Source: Vicinamibacterales bacterium (lineage in GTDB: Bacteria > Acidobacteriota > Vicinamibacteria > Vicinamibacterales > CAVVIG01). From it: DNA of 64,000 nucleotides. Below are positions 1 through 64,000 of this stretch, piece after piece. Both the position numbers and the translations under genes were made by a program. Positions within the stretch are counted from its first letter, which is position 1. Every line of letters begins with the position of its first letter. Where the stretch lies: assembly GCA_035534615.1 (NCBI GenBank), contig DATLRO010000082.1:65458-129457 (forward strand), in the 5' to 3' direction. Below the pieces are notes generated by a model. That model made no database searches. It saw nothing but the letters and a program-made list of their open reading frames with translations, and was not told the origin of the DNA.

Positions 1-2954
1 ACCACGTCTTCCAGGTTGGTGAGCCAGTCGTTCAACTTGCTGGGATAGTTCATCATCAACTGCTTGGGCGCCCGCGCCTTGTACTGGAACAGCGCCACCG
101 CGACAGCCCCGGCCTTGTCGTCCAGCCGCTTTGCCGCCGCTGCGACGTCCGCCTGCGCCGAATCGCCGGTGAGGCGCCGCTGCAGCGCCGTCAGCTGGCC
201 CCGCAGGTCCTGGATCTGATTGAACGTGACGTGATCCTCGATGATCGCCTGATGGATCTTCATCATCAGCGCGAACTGCTTCGCCAGATCCGCGGGGGCC
301 GCCTGGACGCGCGGGTCGAGCTCGAGCGTGAGCGGACGGGTATACGTCCGCCCCGCCACCGTGAGCCGGACCTGGTAGCGCCCCGGGACGACCTCGGGCG
401 TGATGGGGCTGCCCTGTTCGAACACCGGCCCGCCCACCACGCTGAGGGCCGGCGGCGACGGATAGCGCAGGTTCCAGACCAGGCGGTGCATGCCCGGCTG
501 CGCCGACAGCGCGCCGGTCCGGCTCGAGAACGTGCGGATGGTGTGCCCCTGCGCGTCGAGAATCGCCAGGTCGACGTCGCCGGCCGGCGCCGACTTCAGC
601 ACGTAATCGATGATCGCGCCGTCCGGCGGGTTCGCCCCGGTGTCGGTCCCCGGCCGTCCGCTGCCGGCGCGCCCGCTCATCCGGTACGCCGTCTCCGGCT
701 GGTAGAGATACGCCTCGGCCGCCGCGACGGTGGCGTCGATCTGCCGGAGCGGCGTGATGTCATCCAGAATCCAGAAGCCGCGGCCGTGGGTCGCCACGAC
801 GAGGTCGTTGTCCTGGACGGCGAAGTCGCGCACGGAGACGGTCGGCAGATTGAGCTGCAGCGACTGCCAGTGATTGCCATCGTCGAACGAGACGTCGGCG
901 CCGGTCTCGGTGCCGGCGAACAGCAGCCCCTTGCGCACCGGATCCTCACGCACGACGTGGACGTAGCCGGGCGCCGCCAGGCCGTTCGTGATGGCGGTCC
1001 AGGTGTGCCCGTAGTCGTAGGTGCGGAAGATGTACGGCGTGAAATCGCCCAGCCGCTTGCCGTTGACCGCCGCGTACGCCGTACCGGGATCGAACGGCGA
1101 CGCCTCGATCAGGCTGACCTTCGCCCACTTGGGGAGGGCCGGCGGCGTGACGTCGTGCCACGTCTTGCCGCCGTCGCGCGTCAGCTGAATCAGGCCATCG
1201 TCGGTGCCGACCCAGATCTCGCCCTTCGCGACCGGCGAGGGCGCAATCGTGTAGATAACGTCGTAGATTTCCGCGCCGACGTTGTCCTTCGTGATCGGAC
1301 CGCCCGACGGCCCCTGCTTCGTCTTGTCGTTGCGCGTCAGATCCGGGCTGATGGCGTGCCAGCTCATCCCGTGGTCGGCCGTCTCGAGCAGCACCTGCGA
1401 GCCGGCGTACATCACGTGCGGATCCTGCGGCGAAAAGACGACCGGCGACGTCCAGCTGAAGCGGTACTTCATCCGATCGGCGCCGTAGCCTTCGGTGTCG
1501 TCCGGCCACGGCGTGATGTCCTGCATCTGGCCGTTGCGATGATCGTAGCGGGTCAGATCGCCGAAGTACGAGCCGGCATACACGATCTGCGGATCGGTCG
1601 GATCGGGGACGACGTAGCCGCTCTCCCCGCCGCCGACGTCGTACCAGTTGCGCAGGCTGATGGACCCGGTGTCGCTCCGGCTCTCGATCGCCGCCGTGCC
1701 GCGATCCTGCTGGGCCCCGTAGAGGTAGAACGGGAAGCGGTGATCCACTGCCACATGGTAGAACTGCCCGGTCGGCTCGTTCGACTCCGTGCTCCACGTC
1801 CGGGCCCCGTTCACCGTGACCGTGGCGCCGCCGTCATTGCCTTCGATCATCCGCCGCGGATCGATCGGGTTGATCCAGAGCGCGTGATTGTCGACGTGCG
1901 GCTCGCGCAGGACGGTGAACGTCTCACCGCCGTCGGTCGACCGCTGGAGCAGGAAGTTGAGGACGTACACCGTGTTCGGGTCCTTCGGATCGGCGTACAC
2001 CTTGAAGTAGTACCAGGGACGCTGCCGGAGGTGCTGGTCGGCGTTGATCAGCGCCCAGCGCCGCCCGCCGTCGTCCGACCGGAAGAGCCCGCCGTGTTTG
2101 GCGTTGACCAGCGCGAAGACCCGGTCGCCGTCGGCGCCCGACACCGACACCGAGATCCGGCCGAGGATCCCGGTCGGCAGGCCGTGGCCCTCCAGCTGCT
2201 GCCAGGTGACCCCGCCGTCGTTCGACCGGTAGAGCCCGCTGCCCGGCCCGCCGTTCTCCAGACTCCACGGCGTGCGGTAGACCTGCCACAGCGAGGCGTA
2301 CATGATGTTCCAGTTGTGCGGGTCGACGCTGAGATCGATCGCCCCCGTCCGGTCGTCCTTGTAGAGCACCTTCGTCCACGTGCGGCCGCCGTTGGTCGTC
2401 CGGAACACCCCCCGCTCCGCGTTCCGGTCGTACATGTGGCCAAGCGCCGCCACCACGACCACATCGGGATCGTGCGGATCGATGAGGATGCCGGCGATGT
2501 GCTGGGTGTCGTCGAGCCCCACGTGCTGCCAGGTCCGGCCGCCGTCGACCGACTTGTACACGCCGTCGCCGAACGAGATGTCGGTACGGGGGTCCGGTTC
2601 GCCGGTACCGACGTACACGACGTTCGGATTGGACGGTGCCACCGCGATCGCCCCGATCGACGCCACCGGCTGGTGCTGGAAGAGCGCCTGCCAGGTATTG
2701 CCGTCGTCGGTCGTCTTCCAGACGCCGCCATCGACCGCGCCGAAATAGAAGACGTCAGGCTTGCTGGGCACACCCGCCACCGCCTCGACGCGCCCCCCCT
2801 CGAACGGGCCGACCATGCGCCACCGCATGCCGGCATAGAGATCGGGGGAATAGGCCGGCGCGGCCGCCGCCAGGCCGATCGCGCCCAGCGCGACCGCCAG
2901 GCCCAGGCTGGTCGACAGGCGAACGACGAATCGTCTCAAGGGGGTGGTCGTCAT
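1..2954 (-). CDS. Sortilin/VPS10-like BNR (Asp-box) repeat beta-propeller protein, exported; partial (3' end lies beyond the left edge)
   Basis: Not in the ORF track because no stop lies in the window. Hand translation of the minus strand from ATG 2954..2952 (GAGGA 5 nt upstream) gives [105 protein letters not shown]..., open to position 1. It is collinear with and clearly paralogous to the 31369..34545 protein. The 231..3806 + ORF is its antisense shadow. Confidence 0.85.
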   Translation of the reverse strand, partial: MTTTPLRRFVVRLSTSLGLAVALGAIGLAAAAPAYSPDLYAGMRWRMVGPFEGGRVEAVAGVPSKPDVFYFGAVDGGVWKTTDDGNTWQALFQHQPVASIGAIAVAPSNPNVVYVGTGEPDPRTDISFGDGVYKSVDGGRTWQHVGLDDTQHIAGILIDPHDPDVVVVAALGHMYDRNAERGVFRTTNGGRTWTKVLYKDDRTGAIDLSVDPHNWNIMYASLWQVYRTPWSLENGGPGSGLYRSNDGGVTWQQLEGHGLPTGILGRISVSVSGADGDRVFALVNAKHGGLFRSDDGGRRWALINADQHLRQRPWYYFKVYADPKDPNTVYVLNFLLQRSTDGGETFTVLREPHVDNHALWINPIDPRRMIEGNDGGATVTVNGARTWSTESNEPTGQFYHVAVDHRFPFYLYGAQQDRGTAAIESRSDTGSISLRNWYDVGGGESGYVVPDPTDPQIVYAGSYFGDLTRYDHRNGQMQDITPWPDDTEGYGADRMKYRFSWTSPVVFSPQDPHVMYAGSQVLLETADHGMSWHAISPDLTRNDKTKQGPSGGPITKDNVGAEIYDVIYTIAPSPVAKGEIWVGTDDGLIQLTRDGGKTWHDVTPPALPKWAKVSLIEASPFDPGTAYAAVNGKRLGDFTPYIFRTYDYGHTWTAITNGLAAPGYVHVVREDPVRKGLLFAGTETGADVSFDDGNHWQSLQLNLPTVSVRDFAVQDNDLVVATHGRGFWILDDITPLRQIDATVAAAEAYLYQPETAYRMSGRAGSGRPGTDTGANPPDGAIIDYVLKSAPAGDVDLAILDAQGHTIRTFSSRTGALSAQPGMHRLVWNLRYPSPPALSVVGGPVFEQGSPITPEVVPGRYQVRLTVAGRTYTRPLTLELDPRVQAAPADLAKQFALMMKIHQAIIEDHVTFNQIQDLRGQLTALQRRLTGDSAQADVAAAAKRLDDKAGAVAVALFQYKARAPKQLMMNYPSKLNDWLTNLEDV

Positions 2955-3107
2955 CGTATCCTCGTCGGCCGCGGCGTCGTGCGGGGATCCCGGGGGGACC
3001 AGAGCGCGCCGTCACGAACGAGCAGCAAGATGGGAGCGTCATGGGTGACCGGGCATTCGCGGGTGTCACCCCCTGTCGGGGCCGCACGCAGCCGCGCGTA
3101 CGGGTCC

Positions 3108-3272
3108 GTCTGTGCGGGTCGAGCCGGTGCCAGCATCAAGTGGTGGTCTGTCTGCGGCGACCGGACTCATGCGAGGCGAGCAGAGCCGGGCTGCCTCAGA
3201 AGCGACCCAACAGGATTCCCGATCCGCAGGGGCTTTTCAAGCTCATCCGTCGAACAGGTCCGGCAGGGATTC
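3108..3272 (+). promoter_or_regulatory. Intergenic element, copy A (shares collinear blocks with 25681..25867); strand assignment tentative
   Basis: TGTGCG-N17-CATCAA (3111-3139) with CCGGTGCCA inside the spacer; GAAGCGA 3199-3205; ACAGGATT 3210-3217; degenerate second copy CAGGGATT 3264-3271. A possible helix AGAAGC/GCUUUU (3198-3203 / 3232-3237) is extended by CCC/GGG. Coordinates were anchored on the reading frame of track ORF 3112..3948. Confidence 0.3.
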
Positions 3273-3500
3273 AGGACAGGACCAGCAAGGTGGGGCCGGC
3301 CGCGCCGCCTGCCCGGAACCGGGCGTCGCCAGCATGGGCGCCCCGCGCGAAGCGCCGCGCAGGCCGGCGGGAACAATGGCGCGTTCCACGCGCAAAAACG
3401 CCCGCCGCTGTGGCCCGGGCCGGCGCACCGGCCCGGCAGACTCCGACACGGCCAGCCGGACTTTACTAGTGGGGACCGGCGCACAGCCGGTCCCTGGCGG

Positions 3501-3722
3501 CTACGCGCCCGGAGTCCGTTCCCGACGCCGCGTCGCGAACCCGAAGGCCGAATACATCGGGCACCAGCCGACGACGCCGGTCAGCAGGAGGATCACCCCG
3601 ACGACGAGCGCCACCCAGCCGAGGCCGCCGGTCACGGTGCTGGTCCACCAGACAGCCAGCGCCGCCAGGCCCAGCAGTCCGCGTACGATCCGATCCCACG
3701 GGGCTTCGTTCACCAGATTCAT
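3501..3722 (-). CDS. DUF2892 (YgaP-like) small membrane protein
   Basis: 73 aa with two hydrophobic helices and a C-terminal GWCPMY motif, as I recall for the DUF2892 family. GGAGGTG RBS about 5 nt upstream of the ATG. Confidence 0.7.
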   Translation of the reverse strand: MNLVNEAPWDRIVRGLLGLAALAVWWTSTVTGGLGWVALVVGVILLLTGVVGWCPMYSAFGFATRRRERTPGA

Positions 3723-3907
3723 ACCGCACCTCCGGTCATGTCAGGAGCACGAACGGTACCAGGCGTCCGCGAGCCTCAGGGGGCTGGCCGGATGCGTGGG
3801 CCCTGACCCTGGCCGGCGGGATGCCGGCCGAGCGCGTCATCAATCCCCTCCCCGGTCGGCTGGAGGACGAGGACGACGGCGGTGGAGGTGGCGGACGCGG
3901 AGGGCCC

Positions 3908-4819
3908 TCAGGGCCTGTCGTTGCCGCCGGACGCGGCGGGCGGCCTGATGCGCTGGTAGTCGAAGTACTGCCAGACGAGGTCGAGATCGAAGCTGCGGAA
4001 GAAGAACGCCCGGCCGTGTCCGCGAAACGTGGTCTCGACCGGGAGCCATGCGCCGTCGATCTCCCGGCGCGTCGCGGTCACCTTCAGTCCCTTGTCCAGT
4101 TGGACGAAGCCGGCGACGAAGCGGATGGAGCGCTGCGACTCGGCCTCGACGCGGACGACCTGATGTGACGCTTCCCCCACCCAGGCCTGCCCGGTGAAGG
4201 CGCTGGCGATGCGGCCCTCGCGGGTCTCCGGCGTCACCCCCGCGCGCGGTCTGAAATCCACGACGATCGACGGGACGCCGTCGACCGTCGCGCGGCCCGC
4301 CAGCGTGAAGTCGAACAGGCTGACGACGTCGGCGACGAGCTTCTGCTCGCGACGCCGCGCTGCGGCTTCCTGCTCGAGACGCGCCTTGCGTTCGGACGGC
4401 TGCTCCTGCTGCTGCTCCGCGCGATAGCGCTGCTCCTTCTCCTGCTGCTTGCGGTCCTCGGCCGTGAGCTGCGCCGGGGTCAGCGGCACGCCGTTGCGCG
4501 CGATGAGCCGCCGGTAGACGAGCGCGGGATCCACCGACGGTCGAACCTCGTACAGCAGGACGTCGCCCGTGCCCATCTGCCCGAACGGGTTCATGTGTAC
4601 CGTGGTCTCGCGTTCCTTGTAGGTGAACTGCCTCTGGACGTAGCTGTCGCTCGCGAGGTTCTTGCGCGCCTCCTGCAGGAACGCATGCGCATCGGGCAGC
4701 GGCGGCCCGGCCGGCTGGCCCGGCGCCGACACGGCCAGCAGCGTGAGGCACGCCACGACGGCCGGCGCGATCGCCCGGCCGGCTCTTCCCCGCCCGTTCC
4801 CGGATCCGTGTCGCCTCAT
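3908..4819 (-). CDS. Hypothetical exported protein with a central Glu/Gln/Arg-rich coiled-coil insert
   Basis: 303 aa with an N-terminal signal-like segment (AIAPAVVACLTLLAVSAPGQ), natural-looking composition, and GGGAG upstream of the ATG. I recognise no family. Confidence 0.6.
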   Translation of the reverse strand: MRRHGSGNGRGRAGRAIAPAVVACLTLLAVSAPGQPAGPPLPDAHAFLQEARKNLASDSYVQRQFTYKERETTVHMNPFGQMGTGDVLLYEVRPSVDPALVYRRLIARNGVPLTPAQLTAEDRKQQEKEQRYRAEQQQEQPSERKARLEQEAAARRREQKLVADVVSLFDFTLAGRATVDGVPSIVVDFRPRAGVTPETREGRIASAFTGQAWVGEASHQVVRVEAESQRSIRFVAGFVQLDKGLKVTATRREIDGAWLPVETTFRGHGRAFFFRSFDLDLVWQYFDYQRIRPPAASGGNDRP

Positions 4820-4924
4820 CGGGACTCCCGCGTGTCAGGGCCCTCGCCGCGGCGCTTGCCCACGCGATTGCGGCGCCGTGTACGGGGCGGATATGCTGGA
4901 GACGTGCCCGACGGGGATCGCCCG

Positions 4925-5869
4925 ATGCGTCTTCTTTTCTGCGGCGACATCTTCACCGAAGCGCGGCAGGTGCTGCAGAGCCGACTCCCTGCCGACGAGA
5001 TGGTGGTCTGCCCGCGCGACGCCGTCCGCGAATCGCTGGGCGGCGTCGACGTGGTCATTCCCATGATGACACCGATCGGCACCGACGTGATGGATGCCGG
5101 CCGGTTCCGGCTCATCCACCAGTTCGGCGTCGGGCTCGAGGGGGTGGATCTCGAGGCCGCGCGGGCGCGCGGCATCTGGGTCGCCAACGTGCCGTCGGCC
5201 GACACCGGCAACGCCGACTCCGTGGCCGAGCACGCGCTGCTGCTCATGCTGGCGGTCCTGCGGCGGCTGCCGGAGGCGCAGGCGAACATCCGGGCCGGGC
5301 GGCTCGGCAGCCCGCTGGGCCTGACGCTCGCCGGCCGGACGGTCTGCCTCTTCGGCCTCGGCGCGATCGCCACGGCGCTGGCCCGGCGGCTGCGGGCGTT
5401 CGACGTCCGTCTCCTCGGCATCAGCCGGCGCCTCGATCCCGCCCGGACGAAGGCGCTCGGCCTGGACGCCTGCTACGCGCCGGCCGACCGCGACGCGGCG
5501 CTCGCCCGGACCGACATCCTCGTGCTCTGCCTGCCGGTCACCGTGGAGACGCGCGGTCTCGTCGACGCCGCCGCGCTCGCGGCCCTGCCGCGCGGGGCCT
5601 GCCTGATCAATATCGCGCGCGGGCCGCTCGTGGATTACGCGGCGCTGTGCGCGGCGCTGTCGAGCGGCCATCTGGGCGGCGCCGGCCTCGACGTCTTCTG
5701 GCAGGAGCCGATCGCGGCGGACGATCGGCTGCTGTCGCTGCCGAATGTCGTCGCGACGCCGCACGTGGCCGGCGTGACCGACCGCTCGTACGCCGGGATC
5801 GCCCGGACGATCGCCGCCAACGTCGAGCGCCTCCGGCGGGGGGAACCGCCGCTGAACCGGGCCGCCTGA
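4925..5869 (+). CDS. D-isomer-specific 2-hydroxyacid dehydrogenase family, NAD-binding
   Basis: Internal ATG (residue 111 of track ORF 4595..5869) begins MRLLFCGDIF.... It has the GLGAIATALARRL Rossmann motif, ARGPLVD, and TPHVAG with the catalytic His. The upstream 110 codons are Arg/Pro-rich and overlap the divergent gene. Confidence 0.85.
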   Translation: MRLLFCGDIFTEARQVLQSRLPADEMVVCPRDAVRESLGGVDVVIPMMTPIGTDVMDAGRFRLIHQFGVGLEGVDLEAARARGIWVANVPSADTGNADSVAEHALLLMLAVLRRLPEAQANIRAGRLGSPLGLTLAGRTVCLFGLGAIATALARRLRAFDVRLLGISRRLDPARTKALGLDACYAPADRDAALARTDILVLCLPVTVETRGLVDAAALAALPRGACLINIARGPLVDYAALCAALSSGHLGGAGLDVFWQEPIAADDRLLSLPNVVATPHVAGVTDRSYAGIARTIAANVERLRRGEPPLNRAA

Positions 5870-5896
5870 CCGGCCCCGGCGACCGGAGGCCCGCGC

Positions 5897-8578
<2,682 letters not shown>

Positions 8579-8642
8579 CTCCAGGTCTCCGCGCTCGCGC
8601 GCCTCCGGCGTGCCGGCGGGCCGTGCCCGGGACCGCGTCGCC

Positions 8643-8930
8643 TCACGCCTCGAAATCCACCGACACGATGTGCGAACAGATCGCCACGCCGCCCTGCGCC
8701 ACCGGCACGTGACGGGGGTCGACGGCGTAGGCGTCGAGCGCCCGCCGGTCCAGGAATCGCACGACCAGCCCGGTGTCGTACGACCGGCTGGTGTGCACCT
8801 GGTCGGCGCCGACCTGCAGATCGACGACGCCGGCGAGGCCGGCGAGCGACGCGAGGGCGCGCCGATGCTCCGCGCGCGCCGCCTCACCGACCTCCGGCTT
8901 GTACTTGAACGCGACCAGGTGAATGAGCAT
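8643..8930 (-). CDS. Dabb (stress-responsive alpha/beta-barrel) domain protein
   Basis: 95 aa beginning MLIHLVAFKYKPE...VDLQVGADQ...YDTGLVVRF, a typical Dabb pattern. It lies between the M28 peptidase and the PAS kinase on the same strand with short gaps, so an operon is possible. Confidence 0.75.
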   Translation of the reverse strand: MLIHLVAFKYKPEVGEAARAEHRRALASLAGLAGVVDLQVGADQVHTSRSYDTGLVVRFLDRRALDAYAVDPRHVPVAQGGVAICSHIVSVDFEA

Positions 8931-8967
8931 GGCGCCGGACTCCGCTCCCTTCCGTTGTTCGACGCGA

Positions 8968-10461
8968 TCAGTGCCGGGCCGCCTGCGCCGCCGGCGGCAG
9001 CGGGATCCTGCCGTCGCGCATCGCGGCGTCGTAGGCGAACGCCGCGAGCACGATGGCCGATTCCTTCAGGCCGGCCTCGCTCACCCGCTCATCGGTGTCC
9101 ATGTTGGTGTGATGGATCCGGGTGTCGTAGTCCGTATAGTCCCGAATCGTATTGAAGCCGGCCATCCCGGCGTGGAGGAAGCTGAGGTGATCGGTCGCCC
9201 CGATCCCCTGCATCACGTTGTGGCGGGCGCCGAGATCGCGGAACGGCGCGAGCCAGGCGTCGAAGATCGGCTTGGCGGCCGCGTCCTGCTCCATATAGAA
9301 GCCGTAGACCGGTCCGGTCCCCGCATCGGTGTTGAAATAGACGTCGAACCGGTCGCGCGCGGCCCGGTTCTTCGTCCCGGCCAGGTACTGCTCGACGAAA
9401 TGGCGCGACCCCAGCAGCCCCTGCTCTTCGCCGCTCCACAGGCCGACGCGGATCGTCCGGCGCGGCCGGGCCCCGACCGCCTTGAGAATCCGCATCGCCT
9501 CCATCACCTCGGCGGCGCCGTCCGCGTTGTCGGCCGAGCCGGTGGCGCTGTGCCACGAGTCGAGATGCGCGCCGAGCATGACGACCTGGTCCTTCAGCGC
9601 CGGGTCGGTCCCGGGCAGATCCGCGAGCACGTTGAACGTGTCGGGGTCGGCGGTGTAGTAGCGCCCCTGCACGTCGACGCGCAGCTTGACCGGCATCTTC
9701 CGCTGCAGCATCCGCAGAATCAGGTTGTACTGCTCGCCCGCCATGACGATGCTGGGGACGGCATCGGCGCCCTCGTCCCGGCCCATGACGAACACCGTGC
9801 CATCGTCGCCGGGGCTCGGCTCGAGCACCGCGCCGACGCCCACTTGGTGCAGGGCGTGAATGAACGCCTGCCCCGGCTTGCCGATCCGGGCCGGATCGAA
9901 CGGAAAGCGCGGCGCCGTGCCGGCGGTCGGGTCGGTCGACCGCGTCGGCTGCAGGCGATCCGCCGTGATGAACGTCGTCTGCATCGGCTGGCTGAGGACG
10001 ATGGCCCCCTTCAATTTCGCGCCCATGGCCAGCACGTCGGCCGCCGTCTTGTCGCCGAGATAGACCGGCGTGCCGACCAGCACCCCCGGCGTGGACGCCG
10101 ACCAGCCTTCGGCGTAGCCGAGCAGCGGCGTGTAGCGCGGCGCCACCATTTCCAGCGTCAGCTTCTGCAGCGTCCAGCCGCGGCCGAACCGCCAGGGTTC
10201 GAGCCGGGCGTCGGTCAGGCCGAAGCGCCGGAGCTCGTCGCGCGCCCAGGCCGACGCCGCTTTCTGCGCGGGCGATCCGGTCAGGCGTGGACCGAACTGC
10301 GTCGTGATCGTCTGGAAGATCGCCGCCACGTGCGAGTGCTCGAGGCCTTCGCTGCGGATCTTCGCCATCATCGCCATGTCGACCGCATCGTCCGACCGGA
10401 CCAGTCCGGTTCCCGCCACCACCAGCACGGCGACCGCCGCCAGCCATCGTGTTGCGTTCAC
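8968..10461 (-). CDS. M28 family metallopeptidase with PA domain, exported
   Basis: Trimmed to the GTG at residue 61 of the track ORF (VNATRWLAAVAVLVVAG... signal anchor), with GGAGGAG 7-8 nt upstream. It shows M28-like metal-ligand blocks (GAHLDSWH, DNADGAAEV, WSGEEQGLLGS, HTNMDT). Confidence 0.8.
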   Translation of the reverse strand: MNATRWLAAVAVLVVAGTGLVRSDDAVDMAMMAKIRSEGLEHSHVAAIFQTITTQFGPRLTGSPAQKAASAWARDELRRFGLTDARLEPWRFGRGWTLQKLTLEMVAPRYTPLLGYAEGWSASTPGVLVGTPVYLGDKTAADVLAMGAKLKGAIVLSQPMQTTFITADRLQPTRSTDPTAGTAPRFPFDPARIGKPGQAFIHALHQVGVGAVLEPSPGDDGTVFVMGRDEGADAVPSIVMAGEQYNLILRMLQRKMPVKLRVDVQGRYYTADPDTFNVLADLPGTDPALKDQVVMLGAHLDSWHSATGSADNADGAAEVMEAMRILKAVGARPRRTIRVGLWSGEEQGLLGSRHFVEQYLAGTKNRAARDRFDVYFNTDAGTGPVYGFYMEQDAAAKPIFDAWLAPFRDLGARHNVMQGIGATDHLSFLHAGMAGFNTIRDYTDYDTRIHHTNMDTDERVSEAGLKESAIVLAAFAYDAAMRDGRIPLPPAAQAARH

Positions 10462-10557
10462 AGGTGCGCTCCTCCTGCAGGAAGGTGTGGAATGCCGGGA
10501 CAGAGGATAGCACCAGATCCCCGGGCCGCGGCGGCCGGCGTCCGGGTCCCGTGCGGG

Positions 10558-10586
10558 TTGACAGCCGCGCAGCCGGCCGCTAGACT
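10558..10586 (+). promoter_or_regulatory. Sigma70-type promoter candidate for an orphan plus-strand transcript
   Basis: TTGACA (10558-10563), a 17-nt spacer, then TAGACT (10581-10586). Coordinates were verified against the frame of the overlapping track ORF 8968..10641. Confidence 0.5.
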
Positions 10587-10592
10587 CGGGCC

Positions 10593-10795
10593 TGCTCGCC
10601 GCGCACGGCACCGACCTCGCTGATCCCGCTCGCTCCCGCACGCCGCATGGTCTCCAGGACGATCTGTCCGTGTTGTTGCGCCTGTCATTGCAGGCGGGTG
10701 GGAGTGGTCTGACCGTGCGCGGCTGACAGCGTCTTCGCCATCATCAACTGGCGGGTTCAACCACGGCCGCTCGCCTCTGGAGCGGCCTTTTTTTT
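10593..10795 (+). ncRNA. Candidate ~200-nt small RNA / micro-ORF transcript bounded by a promoter and an intrinsic terminator
   Basis: The predicted TSS lies about 7 nt after the -10 box, and the 3' end is defined by the stem-loop plus T8. There is no plus-strand protein gene on either side. It contains a 21-codon Cys-rich ORF (10647-10712). I could not match it by eye to any known RNA family. Confidence 0.45.
10765..10795 (+). terminator. Canonical Rho-independent terminator
   Basis: GGCCGCTC (10765-10772), a 7-nt loop, GAGCGGCC (10780-10787), then TTTTTTTT (10788-10795). This is the only T run of this length I saw in the window. On the other strand there is no U tract after the stem, so it is unidirectional. 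Confidence 0.8.
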
Positions 10796-10980
10796 GGACC
10801 GGCGGCTGCCCGCCGGCCGCGGGAGTCTTCCTTGACCTCCATTCGTGCACAACGTCATCGCCAACGTGCCGGCCTCGGCCGGCGGCGGCGCGGCCGACTC
10901 TGAACGCGGCCCGCTCCCAGGCCGTGCCGCTGCTCGACGTGCGGCTGGACAAGGCGTGGACGGTCGGCCGCGTCCGGCGC

Positions 10981-12567
10981 TCACGCCTGCGGCGCCGGCT
11001 CGTGCGGCGTCGCGGCCGCCAGCGTCATGCCGATCGCGACGATCATGCAGGCCCAGGCGAACCAGTCGCCGATCCGGTCGTAGACCGTCACCACGTGCGC
11101 CGCCGGTACGGAGGCGGCGAGCAGCACGTCGGGGGCCGCGTCGCTGCGCCGCGCGGCCACGATGCGGCCGTACGGATCGCTGACCGTCAGGCGGCCCTGC
11201 CGGGCCGTGCGCACGACACCGAACCCGCCCTCGACGCCGCGCACGACCGCCATCCGCGCGCGCAGCCGGCCGTCGCGGACGAAGTCCGACGCCGGCACGA
11301 ACAGGAGGCCGACCCCCTTCGCCGCATACTCACGGCCGACGGACGGCACATCCAGGTCGCTGCCGATGGCGACGCCGGCCCGCCGCCCCTCGAACCCCCA
11401 CACCGCCGCCGAATACCCGCGCTGATAGCCGGACTCGACCCCTTCGAACAGATGCTGCTGGAGGTAGCTGATGGCCACCTGCCCGTCGGGCGTGATGACC
11501 AGCGCCACGTTCCGTTTCGGCGAAATCCCGATCTCGTTGACGCCGGCCACGACCCACACGTGGGCGCTCGCAGCCGCCCGCGCCAGGAGGTCCTGCGCCT
11601 CGGCCCGGTCGGCGGACGTCACGCCGACGAACTTCTCCGGCAGGACCACGACCTTCGCGCCGTCGGCCGCCAGCTGCCGGATGCGGCCGGCGTAGGCACG
11701 AATCACGGACAGCGCAACGGCCGCGCGCCCGGGGTGGTCGGCGTCGCGCACCGTCGCGTCGGTCGCGGCCAGACCGACGCGCACGCCCGGCGCGTCCAGC
11801 GGAAGCGACAGCCTGACCGCCCCGAGGCCGGCCGCGAGCGCGACGATGACGGCCGGCACGCCGGCCGCCACCAGAAAGTCGCGCGTCTCGCCGCGACGCA
11901 GCCAGGCGGTCGCGAGCCCCGACGCCACCAGCGACACGAGGAACGTCACGCCCCAGAGGCCGACCACCGACGCGATCTGCAGGATCGGCAGCACGCCGGC
12001 CTGCGTGTAGGCGACGCTCCCGAAGCTGCCGTCGGGTGACAGCGTCGCGACCAGATAATCGGCGGCCGCCGCCAGTACCGGGAACGCGAACAACCCGACG
12101 TACGTCGGCTGCCGGCGCCAGATGTAACGGGCGGCCAGCACGACCAGCGTGAAGACGACCGCCGGGATGAAGACCGCGCGCGCAATCACAAGGGGCGGCA
12201 GGAGGCCGTGATAGAGCTCCAGCCACGCCAGGCTGCCGAGCAGCGCGGCCGCAAATGCCGCGATCGCCGCCCGGCGCACGGAGGTCGAATACGCCACGAC
12301 GAGCACGGGGGCGGGGGCCAGCCAGGCCAGGATCCAGACGTCGTGGGCGCCGGTCGACAGGAACCAGGCAAGTGCCGAAGCGAGGACGCAGAGCAGGCCG
12401 ATGACGGTCTCGCGCGAACGGGTCGTGGGGCAGCCTCCCGGGGGATGAATGTACAGGGTACAACGGATGATGTGCGACGTGCGATGGACGCGATCGGCCG
12501 CGGCAGGGTTCCCGAGCCCCGGGCGCCGACGGGCCGGGCTGAAGCTCGGGGCCACAACAAAACCCAC
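10981..12567 (-). CDS. Membrane-anchored carbon-nitrogen hydrolase superfamily protein, apolipoprotein N-acyltransferase (Lnt)-like topology, with a non-canonical catalytic triad
   Basis: The N-terminal part has about 6 hydrophobic helices, followed by a CN-hydrolase domain (VVVLPEKF..., SYLQQHLFEG, GVAIGSDLDVP, LLFVPA). Glu is present, but the Lys and Cys positions read Gln and Gly. The start is uncertain, as no better in-frame start was seen near the first helix. Confidence 0.7.
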   Translation of the reverse strand: MGFVVAPSFSPARRRPGLGNPAAADRVHRTSHIIRCTLYIHPPGGCPTTRSRETVIGLLCVLASALAWFLSTGAHDVWILAWLAPAPVLVVAYSTSVRRAAIAAFAAALLGSLAWLELYHGLLPPLVIARAVFIPAVVFTLVVLAARYIWRRQPTYVGLFAFPVLAAAADYLVATLSPDGSFGSVAYTQAGVLPILQIASVVGLWGVTFLVSLVASGLATAWLRRGETRDFLVAAGVPAVIVALAAGLGAVRLSLPLDAPGVRVGLAATDATVRDADHPGRAAVALSVIRAYAGRIRQLAADGAKVVVLPEKFVGVTSADRAEAQDLLARAAASAHVWVVAGVNEIGISPKRNVALVITPDGQVAISYLQQHLFEGVESGYQRGYSAAVWGFEGRRAGVAIGSDLDVPSVGREYAAKGVGLLFVPASDFVRDGRLRARMAVVRGVEGGFGVVRTARQGRLTVSDPYGRIVAARRSDAAPDVLLAASVPAAHVVTVYDRIGDWFAWACMIVAIGMTLAAATPHEPAPQA

Positions 12568-12594
12568 CAGCGCCCTGGAGCGGCCGAGCAGAGG

Positions 12595-15105
12595 CTAGCT
12601 CGCGCGCCGCGCCGGCTCGGACGTCCGGCGCTCGAGCAGATCGCAGATCTGTTCCACGCATCGCGTCAGGTCGACCGGCTTGGCCATGAACAGGTTCGCG
12701 CCCGCCTGGTGCGACTCGCGCGCCGCGTCCTCCGGGGGCATGCCCGACATGGCGATGATCGGCACGGTCGCGCCGCCTGGCAGCGTTCGGATCTGCTGAA
12801 TCACGTCCGTGCCGTGGAGGCCCGGCAGGTGCAGGTCGACCAGGACGACATCCGCACCACCCTCCCGGAACTCGGCGACGGCCCGGCGTCCGTCTTCGAC
12901 CGCCGTCACCCGAAAGCCGCGCCGGCGGATCATCGTGGTGTAGAACCCGCGCAGCAGCACGTCGTCTTCGGCGATGAGGACCCGGGGCCGTTGTCCGGGC
13001 CCGACGACGCGACCGACCTCGCGCAGCAGCGTCTCGGCCGTGACCGGCTTCTGCAGCACGGGACGCGTGCCGAGCATCGGACGCAGCTCGTCGGCGATGA
13101 CCGAGAGCACGACGACCGGGGTCCCGGCAATCGTCTCGTCGGCGGCGATCGCCCGGATCGCCGCGTGGCCGCTCGACCGCGGCATGATCAGATCGATCAG
13201 CACCAGGTCCGGCCGATGGAGGCGCGTCTGCTCGACCGCGTCGTTCCCGTCGCGCGCCTCGATCACCTCGTAACCCGCCCCCTCCAGCTGCCGCCGCAGG
13301 ACCAGGCGCATGTCGTCATCGTCGTCCACGACCAGGATCCGCCGGCGTGACCCGCCGGGCGCGGGAGCGGGGGCCGGCGCCTCGACCGCCGCCGGCGCCG
13401 GCACGCCGTCGCCAGCCGGCAAATCGATCGTGAACGTGGTGCCGAAGCCCGGTTCGCTGACCGCGTCGATCGTGCCGCCGTGCTGCTCCACCAGGGCTCT
13501 CGAGATCGCCAGTCCCAGGCCGGTGCCGCCGACCTGGCGGGTGGACGAGCTGTCCAGCTGCTGGAATTTCTGGAAGAGCCTGGGCAGGTCCGCCGCGTCA
13601 ATCCCGCGCCCCCGGTCGTGCACGGCGAACGACAGCATCCGGCCGCGGCTCGAGACCTCGACCGTGACGACGGAGTCGGCGGGGGCGAATTTCACCGCAT
13701 TCGAGAGCAGATTGACGAGCACCTGCACGATGCGATCGCCATCGACCGAAATCGGGAGCATCGTCCGGTGGACGTACGGAATGATGCGCACCCGGTTCGT
13801 CCGGGCCATGCCCGCCACGCTCTGGATCGCGGCCTCCACCAGCGCGTACGGCGCCCAGGGCGCGCGCTGCAGCTGGATGCCGCCCGCTTCGATCTTCGAG
13901 ATGTCGAGGATGTCGTTGATGATGCGGATCAGCCGCTCGCAGTTGCTCAGCGCCACGTCCAGCAGCTGACGCTGCTCCTCGTCCAGCGCCGCCGCCCCTT
14001 CGTCGATGACGAGCTGCAGCGAGCCCCGGATGGACGTGAGCGGCGTACGCAGCTCGTGGCTGACGGTGGAGACGAACTCGTCCTTCATCCGCTCGATCCG
14101 CCGCCGTTCCGACACGTCGGACATGATGCCCGCGAAGTGCCGCTGCCCGCCCGCCTCGAATTCGAACAGCGACAGCTCCACCGGGAACGTCGTCCCGTCC
14201 CGGCGCTGTCCCGTCCACTCGGTGATCGTCCCGAGGCCGCGCCGGCGGACCGATTCGAGAAATTCGGACGCGTCGCCCTCCGGCCTGGTGTGCAGGACCG
14301 TCACGTGGCGGCCGACGAGCTCGCCCCGCGCGGCGCCGAACATCCGCTCCGCCGCCGGGTTGCTCGACTCGATGATGCCGTGGTCGTTCGTCGTGATCAG
14401 CCCGGCCAGCATGTTGTCGATGATGACGCGCAGGCGGTTCTCGCTGGTCCGCAGCGCCCCGTCGGACTTCTCCAGCGCGCTCGCCTGCCGGCCCAGCCGG
14501 TAGAACGCCACCCCCAGCAGCACGGCCCCCAGGACGATGAGCCTCACCACCGCGCCCAGCACCCGCTGGCTCCCGGCCGCCAGGCGGACTTCCCGCCGCG
14601 ACATGAGTGCGCGCTCGGCGTCGATCATGCTGGTGACCAGACGGCGCATCTCGTCCAGGTGGTCGCCGTGACCGGAACCGTCGAACATCGCGGCCGCGGC
14701 CTTCAAGCCGCCGGTGGTCCGCATGCCGGTGAGGCGATCGAGGCGTGCCAGCTCCGTCCGGGCCACGCCCTGCAGCGCCTGCAGGCGTGCCTGCTGATAC
14801 GCCTCCCCGGCCACCAGCGGACCGAGATGCCGCAACTGCGCCTCGATCGCGCTGCGCGCCGTCTCGTACGCCGCCAGCCGCGCGGGATTACCGGACAGCA
14901 GAAAGCCGCGAGCGCCGGTCTCCCCCTGATCGATCGCGGCCCGCGTGTCGGACAGGCTGGCGAGCACGTCCTGGCCGTGCAGGAGCCATCGGGTCCTGTT
15001 CAGGTAGGACTCGACCTGAATCAGGGAAATCAGGCCGGCGATCACCATCAGGGCGAGACCGGCCAGAAAGGCGGCGACCAGCCGGCGGCGCGTCGGAGAG
15101 GTCAC
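12595..15105 (-). CDS. CHASE3-PAS hybrid sensor histidine kinase with two C-terminal receiver domains
   Basis: 836 aa: a TM helix, a CHASE3-like periplasmic region (ETGARGFLLSGNPARLAAYE), a second TM helix, PAS, HisKA (STVSHELRTPLTSI), HATPase_c (GTGLGLAIS), REC1 (ILVVDDDDDMR...LIDLIMP) and REC2 (VLIAEDDVLLR...LVDLHLPGL). It has a GTG start. Confidence 0.9.
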   Translation of the reverse strand: MTSPTRRRLVAAFLAGLALMVIAGLISLIQVESYLNRTRWLLHGQDVLASLSDTRAAIDQGETGARGFLLSGNPARLAAYETARSAIEAQLRHLGPLVAGEAYQQARLQALQGVARTELARLDRLTGMRTTGGLKAAAAMFDGSGHGDHLDEMRRLVTSMIDAERALMSRREVRLAAGSQRVLGAVVRLIVLGAVLLGVAFYRLGRQASALEKSDGALRTSENRLRVIIDNMLAGLITTNDHGIIESSNPAAERMFGAARGELVGRHVTVLHTRPEGDASEFLESVRRRGLGTITEWTGQRRDGTTFPVELSLFEFEAGGQRHFAGIMSDVSERRRIERMKDEFVSTVSHELRTPLTSIRGSLQLVIDEGAAALDEEQRQLLDVALSNCERLIRIINDILDISKIEAGGIQLQRAPWAPYALVEAAIQSVAGMARTNRVRIIPYVHRTMLPISVDGDRIVQVLVNLLSNAVKFAPADSVVTVEVSSRGRMLSFAVHDRGRGIDAADLPRLFQKFQQLDSSSTRQVGGTGLGLAISRALVEQHGGTIDAVSEPGFGTTFTIDLPAGDGVPAPAAVEAPAPAPAPGGSRRRILVVDDDDDMRLVLRRQLEGAGYEVIEARDGNDAVEQTRLHRPDLVLIDLIMPRSSGHAAIRAIAADETIAGTPVVVLSVIADELRPMLGTRPVLQKPVTAETLLREVGRVVGPGQRPRVLIAEDDVLLRGFYTTMIRRRGFRVTAVEDGRRAVAEFREGGADVVLVDLHLPGLHGTDVIQQIRTLPGGATVPIIAMSGMPPEDAARESHQAGANLFMAKPVDLTRCVEQICDLLERRTSEPARRAS

Positions 15106-15500
15106 GCCGGCGCTCCCCGCCCGCCAGCCTCCCGGGCCTCGAGAATCGTCGCGACGCGTGCGCCGAGCCGCAGGGCGTCGAACGGCTTCACGATGTAACC
15201 GGCCGCGCCGAGCGCCAGCCCCCGCGTCACCTCCGACTCCTGGGATTTGGCGGTCAGGAAGATCACGGGAATGTCCCGCGTCGCCGGGTCGTCCTTCAAC
15301 TGCCGGCAGGTTTCCGGCCCGTCCAGGCCGGGCATCATCCAGTCGAGCAGGACGACATCGGGCGGTCGCGTGCGGACGGCAGCCAGCGCCTCGATGCCGC
15401 TGCCGGCGACGGTCACGTCGAAGCCGGCCTTTTTCAGCGCCAGACGGGCGATGAGTTGAATGTCGACGTCGTCTTCGGCCAGGAGAATGCGGGTGCTCAT
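15102..15500 (-). CDS. Single-domain CheY-like response regulator
   Basis: 132 aa: ILLAEDDVDI...VLLDWMMPGLDG...FLTAK...YIVKPF. Its stop overlaps the kinase GTG start by 4 nt (GTGA), which suggests translational coupling. Confidence 0.9.
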   Translation of the reverse strand: MSTRILLAEDDVDIQLIARLALKKAGFDVTVAGSGIEALAAVRTRPPDVVLLDWMMPGLDGPETCRQLKDDPATRDIPVIFLTAKSQESEVTRGLALGAAGYIVKPFDALRLGARVATILEAREAGGRGAPA

Positions 15501-15571
15501 GAGCCTCAGCGCCTTCGCCGCCGTCCCGTGCGGGACGTCCGGACCGTCCGGGCGTCCCCGGGGTCAGGCGG

Positions 15572-17116
15572 CTAGCTCAGCAGGCGCCGGACCCTTACTG
15601 CAATCTCAATCGGCCGGAACGGCTTGACCACGTAATCGTCCGCTCCCAGACCGACGGCCCGGCGGACATCGTCGGCCCGTCCGCTGGCGGAAAGCACCAG
15701 CACACGCGGCTTGGTCTGGCGCTGCCGGCCCAGCTCCTCGAGCACGTCCAGGCCGGTCATATCCGGCATCATGAGGTCCAGGATCAGGAGATTCGGACGC
15801 TCCCTGATCACCGCGTCGACCGCCGACCGCCCGTCGCGGCAGAGGGTCGTTTCGTAGCCGGCCGCCCGCAGCTGCGCATCCACGAGCCGGGTGACCTCCG
15901 GATCGTCCTCCGCCACGACGATCCGCCCGCGCGACCGCGGCGCGGAGCCTTTGGTCACGTCGGTCCGCGTCCCAGCCAGGCTGCCGGCCTGGCGCGTCCG
16001 GGCCAGCGCCTCGTCCGCTTCCGCGAGCAGCGATTCCAGGTCGAGCTGACCCGCGCCACCCGTCCCGACCACCCCGGCGCACGGCAGCGTGCCGTCGGCC
16101 CCCTGCACGGCGTCGAGCGTGTGTCGCAGTTGCGCGACGACCTGTCCGGCCGAGCGGTTGGGCAGCAGGAGGAGGAGATAGGTGCCCCGGTAGCGCGCGG
16201 CGAGATCCTGCGCGCGCAGGCGGCTCAGGATCGGCTGCACGTCGGCGCCGTCCGGCATGCGGATCAGCGCCATCGACACCGCGCGCCGCTCGAGGATGTC
16301 GCGCGCCGCGGGCAGAAAGGCCTCGAACGACAGGAGGGCGCCGGATCGCGCCTCGCCGGCCGGGACGGAGGCCGGTGCGGTCTTCCGGCGATCCAGCATC
16401 ACCGCCAGCCGCAGCGTGAGCCGCTGCGCGTCGACCGGCTTCTCCAGATAGTCGTCCGCCCCGAGCGCCTTGGCCAGCGCACGGTCGGCGGCGGCGGCAC
16501 GCGTCGTCACGAACATGACCGGCACGTACGACAGGGCGCTGGCCTTGATGGCGCGGCACAGGGCATAGCCGTCGACGCCCGGCAGCTGCACGTCGAGAAT
16601 GATCGCATCCGGAGGCCGCTCGGTCGCGGTGGCCAGCGCGTCTTCAGCCGACGCCACGCCGATCGGCCGGTACCCGGCCTCGGTCAGCCACGCCAGCATC
16701 AACGTCCGCTGCTCCGGGTCGTCCTCGACGACCATGATGCGCCCCGGGCCGGCCGGAACCGGGCCCCCCTCCCGCGGCAGCGCCGCCGCCTCGTCCAGCC
16801 GGAACGCGTCGCGCAGCGCGTCGGTCGCGGTGCGCCAGGCGGGCCGGTCGATCGGCGCGGCCGACACCTCGATGGCGAGCTGCTCCAGCGCCGACGCCCG
16901 CGCACTGACCGATGGAAAGCCGACCGTCCCGGCCAGGCCCGCCAGCTGGTGCGCAGCCGTGCGGAGCGCATGGGGCGCCGCCTCTCCTTTCGGTTCGACG
17001 AGATCGTCGGTCAACCGCTCGATGGCGCGAATCCGTTCGTCGAAGGTGGCGACGAACCGCCTGCGCACGTCGAGCAGCGCGCGTTCAGGGTCGTCCGGGT
17101 CCTGTGTTTCTGTCAC
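15572..17116 (-). CDS. HPt - receiver - degenerate GGDEF-like - receiver multidomain signalling protein
   Basis: Trimmed to the GTG at residue 185 of the track ORF, because the upstream part overlaps ureD and is Arg-rich. It contains an HPt motif (AAHQLAGLAGTVGF), REC (IMVVEDDPEQ...ILDVQLPGVDG), a GGDEF-fold-like segment in which RYRGTYLLLLL replaces R-GGDEF, ending in LAEADEALARTRQAG, and a second REC (IVVAEDDPEV...ILDLMMPDMTG...VVKPF). Confidence 0.75.
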   Translation of the reverse strand: MTETQDPDDPERALLDVRRRFVATFDERIRAIERLTDDLVEPKGEAAPHALRTAAHQLAGLAGTVGFPSVSARASALEQLAIEVSAAPIDRPAWRTATDALRDAFRLDEAAALPREGGPVPAGPGRIMVVEDDPEQRTLMLAWLTEAGYRPIGVASAEDALATATERPPDAIILDVQLPGVDGYALCRAIKASALSYVPVMFVTTRAAAADRALAKALGADDYLEKPVDAQRLTLRLAVMLDRRKTAPASVPAGEARSGALLSFEAFLPAARDILERRAVSMALIRMPDGADVQPILSRLRAQDLAARYRGTYLLLLLPNRSAGQVVAQLRHTLDAVQGADGTLPCAGVVGTGGAGQLDLESLLAEADEALARTRQAGSLAGTRTDVTKGSAPRSRGRIVVAEDDPEVTRLVDAQLRAAGYETTLCRDGRSAVDAVIRERPNLLILDLMMPDMTGLDVLEELGRQRQTKPRVLVLSASGRADDVRRAVGLGADDYVVKPFRPIEIAVRVRRLLS

Positions 17117-17321
17117 GACATTCCCGTACCGCGGTGGGCGACCGGGACCGGCATCCGACACGACCCGGGTTCGCGGCGGGACTCGACAGGCGGGCGGGCG
17201 CCACCGCGCGGCCCACGCATGGCGCGGCGCCGGTGCAACATCATCACATGTCCAGTGTAAGGCACCCGGGACCGGCCGGCCATGGCGGCGACCGCCGCCG
17301 GTTTCCGGGCGGGCGAGCCCG

Positions 17322-18221
17322 TCAGGGGCGAAGCGGGGGTGGGATCTGATCCAGCAGGGTTTCGAACACCGCCGTCCGCCAGGCACGCTGCCATCGGCGG
17401 AACGACGCCCCGTCGGCCGCGGTGACGCGTCCGGCGAGCAGGCCGGGAGCCGGCAGGTCGACGCCGCCGAGGAGCGCGCCCGCCTCCTCCTTCGGGCGGC
17501 CCGCCTCGAAGAGCGCCGCCTGGAGCGCGTCGCCGCGCGTCTCGTCGAGCCGCGCATCGCACGCCAGCAGCGATCCCAGGTAGGGGTGCGCGCCCATCGC
17601 CCAGCGTGCCGTCGGATCGACCGGCCCCTCCCCGAGCGAGAACCGCTCCAGGTGGACCAGTACGCCATCGCGGCGGAGCGCCGTCTCCACGTCGAGGCGC
17701 GCGAACTGCCAGCGCTCCCCGCGCCGGACGCGACCGGCCATCAGCCCGTCGCTCCAGAACAGACGCCCGGCGCCCGTCACCTCCAGACACGTGATCTGGC
17801 GCACGCGCGCCCCGGCGAAAGGAATGAGCGGATCCAGGTACGCGTGCAGCTCACCGCCGTCTTCCACGACGGCGCGCAGCCGCTGGCGGGCCACGCTGGT
17901 CCGGTCGGCCGACGGATGCGCCTGCAGCGCCGCCTGCGACGTCACGACGACGCGCGCGCCGCGCTGCACGCGGATGTCCACGTCGGTGCGATCGCCGCCG
18001 AACAGTCCGGCCGTGGTCTGGACGAGCATGAAGTGGGCCAGCGAAGGACCGGCCGGGTGGAACAGCGGCGTGATTCGGAACGGCGCCTCCGCGTAGGCAT
18101 GCACCAGGCCGGTCCGCCCGGCCGTCTCGCCGAACACGAGCTCGAGCCGGCCCGCGCGGCCGGTCCCGGGCGCGGCGACTCCGATCCGGGCGGACGCGAC
18201 GGTCTCAGCCGGCGTGCTCAC
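17322..18221 (-). CDS. ureD: Urease accessory protein UreD
   Basis: 299 aa, last gene of the ure cluster, overlapping the ureG stop region by 17 nt. It has a UreD-like sequence (LELVFGE...TGLV..., [12 protein letters not shown]). Confidence 0.85.
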
Positions 18222-18849
18222 AGGCGCCGTCTCCGATCGTCTCGAACAGCAGGTTCGCCCGGATCCAGTCGATGATCGCCGGCAGCCCCCGGCCGGACTT
18301 CAGGTTGCTGAACACGAACGGCCGGTCGCCGCGCATCAGCTTCGCGTCACGGGCCATCACGTCGAGGTCGGCGCCGACGTGCGGCGCGAGATCGATCTTG
18401 TTGACGACGAGCAGGTCCGAGCGGGTGACACCCGGACCGCCCTTGCGCGGCACCTTGTCGCCGCCCGCGACGTCGATGACGTAGATCGACGCGTCGACCA
18501 GCTCCGGACTGAAGCTGGCCGCCAGATTGTCGCCCCCGCTCTCCAGAAAAATGATCTGCGTCCCGGGCCACATGGCCTTCATCCGATCGATCGCCTCGAA
18601 GTTCAGGGAGGCATCTTCGCGGATGGCCGTGTGCGGGCACCCGCCCGTCTGCACCCCGATGATCCGATCGGGCGGCAGAGCGTGGCTGCGGACGAGAAAC
18701 TCCATGTCCTCCTTCGTGAAGATGTCGTTGGTCACGACCCCGAGCTGGTAGCGGTCGCGCATCGCCTTGCAGAGGGCGTCGACCAGGGCGGTCTTGCCCG
18801 ATCCCACCGGTCCTCCGATTCCCACGACCACCGGCCTCTTCATCGTCAT
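18205..18849 (-). CDS. ureG: Urease accessory GTPase UreG
   Basis: Internal start [23 protein letters not shown] (P-loop), with the CPH motif ([11 protein letters not shown]) and NKIDL. The track ORF 18205..20034 is an artefactual N-terminal extension through ureF and ureE. Confidence 0.95.
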
Positions 18850-18860
18850 GCTCCTGCAGC

Positions 18861-19550
18861 TCACGAACGGAACAACCGGCTGTACACCAATCGGTGCGTC
18901 AGCTGCTCCACGTCCAGCGCCGGCGAGAACGACGAGGGGGGCCGCACGCCGCGCGCGACGACCGCCTCCACCGCCGCGGGCAGCTCCGCCAGCCGGGCCG
19001 TGAGGATCTCCTGCGCGCGCTGCTGGCCGATCGCCATCAGCCGCAGCGCCGCCGACGCCGCCCCGGCCAGCCGTCCGTACGCGAAGCCGAGCAGCATCTC
19101 CGGCGCGCCGAGGCCGGCCGAAGCGCAGACCGCGCCGTGCGCCACGGCGAGGTTCGCCGCCAGGTGCCCCGCCTCGATCTGTCCGACCAGCGCCGCAAGC
19201 GGCGGCGAGGGGTGCAGCCGCGCCCAGGTCGTGACCAGCTGCCGCCCGAGCTGGCGGCTGCCGGCCCGGATCGACGCCGCCGGCTTGAGCGCCGTGAGCT
19301 CCCGATCCAGCGCAATGAGCGCCTCCCAGTCGCACGCGCCGAACGCCGCGGCCGCGCCGAGCACCGCCGGACCGTCGCAGGCCGGCAGCACGGCCTCGAC
19401 GTAATGGCGCATCCAGCCGGCCAGCGCCTCGGCGTCGGCCACCAGCCCGTGCGCGACCGCCGCCTCCAGGCCGTCCGAGTACGCGAAACTGCCGATCGGG
19501 AAGAAGCTGTCGTGCAGCTGCAGCGCGCGGAGGAACTGCGGGGCGTCCAT
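18861..19550 (-). CDS. ureF: Urease accessory protein UreF
   Basis: 229 aa: [20 protein letters not shown], as typical of UreF; located between ureE and ureG. Confidence 0.9.
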
Positions 19551-19562
19551 GGGCAGTCCCGA

Positions 19563-20054
19563 TCAATCGCGCCGGTGGCGACCGTCGCCGGCGTGGCCGT
19601 GCGCATGATCGTGTCCGACCCGGGCGATCGCCGGCGTGAAGGGGCGCCGTGCCGCCACGTACGGAATCCGCAGCTGTTCGAGCAGCTGCTGCACGCCCGG
19701 CCCCCGCGGGCAGATCAGCGCGTCGCCGGCAATCATCAGCGGCTGGTGGCGGTTGCCGATCTGATACGCGTCCCAGGCCCACTCCTGCGGCGTCGCCGGC
19801 CTGAGGACGAACACCTCTTCCTCGGATTCCCGGACGCGCACCACGCGCCGCAGCGGCTCGAGCAGGAGACAGTCGCCTTCCCGGAGCGTCACGCCCGGCG
19901 GCAGCGACAGGCCGAACTCGGTCCCCTGGTCGGTCCGGCGCCGGCCATGTCCCTGCTGGCGGTCCTCCCACCCGAGCGTCATCGTTTCCTCGACGTATCC
20001 GGCGGTTTCGCCGCCGGGCAGCTCGTCCCGGCACACACGGTCGACGATGAGCAT
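19563..20054 (-). CDS. ureE: Urease accessory metallochaperone UreE with His-rich tail
   Basis: Trimmed to Met29 (MLIVDRV...), because the longer form would overlap ureC. It has the C-terminal tail [13 protein letters not shown]. Confidence 0.85.
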
Positions 20055-20086
20055 GGGTGGCCTGCGGATCCGGGTGCCATCCGGCA

Positions 20087-21793
20087 TCAGAAGAGGAAGT
20101 AGCGCTGCGCCAGCGGCAGCACCTCGGCCGGCTCGCACGTCAACCGCTCCCCGTCCGCCCGCACTTCATAGGTCTCGGGGTCGACGTGCATGATCGGCAG
20201 CGCGTCGTTCAGCTTCATGTCGGTCTTCCGCAGGGTGCGGCAGCCGCGGACGGCCACCGCCGGCCGGTCGAGTCCGCGGAGCGCGCCGCCCGCGAGGCCG
20301 GCCTGCGACACGAAGTGCACGGCGATCCGGTTCAGGGCCCGCCCGGAGGCGCCGAACATCAGGCGGCCGAGCACGGGCTGCGGCGTCGGGATCGAGGCGT
20401 TGCCGTCGCCCATCGCGGCGCCGGCGATGAACCCGCCCTTGATCACCACCTCCGGCTTCACGCCGAAGAAGGCCGGTTTCCAGAGCACGAGGTCGGCCAT
20501 CTTGCCGACCTCCACCGAGCCGACGACGGCGCCGATGCCGTGCGCGATGGCGGGGTTGATCGTGTACTTCGCGATGTACCGGCGGACGCGCAGGTTATCG
20601 TGCCGCGCGGAGTCTCCGGCGAGCGGGCCCCGCTGTTTCTTCATCGCGTCCGCGGTCTGCCAGGTCCGGCAGATCACTTCGCCGATCCGTCCCATCGCCT
20701 GCGAGTCGGACGACATGATGCTGATCGCGCCCAGGTCGTGCAGGACGTCCTCCGCGGCAATCGTCTCGGCGCGGATCCGTGAATCCGCGAACGCGACGTC
20801 CTCGGGAATCGACGGCGACAGATGGTGACAGACCATCAGCATGTCGAGATGCTCGTCCATCGTGTTCCGCGTGAACGGCATCGTCGGATTCGTGGAGGAC
20901 GGGAGGACGTTCGGCTCGCCGCAGAGCCGGATGATGTCCGGCGCGTGGCCGCCGCCGGCCCCTTCCGTGTGGTACGTGTGGATCGTCCGGCCGGCAATCG
21001 CCGCGATGGTGTCCTCGACGAAGCCGCTTTCGTTGAGCGTGTCGGTGTGAATCGCCACCTGCACGTCGTACTCGTCCGCCACCCGCAGGCACTGGTCGAT
21101 GGCGGCCGGCGTCGTCCCCCAGTCCTCGTGCAGCTTCAGACCGAGCGCGCCCGCTTCGATCTGCTCCACCAGCGCGGCCGGCAGCGAGCTGTTGCCCTTC
21201 CCGAGGAATCCGAAGTTCAGCGGAAAGCCTTCGGCCGCCTCGTACATCCGCCGGATGTTCCATGGTCCCGGCGTGCAGGTCGTCGCCTTCGTGCCGGTCG
21301 CCGGCCCGGTGCCGCCGCCGATGAGCGTGGTCATGCCGGCGTGGAACGCCTCGGGAATCTGGTTCGGCGAGATGAAATGCACGTGCGCGTCGATGCCGCC
21401 GGCCGTCAGGATGTGCCCTTCCCCGGCCAGCACCTCGGTCGACGCCCCGATCTCCATGCCGGGCGTCACGTCGTCCATGATCCAGGGGTTGCCGGCCTTG
21501 CCGATGCCGGCGATGAGGCCGTCGCGGACGGCGACGTCCGCCTTGTAGATCCCCGTGTAATCGATGATGAGCGCGCTGGTGATCACCAGATCGGGCGATC
21601 CGGTCGCACGCGCGGCGCCCGGCATCTGACCCATCCCGTCGCGAATCACCTTGCCGCCGCCGAACTTCGCTTCATCGCCGTACGACGCGCAGTCCCGCTC
21701 GACCTCGACGATGAGATCGGTGTCGGCCAGGCGCACCCGGTCGCCCGTCGTGGGCCCGTAGTGGTCGGCGTAGGTGCGGCGATCAATCTTCAT
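20087..21793 (-). CDS. ureC: Urease alpha subunit
   Basis: 568 aa with canonical urease alpha motifs ([29 protein letters not shown]). Confidence 0.97.
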
Positions 21794-22157
21794 GCGGCGT
21801 GTCCGCCCACGCGGCGACCGCGGCCACCGCCCGGCGGCGGGTGGCCTCGTCGTCCAGCGGGCCGTTGACGAACCCGTTCATCCCGTGGACCCGGCGCGCG
21901 CCGCCCAGCGCCACGAGCGAGACCTCGCGCGTGTCGCCCGGCTCGAAGCGGACCGCCGTTCCGGCCGGAATGTCCAGCCGCATGCCGTACGCCGCCGCGC
22001 GATCGAACGCGAGGCGGCGGTTGACCTCGAAGAAGTGCGCGTGCGATCCGACCTGGACCGGCCGGTCGCCCTGATTCGCGACGCGCAGCGTGACCGTCGC
22101 CCGGCCGACGCCCGCCTCGACCGGCTGCGGCGCGAGCAGATATTCACCAGGAATCAT
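21783..22157 (-). CDS. ureB: Urease beta subunit
   Basis: 124 aa: MIPGEY...[21 protein letters not shown]; overlaps the ureC start by 11 nt. Confidence 0.95.
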
Positions 22158-22196
22158 ATCGGGACCGGGACGCGGCGCCGCGCGGCGGCCACGGGT

Positions 22197-22499
22197 TCAC
22201 ACAATGGGATGATGGACGGTCACGAGCTTGGTGCCGTCGGGGAACGTGCCTTCGACCTGGATCTCCGGAATCATTCCGGCCACACCGTCCATGACGGCGT
22301 CGGCCGGCAGGATCCGGCGCCCGAGACTCACCACTTCCGCGACCGTCCGGCCGTCGCGGATGTGTTCGAGCAGTTCCGCCGTGATGAGCGCAACCGCTTC
22401 CGGGTAGTTCAGCTTCAGTCCACGGGCCCGCCGCCGGCGGGCGACGTCGGCCGCCACCACGACCATCAGCTTTTCCTGCTCGCGCGGCGTCAGGTGCAT
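22197..22499 (-). CDS. ureA: Urease gamma subunit
   Basis: 100 aa: [39 protein letters not shown]... Confidence 0.95.
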
Positions 22500-22520
22500 G
22501 AGGGGTCCTGCTCCGAACGC

Positions 22521-22556
22521 CGGCGGTCTCCCGGCCGACCGGCCGGGAGACCGCCG
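22521..22556 (-). terminator. Perfect 16-bp GC-rich stem-loop between the TonB-dependent receptor and ureA (terminator/attenuator or processing hairpin, no U tract)
   Basis: CGGCGGTCTCCCGGCC / GGCCGGGAGACCGCCG with a 4-nt loop (GACC). Coordinates were verified on the frame of track ORF 22498..22788. Confidence 0.45.
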
Positions 22557-22577
22557 CCTGCCTCTCTCCGTCGACGA

Positions 22578-25436
22578 TCAGAAATCGAACCGGACGCTGA
22601 TCTCCGCCGTGCGGGGATTGAGCGCGCCGTTGATCTCGTTGAACAGCGAGCCGTTGCCCAGGTTGAAGTTCGTCACGGCGCTCGAGTTGAACAGGTTGAA
22701 CACGTCGAACATCGCGGTGAACTTGCCGAACGGCAGCCGCACCGCCTTGTCCACCCGCAGCCCCATCAGCGCGACCGTGTCCGAATAGTTGCTGTTCAGG
22801 TTGGCCATGAAGAAGCGCTGGATCCCCGAGTTGGGCAGCCGCACCGTGATGATCCGCGCCCACGGCCAGCCGCTCTGCACCTGCAGGTTGACGCCCAGCC
22901 CGATCTGGTACGGGAACTCGTAGCGGCCCGACAGGTGCGCCTGCCAGCTCGTCGTCTTCTGCCGGACCGGGACGGTCGGGTACACGTTCTGGAAATAGCC
23001 GACCGTGATCGGATCGACCGCCTGCGGATTGTTGTTCGACGACGCCGCCCTCAGCTCGTTCCGCCACTCGTAGTCGAAGTCGGAGTCGACGAACAGGTTC
23101 TTCTTGAACCGCTTGTTGAAGGCGAACTCGATCGTGTCGTAGTTCTCGGCGCCGTAGTCGACGCTCGCCGGCATCGTGGCAATCACGTTGTTGACCACCC
23201 CGCTCAGCGTGCTCGGGATGTCGTACACCGTGAACGTCTGCGTCCCCGAGACGCCGGTCCCGTAGTTCTGGATCGGGATCGTGACGGTGACCGGGACGGT
23301 GAACTGCCCCTCCCGCGAGATGTTGTACGTCGCGAACTGATCGCGCACCATCTTCCGGACGTAGGCCACGCGGAACGACGACTCGCCCCAGAACTGCCGT
23401 TCGTACGAGAGATCGACCTCGTCCGTGTACGGCGTCTTGATGTTCGGATCGATCGTCGTGCTCACGCCGCCGCTCGACGCCAGCAGCGTCCCGAGATCCT
23501 GCGGGCCGTGATAGAGGCCGTCGCCGGCCGTGTTCAGGAACACGTAGTCGCGCGTCTGCGTGCCGCCCGGGTCGACGCCGGTGAACGCGTCGGCGAAGTT
23601 GAAGTAGAAGCGGCCGTAGAACGCCTTGATGACCTGCCGGCCGTTCCCGCCCGGATCCCACGCGAGCCCGAGCCGCGGCATCACGTCGTTCCGCACGAGC
23701 AGCGTCTGGCCGGGCACCGTCCGGGCGGCGAAGATGTCGCTCAGCACCGGATTGGTCTTGGCCGCGTCGTAGTACGGCCGCTGCCGGTCGTAGCGGACGC
23801 CGAGCGTCGCCGTCACCTTGCTGGACGGCGTCCAGCGATCCTGCAGATACAGCGAGTACCGCCGGTCATGGTCGTTCGGGCCGGTCCAGGTGCTGCCGAA
23901 CTGCGACGGGGTCCCGACGTCCGTCAGCCGGATCTCGCTCGGCTGTCCGTTGGCGTCCAGGTACAGAATCGGTCCCGACGTCCCGGTCCGATCGAAGGTC
24001 GTGCCGAAGTCCTGCCATTCGAACCCGGCCTTGAGATCGTGGCTGCCGATCCTGCTCGGCAGGAAGTAGGTCGCCCGCGCGTAGAACTGCGGCTTCCGGA
24101 TGCCGGTGTCGAACGGCCCTCCGCCGGTGCCCCAGCCCGCCCCGCTGTTCAACCCGGTCACCAGATCCTGGCGCGGCGGATTGGTCAGATAGTTCACGTT
24201 CGGCTGCTCCGGGAAGTCGAACGCCGACAAGGCATAGCTGATCTCGGAGAACAGCCGGTTGTTCCAGACGCGCTGGTAGCGGCCGCTGTAGTTCCAGCTC
24301 GGGCTGAACTCCGCCAGCGCCGATTCCTTCGGCACCGTCGCCGACAGCCCGCGCAGCGGCTCCCCCTTCCAGTTCCACTCGTAGAACCCGATGAGCGTGT
24401 CCTTCTCGGTCGGCTTGTAGGTTTCCTTGTTCGTGAACGCCTTCATGATCGTCAGGTTCGTCGCGATGTTCTGCGGCACGCCCGATTCGGCCACGTTGAT
24501 CCGGAACTGGTTGTACGCCGTGTAGAACCACAGCTTGTTCTTCTTCAGGTACCCGCCGAGATCCACGTGCCCCTCCCAGTACTCGAGGTTGGGCTGCCCG
24601 GTGAATCCGCGGGCCTGGCCTGCCGCGGTGACGTTGTTGCCGACGAAGCTGCCCGGTTCGTACGTGAAGTTCTCGAGCCCGTGGAACGAGTTGCCCCCGC
24701 TCTTCACCGTCGAGATGATCGCCGCCCCCGGCGTGTCGATCGTCACGTCCCCGCCCGCCGCCGTCACCGACAGCTGATCCTGGGCGTAGTAGTCCATGTA
24801 GTTCATGTCGCCGCTGGCGCCGGACGTGGTGTCGATCCCGTCCATGTACTCCTGCGCCTGCCCGCGGATGCCGAACGCCTCGTAGCCGGTCTGCTGCATC
24901 TTGTGGCTGCCGCCGACGTCATAGCCCTGCATCCGGATGCCGGGCGTCTGGGCCAGCGCGCCCCACAGGTCGGTCGACGTCGGCACGCTGATCAGCTTGG
25001 CCGTGTTCAGCACGTTGCCCACCTGCGTCGACTGGACGTCGACGATCGGCGACTCCGCCGTCACGGTGACGTTCTCCTTCACCGAGGCGAGCGGCATCGC
25101 CATGTCGATCGTCAGCGTCTGATCCACCGCCAGCACGATGCCCGTGCGCGCCGTTGTCCGGAAGCCCGAGAGAACGAACGTCAACGTGTACGTCCCGGCC
25201 GGCAACGCCGGGAACCGGTACGCGCCGTTCGCCTCGCTCACCGAGATCTGCGTGCCAATCAACGACGGTGACGTCGCCGTCACCGTGACGCCAGGCAGCA
25301 CCGCGCCTTGCGCGTCCTTCACCGTGCCGGTCAACACACCGGCGCCCGTGATCTGGGCGCCGGCCGGCGCGGCCAGCAGCCACACGGCTGCCAGCACGAG
25401 CCCGCTCCACCCCACCCGTCGTTTCGTCGATCCCAT
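22578..25436 (-). CDS. TonB-dependent receptor-like outer membrane protein with N-terminal carboxypeptidase-regulatory-like domain
   Basis: 952 aa with a signal peptide (LVLAAVWLLAAPAGAQ), a CarboxypepD_reg-like start (GTVKDAQGAVLPGVTVTATS...ANGAYRFPALPAGTYTLTF), a long beta-rich body and a terminal aromatic residue (...ISVRFDF). GAGGAGGA RBS. Confidence 0.85.
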   Translation of the reverse strand: MGSTKRRVGWSGLVLAAVWLLAAPAGAQITGAGVLTGTVKDAQGAVLPGVTVTATSPSLIGTQISVSEANGAYRFPALPAGTYTLTFVLSGFRTTARTGIVLAVDQTLTIDMAMPLASVKENVTVTAESPIVDVQSTQVGNVLNTAKLISVPTSTDLWGALAQTPGIRMQGYDVGGSHKMQQTGYEAFGIRGQAQEYMDGIDTTSGASGDMNYMDYYAQDQLSVTAAGGDVTIDTPGAAIISTVKSGGNSFHGLENFTYEPGSFVGNNVTAAGQARGFTGQPNLEYWEGHVDLGGYLKKNKLWFYTAYNQFRINVAESGVPQNIATNLTIMKAFTNKETYKPTEKDTLIGFYEWNWKGEPLRGLSATVPKESALAEFSPSWNYSGRYQRVWNNRLFSEISYALSAFDFPEQPNVNYLTNPPRQDLVTGLNSGAGWGTGGGPFDTGIRKPQFYARATYFLPSRIGSHDLKAGFEWQDFGTTFDRTGTSGPILYLDANGQPSEIRLTDVGTPSQFGSTWTGPNDHDRRYSLYLQDRWTPSSKVTATLGVRYDRQRPYYDAAKTNPVLSDIFAARTVPGQTLLVRNDVMPRLGLAWDPGGNGRQVIKAFYGRFYFNFADAFTGVDPGGTQTRDYVFLNTAGDGLYHGPQDLGTLLASSGGVSTTIDPNIKTPYTDEVDLSYERQFWGESSFRVAYVRKMVRDQFATYNISREGQFTVPVTVTIPIQNYGTGVSGTQTFTVYDIPSTLSGVVNNVIATMPASVDYGAENYDTIEFAFNKRFKKNLFVDSDFDYEWRNELRAASSNNNPQAVDPITVGYFQNVYPTVPVRQKTTSWQAHLSGRYEFPYQIGLGVNLQVQSGWPWARIITVRLPNSGIQRFFMANLNSNYSDTVALMGLRVDKAVRLPFGKFTAMFDVFNLFNSSAVTNFNLGNGSLFNEINGALNPRTAEISVRFDF

Positions 25437-25680
25437 CCTGCGTCCTCCTCTGGACTCTCCCGTGTGCCGATCGATTCGGCCCGATTACCTCACCACAACA
25501 TGAACAACCACCCGATCGCCGACCGGGCGGAAACGACGACAGGCAGGAAAGGGGTCGCCGCGCACCCCCGTCGTCGCAGCAAGCCACATACCAGCCGCCC
25601 CCCTTGGCCAGGGGGAGAGTCATCTTACGCATGCCCAATGCGTTACGCAACACTCCAGAGCGTCCCTCGGAACGACGGTC

Positions 25681-25867
25681 TTGTCGTGACCGGTGCCACG
25701 AGCCATCAAAAATGTCGCTCGACGACCGCCGCACCTTCTGTCCGCTCGCTCCGCCGCCTCGCTCCACCTGGCCCCCGGCCTTTGAAGCGAGCACGCCGGA
25801 CAGGATTGTCGAGCATCGGCAGCCAGACGACAGGATTGTCGATTCCTGGTCCCGGATCTTCGAGAAA
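25681..25867 (+). promoter_or_regulatory. Intergenic element, copy B: promoter-like block plus a helix-closed pair of GGA-loop hairpins; strand assignment tentative
   Basis: TTGTCG-N17-CATCAA (25681-25709) with CCGGTGCCA in the spacer; GAAGCGA 25784-25790; two hairpins at 25798-25812 and 25828-25842. A possible closing helix pairs UUUGAAG (25781-25787) with CUUC-gag-AAA (25858-25867). Coordinates were anchored on the frame of track ORF 25604..25969. Confidence 0.35.
25799..25842 (+). repeat. Direct repeat of the 14-mer GACAGGATTGTCGA, two copies with a 30-nt period
   Basis: Exact copies at 25799-25812 and 25829-25842. Each contains the inverted repeat (C/G)GACA-GGAT-TGTCG. Confidence 0.9.
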
Positions 25868-26514
25868 GACCACCTGACGGGGCATCGGAAACCGCGCATC
25901 CCGGCACCGTCCCGGCGCTGGTCTCCATCGGCCGGCGCCAGTCCCCGATCGTCGTCCGCCGGAATCTGATCACGCACCTGCCGGGCGCCTGACTGATTCC
26001 GCTGGCGGACGATCGAGGTTCCTGGCGCTCGAAGCGGGCCGGGACTTCGCTGATCCGGACCTGGCCGTCCTGGATCACATCAAGACAGCGACCGGCACCG
26101 AGCACCGCGCGCTGGCGGCGGCCAGACGGCAGCTGGGCACCTGGCGGCGCGCCCCGTCCCTCCAGATTCAGCGGCGATCCATCCTGCTTGCCGAGCACGT
26201 CCCGCGGGACGTCCCGGGTCGACGGGTCGCACGACCGGCCTCCCGCCGCCGTAAGCCCTCCCGCGGACTACGTCGGACCGCCACCATCGCCGCGTCCTGC
26301 CCGTGTGTTCGGGGAACTATACGGCAAGAGGCCGGCTCAGGTTCTCGCAAATGCGTAATTTGTTGGTGACAATTGGCCCGCGAGGCGGGTCGCGTGAGCG
26401 ATGCAGACGCCGGCGGTCCACACGCCAGACCGTGGCATGCACAGTGCCTCCCCGTCATCGCGTGTCGGCCCGCGTCCCGCCGGCGTCGGGGACTTCGCGC
26501 CGTCCGTCAGTCCG

Positions 26515-26949
26515 TCAGGCCGTCAGGTCGGACGTGCAGTACGGGCATCGCACCGCCTTCAGCGGGATCTGACTCAGACAGTACCGGCAGGCCTGCGTCG
26601 TGGGCGTCGCGGGCGCCGACGCCCGGCGCAGGCGATTCATCTGACGCACCAGCAGGAACACCGCGAACGCGACGATGACGAACTCCAGGATCGCGTTGAT
26701 GAACAGCCCGTAGTTCAACGTCGCGGCCCCCGCGGCCTTCGCGGCGGCCAGCGACGCGTAGTGGCCGGTGCCGAGGGTGATGAACAGGTTGCTGAAGTCC
26801 ACCCGCCCGAGCACCAGGCCGAGCGGCGGCATCAGGATGTCGCTCACCAGCGACGAGACGATCTTGCCGAACGCGGCGCCGACGATGATGCCGACCGCCA
26901 TGTCCATCGCGTTGCCCTTCACGGCGAACTCGCGGAACTCGTCCCACAT
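26515..26949 (-). CDS. mscL: Large-conductance mechanosensitive channel MscL with a C-terminal CxxC...CxxC zinc-ribbon-like tail
   Basis: [44 protein letters not shown] is canonical MscL. The tail reads [32 protein letters not shown]. Confidence 0.9.
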
Positions 26950-26996
26950 GACGTCTCCTCCTGCAGCGGCCTGGCGGCGGCCGCCCCGGCGCCAGG

Positions 26997-27473
26997 TCAG
27001 GTTGCGGGCCCGATCTCGAGGTCGAGCCCGGTGCCGGACCGCTGCGAATGCTCCTTGTGACTGCGAATCCGATCGTACGGGACGGCCACCAGCACCGTCG
27101 CGTCATCATGCGGCACCGGGTGCAGCCGCACCTGGAGCAGGTCGGCGGCGCGGCCGAGCGCCGCGGCCGCGTCCGGCGTCACGAAGCCGAGCATCAGCGC
27201 CCGCCCGTCGGCCAGCTTGTGCACCTCGAACGCCTGGAAGATCGGCGTCGAGAACAGCGGGGCCGTCGCCAGCGCCGGCGCCGACGCCCAGCCGAACACG
27301 CCGGGCGCCTGGCGATCCAGGCCGAGGCCGTCGGCGGCGTCGCCGAGGAGCCGCACGCCGTGGGTGGCCCGGAGGCCCGCCCGCGCCGCGTCGCCCGCCG
27401 GCCCGCTCCCATCCGCCGGCGCGGCGGACACCGGCAGCCCTCCGCTCTGCGCAACAGATCGCACGCTCATCAC
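26997..27473 (-). CDS. Hypothetical protein (possibly co-transcribed with mscL)
   Basis: 158 aa with GTG/ATG tandem starts preceded by GGAGGA at 6-9 nt. The C-terminal half has natural composition ([35 protein letters not shown]...). The opposite-strand ORFs here are Arg/Pro-rich shadows. I recognise no family. Confidence 0.5.
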
Positions 27474-27701
27474 GCGTCATCCTCCACGACGGCGACGCGA
27501 AGCTCATCGCCTTGCTCGACGCTCCGGCAGTCGATTCCGGCGTCCCCGACACGGGCGACCGTGTCCGGGAACGCGCATCGACCCCGCATTATAGCCGCTC
27601 GGTTCGACCGCGGGGAGGACGCGCGCGGCGGCATTCGTGATACAAGGACGGGACGCACGCCGGCAGGCGGCGGCCGGACCATTACGAAGGAGGCTGGGGG
27701 C

Positions 27702-29393
27702 ATGCGCGACGAACAGCGGGGTCGGGGGATCGAACGGAGAGCGTTCCTGCGCTACGGCGCGCTGGGCGGGGCGGCAGTCGTCGCCGGGCCGCGGCTGGCC
27801 GGCCGCGAGGTCCTCGACGCCGCGGCGCGCGCGGCGGGCGGCGCCGCACGGACGCCTGAACCGGCGGCGCCGGCGTTCGACCTCGAGGAGGCGACGCTCG
27901 ACGAGCTGGCGCAGCGGCTGCGCGACGGCCGGGAGACGGCCCGCTCCCTGACCGAGAAATACCTCGCCCGCATCCACGCGATGGATCGGCGCGGCCCGCT
28001 GCCGCTGCTGAGCGTGATCGAACTGAATCCCGACGCGCTGGCCATCGCCGACCGGCTCGACGCCGAGCGGAAGGCGAAGGCGCCCCGGGGGCCGCTGCAC
28101 GGCATCCCGATCCTGATCAAGGACAACATTGCGACGGCCGACCGCATGCAGACGACCGCCGGATCGCTCGCGCTCGTCGGCTCGAAGCCGCCGAAGGATT
28201 CGTTCGTCGCGGCGCGCCTGCGCGCGGCCGGGGCGGTGCTGCTGGGCAAGACGAATCTCAGCGAATGGGCCAACTTCCGGTCGACGCATTCGTCGAGCGG
28301 CTGGACCGGCCGGGGCGGCCAGTGCCGCAACCCGTACGCGCTCGACCGCAGCCCGTCCGGGTCCAGTTCCGGGTCGGCCGCCGCCGCCGCCGCCAGCTTC
28401 TGCGCGATCGCGGTCGGCACGGAGACCGACGGCTCGATTACGTCGCCGTCCAACAACAACGGTCTCGTCGGCATCAAGCCGACGGTCGGCCTGTGGAGCC
28501 GCGCCGGCATCATCCCGATCTCGCGCACGCAGGACACCGCCGGGCCGATGGCCAGGACCGTGCGCGACGCCGCCATTCTGCTCGGCGCGGTGGTCGGCGT
28601 CGATCCGGACGATCCCTACACGAAGGACAGCGGCCGGCGGGGCCACCGCGACTACACGCCGTTCCTCGATCCGCACGGCCTCCGGGGAGCGCGCATCGGG
28701 GTGCCCCGCCGGACGCTGTTCGGCTTCAGCCCGGCCAGCGATCGGATCGCCGAGGCGGCCATCGCGGACATGAAGCGGCTGGGCGCCGTCATCGTCGATC
28801 CGGCCGACATCCCGACGATCGACGCCCTGGGCGACCACGAGAACACGGTCACGCAGTACGAGTTCAAGGCGGGTGTGAACGAGTACCTCGCCTGGCTGGG
28901 CTCCAGCACGTCGATGCACTCGCTGAAGGACCTCATCGCGTTCGACGACAGCCATCGCGCCGAGGAGATGCCGTACTTCGGCCAGGAGATCTTCCTCGCC
29001 TCCGAGCAGCGCGGCCCGCTCACCGATCCGCGCTACCGCACCGCGCTCGCCAGCGACTACCGGCTGACGCGGCAGCAGGGGATCGACGCGGTGATGGACC
29101 GGTACAGACTGGACGCGCTCGTCGCCCCGACCGGCGCGCCCGCCTGGCTGATCGACCTGGTGAACGGCGATTACGGCACCGGCGGGTGCACGACGTTCCC
29201 GGCGGTGGCCGGCTATCCGCACATCACGGTGCCGGCCGGGTTCGACTTCGGGCTGCCGGTCGGCATGTCGTTCTTCGGCCGGGCCTGGAGCGAGCCGGTC
29301 CTGCTGAAACTGGCCTACGCCTTCGAACAGGGGACGAAGCATCGCCGGCCGCCGCGGTTCCTGGCGACGGCCGACCTGTCGATCGCTCACTGA
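27702..29393 (+). CDS. Amidase signature (AS) family amidase with Tat-type signal
   Basis: Internal ATG (residue 219 of the track ORF) preceded by GAAGGAGG. It has a twin-arginine signal (GIERRAFLRYGALGGAAVVAG), GIPILIKDN with the catalytic Lys, and GGSSSGS-like PSGSSSGSAAA. Confidence 0.9.
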   Translation: MRDEQRGRGIERRAFLRYGALGGAAVVAGPRLAGREVLDAAARAAGGAARTPEPAAPAFDLEEATLDELAQRLRDGRETARSLTEKYLARIHAMDRRGPLPLLSVIELNPDALAIADRLDAERKAKAPRGPLHGIPILIKDNIATADRMQTTAGSLALVGSKPPKDSFVAARLRAAGAVLLGKTNLSEWANFRSTHSSSGWTGRGGQCRNPYALDRSPSGSSSGSAAAAAASFCAIAVGTETDGSITSPSNNNGLVGIKPTVGLWSRAGIIPISRTQDTAGPMARTVRDAAILLGAVVGVDPDDPYTKDSGRRGHRDYTPFLDPHGLRGARIGVPRRTLFGFSPASDRIAEAAIADMKRLGAVIVDPADIPTIDALGDHENTVTQYEFKAGVNEYLAWLGSSTSMHSLKDLIAFDDSHRAEEMPYFGQEIFLASEQRGPLTDPRYRTALASDYRLTRQQGIDAVMDRYRLDALVAPTGAPAWLIDLVNGDYGTGGCTTFPAVAGYPHITVPAGFDFGLPVGMSFFGRAWSEPVLLKLAYAFEQGTKHRRPPRFLATADLSIAH

Positions 29394-29399
29394 CGCAGG

Positions 29400-29436
29400 T
29401 CGCCGGACGGACGCGGTCCCCGCGTCCGTCCGGCGA
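29400..29436 (+). terminator. Perfect 16-bp GC-rich stem-loop just after the amidase stop (no U tract)
   Basis: CGCCGGACGGACGCGG (29401-29416), a 3-nt loop, then CCGCGTCCGTCCGGCG (29420-29435). Coordinates were anchored on the amidase stop at 29391-29393. Confidence 0.45.
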
Positions 29437-29465
29437 TCCGCGCGCCTCCCCGGAGCGCCCATCTC

Positions 29466-29921
29466 ATGTCCACGGACCGCCTGTCGATTCCCATCCTCGT
29501 GCTCCCCGGCCAGGAGGATCTCCCGCTGCCGGCGTACGCGAGCGACCTGGCCGCGGCGCTCGACCTGCACGCGGCGGTCGCCGCGCCGACGACGCTCGCG
29601 CCAGGCGCCGTGGAAGTGATTCCATGCGGCTTCGCCATGGCGGTGCCGGTCGGCTTCGAGGCGCAGGTCCGCCCGCGCTCCGGCCTCGCGGCGCGGCACG
29701 GCGTGACGGTGCTCAACGCGCCGGGGACCATCGACGCCGACTACCGCGGCGAGGTCAAGGTCGTGCTGATCAACCTCGGCGCCGCGCCGTTCGTCGTCGA
29801 ACGCGGCATGCGGATCGCGCAGCTGCTCGTTGCACCGGTGCCGCGCGTGGACTGGGTGCCGTCCCCCTCGCTGCCGCCCACGCGGCGCGGGGCGGGCGGG
29901 TTCGGCCACACGGGCCACTGA
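29466..29921 (+). CDS. dut: dUTP diphosphatase
   Basis: 151 aa with the dUTPase motifs RPRSGLAARHGV and GTIDADYRGEVKVVLIN and a C-terminal RGAGGFGHTG. Confidence 0.92.
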   Translation: MSTDRLSIPILVLPGQEDLPLPAYASDLAAALDLHAAVAAPTTLAPGAVEVIPCGFAMAVPVGFEAQVRPRSGLAARHGVTVLNAPGTIDADYRGEVKVVLINLGAAPFVVERGMRIAQLLVAPVPRVDWVPSPSLPPTRRGAGGFGHTGH

Positions 29922-30023
29922 GCCGCACGCGCGGCGTCCGGCAGGAGGCAGTAGAATGACGGCCGGCGTTCCGGGTCCGGCCCCCGCCGGCCGCGGTCTG
30001 TGCGCGTTTCAGGAGACGTCCCC

Positions 30024-31295
30024 ATGGCCCGTACGGTCGAACTTCCGCTGTCGGCACTCGTCCAGGACCAGATCGCACGGCCGTCGCCGATCCGGCAGAT
30101 CATGAAGATGGCCGAGCGGCGCAACATCGTCCAGATGGGGCTGAATCCGGACGAGGTGATCTCGTTCGGCGGCGGATGGGTGAATCACGCCGCGCCGGAG
30201 GCGTTCCGGCAGCAGTACGCCGCCATCGCCGCGGACGAGGCGCTGTTCCATCGGAGCGGCGGCTACACGCCCACGCTCGGCGACAACGACTGCCGGGAGC
30301 AGATTGCGGCCTTCGAGCAGCACCTGTTCGGCGTCAGCCGGCTGACCCTCGACCACATCGCCATCGGCGCCGGCAGCACGCAGCTCACGCACGATCTCTT
30401 CCGCACGCTCCTCAACCCGGGCGAGACGGTGCTGATGCTCGATCCGACCTACGCGAACTACGCCGGTCAGGTCGCCTTTGCCGTGCCCGGCGCGCGGATC
30501 GCCCGGGTGGCGGTGATGGATCCCGCGACCTGGGCGTACCTGCCGGCCACCGATCCCGACCGCGTGCTGTCGGCGCTGGACGAGGCGTTCCGCCGCCATC
30601 AGCCCCGGCTCGTGCTCGTCTGTGCGCCCGACAACCCGACGAGCCAGATCCTGCCGCAGCCGATCCTGGACGCCCTGCTCGCGCAGGCGCAGCGGACCGG
30701 CGCGTACCTGGCGATCGATTTCGCCTACAAGTGCCAGTACTTCTCCACGCCGCCCGCCTACTACCGCTGGTCGCCGGAGGAGTATCCGAACCTCGTGGCC
30801 ATCCACTCGAATTCCAAGTGGGCGCGCGGGCTCGGCCGCCGGCTCGGCTGGATCGAGGCGAGCCGGCCGGTCATCGACGGACTGGAGCGGGTGCAGCAGT
30901 GCAGCCTGCTCTGTCCCGACACGCTCGAGCAGATGGCGATGGCCCGCTACCTCCGGCAGGCGATCGCCGACGGCAGCCTGCGCCAGTACGTCGCGGCGAC
31001 GAACGCGCTCTACCGCCGCGCGGCCGACGTCACGATCGAGGCGATCGACGCCCACCTGCACCGGCCCCGTCTCGTGCCGGCCGGCGGCCTCTACACCGTC
31101 GTCGACGTGGGGATGGAGGGCGACGAGTTCGTCCGCCAGGCCCTGCAGCAGACCGGCGTGCTGGTGATTCCCGGGCGGGGATTCGGCGAGACGCTGGCCC
31201 GCGGCGTGCGGATCTCCTACGGCCCGCTGGTCAACGACCTGGAGCAGATCCGCGAAGGGCTGCGCCGGCTCGGCGCCTGGATGACCCGCCCCTGA
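30024..31295 (+). CDS. PLP-dependent aminotransferase, class I/II fold
   Basis: Trimmed to Met9 (MARTVELPLS...), with AGGAGA upstream. It has a pyridoxal-Lys region (HSNSKWARGLGRRLGW) and DPTYANY; substrate unknown. Confidence 0.85.
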   Translation: MARTVELPLSALVQDQIARPSPIRQIMKMAERRNIVQMGLNPDEVISFGGGWVNHAAPEAFRQQYAAIAADEALFHRSGGYTPTLGDNDCREQIAAFEQHLFGVSRLTLDHIAIGAGSTQLTHDLFRTLLNPGETVLMLDPTYANYAGQVAFAVPGARIARVAVMDPATWAYLPATDPDRVLSALDEAFRRHQPRLVLVCAPDNPTSQILPQPILDALLAQAQRTGAYLAIDFAYKCQYFSTPPAYYRWSPEEYPNLVAIHSNSKWARGLGRRLGWIEASRPVIDGLERVQQCSLLCPDTLEQMAMARYLRQAIADGSLRQYVAATNALYRRAADVTIEAIDAHLHRPRLVPAGGLYTVVDVGMEGDEFVRQALQQTGVLVIPGRGFGETLARGVRISYGPLVNDLEQIREGLRRLGAWMTRP

Positions 31296-31317
31296 GACGG
31301 CAATTTCTGCCATCGAG

Positions 31318-31357
31318 ACCCGTCCCCATTGTGCGGTTCTTCACAATGGGGACGGGT
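31318..31357. terminator. Perfect 16-bp stem-loop between convergent genes (candidate bidirectional terminator, no U tract)
   Basis: ACCCGTCCCCATTGTG (31318-31333), an 8-nt loop, then CACAATGGGGACGGGT (31342-31357). It sits between the aminotransferase stop (31295) and the sortilin-like gene stop (31369). Confidence 0.5.
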
Positions 31358-31368
31358 TCGAGCCGGGG

Positions 31369-34300
31369 TTACCGCGGCCCGGGGGCCGGGAAGATCGCGT
31401 CGATGCCCCGCGCGTGCAGGCGATCGTTGAGCGCCTTCAGATCCTGCGCCTTCAGCGTCTCCCACCGCGTGAGCTGCTCCTGCAGGTGCTGCTCGTACTC
31501 CGTTGCCATCTCGCGGAACTGCGCGGTCGGCGCCGTGTCACCGAAATCGACCTCGTCTTCGAGGTAGGCGATCTTGCTGTTGAGCTCCGTCGGATAGTTC
31601 AGCAGCTCTTCGCCCGTCTTGGCCCTGGACTGATACAGGACGTTCTCGATGACCGCCGCCTTGCGGTCCAGGGCGGCGGCGGCGGCGCCCAGGGCGCCGG
31701 CCTGCGGGTCCTCCGCCAGGCGACGCTGCAGCGCGGCCAACTGCGCGCGCACGTCCAGGATCTGGTTGACCGCCACATGGTCGCGCCTGACGGCGTCCAT
31801 CAGCGTCGTCGCGAGCTGGAACTGCGACACGAGGTCGGCCTGTGAAATCTTCACGCGCGGGTCGTTCGTCACGGTGAGCGGCTGCGTGTAGGTCCGCCCC
31901 GCCACGGTCAGCCTCACCTGGTACGTGCCTGGCAGGCCGAGGATGCCGCGCGGCGGCCGCTCGTCGTACGCCGCGCCGGGAATCGGCACGGGCAGCGCAT
32001 ACCGCAGGTTCCAGACCACCCGATGCATGCCCGGCTTCCGGGACAGCCGGACGCCCGTCTGCGATTCGCCCGGCATGCTGGCCACGCCCGCGGCCGTTTC
32101 CGTCAGCGGCGCGCTCGACGCGCGGAACGCCACGACGCCGTGGCTGTCGACGACCTCCAGCGACACCTCGCCGGCCGGTTCACTCTGCAGGTAGTAATCG
32201 AGCACGGCACCATCCGGAGGGTTCTTTCCGATGCCGCCGCTCGAAATCGTATACGTGCCGGCCTCGTGGATCCGGAGCGCCGTGGCCGGCTCGAAGAGAT
32301 GGACCGGCTCGCCGGCGACCGCCGCCGTCGCCTGCCGCAGGGGCGTGATGTCGTCCAGGATCCAGAACGATCGGCCGTGGGTGGCGATGGCCAGGTCGTC
32401 GCCATGCACGGCCAGGTCGCGGACCGACGCCGTCGGCAGATTCAGCTGCAGCGACTGCCAGTGGTCGCCGTCGTCGAACGAGACGTACGCGCCCGTTTCC
32501 GTGCCGGCGAACAGCAGTCCCCGGCGGACCGGGTCTTCGCGCACGGCGTGCACGTACGCCGGGGCGCTGATCCCGTCGGTGATCTTCACCCACGTCCTGC
32601 CATAGTCGTGCGTCCGGAAGATGTACGGATGCAGGTCGTCGAGCTTGTGCGCGTCCACGGCGAGATAGGCGGTCCCCGCGTCGTAGGGCGACGCCTCGAT
32701 GGTCGAAACCTTCGCCCAGGCCGGCAGCCCCTGCGGCGTGACGTTCTGCCACGTCCTGCCGCCGTCCCGCGTCAGGTGCACGAGGCCATCGTCGGAGCCG
32801 ACCCAGATCTCGCCGGCACTGACCTTCGAGGGGGCGATGCTGTAGATGAGATCGTAGTACTCGGCGCTCGAATTGTCCTTGGTGATCGGTCCGCCCGACA
32901 GCCCCTGCTTGCTCTTGTCGTCGCGCGACAGGTCGGGACTGATCACCGCCCAGCTCATCCCCCCGTTCGTCGTCTTCATGAGGTACTGCGACCCCATGTA
33001 GAGCACGTGCGGGTCCTGCGGCGAGAACGCGAGCGGCGCGGTCCACGTGAACCGGTACTTCACCTCCGACGCCGCGTGCCCGCCGTTGTTGTTCGACCAG
33101 GGCGCGATGTCGTTCAGCTGCTTCGTCCGGACGTCGAACCGGGTCAGCGCGCCGCCGTAGCCTCCGGCGATCACCAGATTCGGATCGCCCGGCTCCGGCA
33201 GGACGTAGCCGGACTCCCCGTCGTCGCCCCCGACCGAGTACCAGTCGCTCCGCGTGATGCCGCCCCAGCCGCGGCTCGCGATGGCGATGGCCCCCATGTC
33301 CTGCTGCGCGCCGTAGAGGTAGTACGGGAACCGGTCGTCGGTCGACACGTGGTAGAACTGGCCGATCGGCAGGTTGTCGAGCTTCAGCCACGAGCGCCCG
33401 CCGTCGACCGAGATGACGACCCCCTGGTCGTTCGACTCGATCATCCGGTCCGGCGCGGAGGGATTCATCCAGAAGCCGTGGTTGTCGCCGCCGGGAATCG
33501 GCACCGGCTCGAACGTGCGGCCCCCATCGGTCGACTTCCAGAACGCGTTGTCCGCCACGTACACGACGTCGGGATTCACGGGGCTCGCCCACACGCGGGT
33601 GAAATACCAGGCGCGGGTCCGCAGTTCCTGGCCGCCGTTGACCCGCCGCCAGGTCCGCCCGGCGTCATCCGACCGGAACAGCCCGCCGTGGTCGGCCTCG
33701 ATGAGTGCGTAGACCCGCCGGCCGCGGCTGCCGCCCGCGACCGACACCCCGATCTTGCCGAGGATGCCGTGCGGCAGGCCGTGTCCCTCGAGACGCGTCC
33801 ACGTGCGGCCTTCGTCCGTGGAGCGGTACAGTCCGCTGCCCGGTCCCCCGCTCGAGAAGCTCCACGGCGTCCGGCTCACCTGCCACAGCGCCCCGTAGAC
33901 GATCGACGGATTGCTCGGGTCGAACGCCAGGTCGACCGCGCCGGTCTGCTCGTCCTTGTACAGGACCTTCTGCCAGGTCCGGCCGCCGTCAGTCGAGCGA
34001 AACACGCCGCGCTCCGTGTTCGGGCCGTAGATGTCCCCCAGCGCCGCGACGAGCACGATGTCGGGATTGTGCGGATCGACGATGATCTGCGCGATGTGAC
34101 GGCTGTCGCGCAGCCCCACGTCCGTCCACGTGCGCCCGGCGTCGGTCGACTTGTACACGCCGTCGCCGAAGGAAATGTCCCCGCGGGGCGCCGATTCACC
34201 GGTGCCGACGTAGATGACATTGGGATTGGACGGCGCCACGGCAATGGCCCCGATCGAGGCGACCGGCTCGTGATCGAAGATCGGACGCCAGGTGTTGCCG

Positions 34301-34545
34301 CCGTTGGTGGTCTTCCACACGCCGCCGACGACCGCCCCGAGATACCAGGTATCGGGCTCGCTCGCCACGCCGGTGACCGCAAGGACACGGCCGCCCCGGA
34401 ACGGCCCGACGAGGCGCCACCGCATCCCGGCGTACAGGTTCGGCGGCACGGCAGGGGCCGCGAGGACCCGGCCGGCTCCGGGCCACAGCAGCAGTGACAG
34501 CACGAGGCCGATGACGCGGGCGGTCGTGCGGGACAACGACTTCAT
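31369..34545 (-). CDS. Sortilin/VPS10-like BNR (Asp-box) repeat beta-propeller protein, exported
   Basis: Trimmed to Met10 (MKSLSRTTARVIGLVLSLLLWPG, signal peptide), with GAGGAG 7 nt upstream. It has repeated Asp-box motifs (TTNGGNTW, STDAGRTW, STDGGRTW, STDEGRTW...) and a C-terminal helical region. Confidence 0.9.
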   Translation of the reverse strand: MKSLSRTTARVIGLVLSLLLWPGAGRVLAAPAVPPNLYAGMRWRLVGPFRGGRVLAVTGVASEPDTWYLGAVVGGVWKTTNGGNTWRPIFDHEPVASIGAIAVAPSNPNVIYVGTGESAPRGDISFGDGVYKSTDAGRTWTDVGLRDSRHIAQIIVDPHNPDIVLVAALGDIYGPNTERGVFRSTDGGRTWQKVLYKDEQTGAVDLAFDPSNPSIVYGALWQVSRTPWSFSSGGPGSGLYRSTDEGRTWTRLEGHGLPHGILGKIGVSVAGGSRGRRVYALIEADHGGLFRSDDAGRTWRRVNGGQELRTRAWYFTRVWASPVNPDVVYVADNAFWKSTDGGRTFEPVPIPGGDNHGFWMNPSAPDRMIESNDQGVVISVDGGRSWLKLDNLPIGQFYHVSTDDRFPYYLYGAQQDMGAIAIASRGWGGITRSDWYSVGGDDGESGYVLPEPGDPNLVIAGGYGGALTRFDVRTKQLNDIAPWSNNNGGHAASEVKYRFTWTAPLAFSPQDPHVLYMGSQYLMKTTNGGMSWAVISPDLSRDDKSKQGLSGGPITKDNSSAEYYDLIYSIAPSKVSAGEIWVGSDDGLVHLTRDGGRTWQNVTPQGLPAWAKVSTIEASPYDAGTAYLAVDAHKLDDLHPYIFRTHDYGRTWVKITDGISAPAYVHAVREDPVRRGLLFAGTETGAYVSFDDGDHWQSLQLNLPTASVRDLAVHGDDLAIATHGRSFWILDDITPLRQATAAVAGEPVHLFEPATALRIHEAGTYTISSGGIGKNPPDGAVLDYYLQSEPAGEVSLEVVDSHGVVAFRASSAPLTETAAGVASMPGESQTGVRLSRKPGMHRVVWNLRYALPVPIPGAAYDERPPRGILGLPGTYQVRLTVAGRTYTQPLTVTNDPRVKISQADLVSQFQLATTLMDAVRRDHVAVNQILDVRAQLAALQRRLAEDPQAGALGAAAAALDRKAAVIENVLYQSRAKTGEELLNYPTELNSKIAYLEDEVDFGDTAPTAQFREMATEYEQHLQEQLTRWETLKAQDLKALNDRLHARGIDAIFPAPGPR

Positions 34546-34796
34546 GGGCAGCTCCTCTTCGAAAGGTGTCACGGGCGGCCGCGCCGGCGCGTGCCGGCGA
34601 TCGGAGCGCCTGCGGTCGCGCGCATCATGGCACGAATCGGCTCAGCCGGCAGGCGGGCAGGCCGCCCGGTTCGGGGGATCCGCACGAGCGGTCCAGCATC
34701 GACCATCGCGCACGCGCCGGCAAGCTCAGCCATGCGGCCTGCATGAATCTCGACACCGCCGGCTCCCGGAGGCGCCACCGGTCATAAGATAGCGTC

Positions 34797-35708
34797 ATGT
34801 CTGTATCGTCGCGATCGAGTGCGCCACGACACAGCGTCCCGCGCGTCGACGACGTGACCCGGCCGCTGCCGCCGGAGGCGCTGGCCCATCTCGAGAACGG
34901 CGGCGTGATCCTGATCGGCGGCGACCCGGCCGGGATCCCGGACGACGACCGGCAGTTTCTGCTCGGCCTGCCTCCGGCGGCCCCCGATCGGAACATCGCG
35001 TACCGGCCGAAGACGGGACGGGTGTCCGGCGTCGCGCGCGGCACCGACGCGGCGCGGCTGCAGGCGATCATGCGCCGCTTCTCGACCCACGCGGCGGTCC
35101 TGGTCGGGCGCCTCGTGCCCGGCTACGCGGCCGCCTGGCGGGTGGACGAGGGAAGCTTCCGCCCGGTGCAGGAGCGGGCGCGCGGCCTCAGGCCGCGCGC
35201 CCGGCACGATCTGCTGCACTTCGACGCGTTTCCGGGTCGGCCGACCAACGGCGACCGGCTTCTCCGCTTCTTCTGCAACCTCAACCCGACCGAGGAACGG
35301 ATCTGGATCATGTCCGATCCGTTCGAGGTGGTCGTCGGACAGGTCGGGCGGACGCCGCAGCTGCTCCGCCTGCTCGACGAGCCGCCGCCGATCGGCCGGC
35401 GCCTGCTGGCGGCGCTCGGCGTGCAGCCGGCCCAGGCGCCCTATGACCGGTTCATGCTCGGCTTCCGTGACGCGCTCAAGGACGATGTGACGTTTCAGCG
35501 CACGTGCGTGAAGCACCGCCTGACGTTTCCGCCCGGATCGGGCTGGCTGGTCTTCGGGGACATGGCGAGCCACGCGGTCGTGTCCGGGCAGTTCGCGCTC
35601 GAGCAGACGTTCGTGGTGTCGCGCGCGGCGATGGCGGATCCGGGCCGGGCGCCCGCTGCGACGCTCGAACGCCTCTGCGGCCACGCCGTGACGCTGGGCG
35701 GCACGTAG
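34797..35708 (+). CDS. Kdo hydroxylase-like (KdoO family) Fe(II)/2-oxoglutarate dioxygenase candidate
   Basis: 303 aa: HDLLHFDAFPGRPTNGDRLLRFFCNLNP...IW... resembles, as I remember it, the HxD-containing core of the Kdo_hydroxy family. It needs an HMM check. Confidence 0.5.
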   Translation: MSVSSRSSAPRHSVPRVDDVTRPLPPEALAHLENGGVILIGGDPAGIPDDDRQFLLGLPPAAPDRNIAYRPKTGRVSGVARGTDAARLQAIMRRFSTHAAVLVGRLVPGYAAAWRVDEGSFRPVQERARGLRPRARHDLLHFDAFPGRPTNGDRLLRFFCNLNPTEERIWIMSDPFEVVVGQVGRTPQLLRLLDEPPPIGRRLLAALGVQPAQAPYDRFMLGFRDALKDDVTFQRTCVKHRLTFPPGSGWLVFGDMASHAVVSGQFALEQTFVVSRAAMADPGRAPAATLERLCGHAVTLGGT

Positions 35709-35742
35709 CGCGCGCCGCCCGCGGGATGTTAGAGTTTCCGGC

Positions 35743-37023
35743 ATGACTTCCATCGATCTGCTGCCGCTCAAGGCGGACGCCCTCGCCCGCTTCCTGCGCT
35801 ACGTCGTCATCGATACCCGGTCGGACGAGAAGTCCACGAGCGTGCCGAGCACGCCGGGACAGCTGACGCTCCTGCGGCTGCTCGCCGACGAGCTGCGCGC
35901 GCTCGGCCTGGCCGACGTGTCGATGGACGAGTTCGGGTACGTGATGGCCACCGTGCCGGCCACGTCGCCGAAGGCGGACGTCCCGGCAGTCGGCTTCATC
36001 GCGCACGTCGACACCTCGCCCGAGATGAGTGCGACGGACGTCCGGCCGATCGTCCACCGGGCGTACGACGGGCGGGATCTGGTGCTGCCCGACGATCCGG
36101 GCGCCGTGATCCGTCCGGCGGACGTTCCCGAGCTCCGCGATCAGCTCGGCCACGACATCGTGACCGCCTCCGGCCTGACGCTCCTCGGCGCGGACGACAA
36201 GGCGGGCGCGGCGGCCATCATGGCCGCCGCCGCCTATCTGACGGCCCACCCCGACATTCCGCACGGACCGATGCGCATCGGATTCACGCCGGACGAGGAG
36301 GTCGGCCGCGGCACGGCCCACTTCGACGTGGCCCGCTTCGGCGCGTACTGCGCCTACACGCTGGACGGCGGCGAGCGCGGCGACATCGAGTCCGAGAGCT
36401 TTTCGGCCGACGTCATGACGGTGACGTTCCACGGCTTCAACACCCACCCCGGGTATGCCAAGGGGAAGATGGTGAACGCCATCCGCATGGCGGCCGACTT
36501 CATCCACCGGCTGCCGCAGGATCGACTGTCGCCGGAAACGACCGACGGCTACGAGGGCTACCTGCATCCCTACGTCGTGCAGGCCAGCACCGAGCGGACG
36601 TCGGTCCGGCTGCTGGTCCGCGATTTCGTCACCGGCGGCCTGCACGAGAAGGAGGCGCTCGTCGACCGGCTGGCGCGGGAGACGGTGGCCGCGTTCCCGG
36701 GCGGACGGGTCGAGATCGCCATCGAGGAGCAGTACCGGAACATGCGCGAGATCCTGGACGGCCATCCCGAAATCGTGGCGTCTGCGGCCGAGGCGATCCG
36801 CCGGGTCGGACTCGAACCGCGGACGCGCCCGATCCGGGGCGGGACCGACGGGTCGCGCCTCTCCTTCATGGGGCTGCCGACCCCGAACCTGTTCGCCGGA
36901 CAGCACAACATTCATTCGCGGCTGGAATGGGTCTCGCCCGAGGACATGGCCCGGGCAGCCGCGGCCGTCATCGAGATCTGCCGGATCTGGGAGGAGCGGC
37001 CGCGACCGGCTCTCCGCGGCTGA
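35743..37023 (+). CDS. pepT: Peptidase T (tripeptide aminopeptidase, M20B)
   Basis: 426 aa: FLRYVVIDTRSDE, GFIAHVDTSPE, LLGADDKAG, GFTPDEEVGRG, IRGGTDGS - a canonical PepT pattern. Confidence 0.9.
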   Translation: MTSIDLLPLKADALARFLRYVVIDTRSDEKSTSVPSTPGQLTLLRLLADELRALGLADVSMDEFGYVMATVPATSPKADVPAVGFIAHVDTSPEMSATDVRPIVHRAYDGRDLVLPDDPGAVIRPADVPELRDQLGHDIVTASGLTLLGADDKAGAAAIMAAAAYLTAHPDIPHGPMRIGFTPDEEVGRGTAHFDVARFGAYCAYTLDGGERGDIESESFSADVMTVTFHGFNTHPGYAKGKMVNAIRMAADFIHRLPQDRLSPETTDGYEGYLHPYVVQASTERTSVRLLVRDFVTGGLHEKEALVDRLARETVAAFPGGRVEIAIEEQYRNMREILDGHPEIVASAAEAIRRVGLEPRTRPIRGGTDGSRLSFMGLPTPNLFAGQHNIHSRLEWVSPEDMARAAAAVIEICRIWEERPRPALRG

Positions 37024-37178
37024 TCGATTCGCCCGCTTCGGTGGTAGACTCGCGCGGACGGGCGGCGGCAGTCGCCGGAACGGTCGACCGGCCGGCGGCG
37101 CTCTCCGCGTCACGCTGACGGCCGCCGCCGGTGACGGCGGGCGGCGCTCACCGCGGCCCGTGCATCCCCGAGGAGCGT

Positions 37179-37931
37179 ATGACCCGAACAACGAGCGGAC
37201 TGCTGGTCGCCATGATGATCGCCGGCGCAGGAGCCGCCGCGGCCGCGACCGACGCGATTCCGGCCGCCGGGGGCAACATCGAGATCACGCCGCTGTATCA
37301 CGCGAGCGTCCAGATCGAGTACGCCGGCAAGGTGATCCAGGTCGATCCCACCAAGCAGGGGAACGACTTCGGCCCGAAGCCGGCCGACATCATCCTGGTG
37401 ACCCACATCCACAGCGACCACTTCCAGCCGGCCGCCCTGGCGCAGCTGCGGGGCCCTGCCACGAAGGTGATCGCGCCGGCCAACGTCGCGGCCGAGCTGC
37501 ACGGCGCGATCGTCATGAAGAACGGCGACCGGCGGACGGTCGACGGCATCCGCATCGAAGCGGTGCCGATGTACAACATGACGCGGGGGCCGGCGCCCGG
37601 GAAGTTCTACCATCCGAAAGGGCTGGGCAACGGGTACATCCTGACGCTCGGGGGCAAGCGGGTGTACCTGTCGGGCGACACGGAGTGCACGCCGGCGATG
37701 CGCCGCCTCAGGCACATCGACGTGGCCTTCATCTGCATGAACCTGCCCTACACGATGCCGCCGCTGGAGGCGGCCGCGTGCGTGAAGCTCTTCAAGCCGA
37801 AGATCGTCTACCCGTACCACTACCGCGGGTCGGATCCGAAGCAGTTTGCCGACGCGCTGAAGGGCGAGCCGATCGACGTGCGGCTGCGTAACTGGTACCG
37901 CCCGCTGCCCGGGTCCGGCGGCCGCCCGTAG
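37179..37931 (+). CDS. MBL-fold metallo-hydrolase, exported
   Basis: Trimmed to Met17 (MTRTTSGLLVAMMIAGAGAAAAA, signal peptide), with GAGGAG upstream. HxHxDH motif: VTHIHSDHF. Confidence 0.8.
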   Translation: MTRTTSGLLVAMMIAGAGAAAAATDAIPAAGGNIEITPLYHASVQIEYAGKVIQVDPTKQGNDFGPKPADIILVTHIHSDHFQPAALAQLRGPATKVIAPANVAAELHGAIVMKNGDRRTVDGIRIEAVPMYNMTRGPAPGKFYHPKGLGNGYILTLGGKRVYLSGDTECTPAMRRLRHIDVAFICMNLPYTMPPLEAAACVKLFKPKIVYPYHYRGSDPKQFADALKGEPIDVRLRNWYRPLPGSGGRP

Positions 37932-37937
37932 GCTGAC

Positions 37938-37968
37938 GCCGGTCCGCCGCCCGTGGGGGCGGACCGGC
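37938..37968 (+). terminator. 11-bp GC stem-loop after the MBL hydrolase gene
   Basis: GCCGGTCCGCC (37938-37948), a 9-nt loop, then GGCGGACCGGC (37958-37968), 7 nt after the stop and 8 nt before the next ATG. No U tract. Confidence 0.4.
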
Positions 37969-37975
37969 CTTCCGC

Positions 37976-40273
37976 ATGGCTCGCACCGCTTCCGCGTCAT
38001 CGACGCGCCCCGGCTCCCGGCGCCGTGCCGCCCCCCGGCGGCCACCCGAGCCAGCGCAGCCCGGGCGGCCGCCGGCACGCGACCGTCTGGTCTGGATGCT
38101 CGTGGTGTTCGCCGTCGCGCTCGGCATCCGCGTCCTGCACGTCTGGCTGATCCACCGCGAGCCGTTCTTCACGCTGAGACTCGGCGACGCGGACGTCTAT
38201 GACGCCTGGGCCCGGCGGATCGCGGCCGGCGACTGGGTCGGGCACCAGGTCTTCTATCAGGCCCCGCTGTATCCGTACTTCCTGGCGGTCATCTACCTGA
38301 CGCTCGGGCCGGCCGTCCTGACGGTCCGGCTGGTGCAGGCGGTCCTCAGCGCGGCGGCGTGCGCGCTGCTGGCGGGCGCCGGCTGGCGCCTGTTCTCGAA
38401 GCAGGCCGGCCTCGTCGCCGGATTCATGCTGGCGCTCTATCCGCCGTCGATCTTCCTCGACACGCTCCTTCAGAAATCGGCCCTGGATCTGTTCTTCCTG
38501 TGCCTGGCGCTGTGGCTGCTGAGCCGTCTGCTGGCCGCGCCCGGGCGCGCCGTCGCGTGGTGGCTCGGCGTCTCGCTCGGCGGCCTGATGCTCGTCCGCG
38601 AGAACACGCTGATCCTGGTCGCGCCGCTGCTGGTCTGGTTCGCGCTCCAGCGCGCATGGTCGCCCCGCCGCCGCCTCGCGCTCGCCGGCCTGTTCGTCGC
38701 CGGCCTCGGCGTCGTGCTGGTGCCGGTCGCCATCCGCAACGGCATGGTGGGCGGCGAATTCTACGTGACGACGGCGCAGTTCGGTCCGAACTTCTACATC
38801 GGCAACAATCCGCACGCGGACGGCACGTACAAGTCCCTGCGGCCGATGCGGGGCCGCGCGGCGGTCGAGCGGAAGGACGCGACCACCCTGGCCGAACGGG
38901 CGCTCGGGCGCACGCTGACGCCGGCGGAAGTCTCCGGGTACTACACGGGCCAGGCGCTCGATTTCATCCGCACGCAGCCCGGACGGTGGGTGCAGCTGCT
39001 CCTCCGGAAGTTCGCGCTCACGTGGAACACGACCGAGATCGCCGACACCGAAGATCAGTACACCTACGCCGGGCTGTCGTGGCCGCTGCGGCTGGAGGCG
39101 ATCTGGAACCTGGGCGTCCTGGCGCCGCTCGCCTGCCTCGGGCTCTGGAGCACGCGCGACGACTGGCGGCGGCTGTGGCTCCTGCACCTCATGCTCGCCG
39201 CGTACGTCGCCAGCGTCGTCCTGTTCTACGTGTTCGCCCGCTACCGGTATCCGATGGTGCCGTTCCTCGTCCTGTTCGCGGCGGCCGGCGTCACCCGCCT
39301 GCGCGCGTTCGTGCGGGAGCGCGGCCGCGGCGACATCGCCGGGTGCGCGGCGGCGACCGTCGCCGTCGCGGTCTTCTGCAACTGGCCGATGATCCCGCGC
39401 AACAGACTCGAAGCGGTCACGCACTACAACTTCGGTGTCGGCTTCGAGCGGCGGCACCAGCCGGCACTCGCGGTTCAGGAGTACCACGCCGCCCTCGCGC
39501 TCGACCCGGCGCTGGTGGTGGCGCACAACGATCTCGGGCTGCTGCTCGGCCGCCAGGGGCATCTGCGCCAGGCGGCCCGGGAGCTCGAGACGGTGGTCCG
39601 CCTCGATCCGACGTACGCCACGGCGCAGAACAATCTCGGCGTCGTGCTCGGCCAGCAGGGCGACCTCCGCGACGCCCTCGCGCACTTCGAGGCCGCGATC
39701 CGGATCGACCCGCGCAATGCGGAGGCCCACAACAACCTGGGGCAGATGCTCGCCGCGCAGGGGCGGATAACCGACGCGCGGGCGGAGTACGAGCAGGCCG
39801 CCCGCCTCGATCCCCGGTACGCCGAGGCGCGGCGGAACCTCGCGCGCCTGGACGCTGCCCAGGGCCGGTTCGCGGAGGCGGCCGCGGAATACCGGCAGGC
39901 GCTGGCGCTGGCCCCGGACGATGCCGCGACCCACGCCGCGCTGGCGCAGGTGCTGGTGCGCACGGGCGATGTCGACCAGGCGGCGGCCGAATTCCAGCGG
40001 GCAGTTGCGCTCCGCCCGGACGATCCGGCCATCCTCAACGACTTCGGGATCCTGCTGGCGGGCGCCGGCCGGCTGGACGCGGCGGCGGCGCAGTTCCAGC
40101 GGGCGATCGTGGTGGCGCCCGACGGCGCCGAGGCGCACAACAACCTCGGGATCGTCCTCGCCCAGCAGGGGCACACGGCCGAAGCGGCCGCGGAGTTCCG
40201 GCAGGCGATCAGCCTCGATCCGGGTTACGACGAAGCCCGGCGGAACCTGGCGCGCCTGCACGTGCGCCCCTGA
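37976..40273 (+). CDS. Membrane glycosyltransferase (GT39/ArnT-like, PMT_2) fused to a C-terminal TPR repeat array
   Basis: 765 aa with about 10 hydrophobic helices in the first 460 aa (DADVYDAWARRIAAGDW near the N-terminus), followed by about 8 TPR units (AHNNLG..., AQNNLG..., AEAHNNLG...). Confidence 0.85.
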   Translation: MARTASASSTRPGSRRRAAPRRPPEPAQPGRPPARDRLVWMLVVFAVALGIRVLHVWLIHREPFFTLRLGDADVYDAWARRIAAGDWVGHQVFYQAPLYPYFLAVIYLTLGPAVLTVRLVQAVLSAAACALLAGAGWRLFSKQAGLVAGFMLALYPPSIFLDTLLQKSALDLFFLCLALWLLSRLLAAPGRAVAWWLGVSLGGLMLVRENTLILVAPLLVWFALQRAWSPRRRLALAGLFVAGLGVVLVPVAIRNGMVGGEFYVTTAQFGPNFYIGNNPHADGTYKSLRPMRGRAAVERKDATTLAERALGRTLTPAEVSGYYTGQALDFIRTQPGRWVQLLLRKFALTWNTTEIADTEDQYTYAGLSWPLRLEAIWNLGVLAPLACLGLWSTRDDWRRLWLLHLMLAAYVASVVLFYVFARYRYPMVPFLVLFAAAGVTRLRAFVRERGRGDIAGCAAATVAVAVFCNWPMIPRNRLEAVTHYNFGVGFERRHQPALAVQEYHAALALDPALVVAHNDLGLLLGRQGHLRQAARELETVVRLDPTYATAQNNLGVVLGQQGDLRDALAHFEAAIRIDPRNAEAHNNLGQMLAAQGRITDARAEYEQAARLDPRYAEARRNLARLDAAQGRFAEAAAEYRQALALAPDDAATHAALAQVLVRTGDVDQAAAEFQRAVALRPDDPAILNDFGILLAGAGRLDAAAAQFQRAIVVAPDGAEAHNNLGIVLAQQGHTAEAAAEFRQAISLDPGYDEARRNLARLHVRP

Positions 40274-40287
40274 GCGTCCGCAGCGCC

Positions 40288-40524
40288 GTCAACACGCTGC
40301 GCTGCACGGACGAGGAGATCGTGCGCGTCGCGCGCGCGGCGTTCGCCGAGGCGCGCCGGCGCCGCCGCCACATGGTCGAGGAGCGGGTCGCCGACGAACA
40401 GGGGCTGGATGCCGCGTTCGGGATCGACAAGGGAGCGCGGGCACGGCTGCTGACCGGCCTGGATGCCATCGCGCGGACGCTGGCGCAGGCAGAGGCGATC
40501 GACACCTTCGAGCGCGGGCACGAA
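40288..40524 (+). pseudogene. Remnant of the C-terminal ~75 codons of a LeuD/aconitase-swivel-type gene
   Basis: This frame of track ORF 38359..40992 reads VNTLRCTDEEIVRVARAAFAE...LDAAFGIDKGARARLLTGLDAIARTLAQAEAIDTFE. It aligns without gaps to my recollection of the E. coli LeuD C-terminus (...[12 protein letters not shown]...[34 protein letters not shown]), with identical spacing from the DxE to the GLD. There is no N-terminal part, no convincing start and no stop before 40992. Confidence 0.45.
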
Positions 40525-40548
40525 GGCGCACTCACCGGCGGGGCGGGC

Positions 40549-40956
40549 TCAGGCGGGCACGAGGGCGTCCAGTTCCGGCAGCAGCACGATCCCTTCCTGA
40601 TCATGCGCGGCCGTGTGCGCCACCAGCGCCCGGCAGGTTGCATGCGACCGGTTCCTCACCAGGTGCGGCATCCCGGCCGGCACGTACATGTAATCGCCGG
40701 CCCGCGCCTCCAGCCGCTGCGCCAGCCGGACGCCGAAATACATCTCGGCCTCCCCCTCGATGACATAGACGGCCGTCTCAACGCCGTGATGGAGATGTGT
40801 CTTCGCGCGGGCGCCCGGCGGCCGGACGGCGAGGTTCAGACAGATCCCGGTCGTGCCGGCCGTCTCGCTCGTCAGCCCCGCCAGATACGTCAGCCCCTGC
40901 CGGCCGACATAGGCGCCCCCCGTGCGCACGACGGCGCAGGTCGCTTCGGTAGCCAT
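40549..40956 (-). CDS. Cupin domain protein
   Basis: 135 aa: HLHHGVETAVYVIEGEAEMYFG...GDYMYVPAGMPHLVRN, a two-motif cupin signature. Confidence 0.75.
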   Translation of the reverse strand: MATEATCAVVRTGGAYVGRQGLTYLAGLTSETAGTTGICLNLAVRPPGARAKTHLHHGVETAVYVIEGEAEMYFGVRLAQRLEARAGDYMYVPAGMPHLVRNRSHATCRALVAHTAAHDQEGIVLLPELDALVPA

Positions 40957-41208
40957 CCCCGCCTCCCCGAGGCGCGGCGACCCGCAGTCTGAGCCCGCGG
41001 TGCCGCACCGGCATGCTCAGCGCAATTGTAGAACAGGCGCACTCGCGGCGATGTGCACGGCCGCACGGACTTCCGAAAGAAGGATGATCGCGTGCTCGGA
41101 GGCGCCGGCGGAAACGGCCCGCACGGCGGGCCCGCGAGGGAGCGGCGCGGGGCACCGGGCCCCCGCGAGCGACCGAGCCGGGGTCCGGGGCGGCGCCCCG
41201 GCAGGAGA

Positions 41209-41853
41209 TCAGTGCACGCGGATGCTCCAGGCCGTCTTGGCGCGGAACCAGTCGTCCTCGACGATGGTCCACAGGGCCTGGTCCAGATATTCGCCCGCCC
41301 GGAAGAACGCGCGCCGGAGCACCGCCTCCTTGATCGCGCCGATCTTCTGGAGCGCGTTGTTGCACCGGCCGTTCTGGAGCGCCGCCCGCGCCTCCAGCCG
41401 GTGCGTGCCGGCGATTCCGAACGCGAAGTCGATCATCAGCCGGGCGGAATCCATGAAGAAGCCCGATCCCCAGTAGTCGGAGCCGAGCGCGAACCCCCAC
41501 TCCGCCGTCGCGAAGCGCGGCTCGAGCTGTCGGAGGTGCAGCAGTCCGACCGGGTGCTGCGCCTCGTGCGGCACGACGACGTAGCAGGCGTACGCGCCCG
41601 CCTCGCGCTCCTTGATCGCCCAGTCGACGAACCGCTGGAACTCGGCGATTGTCGTGGGTGGCGTCGACAGGAAGCGCGAAACTTCCGGCGCCGTCAGCAG
41701 CGTCACCAGATGCGGCGCGTCGGTCGGGCGGACCTCCCGGAGGCTGACGAGTCGACCGGTCAGCAGCGGCAGTGCCTGCCGCCAGTCGTCGACTTCGGCC
41801 GGCGCCGGCGCGTCGGCCTCTTCCAGTTCGGGAGGTTTCGGCATCTTCTCCAT
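41209..41853 (-). CDS. GNAT family N-acetyltransferase (RimJ/RimL-like)
   Basis: 214 aa: LTGRLVSLREVRPTDAPHL...WGFALGSDYWGSGFFMDSARLMIDFAF...HRLEARAALQNGRCNNALQKIGA. Confidence 0.85.
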   Translation of the reverse strand: MEKMPKPPELEEADAPAPAEVDDWRQALPLLTGRLVSLREVRPTDAPHLVTLLTAPEVSRFLSTPPTTIAEFQRFVDWAIKEREAGAYACYVVVPHEAQHPVGLLHLRQLEPRFATAEWGFALGSDYWGSGFFMDSARLMIDFAFGIAGTHRLEARAALQNGRCNNALQKIGAIKEAVLRRAFFRAGEYLDQALWTIVEDDWFRAKTAWSIRVH

Positions 41854-41880
41854 GAGCGTAGGCTCCTCACGTTCCCGGCG

Positions 41881-43734
41881 CTAAGGCTGCGGTCCGGCGG
41901 AGGCCGCCTGCACAAGGCCGGTTCCCCAGACGATGTTGTTCCCCCAGACGATGTTGTTCCCCCAGACGATGTTGCTCCCCCAGACGATGTTGCTCCCCCA
42001 GACGATGTTGTCGCCCCACACGATGTTGTCGCCCCAGACGATGTTGCTGCCCCAGACGATGTTGCTCCCCCAGACAATGTTGTCGCCCCAGACAATGTTG
42101 TCGCCCCAGACGATGTTCTGCGCCCAGGCCGCCTGGTCCGCGTCGAACAGGTACCCCCAGACGATGTTGTCGCCCCAGACGATGTTCTGGGCCCACGCCA
42201 GCGTCTGGCCGCCAATCGACGTGTACGGCGTGACGGAGGAGGTCAGCCAGCCGTCGTGGCCCGATCGCCCGGTGTCGATCGCTCCGGCCAGCGCAATCGC
42301 TCCGGCGGCGTTCACTTCGCCGGTCCCCTGCGTCAGCGCGTCGTACGGCCTGCCGGCCTCGTCGTGCAGCGGAAGCGCCGTGTACTGCAGAATCGCCTTC
42401 ACGAGGTTCGGCGTCAGCGGCGGTACCGCCGCGCCGGTCCGCATGGCCTCCTCGTGCGCCTGGAGCACCAGCGCCACGACACCGCTGGCGACCCCCGTGG
42501 CCATGCTCGTGCCGCTCAGCTTCAGGAACGCGGCGCCGCTCTTCAGCAGGACGCGGTCCGTGGCCAGCTGACGGAACAGGCTCGAGTGCGTGGCGGCATC
42601 GGAAATCAGGTCCTGGCCAGGCGCCACCAGATCCGGCTTCGCGTAGCCGTCATACCACGTCGGACCGCGGGAGCTGTAAGGCGCCACGCGGTCGTCGTCG
42701 CGCGTGACGGTGTTCTGCGTCATCGCAGCGCCGACGGTGACGGCGTCGGGCGCGTTGCCCGGCGACGTGATCCCGGCGTAGCCCGTCTGGTTCGTCTGCG
42801 GGTTCGTGCCGTAGTTGCCCGCGGACGTGACGACGATCAGACCGGCGTGGACCGCCCGCTCCACCGCCTGCACGAGCGGGTCGCTCGCCGCCGGCTCGAG
42901 AATCGGATGGCCGAGCGACAGGTTGACGACCTGCACGCCCAGCGCGTCCTTGTTCGCCGTGACGAACTCGAGCGCCTTGACGACGTTGCTCGTCAGCCCC
43001 TCGCCATGACTGTCGAGCACCTTGAAGACGGCGAAATGCACGCCCGGCGCGATGCCCGCGTACTCGCCGTCGGACAGGACGCCGCTTGCCCCGATCAGGC
43101 CGGCGACCTGCGTCCCATGACCGTAGTCGTCGTACGGCGCGGTCTCGATGCCGCCCCGCGTGAAGTCGTAGAAGGCGGTGATCCGCCCGGAGAAATCCGG
43201 CGACGGCTGCAGCCCCGAATCGATCAGCGCGACGCCGATGCCCGCCCCGGTGACGCTGTCGTCATTCCACGACGCCGCTGTCGGGCCGAGCCCGAGCGTG
43301 GCCCGGAGCGCATCGACGACGTCGCCCGTGACAGACCTGCCCCCGCGGGCGCCGCGCCGACGGTCGGCATCGAACCGGCGCCGCCCCTCGGCGGTGACGA
43401 TCGCGTCGCTCGAGACCGACACCACATTCGGGTTGTCGGCGAGCGCCTGAATGGCTTCGCCCGAGGCGTCGACCGCCAGGACGTGCAGGGCAGCAGAGTC
43501 GAGCGTCACGGCTTCTCCCCGCGCCTCCAGCATCTTGCGGAGAATCTCCCGTGAGCCCGGCGCCACGCGCACGATGATTCGCGCGTGCTCGCCCGGATGT
43601 CCGAGCACCCGGCGCACGGCCCGGTCCACCGTGGCGTGATGTGCGTCTCGTGTGGGTCCGGCCTGCGCCGCCCCGGTCAGCGGCAGCCACAGCAGGGCCA
43701 CCGCGAGCATCAAGGACGTTTTAACAGACTTCAT
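41881..43734 (-). CDS. Secreted S8 (subtilisin-like) serine peptidase with a C-terminal NIVWG hexapeptide repeat domain
   Basis: It has a signal peptide (MKSVKTSLMLAVALLWLPLTGAAQA), the catalytic blocks VALIDSG, HGTQVAG and SGTSMATG, and ends with 13 NIVWG units. Confidence 0.9.
   Translation of the reverse strand: MKSVKTSLMLAVALLWLPLTGAAQAGPTRDAHHATVDRAVRRVLGHPGEHARIIVRVAPGSREILRKMLEARGEAVTLDSAALHVLAVDASGEAIQALADNPNVVSVSSDAIVTAEGRRRFDADRRRGARGGRSVTGDVVDALRATLGLGPTAASWNDDSVTGAGIGVALIDSGLQPSPDFSGRITAFYDFTRGGIETAPYDDYGHGTQVAGLIGASGVLSDGEYAGIAPGVHFAVFKVLDSHGEGLTSNVVKALEFVTANKDALGVQVVNLSLGHPILEPAASDPLVQAVERAVHAGLIVVTSAGNYGTNPQTNQTGYAGITSPGNAPDAVTVGAAMTQNTVTRDDDRVAPYSSRGPTWYDGYAKPDLVAPGQDLISDAATHSSLFRQLATDRVLLKSGAAFLKLSGTSMATGVASGVVALVLQAHEEAMRTGAAVPPLTPNLVKAILQYTALPLHDEAGRPYDALTQGTGEVNAAGAIALAGAIDTGRSGHDGWLTSSVTPYTSIGGQTLAWAQNIVWGDNIVWGYLFDADQAAWAQNIVWGDNIVWGDNIVWGSNIVWGSNIVWGDNIVWGDNIVWGSNIVWGSNIVWGNNIVWGNNIVWGTGLVQAASAGPQP
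41923..42189 (-). repeat. In-frame 18-bp tandem repeat array encoding (x)NIVWG units: 11 contiguous units (41923-42120) plus 2 more (42154-42189)
   Basis: The plus strand reads nCC CCA GAC GAT GTT nnn repeatedly. Neighbouring units are pairwise near-identical (pattern N N S S D D S S D D in DNA order), indicating recent unit duplications. Confidence 0.95.
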
Positions 43735-43986
43735 ACGACAGAAGGGACAGCAAATCGCCCGCCAGCAGCGCCGATCGGCCCTCGCCTGCCGTAAGCCCTT
43801 TCAAGTCAGGTCGTTACTTCATTGTCATCGATTCGTCCGGCCGGGCCCGGCAGGCCGCGGGCGCACACCCCCGGGTGTCGCACGCCACCGTTAACCCTCG
43901 CGGGCGCTGTCACTTCCCCGGTCTTGACGATTCAGCACACGCGTGTGCGCCATGGCACACGAGGGAAGCGCTGACGCCTGCCCCGA

Positions 43987-44463
43987 TCACTCGGGCAGCT
44001 CAGACGAATCAATCGGCGGGAGCGCGTCGGACTGCAGTACCAGGCGGATTTCGAGCGCGATCGTCTCGGGCAGGCAGGGCTTGGCCACGAAGGCATCGCA
44101 GCCGCATTCGCGCGCCCGCTGCCGGGCGGCGCCGTCCATCGAGAAGCCGGTCATGGCAATCACGCGGACGCGGGCGGTGCGGGGGTCGCGCTTCAGCTGG
44201 CGCATCACTTCCCAGCCGTCGATGTCCGGCAGCTGGAGATCCATGAGGATGACGTCGGGATTCAGCGCCGCGGCCTGCTTCAGCGCGGCGTGGCCATCGG
44301 CCGCTTCGGCGGCGCGGAAGCCGGACATGCTCAGGCCTTCCAGCACCCATTCGCGGATCGCCGGGTCGTCATCGACCACCAGCACCAGCGGGCCCTGCGG
44401 CAGCCCGGCCCGCCTGGCCTCGTCTCTCGAGAAGTCGTCCGTCATCGAAGTCCTCGCTGCCAC
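43987..44463 (-). CDS. Stand-alone response regulator receiver protein
   Basis: LVLVVDDDPAIREW...ILMDLQLPDIDGWE...VIAMTG...FVAKP. The start is either the track start or Met7. Confidence 0.85.
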   Translation of the reverse strand: MAARTSMTDDFSRDEARRAGLPQGPLVLVVDDDPAIREWVLEGLSMSGFRAAEAADGHAALKQAAALNPDVILMDLQLPDIDGWEVMRQLKRDPRTARVRVIAMTGFSMDGAARQRARECGCDAFVAKPCLPETIALEIRLVLQSDALPPIDSSELPE

Positions 44464-44481
44464 CCGGGGGTCGTCTTCGGT

Positions 44482-45723
44482 TCAGTCGATGCGCCGCACG
44501 GCCGGATCGAGCGTCGCCGCCGCGGTCACGGCGACGACGAACGCACCGGCCGCGGCGAACATCAGCGTCGCATGCGTGGCGGCCACGGCCCCGGCCGCCA
44601 CGTACGACACCGGCGTCAGCCCGATCGACGCGAACATCATCAGGCTCATGATGCGCCCGAGCATGTCGTGCGGCGCCATCGCCTGGAGCCACGCCACGAA
44701 CACGACATTCAGGAACCCGGAGCCGAAGCCGATGAGCGCCAGCAGCGCCGAGGCCACGGCGACGCTCGAAGCGAAGCCGAGCGCCGCGAGGCAGAGGCCG
44801 ACGGCGGCGCAGATCGCCAGCCACGTCAGGCCGCGGTGGCGCCTCTGGCGGACCAGGCCGGCCAGGAGCGCGCCGGCGAGCGCGCCGCCGCCGAGCGCCG
44901 ACAGCATGAGGCCGAAGCCGGCCGCGCCGCCGAACCGCTGCTCCGCGACGACCGCCAGGCCGACGGTCGACGGCCCGGCCGACGCCAGGCTCAGCCCGGC
45001 CGACAGCAGCAGGAGCCCTCGGGCCGGCGGGAACCGCCACACGAGCGCCACGCCCCGGCGGACGTCGGCCATGAGAAGGGCGCGGTCGATCGGCGCGAGC
45101 GGCTCACCGCCGGCGAGCCCGCGCCCGCCCATCATCACGAACAGCGTCGCCGCCGCGAACACGAACGTGGCGGCGTCAATCGCAAAGGCGGCCGCCGTCC
45201 CGGCCGTGGCCACGACGACGCCCGCCGCGGCCGGCCCGACGAGGCTGCTGACCTGGGACGAGCTCTGCATCAGGCTGTTCGCCGCCGGCAGGTCTCCGGT
45301 GTCGACGAGCATCGTCAGCAGCGTCTGGAACGCCGGGTACGAGAAGGCGTCGACGATGCCGAAGAGGGCCGCCAGTACGTACAGCTGCCACATCCGCAGC
45401 GCACCGATCGCCACCAGCAGCGCGAGGCTGCCGACCAGCACGGCGCGCGCGACGTTCGAATAGAACGTGATCGACCGGGGCGGCACCCGATCCGTGACCG
45501 CGCCGCCGAGCAGCATCAGCGCGGCGCGCGGGACGGCCGACAGCGTCAGGACGGCGCCGACCTGAAGCGCCGAGTGCGTCAGGCCGAGGACGACCCACGG
45601 CACCGCGACGGTGAAGAACTGGTCGCCGAGCAGCGATACCGCCGAGCCGGACCAGACGAGCCGGAAGTCGCGGGAGGCCAGCGGCTTCCAGATCGGCACG
45701 CGCCGGTGCGGCTCCTGCGTCAA
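44482..45723 (-). CDS. MFS transporter
   Basis: 413 aa with about 12 hydrophobic helices and an N-terminal FRLVWSGSAVSLLGDQF, as in the MFS_3/EntS-like group. Confidence 0.85.
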   Translation of the reverse strand: MTQEPHRRVPIWKPLASRDFRLVWSGSAVSLLGDQFFTVAVPWVVLGLTHSALQVGAVLTLSAVPRAALMLLGGAVTDRVPPRSITFYSNVARAVLVGSLALLVAIGALRMWQLYVLAALFGIVDAFSYPAFQTLLTMLVDTGDLPAANSLMQSSSQVSSLVGPAAAGVVVATAGTAAAFAIDAATFVFAAATLFVMMGGRGLAGGEPLAPIDRALLMADVRRGVALVWRFPPARGLLLLSAGLSLASAGPSTVGLAVVAEQRFGGAAGFGLMLSALGGGALAGALLAGLVRQRRHRGLTWLAICAAVGLCLAALGFASSVAVASALLALIGFGSGFLNVVFVAWLQAMAPHDMLGRIMSLMMFASIGLTPVSYVAAGAVAATHATLMFAAAGAFVVAVTAAATLDPAVRRID

Positions 45724-45780
45724 CGCCCCTTCCCTGCCGCGGCCCGGGCGCCCGCACCGCCCGGGACCCGGCCGCCGGCC

Positions 45781-47754
45781 TCACTGCAGATAGTGGTCGA
45801 ACCAGGCGACGAGACGCTCTTCGATGTCGCGCTGGTCCTTGCGCTTCACGATCGCGTGCCCCTCGCCCCGGTAGATGACCAGTTCGGTCGGCACGCCCAG
45901 CGTCTTCAGCGCGTGCCAGAACTCGTACCCCTGCGGCGTCGGCACTTCCGAATCGCGGTCGCCGTGCAGCACGAGCGTCGGCGTCCGGACGTTCCTGATG
46001 AACGTGATCGGCGACGAGCGCGCGTAGATGGCCGGGTCGTCGTACACGGAGGCGCCGAAGAACGGGATCATCCACTGATCGATCCGGTTCTCGCCGTAGT
46101 AACTCTGCCAGTTCGCCACCCCGGCGCCGGCGACCGCGGCCTTGAATCGATGCGTCTGCGTCACCGCCCACATCGTCATGTAGCCGCCATAGCTCCAGCC
46201 CATGATCCCCACCCGCGCGGGATCCACCGGCGCCGCCTTCACCACGGCATCCACGCCGGTCAGGATGTCCCGCAGGTCGCCGTAGCCGAAATCCTTGACG
46301 TTCGCGCGGGTGAACGCCTCGCCCTGGCCGTAGCTGCCGCGCGGATTCGGCAGGAAGACGAAATACCCCTCGCTCGGCAGGACAGCGTTCCAGCGCACCG
46401 GCCAGCCCGGCCGGTTCGCGGACGAGGGCCCCCCGTGCACCGACACCACCATCGGATAACGCCGCCCCGGCTGCACCTCGCGCGGCGCAATCAGCCAGCC
46501 CTGCACGTGGAAGCCGTCGTTCATCCACCGGATGCTCCGCCCCTTGCCCCAGAGCGGATGAATCCGGTCGTTGACGTGCGTGACCGGCTGCCACGCGCCG
46601 ATCGGACCGGCCTCGACCTCCGGCGGCTGTTCGATCGACTGGTGCACGGCGGCCGACATCGTGCCGGTGCGCGCCACGCTGAAGCTCGACAGCAGCGCCG
46701 GTCCGGTCCACAGCGAGGTCATCTTCCCCGACGCCGGATCCAGCGTCGCCAGGCCCCGGTCGCCGTCGACGTCCTCGGCCATCAGGATGTCGCCCGACGA
46801 CCGCCACACGAACCAGTTCGTCGTGGCCTTCATGCCGGGCGTCAGATTCCGCGCCGGCCCTCCGCCAGCCGGCACGGCGTAGATGTCCCCGCCGGTCGCC
46901 CCCTGGTCGCTCATCAGCCCGTGGATCACCGCGACCGTCCGGCCGTCCGGCGACCAGCGCGGATTGCCGATCTGCAGCGGCGGCTTCCAGATCGACCGCG
47001 TCTCGCCGCTGGCGACGTCGATCGTGTAGAGCTGCGCGATCCAGTAATTGTCCGTCCCCGAGCCGACGGCCGCCTCGGCGGCGAATCGCCTGCCGTCCGG
47101 CGACCAGTCGTATTCGTAGACGTACAGGTTCTTGGGGCTCACCTGCCGGAGCTGCCCGGTCCGGAGGTCGACAACGGCGAGCCGCTGCTCGTCAATGCGC
47201 TCCCCGACGACCCCGGAATCGGGCTTGTAGGCCACCAGCGCGCCGGTCGCCTGCGCCGATCCCTTCGTGAACAGCAGGGCGATCGCGCGTCCGTCCGGCG
47301 CCCACCGCGGCCGGGCGAGCTGCCCCGTCACGTGCGTCAGGCGGCGGGCCGGCCCACCCGACGCCAACGCCACGTACACCTGGAGCTGGTGACCGCCGGC
47401 CGCGTCCGACAGGAACGCGAGCTGCCGCCCATCGGGCGCCCAGACGACACTGCCCTCGTGATACGCCTGGCCGCCGGTGCCGGCGGTCACGCGACGCGGT
47501 GTGCCGTCCGGCAGCGTCTCGACGTAGATGGCGGACAGGCTCTCGTGGCCGCGCTGATCGCGCACCCGCTGGACCCACGCGACCTGGCGGCCATCCGGCG
47601 CGATCGCCACGCGCGCGAAGCTGTGGACACGATCCAGCAGCTGGAGCACCTGGCCGGTCGAGGGACGGGCGGGCGGGGCCGCGGCCGCCGGCAGCGCCAG
47701 GGCCAGCATCAGCGCCGCCGACACCCCCGTCAGGCGACGCGCTCTCGATGTCAC
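45781..47754 (-). CDS. S9 family prolyl oligopeptidase / acylaminoacyl-peptidase with N-terminal beta-propeller, exported
   Basis: Trimmed to the GTG at residue 60 (VTSRARRLTGVSAALMLALALPAAAA), with GAGGAG 6 nt upstream. It has the catalytic GWSYGG, D in LHGDRDSEV and H in GEGHAI. Confidence 0.9.
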   Translation of the reverse strand: MTSRARRLTGVSAALMLALALPAAAAPPARPSTGQVLQLLDRVHSFARVAIAPDGRQVAWVQRVRDQRGHESLSAIYVETLPDGTPRRVTAGTGGQAYHEGSVVWAPDGRQLAFLSDAAGGHQLQVYVALASGGPARRLTHVTGQLARPRWAPDGRAIALLFTKGSAQATGALVAYKPDSGVVGERIDEQRLAVVDLRTGQLRQVSPKNLYVYEYDWSPDGRRFAAEAAVGSGTDNYWIAQLYTIDVASGETRSIWKPPLQIGNPRWSPDGRTVAVIHGLMSDQGATGGDIYAVPAGGGPARNLTPGMKATTNWFVWRSSGDILMAEDVDGDRGLATLDPASGKMTSLWTGPALLSSFSVARTGTMSAAVHQSIEQPPEVEAGPIGAWQPVTHVNDRIHPLWGKGRSIRWMNDGFHVQGWLIAPREVQPGRRYPMVVSVHGGPSSANRPGWPVRWNAVLPSEGYFVFLPNPRGSYGQGEAFTRANVKDFGYGDLRDILTGVDAVVKAAPVDPARVGIMGWSYGGYMTMWAVTQTHRFKAAVAGAGVANWQSYYGENRIDQWMIPFFGASVYDDPAIYARSSPITFIRNVRTPTLVLHGDRDSEVPTPQGYEFWHALKTLGVPTELVIYRGEGHAIVKRKDQRDIEERLVAWFDHYLQ

Positions 47755-47814
47755 GGTTCGCTCCTCTCGGGCGGCGCAGGGACGGGCCGCACCGGTCACA
47801 CTCCTGCCGGCGCG

Positions 47815-47820
47815 ATTATA
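47815..47820 (-). promoter_or_regulatory. Possible -10 box (perfect TATAAT on the minus strand) about 60 nt upstream of the S9 peptidase start
   Basis: The plus strand reads ATTATA at 47815-47820. No convincing -35 was found. A single hexamer of this kind is expected roughly once by chance in a window of this size. Confidence 0.25.
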
Positions 47821-47861
47821 GCCGCGATCGCGCGACCCTGACGGCCGATCTGCACGAGTGG

Positions 47862-48839
47862 TCAGTGCGTGGAACGCAGGCGGGGGGTCCGGCCGGTGGT
47901 CAGGTCGCAGTACATCCCGGCCGATTCGCACGAATCGACCTCGATCTGGACAGTGGCGTGCCAGATGCCGAAGCGATGGCCCAGCGCGGAGGACACCTCA
48001 TGCAGGATCGTCTGGCCGGCGCGCGTGCGGCCCTTGTCGATGAGCACGTGACAGCTGCACGCGACGATTCCCGACGAAATCGTCCACACGTGCAGATCGT
48101 GGACGTCCTGCACGCCGCCGACCGCGCGGATCGTCTGCTCGACGCGGGCCATGTCGAGCCCGGCCGGCGTCCCCTCGAGCAGGACGGTGACGCTCTCGCG
48201 CAGGATGCCCCACGAGCTCCAGAGAATCAGCGCCGCGATGAGCAGCGAGACCACCGGGTCGGCCAGCGAGGACCCGGTCGTCGCCACGACGATGCCGGCG
48301 CCGACGACGCCGAGCGAGGCCACGGCGTCGCCGATCATGTGCACGTAGGCGCTCCGCACGTTCAGATCGTGACGGCCGCCGTGCAGCCAGACGCTGATGA
48401 CGAGGTTGAGGACGAAGGCGACGGCCGCCACCCCGATCATCACGGCGCTGTGCACGGCCGTCGGTGCCTGCAGCCGCCGGATGCCTTCCCAGAGAATCCC
48501 GAGCGAGATGACGACGAGGGTGACGGCGTTGATGAGCGCGGCCAGGATCCCGACCCGGTGGTAGCCGAACGTCATGCCGGCGTGCGCGGGCCGGCGCGCA
48601 ATCCAGACGGCATACCACGACAGGCCGAGGGCCGCGGCGTCAGCCAGGTTGTGTCCCGCGTCCGACATGAGCGCGAGACTGTGGGCGAACCAGCCCGCCA
48701 GCGCCTCGACGCCCACGAAGGCCAGCGTCAGGACGAGCGCCGGCGCCAGACGACCGGCCGATGCGGTCACGGCCGCGTGGCCGTGGTCGTGCGCATGGCC
48801 GCCGGAGTGATCGTGGTTGTGAGCGTGGTCGTGGACCAT
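47862..48839 (-). CDS. Cation diffusion facilitator (CzcD/ZitB-like) divalent metal efflux transporter
   Basis: It has a His-rich N-terminus (MVHDHAHNHDHSGGHAHDHGH), the TM2 HSLALMSDAGHNLAD and TM5 HMIGDAV motifs, and a C-terminal HDLHVW. Confidence 0.9.
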   Translation of the reverse strand: MVHDHAHNHDHSGGHAHDHGHAAVTASAGRLAPALVLTLAFVGVEALAGWFAHSLALMSDAGHNLADAAALGLSWYAVWIARRPAHAGMTFGYHRVGILAALINAVTLVVISLGILWEGIRRLQAPTAVHSAVMIGVAAVAFVLNLVISVWLHGGRHDLNVRSAYVHMIGDAVASLGVVGAGIVVATTGSSLADPVVSLLIAALILWSSWGILRESVTVLLEGTPAGLDMARVEQTIRAVGGVQDVHDLHVWTISSGIVACSCHVLIDKGRTRAGQTILHEVSSALGHRFGIWHATVQIEVDSCESAGMYCDLTTGRTPRLRSTH

Positions 48840-48932
48840 CGCGGTGACCGCCAGGCAGACGGCTCCCGAGGACGCCGTCAGCTGATGATGACGCGGCCGG
48901 CGGCGCCTGTCCAGTCCACCCCCCGCCCGGGA

Positions 48933-49310
48933 TCAGCCGTTGGCGGCCCGCGCCAGCGGCGCGGTCTGCCGGATCGGCACGACCTCGCCGGCGCGCCGGG
49001 GCATGCCCGGCATGTCGATCCGCCCGTGGAAGACCGCGCCGTCCTGCATGGCGATGCGCGGGGCCGACACGTCCCCTTCGATCGACCCGTCCTGGCAGAC
49101 TTCCACCCGGTCGGTCGCCGTGACCTCGCCTGTCAGCGCACCGGCCACCCGCACCGCCTTGGCCGACACTTTCGCGAAGATCTTCGCGTCCGGCGCGATG
49201 GTCACCAGATGGTCGCGGACGTCGATCGTCCCCTCGACCCGGCCGGCAATCTCGATGTTTTCCGCCGCCGTAATGGTCCCTTTGATGACTACTGACCGCC
49301 CGATGCTCAT
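48933..49310 (-). CDS. Bactofilin family cytoskeletal protein
   Basis: Trimmed to Met34 (MSIGRSVVIKGTITAAENIEIAGRVEGTI...), with AGGAGG about 9 nt upstream. It shows the beta-helical bactofilin repeat pattern. Confidence 0.8.
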   Translation of the reverse strand: MSIGRSVVIKGTITAAENIEIAGRVEGTIDVRDHLVTIAPDAKIFAKVSAKAVRVAGALTGEVTATDRVEVCQDGSIEGDVSAPRIAMQDGAVFHGRIDMPGMPRRAGEVVPIRQTAPLARAANG

Positions 49311-49496
49311 GATGCGGCTCACCTCCTGTCCGGCACGGCTGACAGGCTGGCAAAGACCATACCCGCTCCGCCCCGGGCGTCGAGACCGGATTTCCGTTCT
49401 ACTTTCCACGAATCGGCAGCACGCCGGCAGGCGGCCAGCGCCTGCCGTTACAAAACCGGCACCTCCGGACGATTCTGTGACCGGACCTCCCCGCCG

Positions 49497-52217
49497 TCAA
49501 CGGCCGCGGGCGCCCGACGGGCCGGCCGGCGCCTTCGGCAGACTGACGAGGTTCGCGAACAGCCGGTACGCGCCCGGCACGCCGGCCGGGAGCTGGCGGA
49601 ACCAGGCGTACGACGTGTACACGTAGTTGCCCCGGCCGATCCGGGCCCACACTTCGCCGCCGGTCTGCGGCGGATCGCCGGGATCGTGCGATTCGAGCAG
49701 CGGCACGTACCGGGAATCGAACGTGGTGAAGGCGTACAGATCCCGCTCCTGCACCCAGCCCAGCCAGTCGGCCGGCGTGATCCTGTTCGGGAAGGTGAAC
49801 AGCGGATTGTCCGGCTGCAGAATCTTCACCGCCGCGTTCTCGTCGGTGACGCGCGAGGCCATCTGGGCCGGGAACGGCGTCAGCTTCCGCTGGACGTAGT
49901 CCGGCTGCTGGTACTGCACGATGAGCGTCCCCCCGGCCCGGACGTAGGCCAGGAGGCGGTCCATGTTGGCCACGAAATCGGGACGGGTCTGCGAGGCGCG
50001 GATGCCGACCACGATCGTGTCGAAACGCGACAGGTTGCCGGACGACAGATCGTCGGCGCTCAGCATGGTCACGTGGAGCCCCATCCGCTGCAGCGCCTCG
50101 GGCACGTCGTCCCCGCTGCCCATGATGTAGCCGACGCTGACCGGCGCCACCTTCAGGTCGAGCACGTCGACCTTGGCGGTCGCCGGGACGTACATCCGGT
50201 GCGTCTGGATGTGCGGGTACGCGATGACGTGCATCGTCTCGTGGTAGGTGCGCCCGCCGCTCGTCGCCACCGCACCGATCCGGTACTGGCCGGACGTCGT
50301 GCCGGCCGGCACCGTCAGCTGGAACGGGACGGCCGTCTCCTCGCCCTCGGTGTTCAGCGTGAACGACCTGTCGGCCGGATCGACGTGCCAGCCGGGCGGG
50401 ACCGTCAGGCGGACCTGCCCGGTGAGCGGCGTCAGCGCGTTGCTCAGCAGCCGGACGGACACCTTCCGCGCCTGCCCCAGGGTCTGTCGCGGCACGATCG
50501 CCAGCGTCGAGTCCATCCCGATCGAGAGGGCCGGCACGACGTTGAGGTTGCGGCGCAGCTCGCCGCGGATGCGATCGGCGTAGCGGTACTGCACCGGCTT
50601 CACGATGGTGACCGGCACGCCGCCGATGTCCAGCGACAGGGCGGCCGACACCACCGGCGGCCCGAACGGCAGCGTCTTGGAGGAATGCGCCGGCCACGTG
50701 TACAGGTCGCCGTGGCGCGGCAGGCGCAGCCAGTACGGCTCGGTCGGCGGCGCATCGGCCGGCACGTCGACGAGGAACCGCTGCTCCTTGTCGGCGATTT
50801 CACGGAAGAACCGGGCGAACGGGCCGGTGCGCCGCGTCGTCTGCGCCGGGGCCGCGCCAATCCGCCAGCCGGCAGGCGCGTGCAGCGCGGCGTCCCCCAG
50901 GTGCACCAGCCCCTTGTCGGCCACGTACGCCTTGACGGCGACGGTGAACGATGACCCGGGCGTGACGGTTTCCCGATCCGACAGCGCGTCGACCTGAATG
51001 CCGGTCGCCATGACGAGCGCGTGCTCGAACCCCCGCTCCTCGTGCGCCAGGGCGAAATCGACGTCGGCGCGCGCGTTCGGCGTGCCGGGGGCCGTCTTGA
51101 CCGCCTGACGGGCCGCCCGGACCGCCCGCAGCCCGTCCGCCAGCACCGGGACGATGCGGTCGGGCGCCAGCGGATCGAACGTGGCCAGGGCGCGGTCGGC
51201 CGCCTGCTGAACCGGCGCGAGCTGCGGCCGGAGCGCGTCGCCCGTCAGGCCCATCAGCCGGCCGAGCCCCGTGATGGAGGTGTCCAGGCCGTCGAACGGA
51301 CTGTGCTCGGGCTTCGGCGTCGGCACCAGGCTGTCGGCCAGGTGCAGGCCGGACTCGTGCGGCCCGCGGAGCTGCAGGGCCCCCATGCCCTGGGTCTTGT
51401 GCTCGCTGCGCCCCTGCATGGCGATCTCGAAGTACGTGCGCCCGAGCAGCGGATCGTACGTGCCGGTCTGCACTTCCAGCGTCGGCGCGTTGCCCGGCGT
51501 CGGCCGGAAGCCCTGCTCGACGTAAAACTTCCGCGGCTGCCACGGCCGCAGTCCCTCGGCCAGCTGCCGGGGAAACTGCGTCGGATCGCCCGCCGCCTTG
51601 AACGCGAGCGGCGTGATCTGCCCGGCCACCTGGTGCTGGCCGTGACCGTCGGCCGGGGTGCCGGTGAACCGCGAGATCAGCACGAGCGGCCGGAAGAGCC
51701 GGATGGCGTGCACCATGTCGTTGAGGACGTTCTGCTCGCCCCACTTCCGGTCGGACTCCGTCTTGCTCAGTGTGAAGCCGAAATCGTACGCCCGGGTGAA
51801 GAACTGGCTCGCGCCGTCGAGCGTCCGCGCCTGCAGCAGCTCCTCCGTGCGGATGATGCCGAGCGCGTCGAACAGATCCGGTCCGATGATATTCTGCCCG
51901 CCCTCGCCGCGCGTCAGCGACAGGTACGCCACGCGGGCGTGGAAGTGCCGGACGAGCGTCGCCAGCAGCGCCGAGTCCTCATCGTCGGGGTGCGCCCCCG
52001 TCAGCATGATGCTCGCGGTCGTCCTGAGCGCCTGGAGCTGCTGGATCAGCCCGGCCACGCCTTCGCTGTAGATCGGCTGTGCCTGGGCGTGCGCGCGGGG
52101 CGGCGCGACGGTCAGCCACGCGAGCGCGACGACGGCGGCGGCGATGGCGAGGCCCGACCGGACGCGCTGGAGCAGGGAACGGGATCCGACCGAAGAGGTG
52201 GAAGGAGAGAACGGCAT
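49497..52217 (-). CDS. PIG-L (LmbE-like) family deacetylase with a large C-terminal extension, exported
   Basis: 906 aa with a signal peptide and the PIG-L motifs GAHPDDEDS and HGQHQ. It has a long beta-rich middle region and a C-terminal region of unknown function. Confidence 0.8.
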   Translation of the reverse strand: MPFSPSTSSVGSRSLLQRVRSGLAIAAAVVALAWLTVAPPRAHAQAQPIYSEGVAGLIQQLQALRTTASIMLTGAHPDDEDSALLATLVRHFHARVAYLSLTRGEGGQNIIGPDLFDALGIIRTEELLQARTLDGASQFFTRAYDFGFTLSKTESDRKWGEQNVLNDMVHAIRLFRPLVLISRFTGTPADGHGQHQVAGQITPLAFKAAGDPTQFPRQLAEGLRPWQPRKFYVEQGFRPTPGNAPTLEVQTGTYDPLLGRTYFEIAMQGRSEHKTQGMGALQLRGPHESGLHLADSLVPTPKPEHSPFDGLDTSITGLGRLMGLTGDALRPQLAPVQQAADRALATFDPLAPDRIVPVLADGLRAVRAARQAVKTAPGTPNARADVDFALAHEERGFEHALVMATGIQVDALSDRETVTPGSSFTVAVKAYVADKGLVHLGDAALHAPAGWRIGAAPAQTTRRTGPFARFFREIADKEQRFLVDVPADAPPTEPYWLRLPRHGDLYTWPAHSSKTLPFGPPVVSAALSLDIGGVPVTIVKPVQYRYADRIRGELRRNLNVVPALSIGMDSTLAIVPRQTLGQARKVSVRLLSNALTPLTGQVRLTVPPGWHVDPADRSFTLNTEGEETAVPFQLTVPAGTTSGQYRIGAVATSGGRTYHETMHVIAYPHIQTHRMYVPATAKVDVLDLKVAPVSVGYIMGSGDDVPEALQRMGLHVTMLSADDLSSGNLSRFDTIVVGIRASQTRPDFVANMDRLLAYVRAGGTLIVQYQQPDYVQRKLTPFPAQMASRVTDENAAVKILQPDNPLFTFPNRITPADWLGWVQERDLYAFTTFDSRYVPLLESHDPGDPPQTGGEVWARIGRGNYVYTSYAWFRQLPAGVPGAYRLFANLVSLPKAPAGPSGARGR

Positions 52218-52434
52218 GGCCCCACATCATAGAGTCGTGACGCCCGGTTTGTCATCCGTCGCCATCCCGACGGCCCGCACGGCCCGCCAGACCGTGCAGA
52301 TCTGTTGAGCCGGCACCGCGCGGCGCGCCCATTCACCGCCTGCGCCCGGATCGACGATGATGATGCTGCTGCGGGAGGCCGCGTGCGCCAGGACGAGGCG
52401 GCGCAGGGAGCTCAGGGGAAGCCGGAGTACACAC

Positions 52435-52794
52435 ATGGCCGGGAGGGTTCGACGCTGCTTGGCCCGCCTGTCGTTCATCGCGGTGGTGGTGATCCTCGCA
52501 CTCGCGATCGCCGCCGCGCTGGCGCCGGGCAGAGGGCCCAACGCCCCCACGCTGCGGGACCGCTGGATCGGCATGAAGCTCCGGGTGCACTACGACTTCG
52601 CGCTCGGCCCGCACCGCGATCTGCAGGTGACCGTCTCCCACGGCCTCGTCACGCTCTCGGGCGCAGTCGGCACGCCCGAAGACCGCCGCCGCGCGGCGGC
52701 GATCGCCCGCCGGACCGGCGGCGTCGTCGGCGTCGTCGACATGCTGACCCTCGAAACGCCGGCGCACACGGCACCGGCGTCCGGCCCGCCCTGA
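52435..52794 (+). CDS. BON domain protein with an N-terminal membrane anchor
   Basis: Trimmed to Met27 (MAGRVRRCLARLSFIAVVVILALAIAAALA). BON-like core: LQVTVSHGLVTLSGAVGTPEDRRRAAAIARRTGGVVGVVDML. Confidence 0.6.
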   Translation: MAGRVRRCLARLSFIAVVVILALAIAAALAPGRGPNAPTLRDRWIGMKLRVHYDFALGPHRDLQVTVSHGLVTLSGAVGTPEDRRRAAAIARRTGGVVGVVDMLTLETPAHTAPASGPP

Positions 52795-52820
52795 GCGTCC
52801 CGCGCCGGCCGCGCGTCCGA

Positions 52821-53312
52821 TCAGCGGTTGAAGGTGTAGCCGATCCCGAACTTGAAGCTGGGACTGTCGAGGAGGCCGACCTTGATCTCGGTGAAGAGGC
52901 CGCGACGGTGCGCCAGGCCGAGCACGACGTTGAACCCGCCGCCCGACGACGTGTTGCCGTTGCGCCGCAGGATGTCGAGCGCAGGCCCGCCGCCGACATA
53001 GAGGTGCCACGGCGTCCGCGGCAGGGCCACCGGATAGACGAATTCGAAGTTGCCGGCCAGCAGGGTCGCGGAGTCGCCGACGCCCACTTCGAGATTCGGC
53101 CGGAAACGGATCTGGTCGACGATCGGCGCGGTGAGATAGTTCGCGCCCACGTAGAACTGGTCGGGCTGCGCGCTGACCCCCACCTGCACGCCCGGCCCCT
53201 GTTGCGCAAACGCCCGGCCGCCCGTGGCGAGCAGCGCCGCCACCACGGCCACCGCGCATGCGGCGCGCCGGCCGATCCCCGCGAGTGTCCCCCTCAGACC
53301 GTCATTGCTCAT
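52821..53312 (-). CDS. Small outer-membrane beta-barrel protein
   Basis: 163 aa with a signal peptide (AVAVVAALLATGGRAFAQQ), alternating beta-strand pattern and a C-terminal aromatic (GIGYTFNR). Confidence 0.7.
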   Translation of the reverse strand: MSNDGLRGTLAGIGRRAACAVAVVAALLATGGRAFAQQGPGVQVGVSAQPDQFYVGANYLTAPIVDQIRFRPNLEVGVGDSATLLAGNFEFVYPVALPRTPWHLYVGGGPALDILRRNGNTSSGGGFNVVLGLAHRRGLFTEIKVGLLDSPSFKFGIGYTFNR

Positions 53313-53516
53313 CGTCGCTCCTTTCCGCAGTGAGCGATTACAAGCTTCAGGCCAGGCGGCAGGCGCGCCGATCGGGCTCGTCGATCTCGTTGCGCGGGAA
53401 CAGGAAACGCGGCGCCAGCCCGGCAGGCACCGTGCGACCGGTCGCAGCCTTCCCGCCGGGCAGACTTTACCGGGACAGGAGTTCTTACGCGGTCGGCGAG
53501 CGGGACCCGTGACCCG

Positions 53517-54860
53517 CTATCCCCGATATCGCGTCACCGCTCCGGCGATGGCGCGCGTGCCGAATTCGAGCGCCTCGACGGGAATCCGCTCGTCGGCCGC
53601 GTGAATCGTCTGCAGGAAGTTGAACGCGGGCGGCAGCTGCATCGGCGTGAAGCCGTACGTCTGAATGCCGAGCCGGGCGAAGTGCCGGCCATCCGTCACG
53701 GCGGGCAGCAGGAACGGAATCGGGCGCGCGTCCGGGTCCGCGTCCTTCAGCACCTGGCCGAGCAGGTCGAACAGCCCCAGATCGGGCGCGCCGGATCCGG
53801 GGTCGTAGCGCACGATCGTGATCTCCGGCCCGTCCCCGACGATCGCGCGCAGTTCGGCCACCAGGTCGTCCGGCGTGAAGCCCGGCAGCAGGCGACCGTC
53901 GAGATCGAGCGTGATCTCGCCCGGGATGACGTTCACCTTCGTTCCGCCCTGCACCATCGTCGCGTTGGCCATGTGCCGGAGCATCGGGTCGAACAGCGCC
54001 GCGAGCGGGCCGATCCGGGTCAGCGCGCGGTCGGCCGTCGCGGGGTCGGTGAGTTCGCTGAGCAGGGTGCCGATCGGCGCGGGCAGCGCGCCGACCATGG
54101 TCTCGATCATCTGACGGACCACCGGCAGGACGTGCACGGGAAGCGGCTGGGCGTCGAGCTGGTGCAGGACGCGGGCGAGCGCGGCCATCGCGCCGCCGCG
54201 CATCCGCAGGGCGCCGTGCCCGCCCGGCCCGCGCACGACGAGGCGCGTCGTGCAGAGCTGCTTTTCGGAGACCTGAATCGGATAGAAGCGCCGCCCCGCG
54301 ACGTCCAGGGGGAAGCCCCCGAACTCGCCGAGCGCGTACCGGATACCGGCGAACATGCCGGCGTGCGTCTCGACGAGGTACCGGGCGCCGGCGTCGCCGC
54401 CCGCCTCCTCGTCGCTGAGGACGGCCAGCACCACGTCGCCGGCCGGTGCGGCGCCGGCCGCGCGGAGGCGAAGGAACGCGGCGACCAGCATCGCGACGCC
54501 GCCCTTCATGTCGAGCGCGCCGCGGCCCCAGACGCACCCGTCACCGACCTCGCCGGCAAACGGCGGACGCGTCCACGACTGGCCGGCGGTCGGCACGACG
54601 TCGACATGGCCATAGAGGAGGATCGGCGGCGCCGCCCCGGTGCCGCGCAGCCGCGCCAGCAGGTTCGGCCGATCGGGGTCGCGGGCGAGCAGCGTCACCG
54701 GAACGCCGGCCGCCTCGAGCAGCCGGGCGATATACGCGATGCAGGGGGCCTCGTGCCCCGGCGGATTGGTCGTGTCGAAGCGGAGCAGGTCGCAGAGGAG
54801 ATCGACGGGACGATCCTGAATCGTGGACGGATCCATGAACGCGGCCCCCCGGGCGGTCAC
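53517..54860 (-). CDS. M20 family metallopeptidase (ArgE/DapE/CPG2-like)
   Basis: 447 aa: LLYGHVDVVP, GRGALDMKGG, SDEEAGG. The start could alternatively be Met9 (54836). Confidence 0.85.
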   Translation of the reverse strand: MTARGAAFMDPSTIQDRPVDLLCDLLRFDTTNPPGHEAPCIAYIARLLEAAGVPVTLLARDPDRPNLLARLRGTGAAPPILLYGHVDVVPTAGQSWTRPPFAGEVGDGCVWGRGALDMKGGVAMLVAAFLRLRAAGAAPAGDVVLAVLSDEEAGGDAGARYLVETHAGMFAGIRYALGEFGGFPLDVAGRRFYPIQVSEKQLCTTRLVVRGPGGHGALRMRGGAMAALARVLHQLDAQPLPVHVLPVVRQMIETMVGALPAPIGTLLSELTDPATADRALTRIGPLAALFDPMLRHMANATMVQGGTKVNVIPGEITLDLDGRLLPGFTPDDLVAELRAIVGDGPEITIVRYDPGSGAPDLGLFDLLGQVLKDADPDARPIPFLLPAVTDGRHFARLGIQTYGFTPMQLPPAFNFLQTIHAADERIPVEALEFGTRAIAGAVTRYRG

Positions 54861-54926
54861 GCGCCGCCGGCCGAGTGTCGGCGGAGGGGGCCGGCGTGTC
54901 CCGCTGGCACGCCGGCCCCGGACGGA

Positions 54927-57005
54927 TTACCAGACGCGGCAGGCGGGATGCCGGACCATCGGGTCGGTGCTCTTGCAGCCGAACGCCTTCTGGAACTCCG
55001 GCATGTTGCCCAGGACGCCGTTGACGCGGAAGCGGCCGGGCGAATGCGGATCGACCCGGGCCGAGAGGCGCGCTGCGGCGGGGCGATCGTTCTCGCACCA
55101 GAGCTGACCGTATTCGATGAAGAACTGCTGCTCGGGGGTGAAGCCGTCGACGTCGGCGGTCTTCTTCCCGTCGAGGACCGACTGGAGCGCCATCAGGGCG
55201 ATCCGGACGCCGCCGTTGTCGGCCGTGTTCTCGCCGAGCGTGAGGCGGCCATTGAGATGGACGCCCGGGAGGGGGCTGAAGCTCGAGTACTCCTTCACGA
55301 GACAGTCGGTGCGCGCCGTGAACTGCTTCGCGTCCTGTGGCGTCCACCAGTCGGCGAGGTTGCCGTGGGCGTCGAACTGCCGCCCTTCATCGTCGAAGCC
55401 GTGGGTCAGCTCGTGGCCGATGACCGCGCCGATCCCGCCGAAGTTGACCGCGTCGGGCGCCGTCCTGTCGAAGAAGGGCGGCTGCAGGATGCCGGCGGGG
55501 AAATTGATGTTGTTCATCTGCGGGTCGTAGTATGCGTTGACCGTGGGCGGCGTCATGTACCATTCGCCGCGGTCGACCGGCTTGCCGATCTTCGCCATGT
55601 CGCGCTTGAACTCGAACTGGTTGGCGCGGAGCGAATTGCCCAGGGCGTCGTTGCGCGCGATCGTCAGCGTGCTGTAGTCGCGCCAGTGGTCCGGGTACCC
55701 GATCTTGTTCGTGATGGCGTGCAGCTTCACCATCGCCGCCCGCTTGGTCGCCTCCGTCATCCACGGCAGCTGCTGGATGTCGCGGCCGAGCGCCGCTTCC
55801 AGCGCCTCGACCATCTTCAGCGTCCGCGCCTTGCCGTCCGGCCCGAACGTCTCGGCCACGAACTTCTTGCCGAGCGCCTCGCCCAGGTCGCCGTCGGTGT
55901 ACCGGACGCACCGCTTCCAGCGCGGCTGCTTCTCCTTCGCCCCCGACAGGATCTTGCCGTAGAAGTCGAAGTTCGCGTCGACGAACGGCGTGGAGAGCAG
56001 CGCGGCGTTCGCGTGCACGAGCTGCCAGCGCAGGTACGCCTTCCACGCGCCCAGCGGCGTCGACGCCAGCAGCGCGTTCATGCCGGTGACGAAGCCCGGC
56101 ACCGCCACGTTGAGCGATTCGAGCGGCGGCGCGCCGGCGGCGGTGAAGTACTCGCGCCAGTTGAACGCCGGCGTCATCCCGACCAGCTGCCGGACCGTCA
56201 TGCGATGGTAGATCTTCGCCGGATCGCGGCGGTCGACGTTGTCCAGCGAGGCCTTCGCCAGCGCCGTCTCGATCCGCATGACGGCCTTCGCGTCGGCCGC
56301 CGCGTGCGCCGCCGACTCCCCCATCAGGCCGAACATCTGCTGGACGTGCGCCACGTACTCCTTGCGCAGCTCGACCGACCGGGGATCGGCCTTCAGGTAG
56401 TAGCTGCGGTCCGGCAGCCCGAGGCCGCTCTGGTCCACAGCGCCAATGACCTCGGTCGCGTGCTCGAAGTCCTGCTCGGAACCGAAGCTAAACAGCGGCG
56501 TCGCGCCGATGCGCTGGAGGTGCGCCACCTCGGCCGGCAGCGCCGCCTTGCTCTTCAGCGCCGCAATCCGATCGAGCTCCCCCTGCAGCGGCTTGATCCC
56601 GCGCGCGTCGATCGCCGTCCGATCCATGCACGCGGCGTAGTAGTCCCCGATCTTCTGCGTGTCCGGGTCCCGGCCGGGCGCCGGCCGGGCCGCCTGCTCG
56701 AGGATCCGGTGCAGGACGTCACGGTTGTGCTCCGCCAGTTCGCTGAACCGGCCCCAGCGCGCCTGATCGGGCGGAATCGGATTGTCCTTCATCCAGCCGC
56801 CGCAGGCGTACGTGTAGAAGTCCGTACACGGACTGACCGATCGATCCATCGCCGAAATGTCGAAGGCTTTCAGCGCGCCCGCCTGCGCGGCGCGCACGTT
56901 CACGGTCCCGCGCGCCACCACGAGGGCGACGGCCAGCGGCAGGGCCACCAGCATCGCGGCTTTCCCCAGCCGGACATACTGTCGCTGCGTCAACACGCTC
57001 CACAT
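54927..57005 (-). CDS. M13 family zinc metallopeptidase (neprilysin/PepO-like) with an N-terminal anchor
   Basis: Trimmed to Met121 (MWSVLTQRQYVRLGKAAMLVALPLAVALVV). It has HExxH in VIGHELTHGFD, plus ENTADNGG and a C-terminal CRVW. The upstream 120 codons are Arg-rich. Confidence 0.9.
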   Translation of the reverse strand: MWSVLTQRQYVRLGKAAMLVALPLAVALVVARGTVNVRAAQAGALKAFDISAMDRSVSPCTDFYTYACGGWMKDNPIPPDQARWGRFSELAEHNRDVLHRILEQAARPAPGRDPDTQKIGDYYAACMDRTAIDARGIKPLQGELDRIAALKSKAALPAEVAHLQRIGATPLFSFGSEQDFEHATEVIGAVDQSGLGLPDRSYYLKADPRSVELRKEYVAHVQQMFGLMGESAAHAAADAKAVMRIETALAKASLDNVDRRDPAKIYHRMTVRQLVGMTPAFNWREYFTAAGAPPLESLNVAVPGFVTGMNALLASTPLGAWKAYLRWQLVHANAALLSTPFVDANFDFYGKILSGAKEKQPRWKRCVRYTDGDLGEALGKKFVAETFGPDGKARTLKMVEALEAALGRDIQQLPWMTEATKRAAMVKLHAITNKIGYPDHWRDYSTLTIARNDALGNSLRANQFEFKRDMAKIGKPVDRGEWYMTPPTVNAYYDPQMNNINFPAGILQPPFFDRTAPDAVNFGGIGAVIGHELTHGFDDEGRQFDAHGNLADWWTPQDAKQFTARTDCLVKEYSSFSPLPGVHLNGRLTLGENTADNGGVRIALMALQSVLDGKKTADVDGFTPEQQFFIEYGQLWCENDRPAAARLSARVDPHSPGRFRVNGVLGNMPEFQKAFGCKSTDPMVRHPACRVW

Positions 57006-57488
57006 CCTTTGGCTGTGCCTGTCGTTGGCTGTCCCCGTGCCGGGCCCGGATTCCCACATCCCGCGCCCCGAACGACCGCGTCCCGCCGCGGCCGCCCCTG
57101 GCCGCCAGGCCGATGAGCTCACCCGATGTCGATACCCTACACCCCGCGGCCCCGCTTCGCCAAGATGGCCCCGGTCCCGGGCGGTCCGTGATCGGCGTCG
57201 ACGGAAGAGACGGATCTCCGGCCGCAGGAGTTCGCCGTCGCACACCGCGTCAGCCATACCCATCCTGGCGACAGTCGGTGGCCAGGTTTTGTGACACCGG
57301 TCGTCCCGTCCGGCGGTGCACAGCCGCGCCGGCCCGCGCGCGAATCCGCGGCCATCGGCGCGCACGCGATGACGCGCCGCTCATCGGCGGCGTCCGGCAT
57401 GGGAGATGCACTTCCAATCGGCGTGCGACATGCGGCCGGCTGGACCATCACGGCCGGCCGCCGCTCCCGTCGAAGGAGGTTATCTGTC

Positions 57489-57863
57489 ATGAGTACGGTC
57501 AAACGGATGGCGACCGTTCTGTCGGTCGCCGCGCTGGCCCTGGTGCTGTTCGGCTCGCGCGCGCAGGCCGACACGTGGAACGATCTCAGCTACGTCACCT
57601 TCAGCGGCCCGGTGACCCTGCCGGGCGTCGCGCTGCCGGCCGGCACCTACATGTTCACCAAGGTGCCCGACACCCCGCTCGTCCAGGTCTTCAGCAAGAC
57701 CGGCAACCAGATCTACGCGACGCTGTTCACCATTCCGGACATCCACAACACGCCGGCGTCGCACACGATCGTCGCGCTCCGCGAAACGCCGGTCGGCCAG
57801 CCGCCGGCCGTGAGGGTCTGGTTCTATCCCGGTCACGACACCGGCAGCGAGTTCCTCTATTGA
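57489..57863 (+). CDS. Small secreted protein of unknown function
   Basis: Trimmed to Met67, with GAAGGAGG 9-10 nt upstream. It is 124 aa with a signal peptide (MSTVKRMATVLSVAALALVLFGSRAQA) and ends VWFYPGHDTGSEFLY. Confidence 0.65.
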   Translation: MSTVKRMATVLSVAALALVLFGSRAQADTWNDLSYVTFSGPVTLPGVALPAGTYMFTKVPDTPLVQVFSKTGNQIYATLFTIPDIHNTPASHTIVALRETPVGQPPAVRVWFYPGHDTGSEFLY

Positions 57864-58230
57864 GACGCACGACAGGCGCGCGTCGAGCCGGCGTGCCTCG
57901 CCACCGGATCGACGCGCGTCCGGCGCCGCGGCGACGTGCCGTTCGCCGCGGCTGACGTCGCTTCCAATACAGTCATGCCTGCACGTCTTCGCGACACCGG
58001 CTGCTCGACTTCGCAACAGCCGGAGAGGCGCACGGCCGGGTCCGCGACGGCCTGCGCGCGGGCACGCGACGACATTTCGACCGCCGGCCGTCGATCACGC
58101 ACGGTCACGGGCCGATGGCATGCCTGATGCAGCGGATCGTCTCCGGGAGATCGGGGAGACACCGGCCGGGCAGCCCGAGGCCATCAAGGCCTGGTTCCAT
58201 GCGCGACGCCGCGGGAGCGGGGAAACGGCG

Positions 58231-59295
58231 ATGAGGATCATGCAGGGCCTCCGGCGGCCCCGCCGGAGGCCGCCCATCGTCGCGGCGCTGGCCCTGCTCG
58301 TGGCCGGTCAGCTGGCGGCAGCCGGCCCCGTCATGGCGGCCGGCGCGGTTCTCCCGCCGCCGCAGATCCCGGCCGGCACGCCGGTGCTGTCGGCCAGCAC
58401 CGATCTCGTCGTGCTGCCGGTCACCGTGCTCAACCGGCACGGCGCGGCGGTGGCCAACCTGACGAGACGCGATTTCGCGGTCTACGACAATGGCGTCCGG
58501 CAGTCCATCCGGTTCTTCCGCGAAGCCGACGCTCCGGTCACCGTCGGTCTGGTCATCGACAACAGCGGCAGCATGCAGGCCAAGCTGCCCGAGGTGCTCG
58601 TCGGCGCGACCGAGTTCGCGGAGTCGAGCAACCCGCTCGATCAGATCTTCGTCGTCAACTTCGACGAGCACGTGACGACCGGGCTGCCGCCCGGCGTGCC
58701 GTTCACGAGCAGCGTTGCACAGCTCGAGCAGGCCCTGTCGACCGTGGCGGCCCACGGCATGACGGCCCTGTACGACGCGGTCAGCTTCGCGCTCACGCAT
58801 CTCCGTGCCGGCAGCCACCGTCGCAGGGCGCTCGTCGTGATCAGCGACGGCGGCGATGACGCCAGCCATCTCACGCTGAAACAGGTCCTCGCCCAGGCCG
58901 AGCGGTCGAACGCGGTCATCTACACCGTCGGCCTGTTCAGCCGGTCGGACGAAGACCGCGATCCGGGCGTCCTCGAGCGGCTGGCGAAGATGACCGGCGG
59001 CGCCGCGTTCATGCCGCGAAAGACCACGGACACCGCCAGGGTCTGCCTGCGCATCGCCCGCATGATCCGGAGCGGCTACACGATCGGCTACGTGCCGGCC
59101 GGCGCGAGCGCACACGCGGGCGGCCGGCACCGGATCCGGGTGACCGTCACGGTCCCCGGACATCGGGACGACCGGGCCATCACCCGCCCGGGCTACACGG
59201 TGGCGGCGGGGCCGGCGTCGCCTCCCCCGCCCCGGTCGGCACGGAGCCGCGACGATCCGGCACACGAGGCGCCGGCGATCCGACGAGACCGATGA
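58231..59295 (+). CDS. VWA domain protein, acidobacterial VWFA-related type, exported
   Basis: Trimmed to Met38 (MRIMQGLRRPRRRPPIVAALALLVAG). STDLVVLPVTVLNRHGAAVANLTRRDFAVYDNGVRQSIRFF followed by the MIDAS-like LVIDNSGSM resembles, from memory, the TIGR03436 architecture. Confidence 0.8.
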   Translation: MRIMQGLRRPRRRPPIVAALALLVAGQLAAAGPVMAAGAVLPPPQIPAGTPVLSASTDLVVLPVTVLNRHGAAVANLTRRDFAVYDNGVRQSIRFFREADAPVTVGLVIDNSGSMQAKLPEVLVGATEFAESSNPLDQIFVVNFDEHVTTGLPPGVPFTSSVAQLEQALSTVAAHGMTALYDAVSFALTHLRAGSHRRRALVVISDGGDDASHLTLKQVLAQAERSNAVIYTVGLFSRSDEDRDPGVLERLAKMTGGAAFMPRKTTDTARVCLRIARMIRSGYTIGYVPAGASAHAGGRHRIRVTVTVPGHRDDRAITRPGYTVAAGPASPPPPRSARSRDDPAHEAPAIRRDR

Positions 59296-59436
59296 TCGAC
59301 GCGGGGATGCCGGCTCGTCGTCCGTCGCTGACGCGCCTGCCTGCCATCCGTGCGTCGACTTCGGTCACGCGCCGAAGCGCTGCATGGTCCGCGCGGTCGC
59401 GGCCGGCGGGTGAGCCCGCGACGACGGTCCTTCAGC

Positions 59437-59465
59437 TTGGCTTTCCCGCGGCGGAGGAGTATCTT
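59437..59465 (+). promoter_or_regulatory. Sigma70-type promoter candidate upstream of lepB
   Basis: TTGGCT (59437-59442), a 17-nt spacer, then TATCTT (59460-59465), in a locally AT-richer patch. It predicts a ~150-nt leader before the lepB start. Confidence 0.35.
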
Positions 59466-59624
59466 AATTTGTGAGCGTTCAGCCTGGGTTCTCCACGCTG
59501 AAGGGTGGCGCGTGCGGTTCTGGGCACGCCTCGCCGGGCACACGATTCCAACTGGGCGACGGGCCTGGCCCGTGGTGACGCACGGCGGCCTCCACTTCAA
59601 ACCTGACAACGGCACGCTGCAACG

Positions 59625-60362
59625 GTGATGCTCGACAGCGATTCCCCCACGGACCTCACGCCCCAGGAACAGACCGCGCCGGCTGAACCGGCGGTGAGCC
59701 CGACCGGCGCGGACGAGGCGTCCCTCCCGGGCGACACGCCGCCGTTCCTCCTGGAATCACGGCCGGCCGCGGCCGACGCGGCCGTGGCGGTTTCGGTGGC
59801 GCCGGTCACGGTCCGCCGCGAGCCGTCCGTCCGTTACTGGTCGTGGCGACGGGTCGGCGCCGAAGTGCTCTCGTGGGTGAAGACGCTGGTCTCGGCGGCG
59901 GTGTACGCCACGTTCATCGTGACGTTCGGATTCCAGGTGGCGCGCGTGGACGGCATGAGCATGGCGCCGACCCTGGAGAACCACGATCGCCTGATCGTCG
60001 ACAAGATGATCTACCTCTACGAGGACCCGAAGCCGGGCGACATCGTGATGCTCTACTATCCGCTCAACCCGAAGAAGATGTTCGTCAAGCGGGTGATCGC
60101 GACCGAGGGGCAGACGATCCGGATCATCGACGGCCACGTCTACGTCAACAACGTGCTGATCAACGACAGCTACGTGCTGCCGAAATACCGCAGCCATGAC
60201 GACTTCGGCCCCGAGCTGATTCCCAAGGGCTATGATTTCGTCATGGGCGATCATCGGGACAACAGTTCGGACAGCCGGGACTGGGGCTTCGTGCCGAAGA
60301 AGTACATCCTCGGCAAGGTCGAACTGCGCTGGTGGCCCCTTGACCATGCCCGCATCTTCTAG
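59625..60362 (+). CDS. lepB: Signal peptidase I
   Basis: The catalytic Ser box (DGMSMAPTL), Lys box (KRVIATEG) and GDHRDNSSDSRDWG are present. About 85 Pro/Ala-rich codons precede the TM helix, so the true start may be further downstream. Confidence 0.85.
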   Translation: MMLDSDSPTDLTPQEQTAPAEPAVSPTGADEASLPGDTPPFLLESRPAAADAAVAVSVAPVTVRREPSVRYWSWRRVGAEVLSWVKTLVSAAVYATFIVTFGFQVARVDGMSMAPTLENHDRLIVDKMIYLYEDPKPGDIVMLYYPLNPKKMFVKRVIATEGQTIRIIDGHVYVNNVLINDSYVLPKYRSHDDFGPELIPKGYDFVMGDHRDNSSDSRDWGFVPKKYILGKVELRWWPLDHARIF

Positions 60363-60494
60363 GCGGGCCTTTCTCTCCACACGTCATCGCCTCATCGTCG
60401 CACCGGGCACCGGCCGGAAGCCGTCCCGGGTGGCGGCGTGCGGCCGGAACAGGACTCATCCAGCCCGGCGGCCGGCCGATATAGACTGAAGCGG

Positions 60495-61148
60495 ATGGCT
60501 GACCGCGTGACGGTGCTGATCGGGGCGGCCGAACTGCTGCCGGCGCTGCGCGCCCGGCTCGCCGGCAACGGCGACGTCGTGGCGTTCACCGATCTCGAAT
60601 CGCTGGCCGCGTTCGAGGCGATCGTCACCCGGCGGCCGTCGCTGGTGGCGCTCGATCACCTCTTCGCGTCGACCACGCGCGGCGCCGCCCTCACCGAGCG
60701 GATCAGCCGGGATCCGTCGCTGGCCGGCGTTGAAGTGCGGGTGATCGCGCACGACCGCGAGGTCGCGCGCGTGGCGGCCGGCGGCGTGCTCCCGGCCGGG
60801 CCGTCCCCCGCGGCGCCGGCCGCACTCGATCAGCGGGGCACGCGGCGGGCGCCGCGCGTCGCCATCGCGTCCGGCCTAGAGGCGCTGGTCGACGGCAACC
60901 CGGTCTCCCTCGTGGATCTGTCGACGATTGGCGCGCAGGTGCTGTCGCCGGGCGTGCTGCGGCCGAATCAGCGCGTGCGCCTGGTGCTGCCCGATGCCGA
61001 CGGCGGGCTGCGGATGTCGGCGACGATTGCGTGGGCGGCGTTCGAGATGCCGCCGCGGCTGGCGCCGCGCTACCGCGCCGGGCTCCAGTTCAACGACGCC
61101 GCGCCGGACGGCGTCAAGGCGTTCTGCACGCGGCACGGGCGGCACTGA
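60495..61148 (+). CDS. PilZ domain protein with an N-terminal receiver-like (pseudo-receiver) domain
   Basis: Trimmed to Met20 (MADRVTVLIG...). It has the PilZ motifs RRAPR (RxxxR) and DLSTIGAQV (DxSxxG). The N-terminal alpha/beta region lacks the acidic DD pair of true receivers. Confidence 0.7.
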   Translation: MADRVTVLIGAAELLPALRARLAGNGDVVAFTDLESLAAFEAIVTRRPSLVALDHLFASTTRGAALTERISRDPSLAGVEVRVIAHDREVARVAAGGVLPAGPSPAAPAALDQRGTRRAPRVAIASGLEALVDGNPVSLVDLSTIGAQVLSPGVLRPNQRVRLVLPDADGGLRMSATIAWAAFEMPPRLAPRYRAGLQFNDAAPDGVKAFCTRHGRH

Positions 61149-61155
61149 GGGCCGG

Positions 61156-62538
<1,383 letters not shown>

Positions 62539-62606
62539 CTACCTTCATTCGCGCAGGCCGACCCGTTGAATTTCTCACCGTCTCCGTCCCCGTGCGCGTG
62601 GGTCCC

Positions 62607-64000
62607 ATGATTCTTCTCGACGGTTCCTCGCTCACGATCGATCAGCTGCTCGCCGTCGCCGACGACGGCGAGGCGGCCGCGCTGGCGCCGGCGGCGGCGG
62701 ACCGGGTGCGCGCGAGCCGCGCGGTCGTCGATCGGAAAGCCGGGGGCGACGCGCCGGTCTACGGCGTCAACACGGGCTTCGGGTCGTTCGCCGAGGTGCG
62801 CGTGCCGGCCGACGCGCTCGCGCAGCTGCAGCTGAACCTGGTCCGCAGCCACGCGGCCGGCGTCGGCGAGCCGCTGCCGGTCCGCGACGTCCGCGCCGCC
62901 ATGCTGCTGCGGGCGAACGTGCTGGCGAAGGGCTATTCGGGCATCCGCCTCGAGACGCTCGAGGCGCTGCTCGCCCTGCTCAACCATCGCGTGCATCCCC
63001 GCGTGCCGAGCCGCGGCTCGGTCGGCGCCAGCGGCGATCTCGCCCCGCTCGCGCACCTGGCGCTCGTGCTCATCGGGGAGGGGGAGGTCTGGGACGGCCG
63101 GACCGTCCGGCCGGGGGCCGAGGCGCTGCGGGCGGCCGGCCTCGCGCCGGCGCCGCTGGCGGCCAAGGAAGGCCTGGCGCTCATCAACGGCACGCAGCCG
63201 TCGGCCGCCGTCCTCGCGCTGGCGCTCGCCGGCGCGGAACGGCTCGCCCGCGCGGCCGACATCGCGGCCGCGCTGTCGATCGACGCGCTGCGGGGCTCCG
63301 TGCACCCGTTCGACGCGCGGATCCACGCGGCCCGGCCGTACGCCGGGCAGGCGGCGTCGGCGGCCAACATCCGGATGCTGCTGGCCGGCAGCGGCATCAA
63401 CAAGTCGCACGAGCACTGCAGCCGCGTGCAGGACGCCTATTCGCTGCGCTGTGCCGCCCAGATTCACGGGGCCGCCCGCGAGGCGCTCGCCTTCGTGCGC
63501 CGCACGGTCGAGATCGAGGCGAACGCGGCGACCGACAATCCGATGGTCTTCGCCGACGAGGACGAGATCGTGTCGGGCGGGAACTTTCACGGCGCGCCGG
63601 TGGCGCTGGCCGCCGACCTGCTGACCCTGGCGCTGGCCCAGCTGGCGACCGTCAGCGAGCGCCGGGCGGAGCGGCTGGTCAATCCGGCCCTCAGCGACCT
63701 GCCGGCGTTCCTGACGCGGAACGGCGGGCTGCAGTCGGGCTTCATGCTGGCCCAGGTGACGGCGGCGGCGCTCACGTCGGAGATCAAGGTGCTCGCGCAT
63801 CCGTCGAGCGCGGATACGATCCCGACCTCGGCCAACAAGGAAGACCACGTCAGCATGAGCATGGCCGCCGCGCTCAAGGCCGCGCGCGTCCTCGACTTCG
63901 CGCGGCACGTCGTCGCCATCGAGCTGCTGTGCGCGTGTCAGGGGATCGATCTGCTCGCGCCGCTGGTGACGGCGCCGCCCCTCGCGCGGGTGCACGCGCG
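62607..64000 (+). CDS. hutH: Histidine ammonia-lyase; partial (3' end lies beyond the right edge)
   Basis: Not in the track, as there is no stop in the window. Hand translation from ATG 62607 gives [18 protein letters not shown]...[12 protein letters not shown]...[19 protein letters not shown] (the MIO-forming ASG)...NGTQ...DNPMVF.... The 62457..63995 minus ORF is its antisense shadow. Confidence 0.9.

Follow-up and report, generated by a model that had tools for sequence, protein, structure and literature searches.

Judged from its own sequence and that of its relatives, the interval at 10558-10795 of the window (the whole 64-kb stretch of DNA analysed here) is the orphaned 5' leader of a deleted TonB-dependent receptor (TBDR) gene, and not a free-standing small RNA (sRNA) family. 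We estimate with a probability of about 0.6 that this leader worked as a ribosome-mediated, cysteine-responsive attenuator of the receptor gene and that what is left of it in the window is a relic, the mechanism being one that we infer from a promoter, a terminator, a cysteine-rich short ORF and two alternative RNA pairings.

Transcription signals and neighbouring genes

The sequence-only reading of this DNA had described a unit on the plus strand that carries a promoter and a terminator of its own and belongs to neither neighbour. Direct reading finds TTGACA, 17 nt, TAGACT, the GC hairpin and T8 just as described (Table 1), and both neighbours are indeed on the minus strand, the M28 peptidase gene starting at 10461 and the Lnt-like gene stopping at 10981. 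The former is named an M20/M25/M40 family metallo-hydrolase by NCBI and M28/M20 by Pfam. The start of the predicted transcript was placed 7 nt past the -10 hexamer and its end at the U tract. Scans for promoter- and terminator-like sites covered positions 1-60000. With a sigma-70-like consensus, the site at 10558-10586 (10/12 matches) was the only promoter-like one in 1-40000, and three weaker ones were present in 40001-60000. The hairpin with its tract (10765-10795) was by far the best terminator-like site in 1-60000, and none of the other listed sites there is followed by a T run, which bears out the earlier remark that the other hairpins lack a U tract. T8 is also, as had been claimed, the sole T run of such length: the 64 kb holds no other run of at least 7 T, and shuffles expect 0.06. 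Read on the minus strand, the stem leads into GTGGTTGAACC and not into a U run, again as the earlier reading had it. The predicted leader folds with an energy of -95 kcal/mol (z = -3.1 against shuffles). A second, independent assembly (Logan SRR8554485, L038), made from the same organism, has this sequence unchanged, T8 included, and the leader is therefore no assembly artefact.

Table 1. Features of the interval and its surroundings, in window coordinates
Feature	Position	Strand	Remarks
M28 peptidase gene, secreted product	8968..10461	-	divergent from leader promoter
-35 hexamer TTGACA	10558..10563	+	read directly, consensus scan; invariant in 5/5 copies
-10 hexamer TAGACT	10581..10586	+	17-nt spacer after -35; read directly, consensus scan
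Predicted leader transcript, ~203 nt	10593..10795	+	inferred from promoter and terminator
C-rich segment UCCCGCUC, predicted anti-antiterminator 5' strand	10624..10631	+	MFE structures
Short ORF, MVSRTICPCCCACHCRRVGVV and stop	10647..10712	+	21 codons + TGA; homologous Cys-rich ORFs in all copies
Six-Cys-codon run, proposed sensor	10665..10691	+	TGT CCG TGT TGT TGC GCC TGT CAT TGC
Hairpin H1	10679..10696	+	CGCCUG / 6-nt loop / CAGGCG; stem invariant
24-nt core CAGGCGGGTGGGAGTGGTCTGACC, antiterminator 5' strand	10691..10714	+	includes uORF stop codon
Antiterminator 3' strand GGUUCAACCAC-GGCCGCUCGCC	10754..10775	+	overlaps terminator 5' arm; -42 kcal/mol
Terminator hairpin, 8 bp, 7-nt loop	10765..10787	+	-18 kcal/mol; stem invariant in all copies; GGCCGCTC 10765-10772, loop GCCTCTG, GAGCGGCC 10780-10787
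T8 tract	10788..10795	+	window copy only; homologues with GTTCTGCTGTAC
TBDR remnant 1, VHNVIANVPASAGGGAAD	10845..10898	+	L040 receptor residues 746-763, 83% identity
TBDR remnant 2, LNAARSQAVPLLDVRLDKAWTVG	10900..10968	+	residues 880-902, 74% identity
Lnt-like gene	10981..12405	-	convergent with leader

Consensus matches of this kind prove nothing alone; about one promoter-like match per 20 kb is expected by chance, and one might suppose that promoter-like and terminator-like strings have paired by chance in a long spacer. This is effectively refuted by the preservation of the signals and the intervening sequence in four other genomes, where the proteins flanking the element are only 67-78% identical; the T8 expectation of 0.06 per window also speaks against it. 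Nor does the interval belong to a known Rfam RNA. The sequence-only reading had seen no likeness to SRP RNA, tmRNA, RNase P RNA or tRNA and had left 6S RNA and Acido-type motifs for a covariance-model search; no Rfam match reached the gathering score in the window, the best match at E up to 10 scored 19.8 bits, the cutoff being 49.5, and lay on the terminator only, and ARAGORN listed no tRNA or tmRNA in the window. The weak Rfam matches to anti-hemB and toxic sRNA cover the terminator alone and were set aside.

Homologous copies and the lost receptor gene

The element is present in five distinct copies, one in the window and four in other genomes of Vicinamibacterales, Acidobacteriota (L002, L018, L039 and L040). 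All four of the latter lie 75-110 nt upstream of, and on the same strand as, a gene for a TBDR of the CarboxypepD_reg/OMP-barrel type. Three of these homologues (L002, L018 and L039) came from synteny of the M28 orthologue, and in MAG REEB315 the element adjoins the TBDR gene (L040) while the M28 gene (L001) lacks it, so that it is the TBDR with which the element travels. The -10 hexamer of the homologues is TACAGT or TAGAGT after an 18-nt spacer, TAnAnT being kept in all four, and the spacing between the promoter hexamers and the conserved core is that of the window copy. The earlier reading had proposed to look for conservation and synteny in related genomes, and what is found is a promoter, core and terminator hairpin kept in four homologues, each upstream of a TBDR gene. 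In the closest relatives, L001 and L017, the Lnt gene is directly followed by the M28 gene with no element between them, and none lies upstream of TBDR relatives at 63-67% identity (L041-L044) or of the window's own TBDR paralogue (22578-25436), the leader of which is not unusually structured (z = 0.09). Scans with the exact 18-mer GGGTGGGAGTGGTCTGAC gave 1 viral and 17 metagenome matches, all chance or coding and without the flanking hairpins; this pattern is too strict, as L039 reads GGGCGGGAG.

Beside the terminator of the window copy lie two scraps of a TBDR gene in different frames, both from the C-terminus of the receptor and both matching L040 better than the window's own paralogue. Their nucleotide identity to L040, about 81-82%, is consistent with a fairly recent deletion of the TBDR gene, and if this is so, the leader may be intact simply because decay has yet to set in. 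The orphan status given to the unit by the sequence-only reading is thus literally true, there being no gene downstream, and misses that the unit appears to be a relic of a cis-regulatory leader.

The main proposal of that reading, an independent sRNA gene, does not hold up well against these observations, since the element serves as 5' leader to a TBDR gene in 4/4 homologues. Let us consider nevertheless a trans-acting sRNA, either free-standing from the start or exapted from the leader as an attenuator-derived sRNA after gene loss. The promoter and core are intact in the window although no gene follows, the terminator is better than that of any homologue (T8 versus GUUCUGCUG), and a predicted 9-bp long-range pairing of 10598-10606 with 10715-10723, specific to the window copy, closes the molecule; rnTrpL of Sinorhizobium, a terminated attenuator RNA acting in trans, provides a precedent (PMC6614838). 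Against this, every homologue stands as a 5' leader before the same TBDR gene, a search of the window and of about 330 kb of related loci turned up no second copy, cis pairing accounts in full for the conserved core, and the identity of the scraps leaves room for a leader that has not yet had time to decay. We regard an sRNA gene of either origin as unlikely.

As for the receptor itself, Pfam, NCBIfam and the neighbouring genes gave no hint of its substrate, and no functional tie to cysteine was found for the TBDRs of the homologues, the window holding gene remnants only. The TBDR protein has 0 Cys, which is compatible with the cysteine model and not specific to it.

The cysteine-rich ORF and the predicted RNA switch

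The sequence-only reading had offered an mRNA for a micro-protein as its second option, and the interval does hold a micro-ORF, a Cys-rich one. An ORF of 16-38 codons with 4-7 Cys codons is present in 5/5 copies. Cys makes up 29% of the codons of the window ORF versus 0.4% in six real genes of the window, and the ORFs across copies are 21-39% Cys, 44% TGT, a codon that is rare in real genes here. The indels within the Cys run are of 3 or 6 nt, all multiples of three, and its Cys codons differ at the third position only (TGT/TGC), bar one TGG. Past the run the picture changes: a 2-nt indel in the H1 loop shifts the later frame, giving RRVGVV or QAGGSGLT.. before the stop, while the nucleotides remain identical across the shift. 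In each of the five copies TGA nonetheless closes both possible frames after 0 or 3-5 codons, at the core or no more than 5 codons from it; with stops at 1.3% per codon, the chance of such both-frame closure is about 0.1 per sequence. This pattern fits a regulatory leader peptide, provided that the ORF is translated as we suppose. The start signals are not conserved: the window ATG (10647) has no Shine-Dalgarno (SD) sequence, two ATGs used in other copies are mutated in the window, and GAGGG precedes the ATG in L002 and L018 only. An in-frame ATG 8-10 nt past the -10 hexamer in L002, L039 and L040, absent from the window and L018, makes a leaderless start a possibility in these three of the five copies. 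The Cys run is also predicted to pair with an upstream segment, and because of this pairing part of its conservation could be at the RNA level. We also rejected a reading of the core as Trp codons (GGG TGG GAG TGG), the frame in question lacking a start codon and continuing through the terminator.

Might the peptide itself be the functional product, as a metal-binding micropeptide or a metal-sensing nascent chain tied to metal uptake by the TBDR? The sequence past the Cys run is not conserved and is read in two frames. The ribosome exit tunnel would still hold a peptide of 16-38 aa at the stop codon, making sensing by an emerged domain unlikely. In its favour are the 4-7 Cys within 16-21 residues, the metallo-hydrolase family of the M28 neighbour, and the known case of a copper-sensing uORF, CruR, before the TonB-dependent transporter gene bfrG (PMC9426467); yet the ORFs here have neither the signal peptide, nor the CXXC-45-RAPP architecture, nor the 145-aa length of CruR/DUF2946 (PMC9426467). 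A functional poly-Cys product of this kind seems to us quite improbable.

The second part of the proposed attenuator is a choice between two pairings of the terminator 5' arm. The conserved core CAGGCGGGTGGGAGTGGTCTGACC, with one substitution across five copies, is complementary to GGUU..ACCAC..CCGCUCGC, forming a predicted 18-bp interrupted helix (-33 to -44 kcal/mol across copies) that would serve as antiterminator. This helix is 95.6% paired across copies versus 34-53% when one strand is slid by 1-3 columns. The earlier reading had looked to covariation for support of a structure. The complementarity is kept, with 5/5 variable pairs still pairing, whereas no two-sided compensatory change is found among the five copies, so that the structures rest on conserved complementarity. 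Beyond the two strands of this pairing, loops and middle hairpin vary freely, and the loop of H1 is variable and of 4 or 6 nt. Neither the Cys-rich ORF nor this alternative pairing of the terminator arm had been mentioned in the sequence-only reading.

We folded nascent transcripts that end at the terminator loop, masking a ribosome footprint. Without a ribosome, the C-rich UCCCGCUC is predicted to pair with the core, an equivalent of different sequence being predicted in 4/5 copies overall, and the probability of pairing between the terminator arm and the core was at most 0.05 in 4/5 copies; the exception is L039, for which the antiterminator is predicted even without a ribosome. With the footprint on the early-middle Cys codons (Cys1-5 of 6 in the window), this probability rose to about 0.75 or more in 5/5 copies, and with the ribosome at the stop codon it was 0.00 in 5/5. 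At full-length equilibrium the terminator of the window copy forms with a probability of 0.01 when the ribosome is stalled at Cys2-4 and 1.00 otherwise. The terminator hairpin is invariant in 5/5 copies, followed by T8 in the window versus GUUCUGCUGUAC in the four TBDR-linked copies; this being a poor U tract, intrinsic termination in the gene-linked copies is uncertain. We considered a translational relay in its place, running from the terminator 3' arm through a downstream segment and an anti-SD to the SD of the TBDR gene, and rejected it, as no consistent ribosome-dependent change of the SD was predicted. The terminator 3' arm can pair with a conserved GUUCUGCUGUACGGCUCCUCACC in L002 and L018; the unpaired probability of the SD was near zero in every state in these two copies (0-0.20), somewhat higher (0.35-0.47) with a Cys-stalled ribosome in L039, and highest, 0.44, with the ribosome at the stop codon in L040.

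These elements could be put together as follows. The promoter TTGACA/TAnAnT would start a leader of about 200 nt encoding a peptide of 16-38 codons, 4-7 of them for Cys. As long as no ribosome is present, the upstream C-rich segment would bind the G-rich core GGCGGGUGGGAG, and a ribosome that has reached the stop codon, which lies within the core or just past it, would cover the core; in either state the hairpin GGCCGCUC/GAGCGGCC would be left to form and transcription would end. When charged tRNA-Cys is scarce, the ribosome would stall on the Cys run, parting the core from its upstream partner. The freed core would then zip with its antiterminator 3' strand, including the terminator 5' arm, and with the terminator blocked in this way the TBDR gene would be transcribed. 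Transcription, ORF translation, the cysteine response and termination are all predictions of this model. In the window the predicted output is a terminated RNA of about 200 nt, possibly with a 21-aa poly-Cys peptide, and nothing more, because two out-of-frame scraps are all that remains of the receptor gene; read-through would go antisense into lnt.

Would the same RNA do without a ribosome? One could picture a structured, riboswitch-like leader of the TBDR gene that senses a protein, metabolite or metal, with the Cys-rich ORF incidental. The terminator/antiterminator alternative is the best-supported part of our model and needs no ribosome in itself, the ORF start signals are poorly conserved, and the regulated gene encodes a transporter, as is common for riboswitches. 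Moreover, UG-rich sequence fairly often gives off-frame Cys runs here, with 18 runs of at least 4 Cys in 9 codons in the window versus 5.8 expected. Such a switch is nevertheless doubtful. Rfam gave no meaningful match even with E raised to 10, and a conserved multi-helix ligand pocket is lacking. Three features are hard to account for unless the ORF is translated: the 3-nt indels confined to the Cys run, the third-position-only variation of the Cys codons and the TGA that closes both frames in every copy.

If the ribosome-mediated attenuator is real, the same logic would operate in the poorly studied, largely uncultured Vicinamibacterales, coupling tRNA-Cys charging to an outer-membrane uptake protein and offering a substrate clue for one of the very many uncharacterised acidobacterial TonB-dependent receptors. 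A bolder version, which we hold only as speculation, has two parts: that this is the first cysteine leader-peptide attenuator of Acidobacteriota and the first gating a TonB-dependent outer-membrane transporter, in which case the receptor would import cysteine or a sulfur source; and that the window leader, sharpened by T8, persists as an sRNA and/or a poly-Cys micropeptide acting in trans like rnTrpL/peTrpL. The window copy also presents a clean natural case of a leader outliving its deleted gene, and sRNA genes may come about through survival of this kind, among other routes. The lesson for annotation is that a perfect promoter-terminator pair without a gene can be a relic leader, and that adjoining gene scraps betray its origin.

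Comparison with known systems

Leader-peptide attenuators are textbook knowledge for amino-acid biosynthesis operons of Proteobacteria. To our knowledge, versions with Cys codons have been described for mycobacterial sulfur genes and rhodobacterial cysS only. The proposed attenuator shares with these classical ones, trpL and hisL of E. coli among them, a short ORF in which the codons of a single amino acid follow one another, an RNA of four segments that offers anti-antiterminator, antiterminator and terminator as alternatives, a stop codon so placed that a finished ribosome covers segment 2, and a terminator hairpin ahead of the regulated gene. Closest in logic is the cysS uORFC-8-2 motif of Rhodobacterales, likewise with tandem Cys codons, two versus 4-7 here, and a U-tract terminator (PMC8632094). 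Compared with both, the host phylum here is Acidobacteriota (Vicinamibacterales), no Rfam leader resembles the element in sequence or by covariance model, the regulated gene encodes a TBDR and not an amino-acid or tRNA-synthetase gene product, the gene-linked copies have a weak U tract, and in the window the regulated gene is gone.

Other precedents for Cys-codon uORF attenuators are the actinobacterial cys leaders (PMC1262725) and the mycobacterial polycysteine sORFs, where ribosome pausing at Cys codons is proposed or shown to relieve attenuation (Canestrari et al., 10.1101/834739). The latter also are poly-Cys ORFs at the transcript 5' end in high-GC hosts. They are leaderless, a start that may also apply here in the 3/5 copies with an ATG near the start site, which neither the window nor L018 has. 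They differ in acting on cysteine/sulfur genes and not on a TBDR gene, and in that the mycobacterial example frees the SD of the next gene, whereas here, with the TBDR SD predicted to be paired and no consistent unmasking of it, the switch would be the terminator-like hairpin. CruR (DUF2946) of Bordetella is likewise a Cys-containing uORF controlling transcription of a TonB-dependent transporter gene, bfrG, after initiation, but it is an exported protein of about 145 aa with CXXC, a RAPP arrest motif 45 residues on and Rho-dependent termination (PMC9426467), in contrast to the 16-38 codons without RAPP or signal peptide and the hairpin terminator/antiterminator here. rnTrpL of Sinorhizobium meliloti is likewise a leader RNA that is made from its own promoter, carries a small ORF and, once terminated, is released as a discrete sRNA; it still stands before trpE(G) and has trans targets that were shown (PMC6614838), while the gene downstream of the window leader is deleted. 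Taken against these systems, the leader looks like a known kind of switch, a cysteine-sensing attenuator, in a new phylum and before a new kind of gene.

The leader and the receptor gene

The promoter and the U-tract terminator that the sequence-only reading had placed between two minus-strand genes were both recovered on reading positions 10300-11100, with every coordinate in agreement, as were the start of the M28 peptidase gene (preceded by GGAGGA) and the stop of the Lnt-like gene. A consensus scan gave this promoter as the single promoter-like site of the first 40 kb (10/12 matches). Over the 60 kb scanned for terminators (1-60000), the leader hairpin was the best site and no other candidate preceded a T run, as had been claimed of the remaining hairpins; the T run is indeed unique, with no second run of at least seven T in 64 kb of 71% G+C and 0.06 expected from shuffles. 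The leader is identical, loop and T8 included, in L038, an independent Logan assembly (SRR8554485) of the same organism. Its suspected unlikeness to tRNA, tmRNA and other known RNAs also held, since the interval had no Rfam match at gathering thresholds, its best match under permissive filters (19.8 bits, cutoff 49.5) aligned to the terminator alone, and ARAGORN found no tRNA or tmRNA in it. Folded as 204 nt, the RNA is more stable than its shuffles (-95.2 kcal/mol, z = -3.1). The sole gathering-score Rfam match in the window, 5_ureB_sRNA (81.6 bits), is antisense to the gene for the urease alpha subunit (Urease_alpha plus Amidohydro_1) and most likely reflects conserved urease coding sequence, not an sRNA.

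By its M28 protein the window falls in Vicinamibacterales (Acidobacteriota). Querying related loci with the leader interval, and then with a profile, gave four more distinct copies (see table). Each lies 75-110 nt upstream, on the same strand, of a gene whose product, ~950 aa long, starts with a signal sequence; its CarboxypepD_reg domain and outer-membrane barrel identify it as a TonB-dependent receptor (TBDR). Of the conservation and synteny proposed earlier as a check, these four loci show the leader conserved next to the TBDR gene; this linkage speaks against the earlier suggestion of an independent small RNA gene, while the companion suggestion, an mRNA for a micro-protein, agrees with the Cys-rich ORF described below. 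L002, L018 and L039 share with the window the divergent arrangement of element and M28 gene. In MAG REEB315, the source of both L001 and L040, the M28 gene (on L001, 78% identical to that of the window) has Lnt directly before it with no element between, and the element lies on the other contig (L040) before the TBDR orthologue; we therefore assign the element to the TBDR gene rather than to M28. Judged by M28 identity, L001 (78%) and L017 (77%) are the closest relatives; in both, M28 directly follows Lnt on one strand after only ~115-130 nt. The corresponding spacer of the window, 519 nt long, holds the leader and receptor remnants. The window and every close relative seen (L017, L018, L038) keep the order M28 then Dabb, which looks like a conserved two-gene unit. 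The element was absent upstream of the TBDR relatives L041-L044 (63-67% identity), and the family is, as far as these loci go, narrowly distributed.

Comparison of 10796-10990 with the loci by blastn gave two matches, both falling within the 3' portion of the TBDR gene of L040 and both closer to that receptor than to the window's own paralogue. Receptor residues 1-745, 764-879 and 903-952 are missing. Because promoter, leader and terminator are intact while the gene is deleted, we consider it very probable that the window unit is an orphaned TBDR leader. The paralogue shares 57% identity with the L002 receptor and has a leader of its own that does not resemble the Cys leader and folds no better than shuffles (z = 0.09).

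Coordinates of the leader, its copies and associated features; peptides run to the stop codon
Feature	Sequence	Position	Strand	Detail
Promoter	window	10558-10563, 10581-10586	plus	TTGACA, 17-nt spacer, TAGACT
Closing helix	window	10598-10606 with 10715-10723	plus	GCCGCGCAC with GUGCGCGGC; perfect 9 bp, long-range, encloses the ORF
C-rich segment	window	10624-10631	plus	UCCCGCUC
Short ORF	window	10647-10712	plus	MVSRTICPCCCACHCRRVGVV
Hairpin H1	window	10679-10696	plus	CGCCUG/CAGGCG
Core	window	10691-10714	plus	24 nt
Terminator	window	10765-10772, 10780-10787, 10788-10795	plus	GGCCGCTC, 7-nt loop GCCTCTG, GAGCGGCC, T8
Remnant 1	window	10845-10898		VHNVIANVPASAGGGAAD; L040 receptor residues 746-763, 83%
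Remnant 2	window	10900-10968		LNAARSQAVPLLDVRLDKAWTVG, frame different from remnant 1; L040 receptor residues 880-902, 74%
Dabb gene	window	8643-8930	minus	stress-responsive alpha/beta barrel, 95 aa, downstream of M28
M28 gene	window	8968-10461	minus	secreted peptidase
Lnt-like gene	window	10981-12405	minus	
Urease alpha ORF	window	20087-21793	minus	
5_ureB_sRNA match	window	21348-21646	plus	
TBDR paralogue	window	22578-25436	minus	
Paralogue leader	window	25437-25640	minus	TTGCGT-17-TAAGAT promoter-like site, 35-codon ORF
Paralogue hairpin	window	25530-25508	minus	10 bp, then UUGUUCAUGU; ~70 nt upstream of start
Tandem array	window	41924-42117 (to 42188)		18-nt unit CCCCAGACGATGTTGTTC, 10.8 copies, 92% matches; also 36-nt period
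Copy	L002	5623-5860	minus	(..)MCMCLCCAWSQAGGSGLTA
Copy	L018	158-395	minus	MCMCLCCACIQAGGSGLTSIT
Copy	L039	1262-1515	minus	(..)MCMCLCCCACCIRRAGVV
Copy	L040	2718-2940	plus	(..)MCMCCCACMPRRVGVV
Second hairpin	L040	2940-2975	plus	GGCCGCUCGUCAUCGGGCGGCC, then GUUUUC
Anti-SD/SD region	L002	~5545-5625	minus	CCUCCGCG ~60 nt upstream of CGCGGAGG
Lnt, M28	L001	4533-5885/6001		
Lnt, M28	L017	2-1084/1212		

Conserved anatomy and the cysteine codons

All five copies share the -35 hexamer, a -10 hexamer of the form TAnAnT, a UG-rich stretch leading into H1 (loop of 4 or 6 nt), the core CAGGCGGGTGGGAGTGGTCTGACC with one substitution among them, a middle hairpin of variable sequence, and the terminator arms CCACGGCCGCTCGC and GAGCGGCC. 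The core is conserved at the nucleotide level, considering that the flanking proteins are merely 67-78% identical. The stem is followed by T8 in the window versus GTTCTGCTGTACGG in the four gene-linked copies, where the U tract is weak and the hairpin is a putative terminator. Directly 3' of the L040 hairpin, the second one looks like a partial terminator duplicate.

One frame of every copy holds an ATG-initiated ORF rich in cysteine. Indels within its Cys run are of 3 or 6 nt, and the Cys codons vary at the third position alone (TGT/TGC), apart from one TGG. The H1 loops differ in length by 2 nt, so that the downstream frame is shifted while the nucleotides stay identical, and both possible continuation frames end in a stop in 5/5 copies, one at the invariant UGA of GGUCUGACC and the other at a TGA 3-5 codons further, in sequence otherwise unalignable; with stops at 1.3% per codon here, such closure by chance would be about 0.1 per sequence. 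Cys makes up 21-39% of the codons of these ORFs (TGT:TGC 12:15), against 0.4% (1:14) in six bona fide window genes. Together these features point to selection on the translation of Cys codons and not on the peptide. A caveat is that UG-rich off-frame runs with at least four Cys per nine codons are not rare in the window DNA (18 observed, 5.8 expected), and the 18-nt tandem array surfaced in the same scan as a repeated off-frame 'PRRCCS'.

Start signals vary between copies: L002 and L018 alone have GAGGG ahead of the ATG, and no Shine-Dalgarno (SD) sequence precedes that of the window. L002, L039 and L040 have an in-frame ATG 8-10 nt past the -10 hexamer, from which the Cys frame is open (33-38-codon ORFs), making a leaderless start possible there; the window and L018 lack such an ATG, and the two ATGs used by other copies are mutated in the window.

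Alternative pairings and the proposed attenuator

In the predicted minimum-energy fold without a ribosome, the core pairs with the upstream C-rich segment and the terminator forms. The alternative is an 18-bp interrupted helix, 5'-GGCGGGUGG-GA-GUGGU-CU-GACC with GGUU-CA-ACCAC-GG-CCGCUCGCC, which uses up the terminator 5' arm and has a predicted energy of -33 to -44 kcal/mol versus -18 to -23 for the terminator. Standard pairs fill 95.6% of its cells over the five copies, compared to 34-53% after sliding the partner by 1-3 columns. One-sided changes that keep the pairing occur at five pairs, among them the sole core substitution (U.G to C-G, L039); no pair is altered on both sides and there is therefore no true covariation, so that of the covariation-supported structure proposed earlier as a check, the complementarity was seen and the covariation was not.

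To imitate a ribosome, all sequence as far as 15 nt beyond the A-site codon was removed, and what remained of the nascent RNA, ending at the terminator loop, was folded. With the ribosome on an early or middle Cys codon (for the window, Cys1-5 of its 6), the predicted probability that the terminator 5' arm pairs with the core is about 0.75 or more in 5/5 copies; it is 0.05 or less without a ribosome in 4/5 (L039 is the exception) and 0.00 with the ribosome at the stop codon in 5/5. For the full-length window RNA at equilibrium, terminator probability is 0.01 with stalling at Cys2-4; with no ribosome, or with one at Cys5-6 or the stop codon, it is 1.00. The other four copies have a longer terminator, favoured at equilibrium; in classical attenuators folding order decides the outcome, and we liken these copies to them. 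In L002 and L018 the freed terminator 3' arm is predicted to pair with the downstream GUUCUGCUGUACGGCUCCUCACC, which would explain the conservation of that segment.

A ribosome stalled on the Cys run would thus allow the antiterminator and TBDR expression, and completed, or absent, translation would let the hairpin stop transcription. Sequence features, homology, linkage to the TBDR gene, its remnants and the complementarity are observed; from this layout we infer transcription, translation, a response to cysteine and, in the gene-linked copies, termination at the hairpin, and hold a ribosome-mediated, cysteine-sensing attenuator to be slightly favoured over even odds; the combined reading, an orphaned TBDR leader of this attenuator type, we put at roughly 0.58. 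The mechanism draws on five sequences of apparently narrow distribution. Speculatively, uncharged tRNA-Cys might call for import of cysteine or a sulfur source; Pfam, NCBIfam and neighbouring genes gave no clue to the TBDR substrate, and the absence of any Cys from the TBDR protein is compatible with the cysteine model without being specific to it. A translational output of the leader is unsupported, since folding showed no consistent ribosome-dependent unmasking of the TBDR SD over the copies. Between hairpin and TBDR start, L002, L018 and L039 carry an anti-SD-like segment upstream of the SD; their pairing is predicted in every modelled state of L002 and L018, L040 lacks the anti-SD-like segment, and the pairing may be a separate translational block, constitutive or otherwise regulated.

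With its downstream gene gone, the window unit can yield no more than a ~203-nt RNA whose end is T8 and, perhaps, a peptide of 21 aa. It could newly serve as an sRNA: its U tract is perfect, its closing helix is specific to this copy (in the others a local hairpin takes up the second position), and an attenuator-derived sRNA, rnTrpL, is known to act in trans (PMC6614838). Read-through here would run antisense to lnt, and the same tract and helix could reflect selection to stop it; the TBDR deletion may equally be recent, the remnants being ~81-82% nucleotide-identical to L040. We prefer to read it as a relic.

Relation to known cysteine-codon leaders

Attenuators with Cys-codon uORFs have been predicted for actinobacterial cys operons (PMC1262725), and uORFC-8-2, upstream of cysS in Rhodobacterales, combines two Cys codons with a U-tract terminator (PMC8632094). 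The polycysteine sORF attenuators of mycobacteria are leaderless, translational in mechanism and target sulfur genes (10.1101/834739); the early ATG of L002, L039 and L040 would fit such leaderless translation. In Bordetella, a Cys-containing uORF, CruR, controls a TonB-dependent transporter (PMC9426467), but CruR, an exported DUF2946 protein of 145 aa, carries CXXC and RAPP motifs and acts through Rho-dependent termination, and the present ORF shares none of these defining features. Our literature search turned up no such leader from Acidobacteria, nor one ahead of a TBDR gene. The logic of Cys-codon attenuation is thus known, and what would be new here, as far as the literature we found, is its acidobacterial host and its TBDR target.
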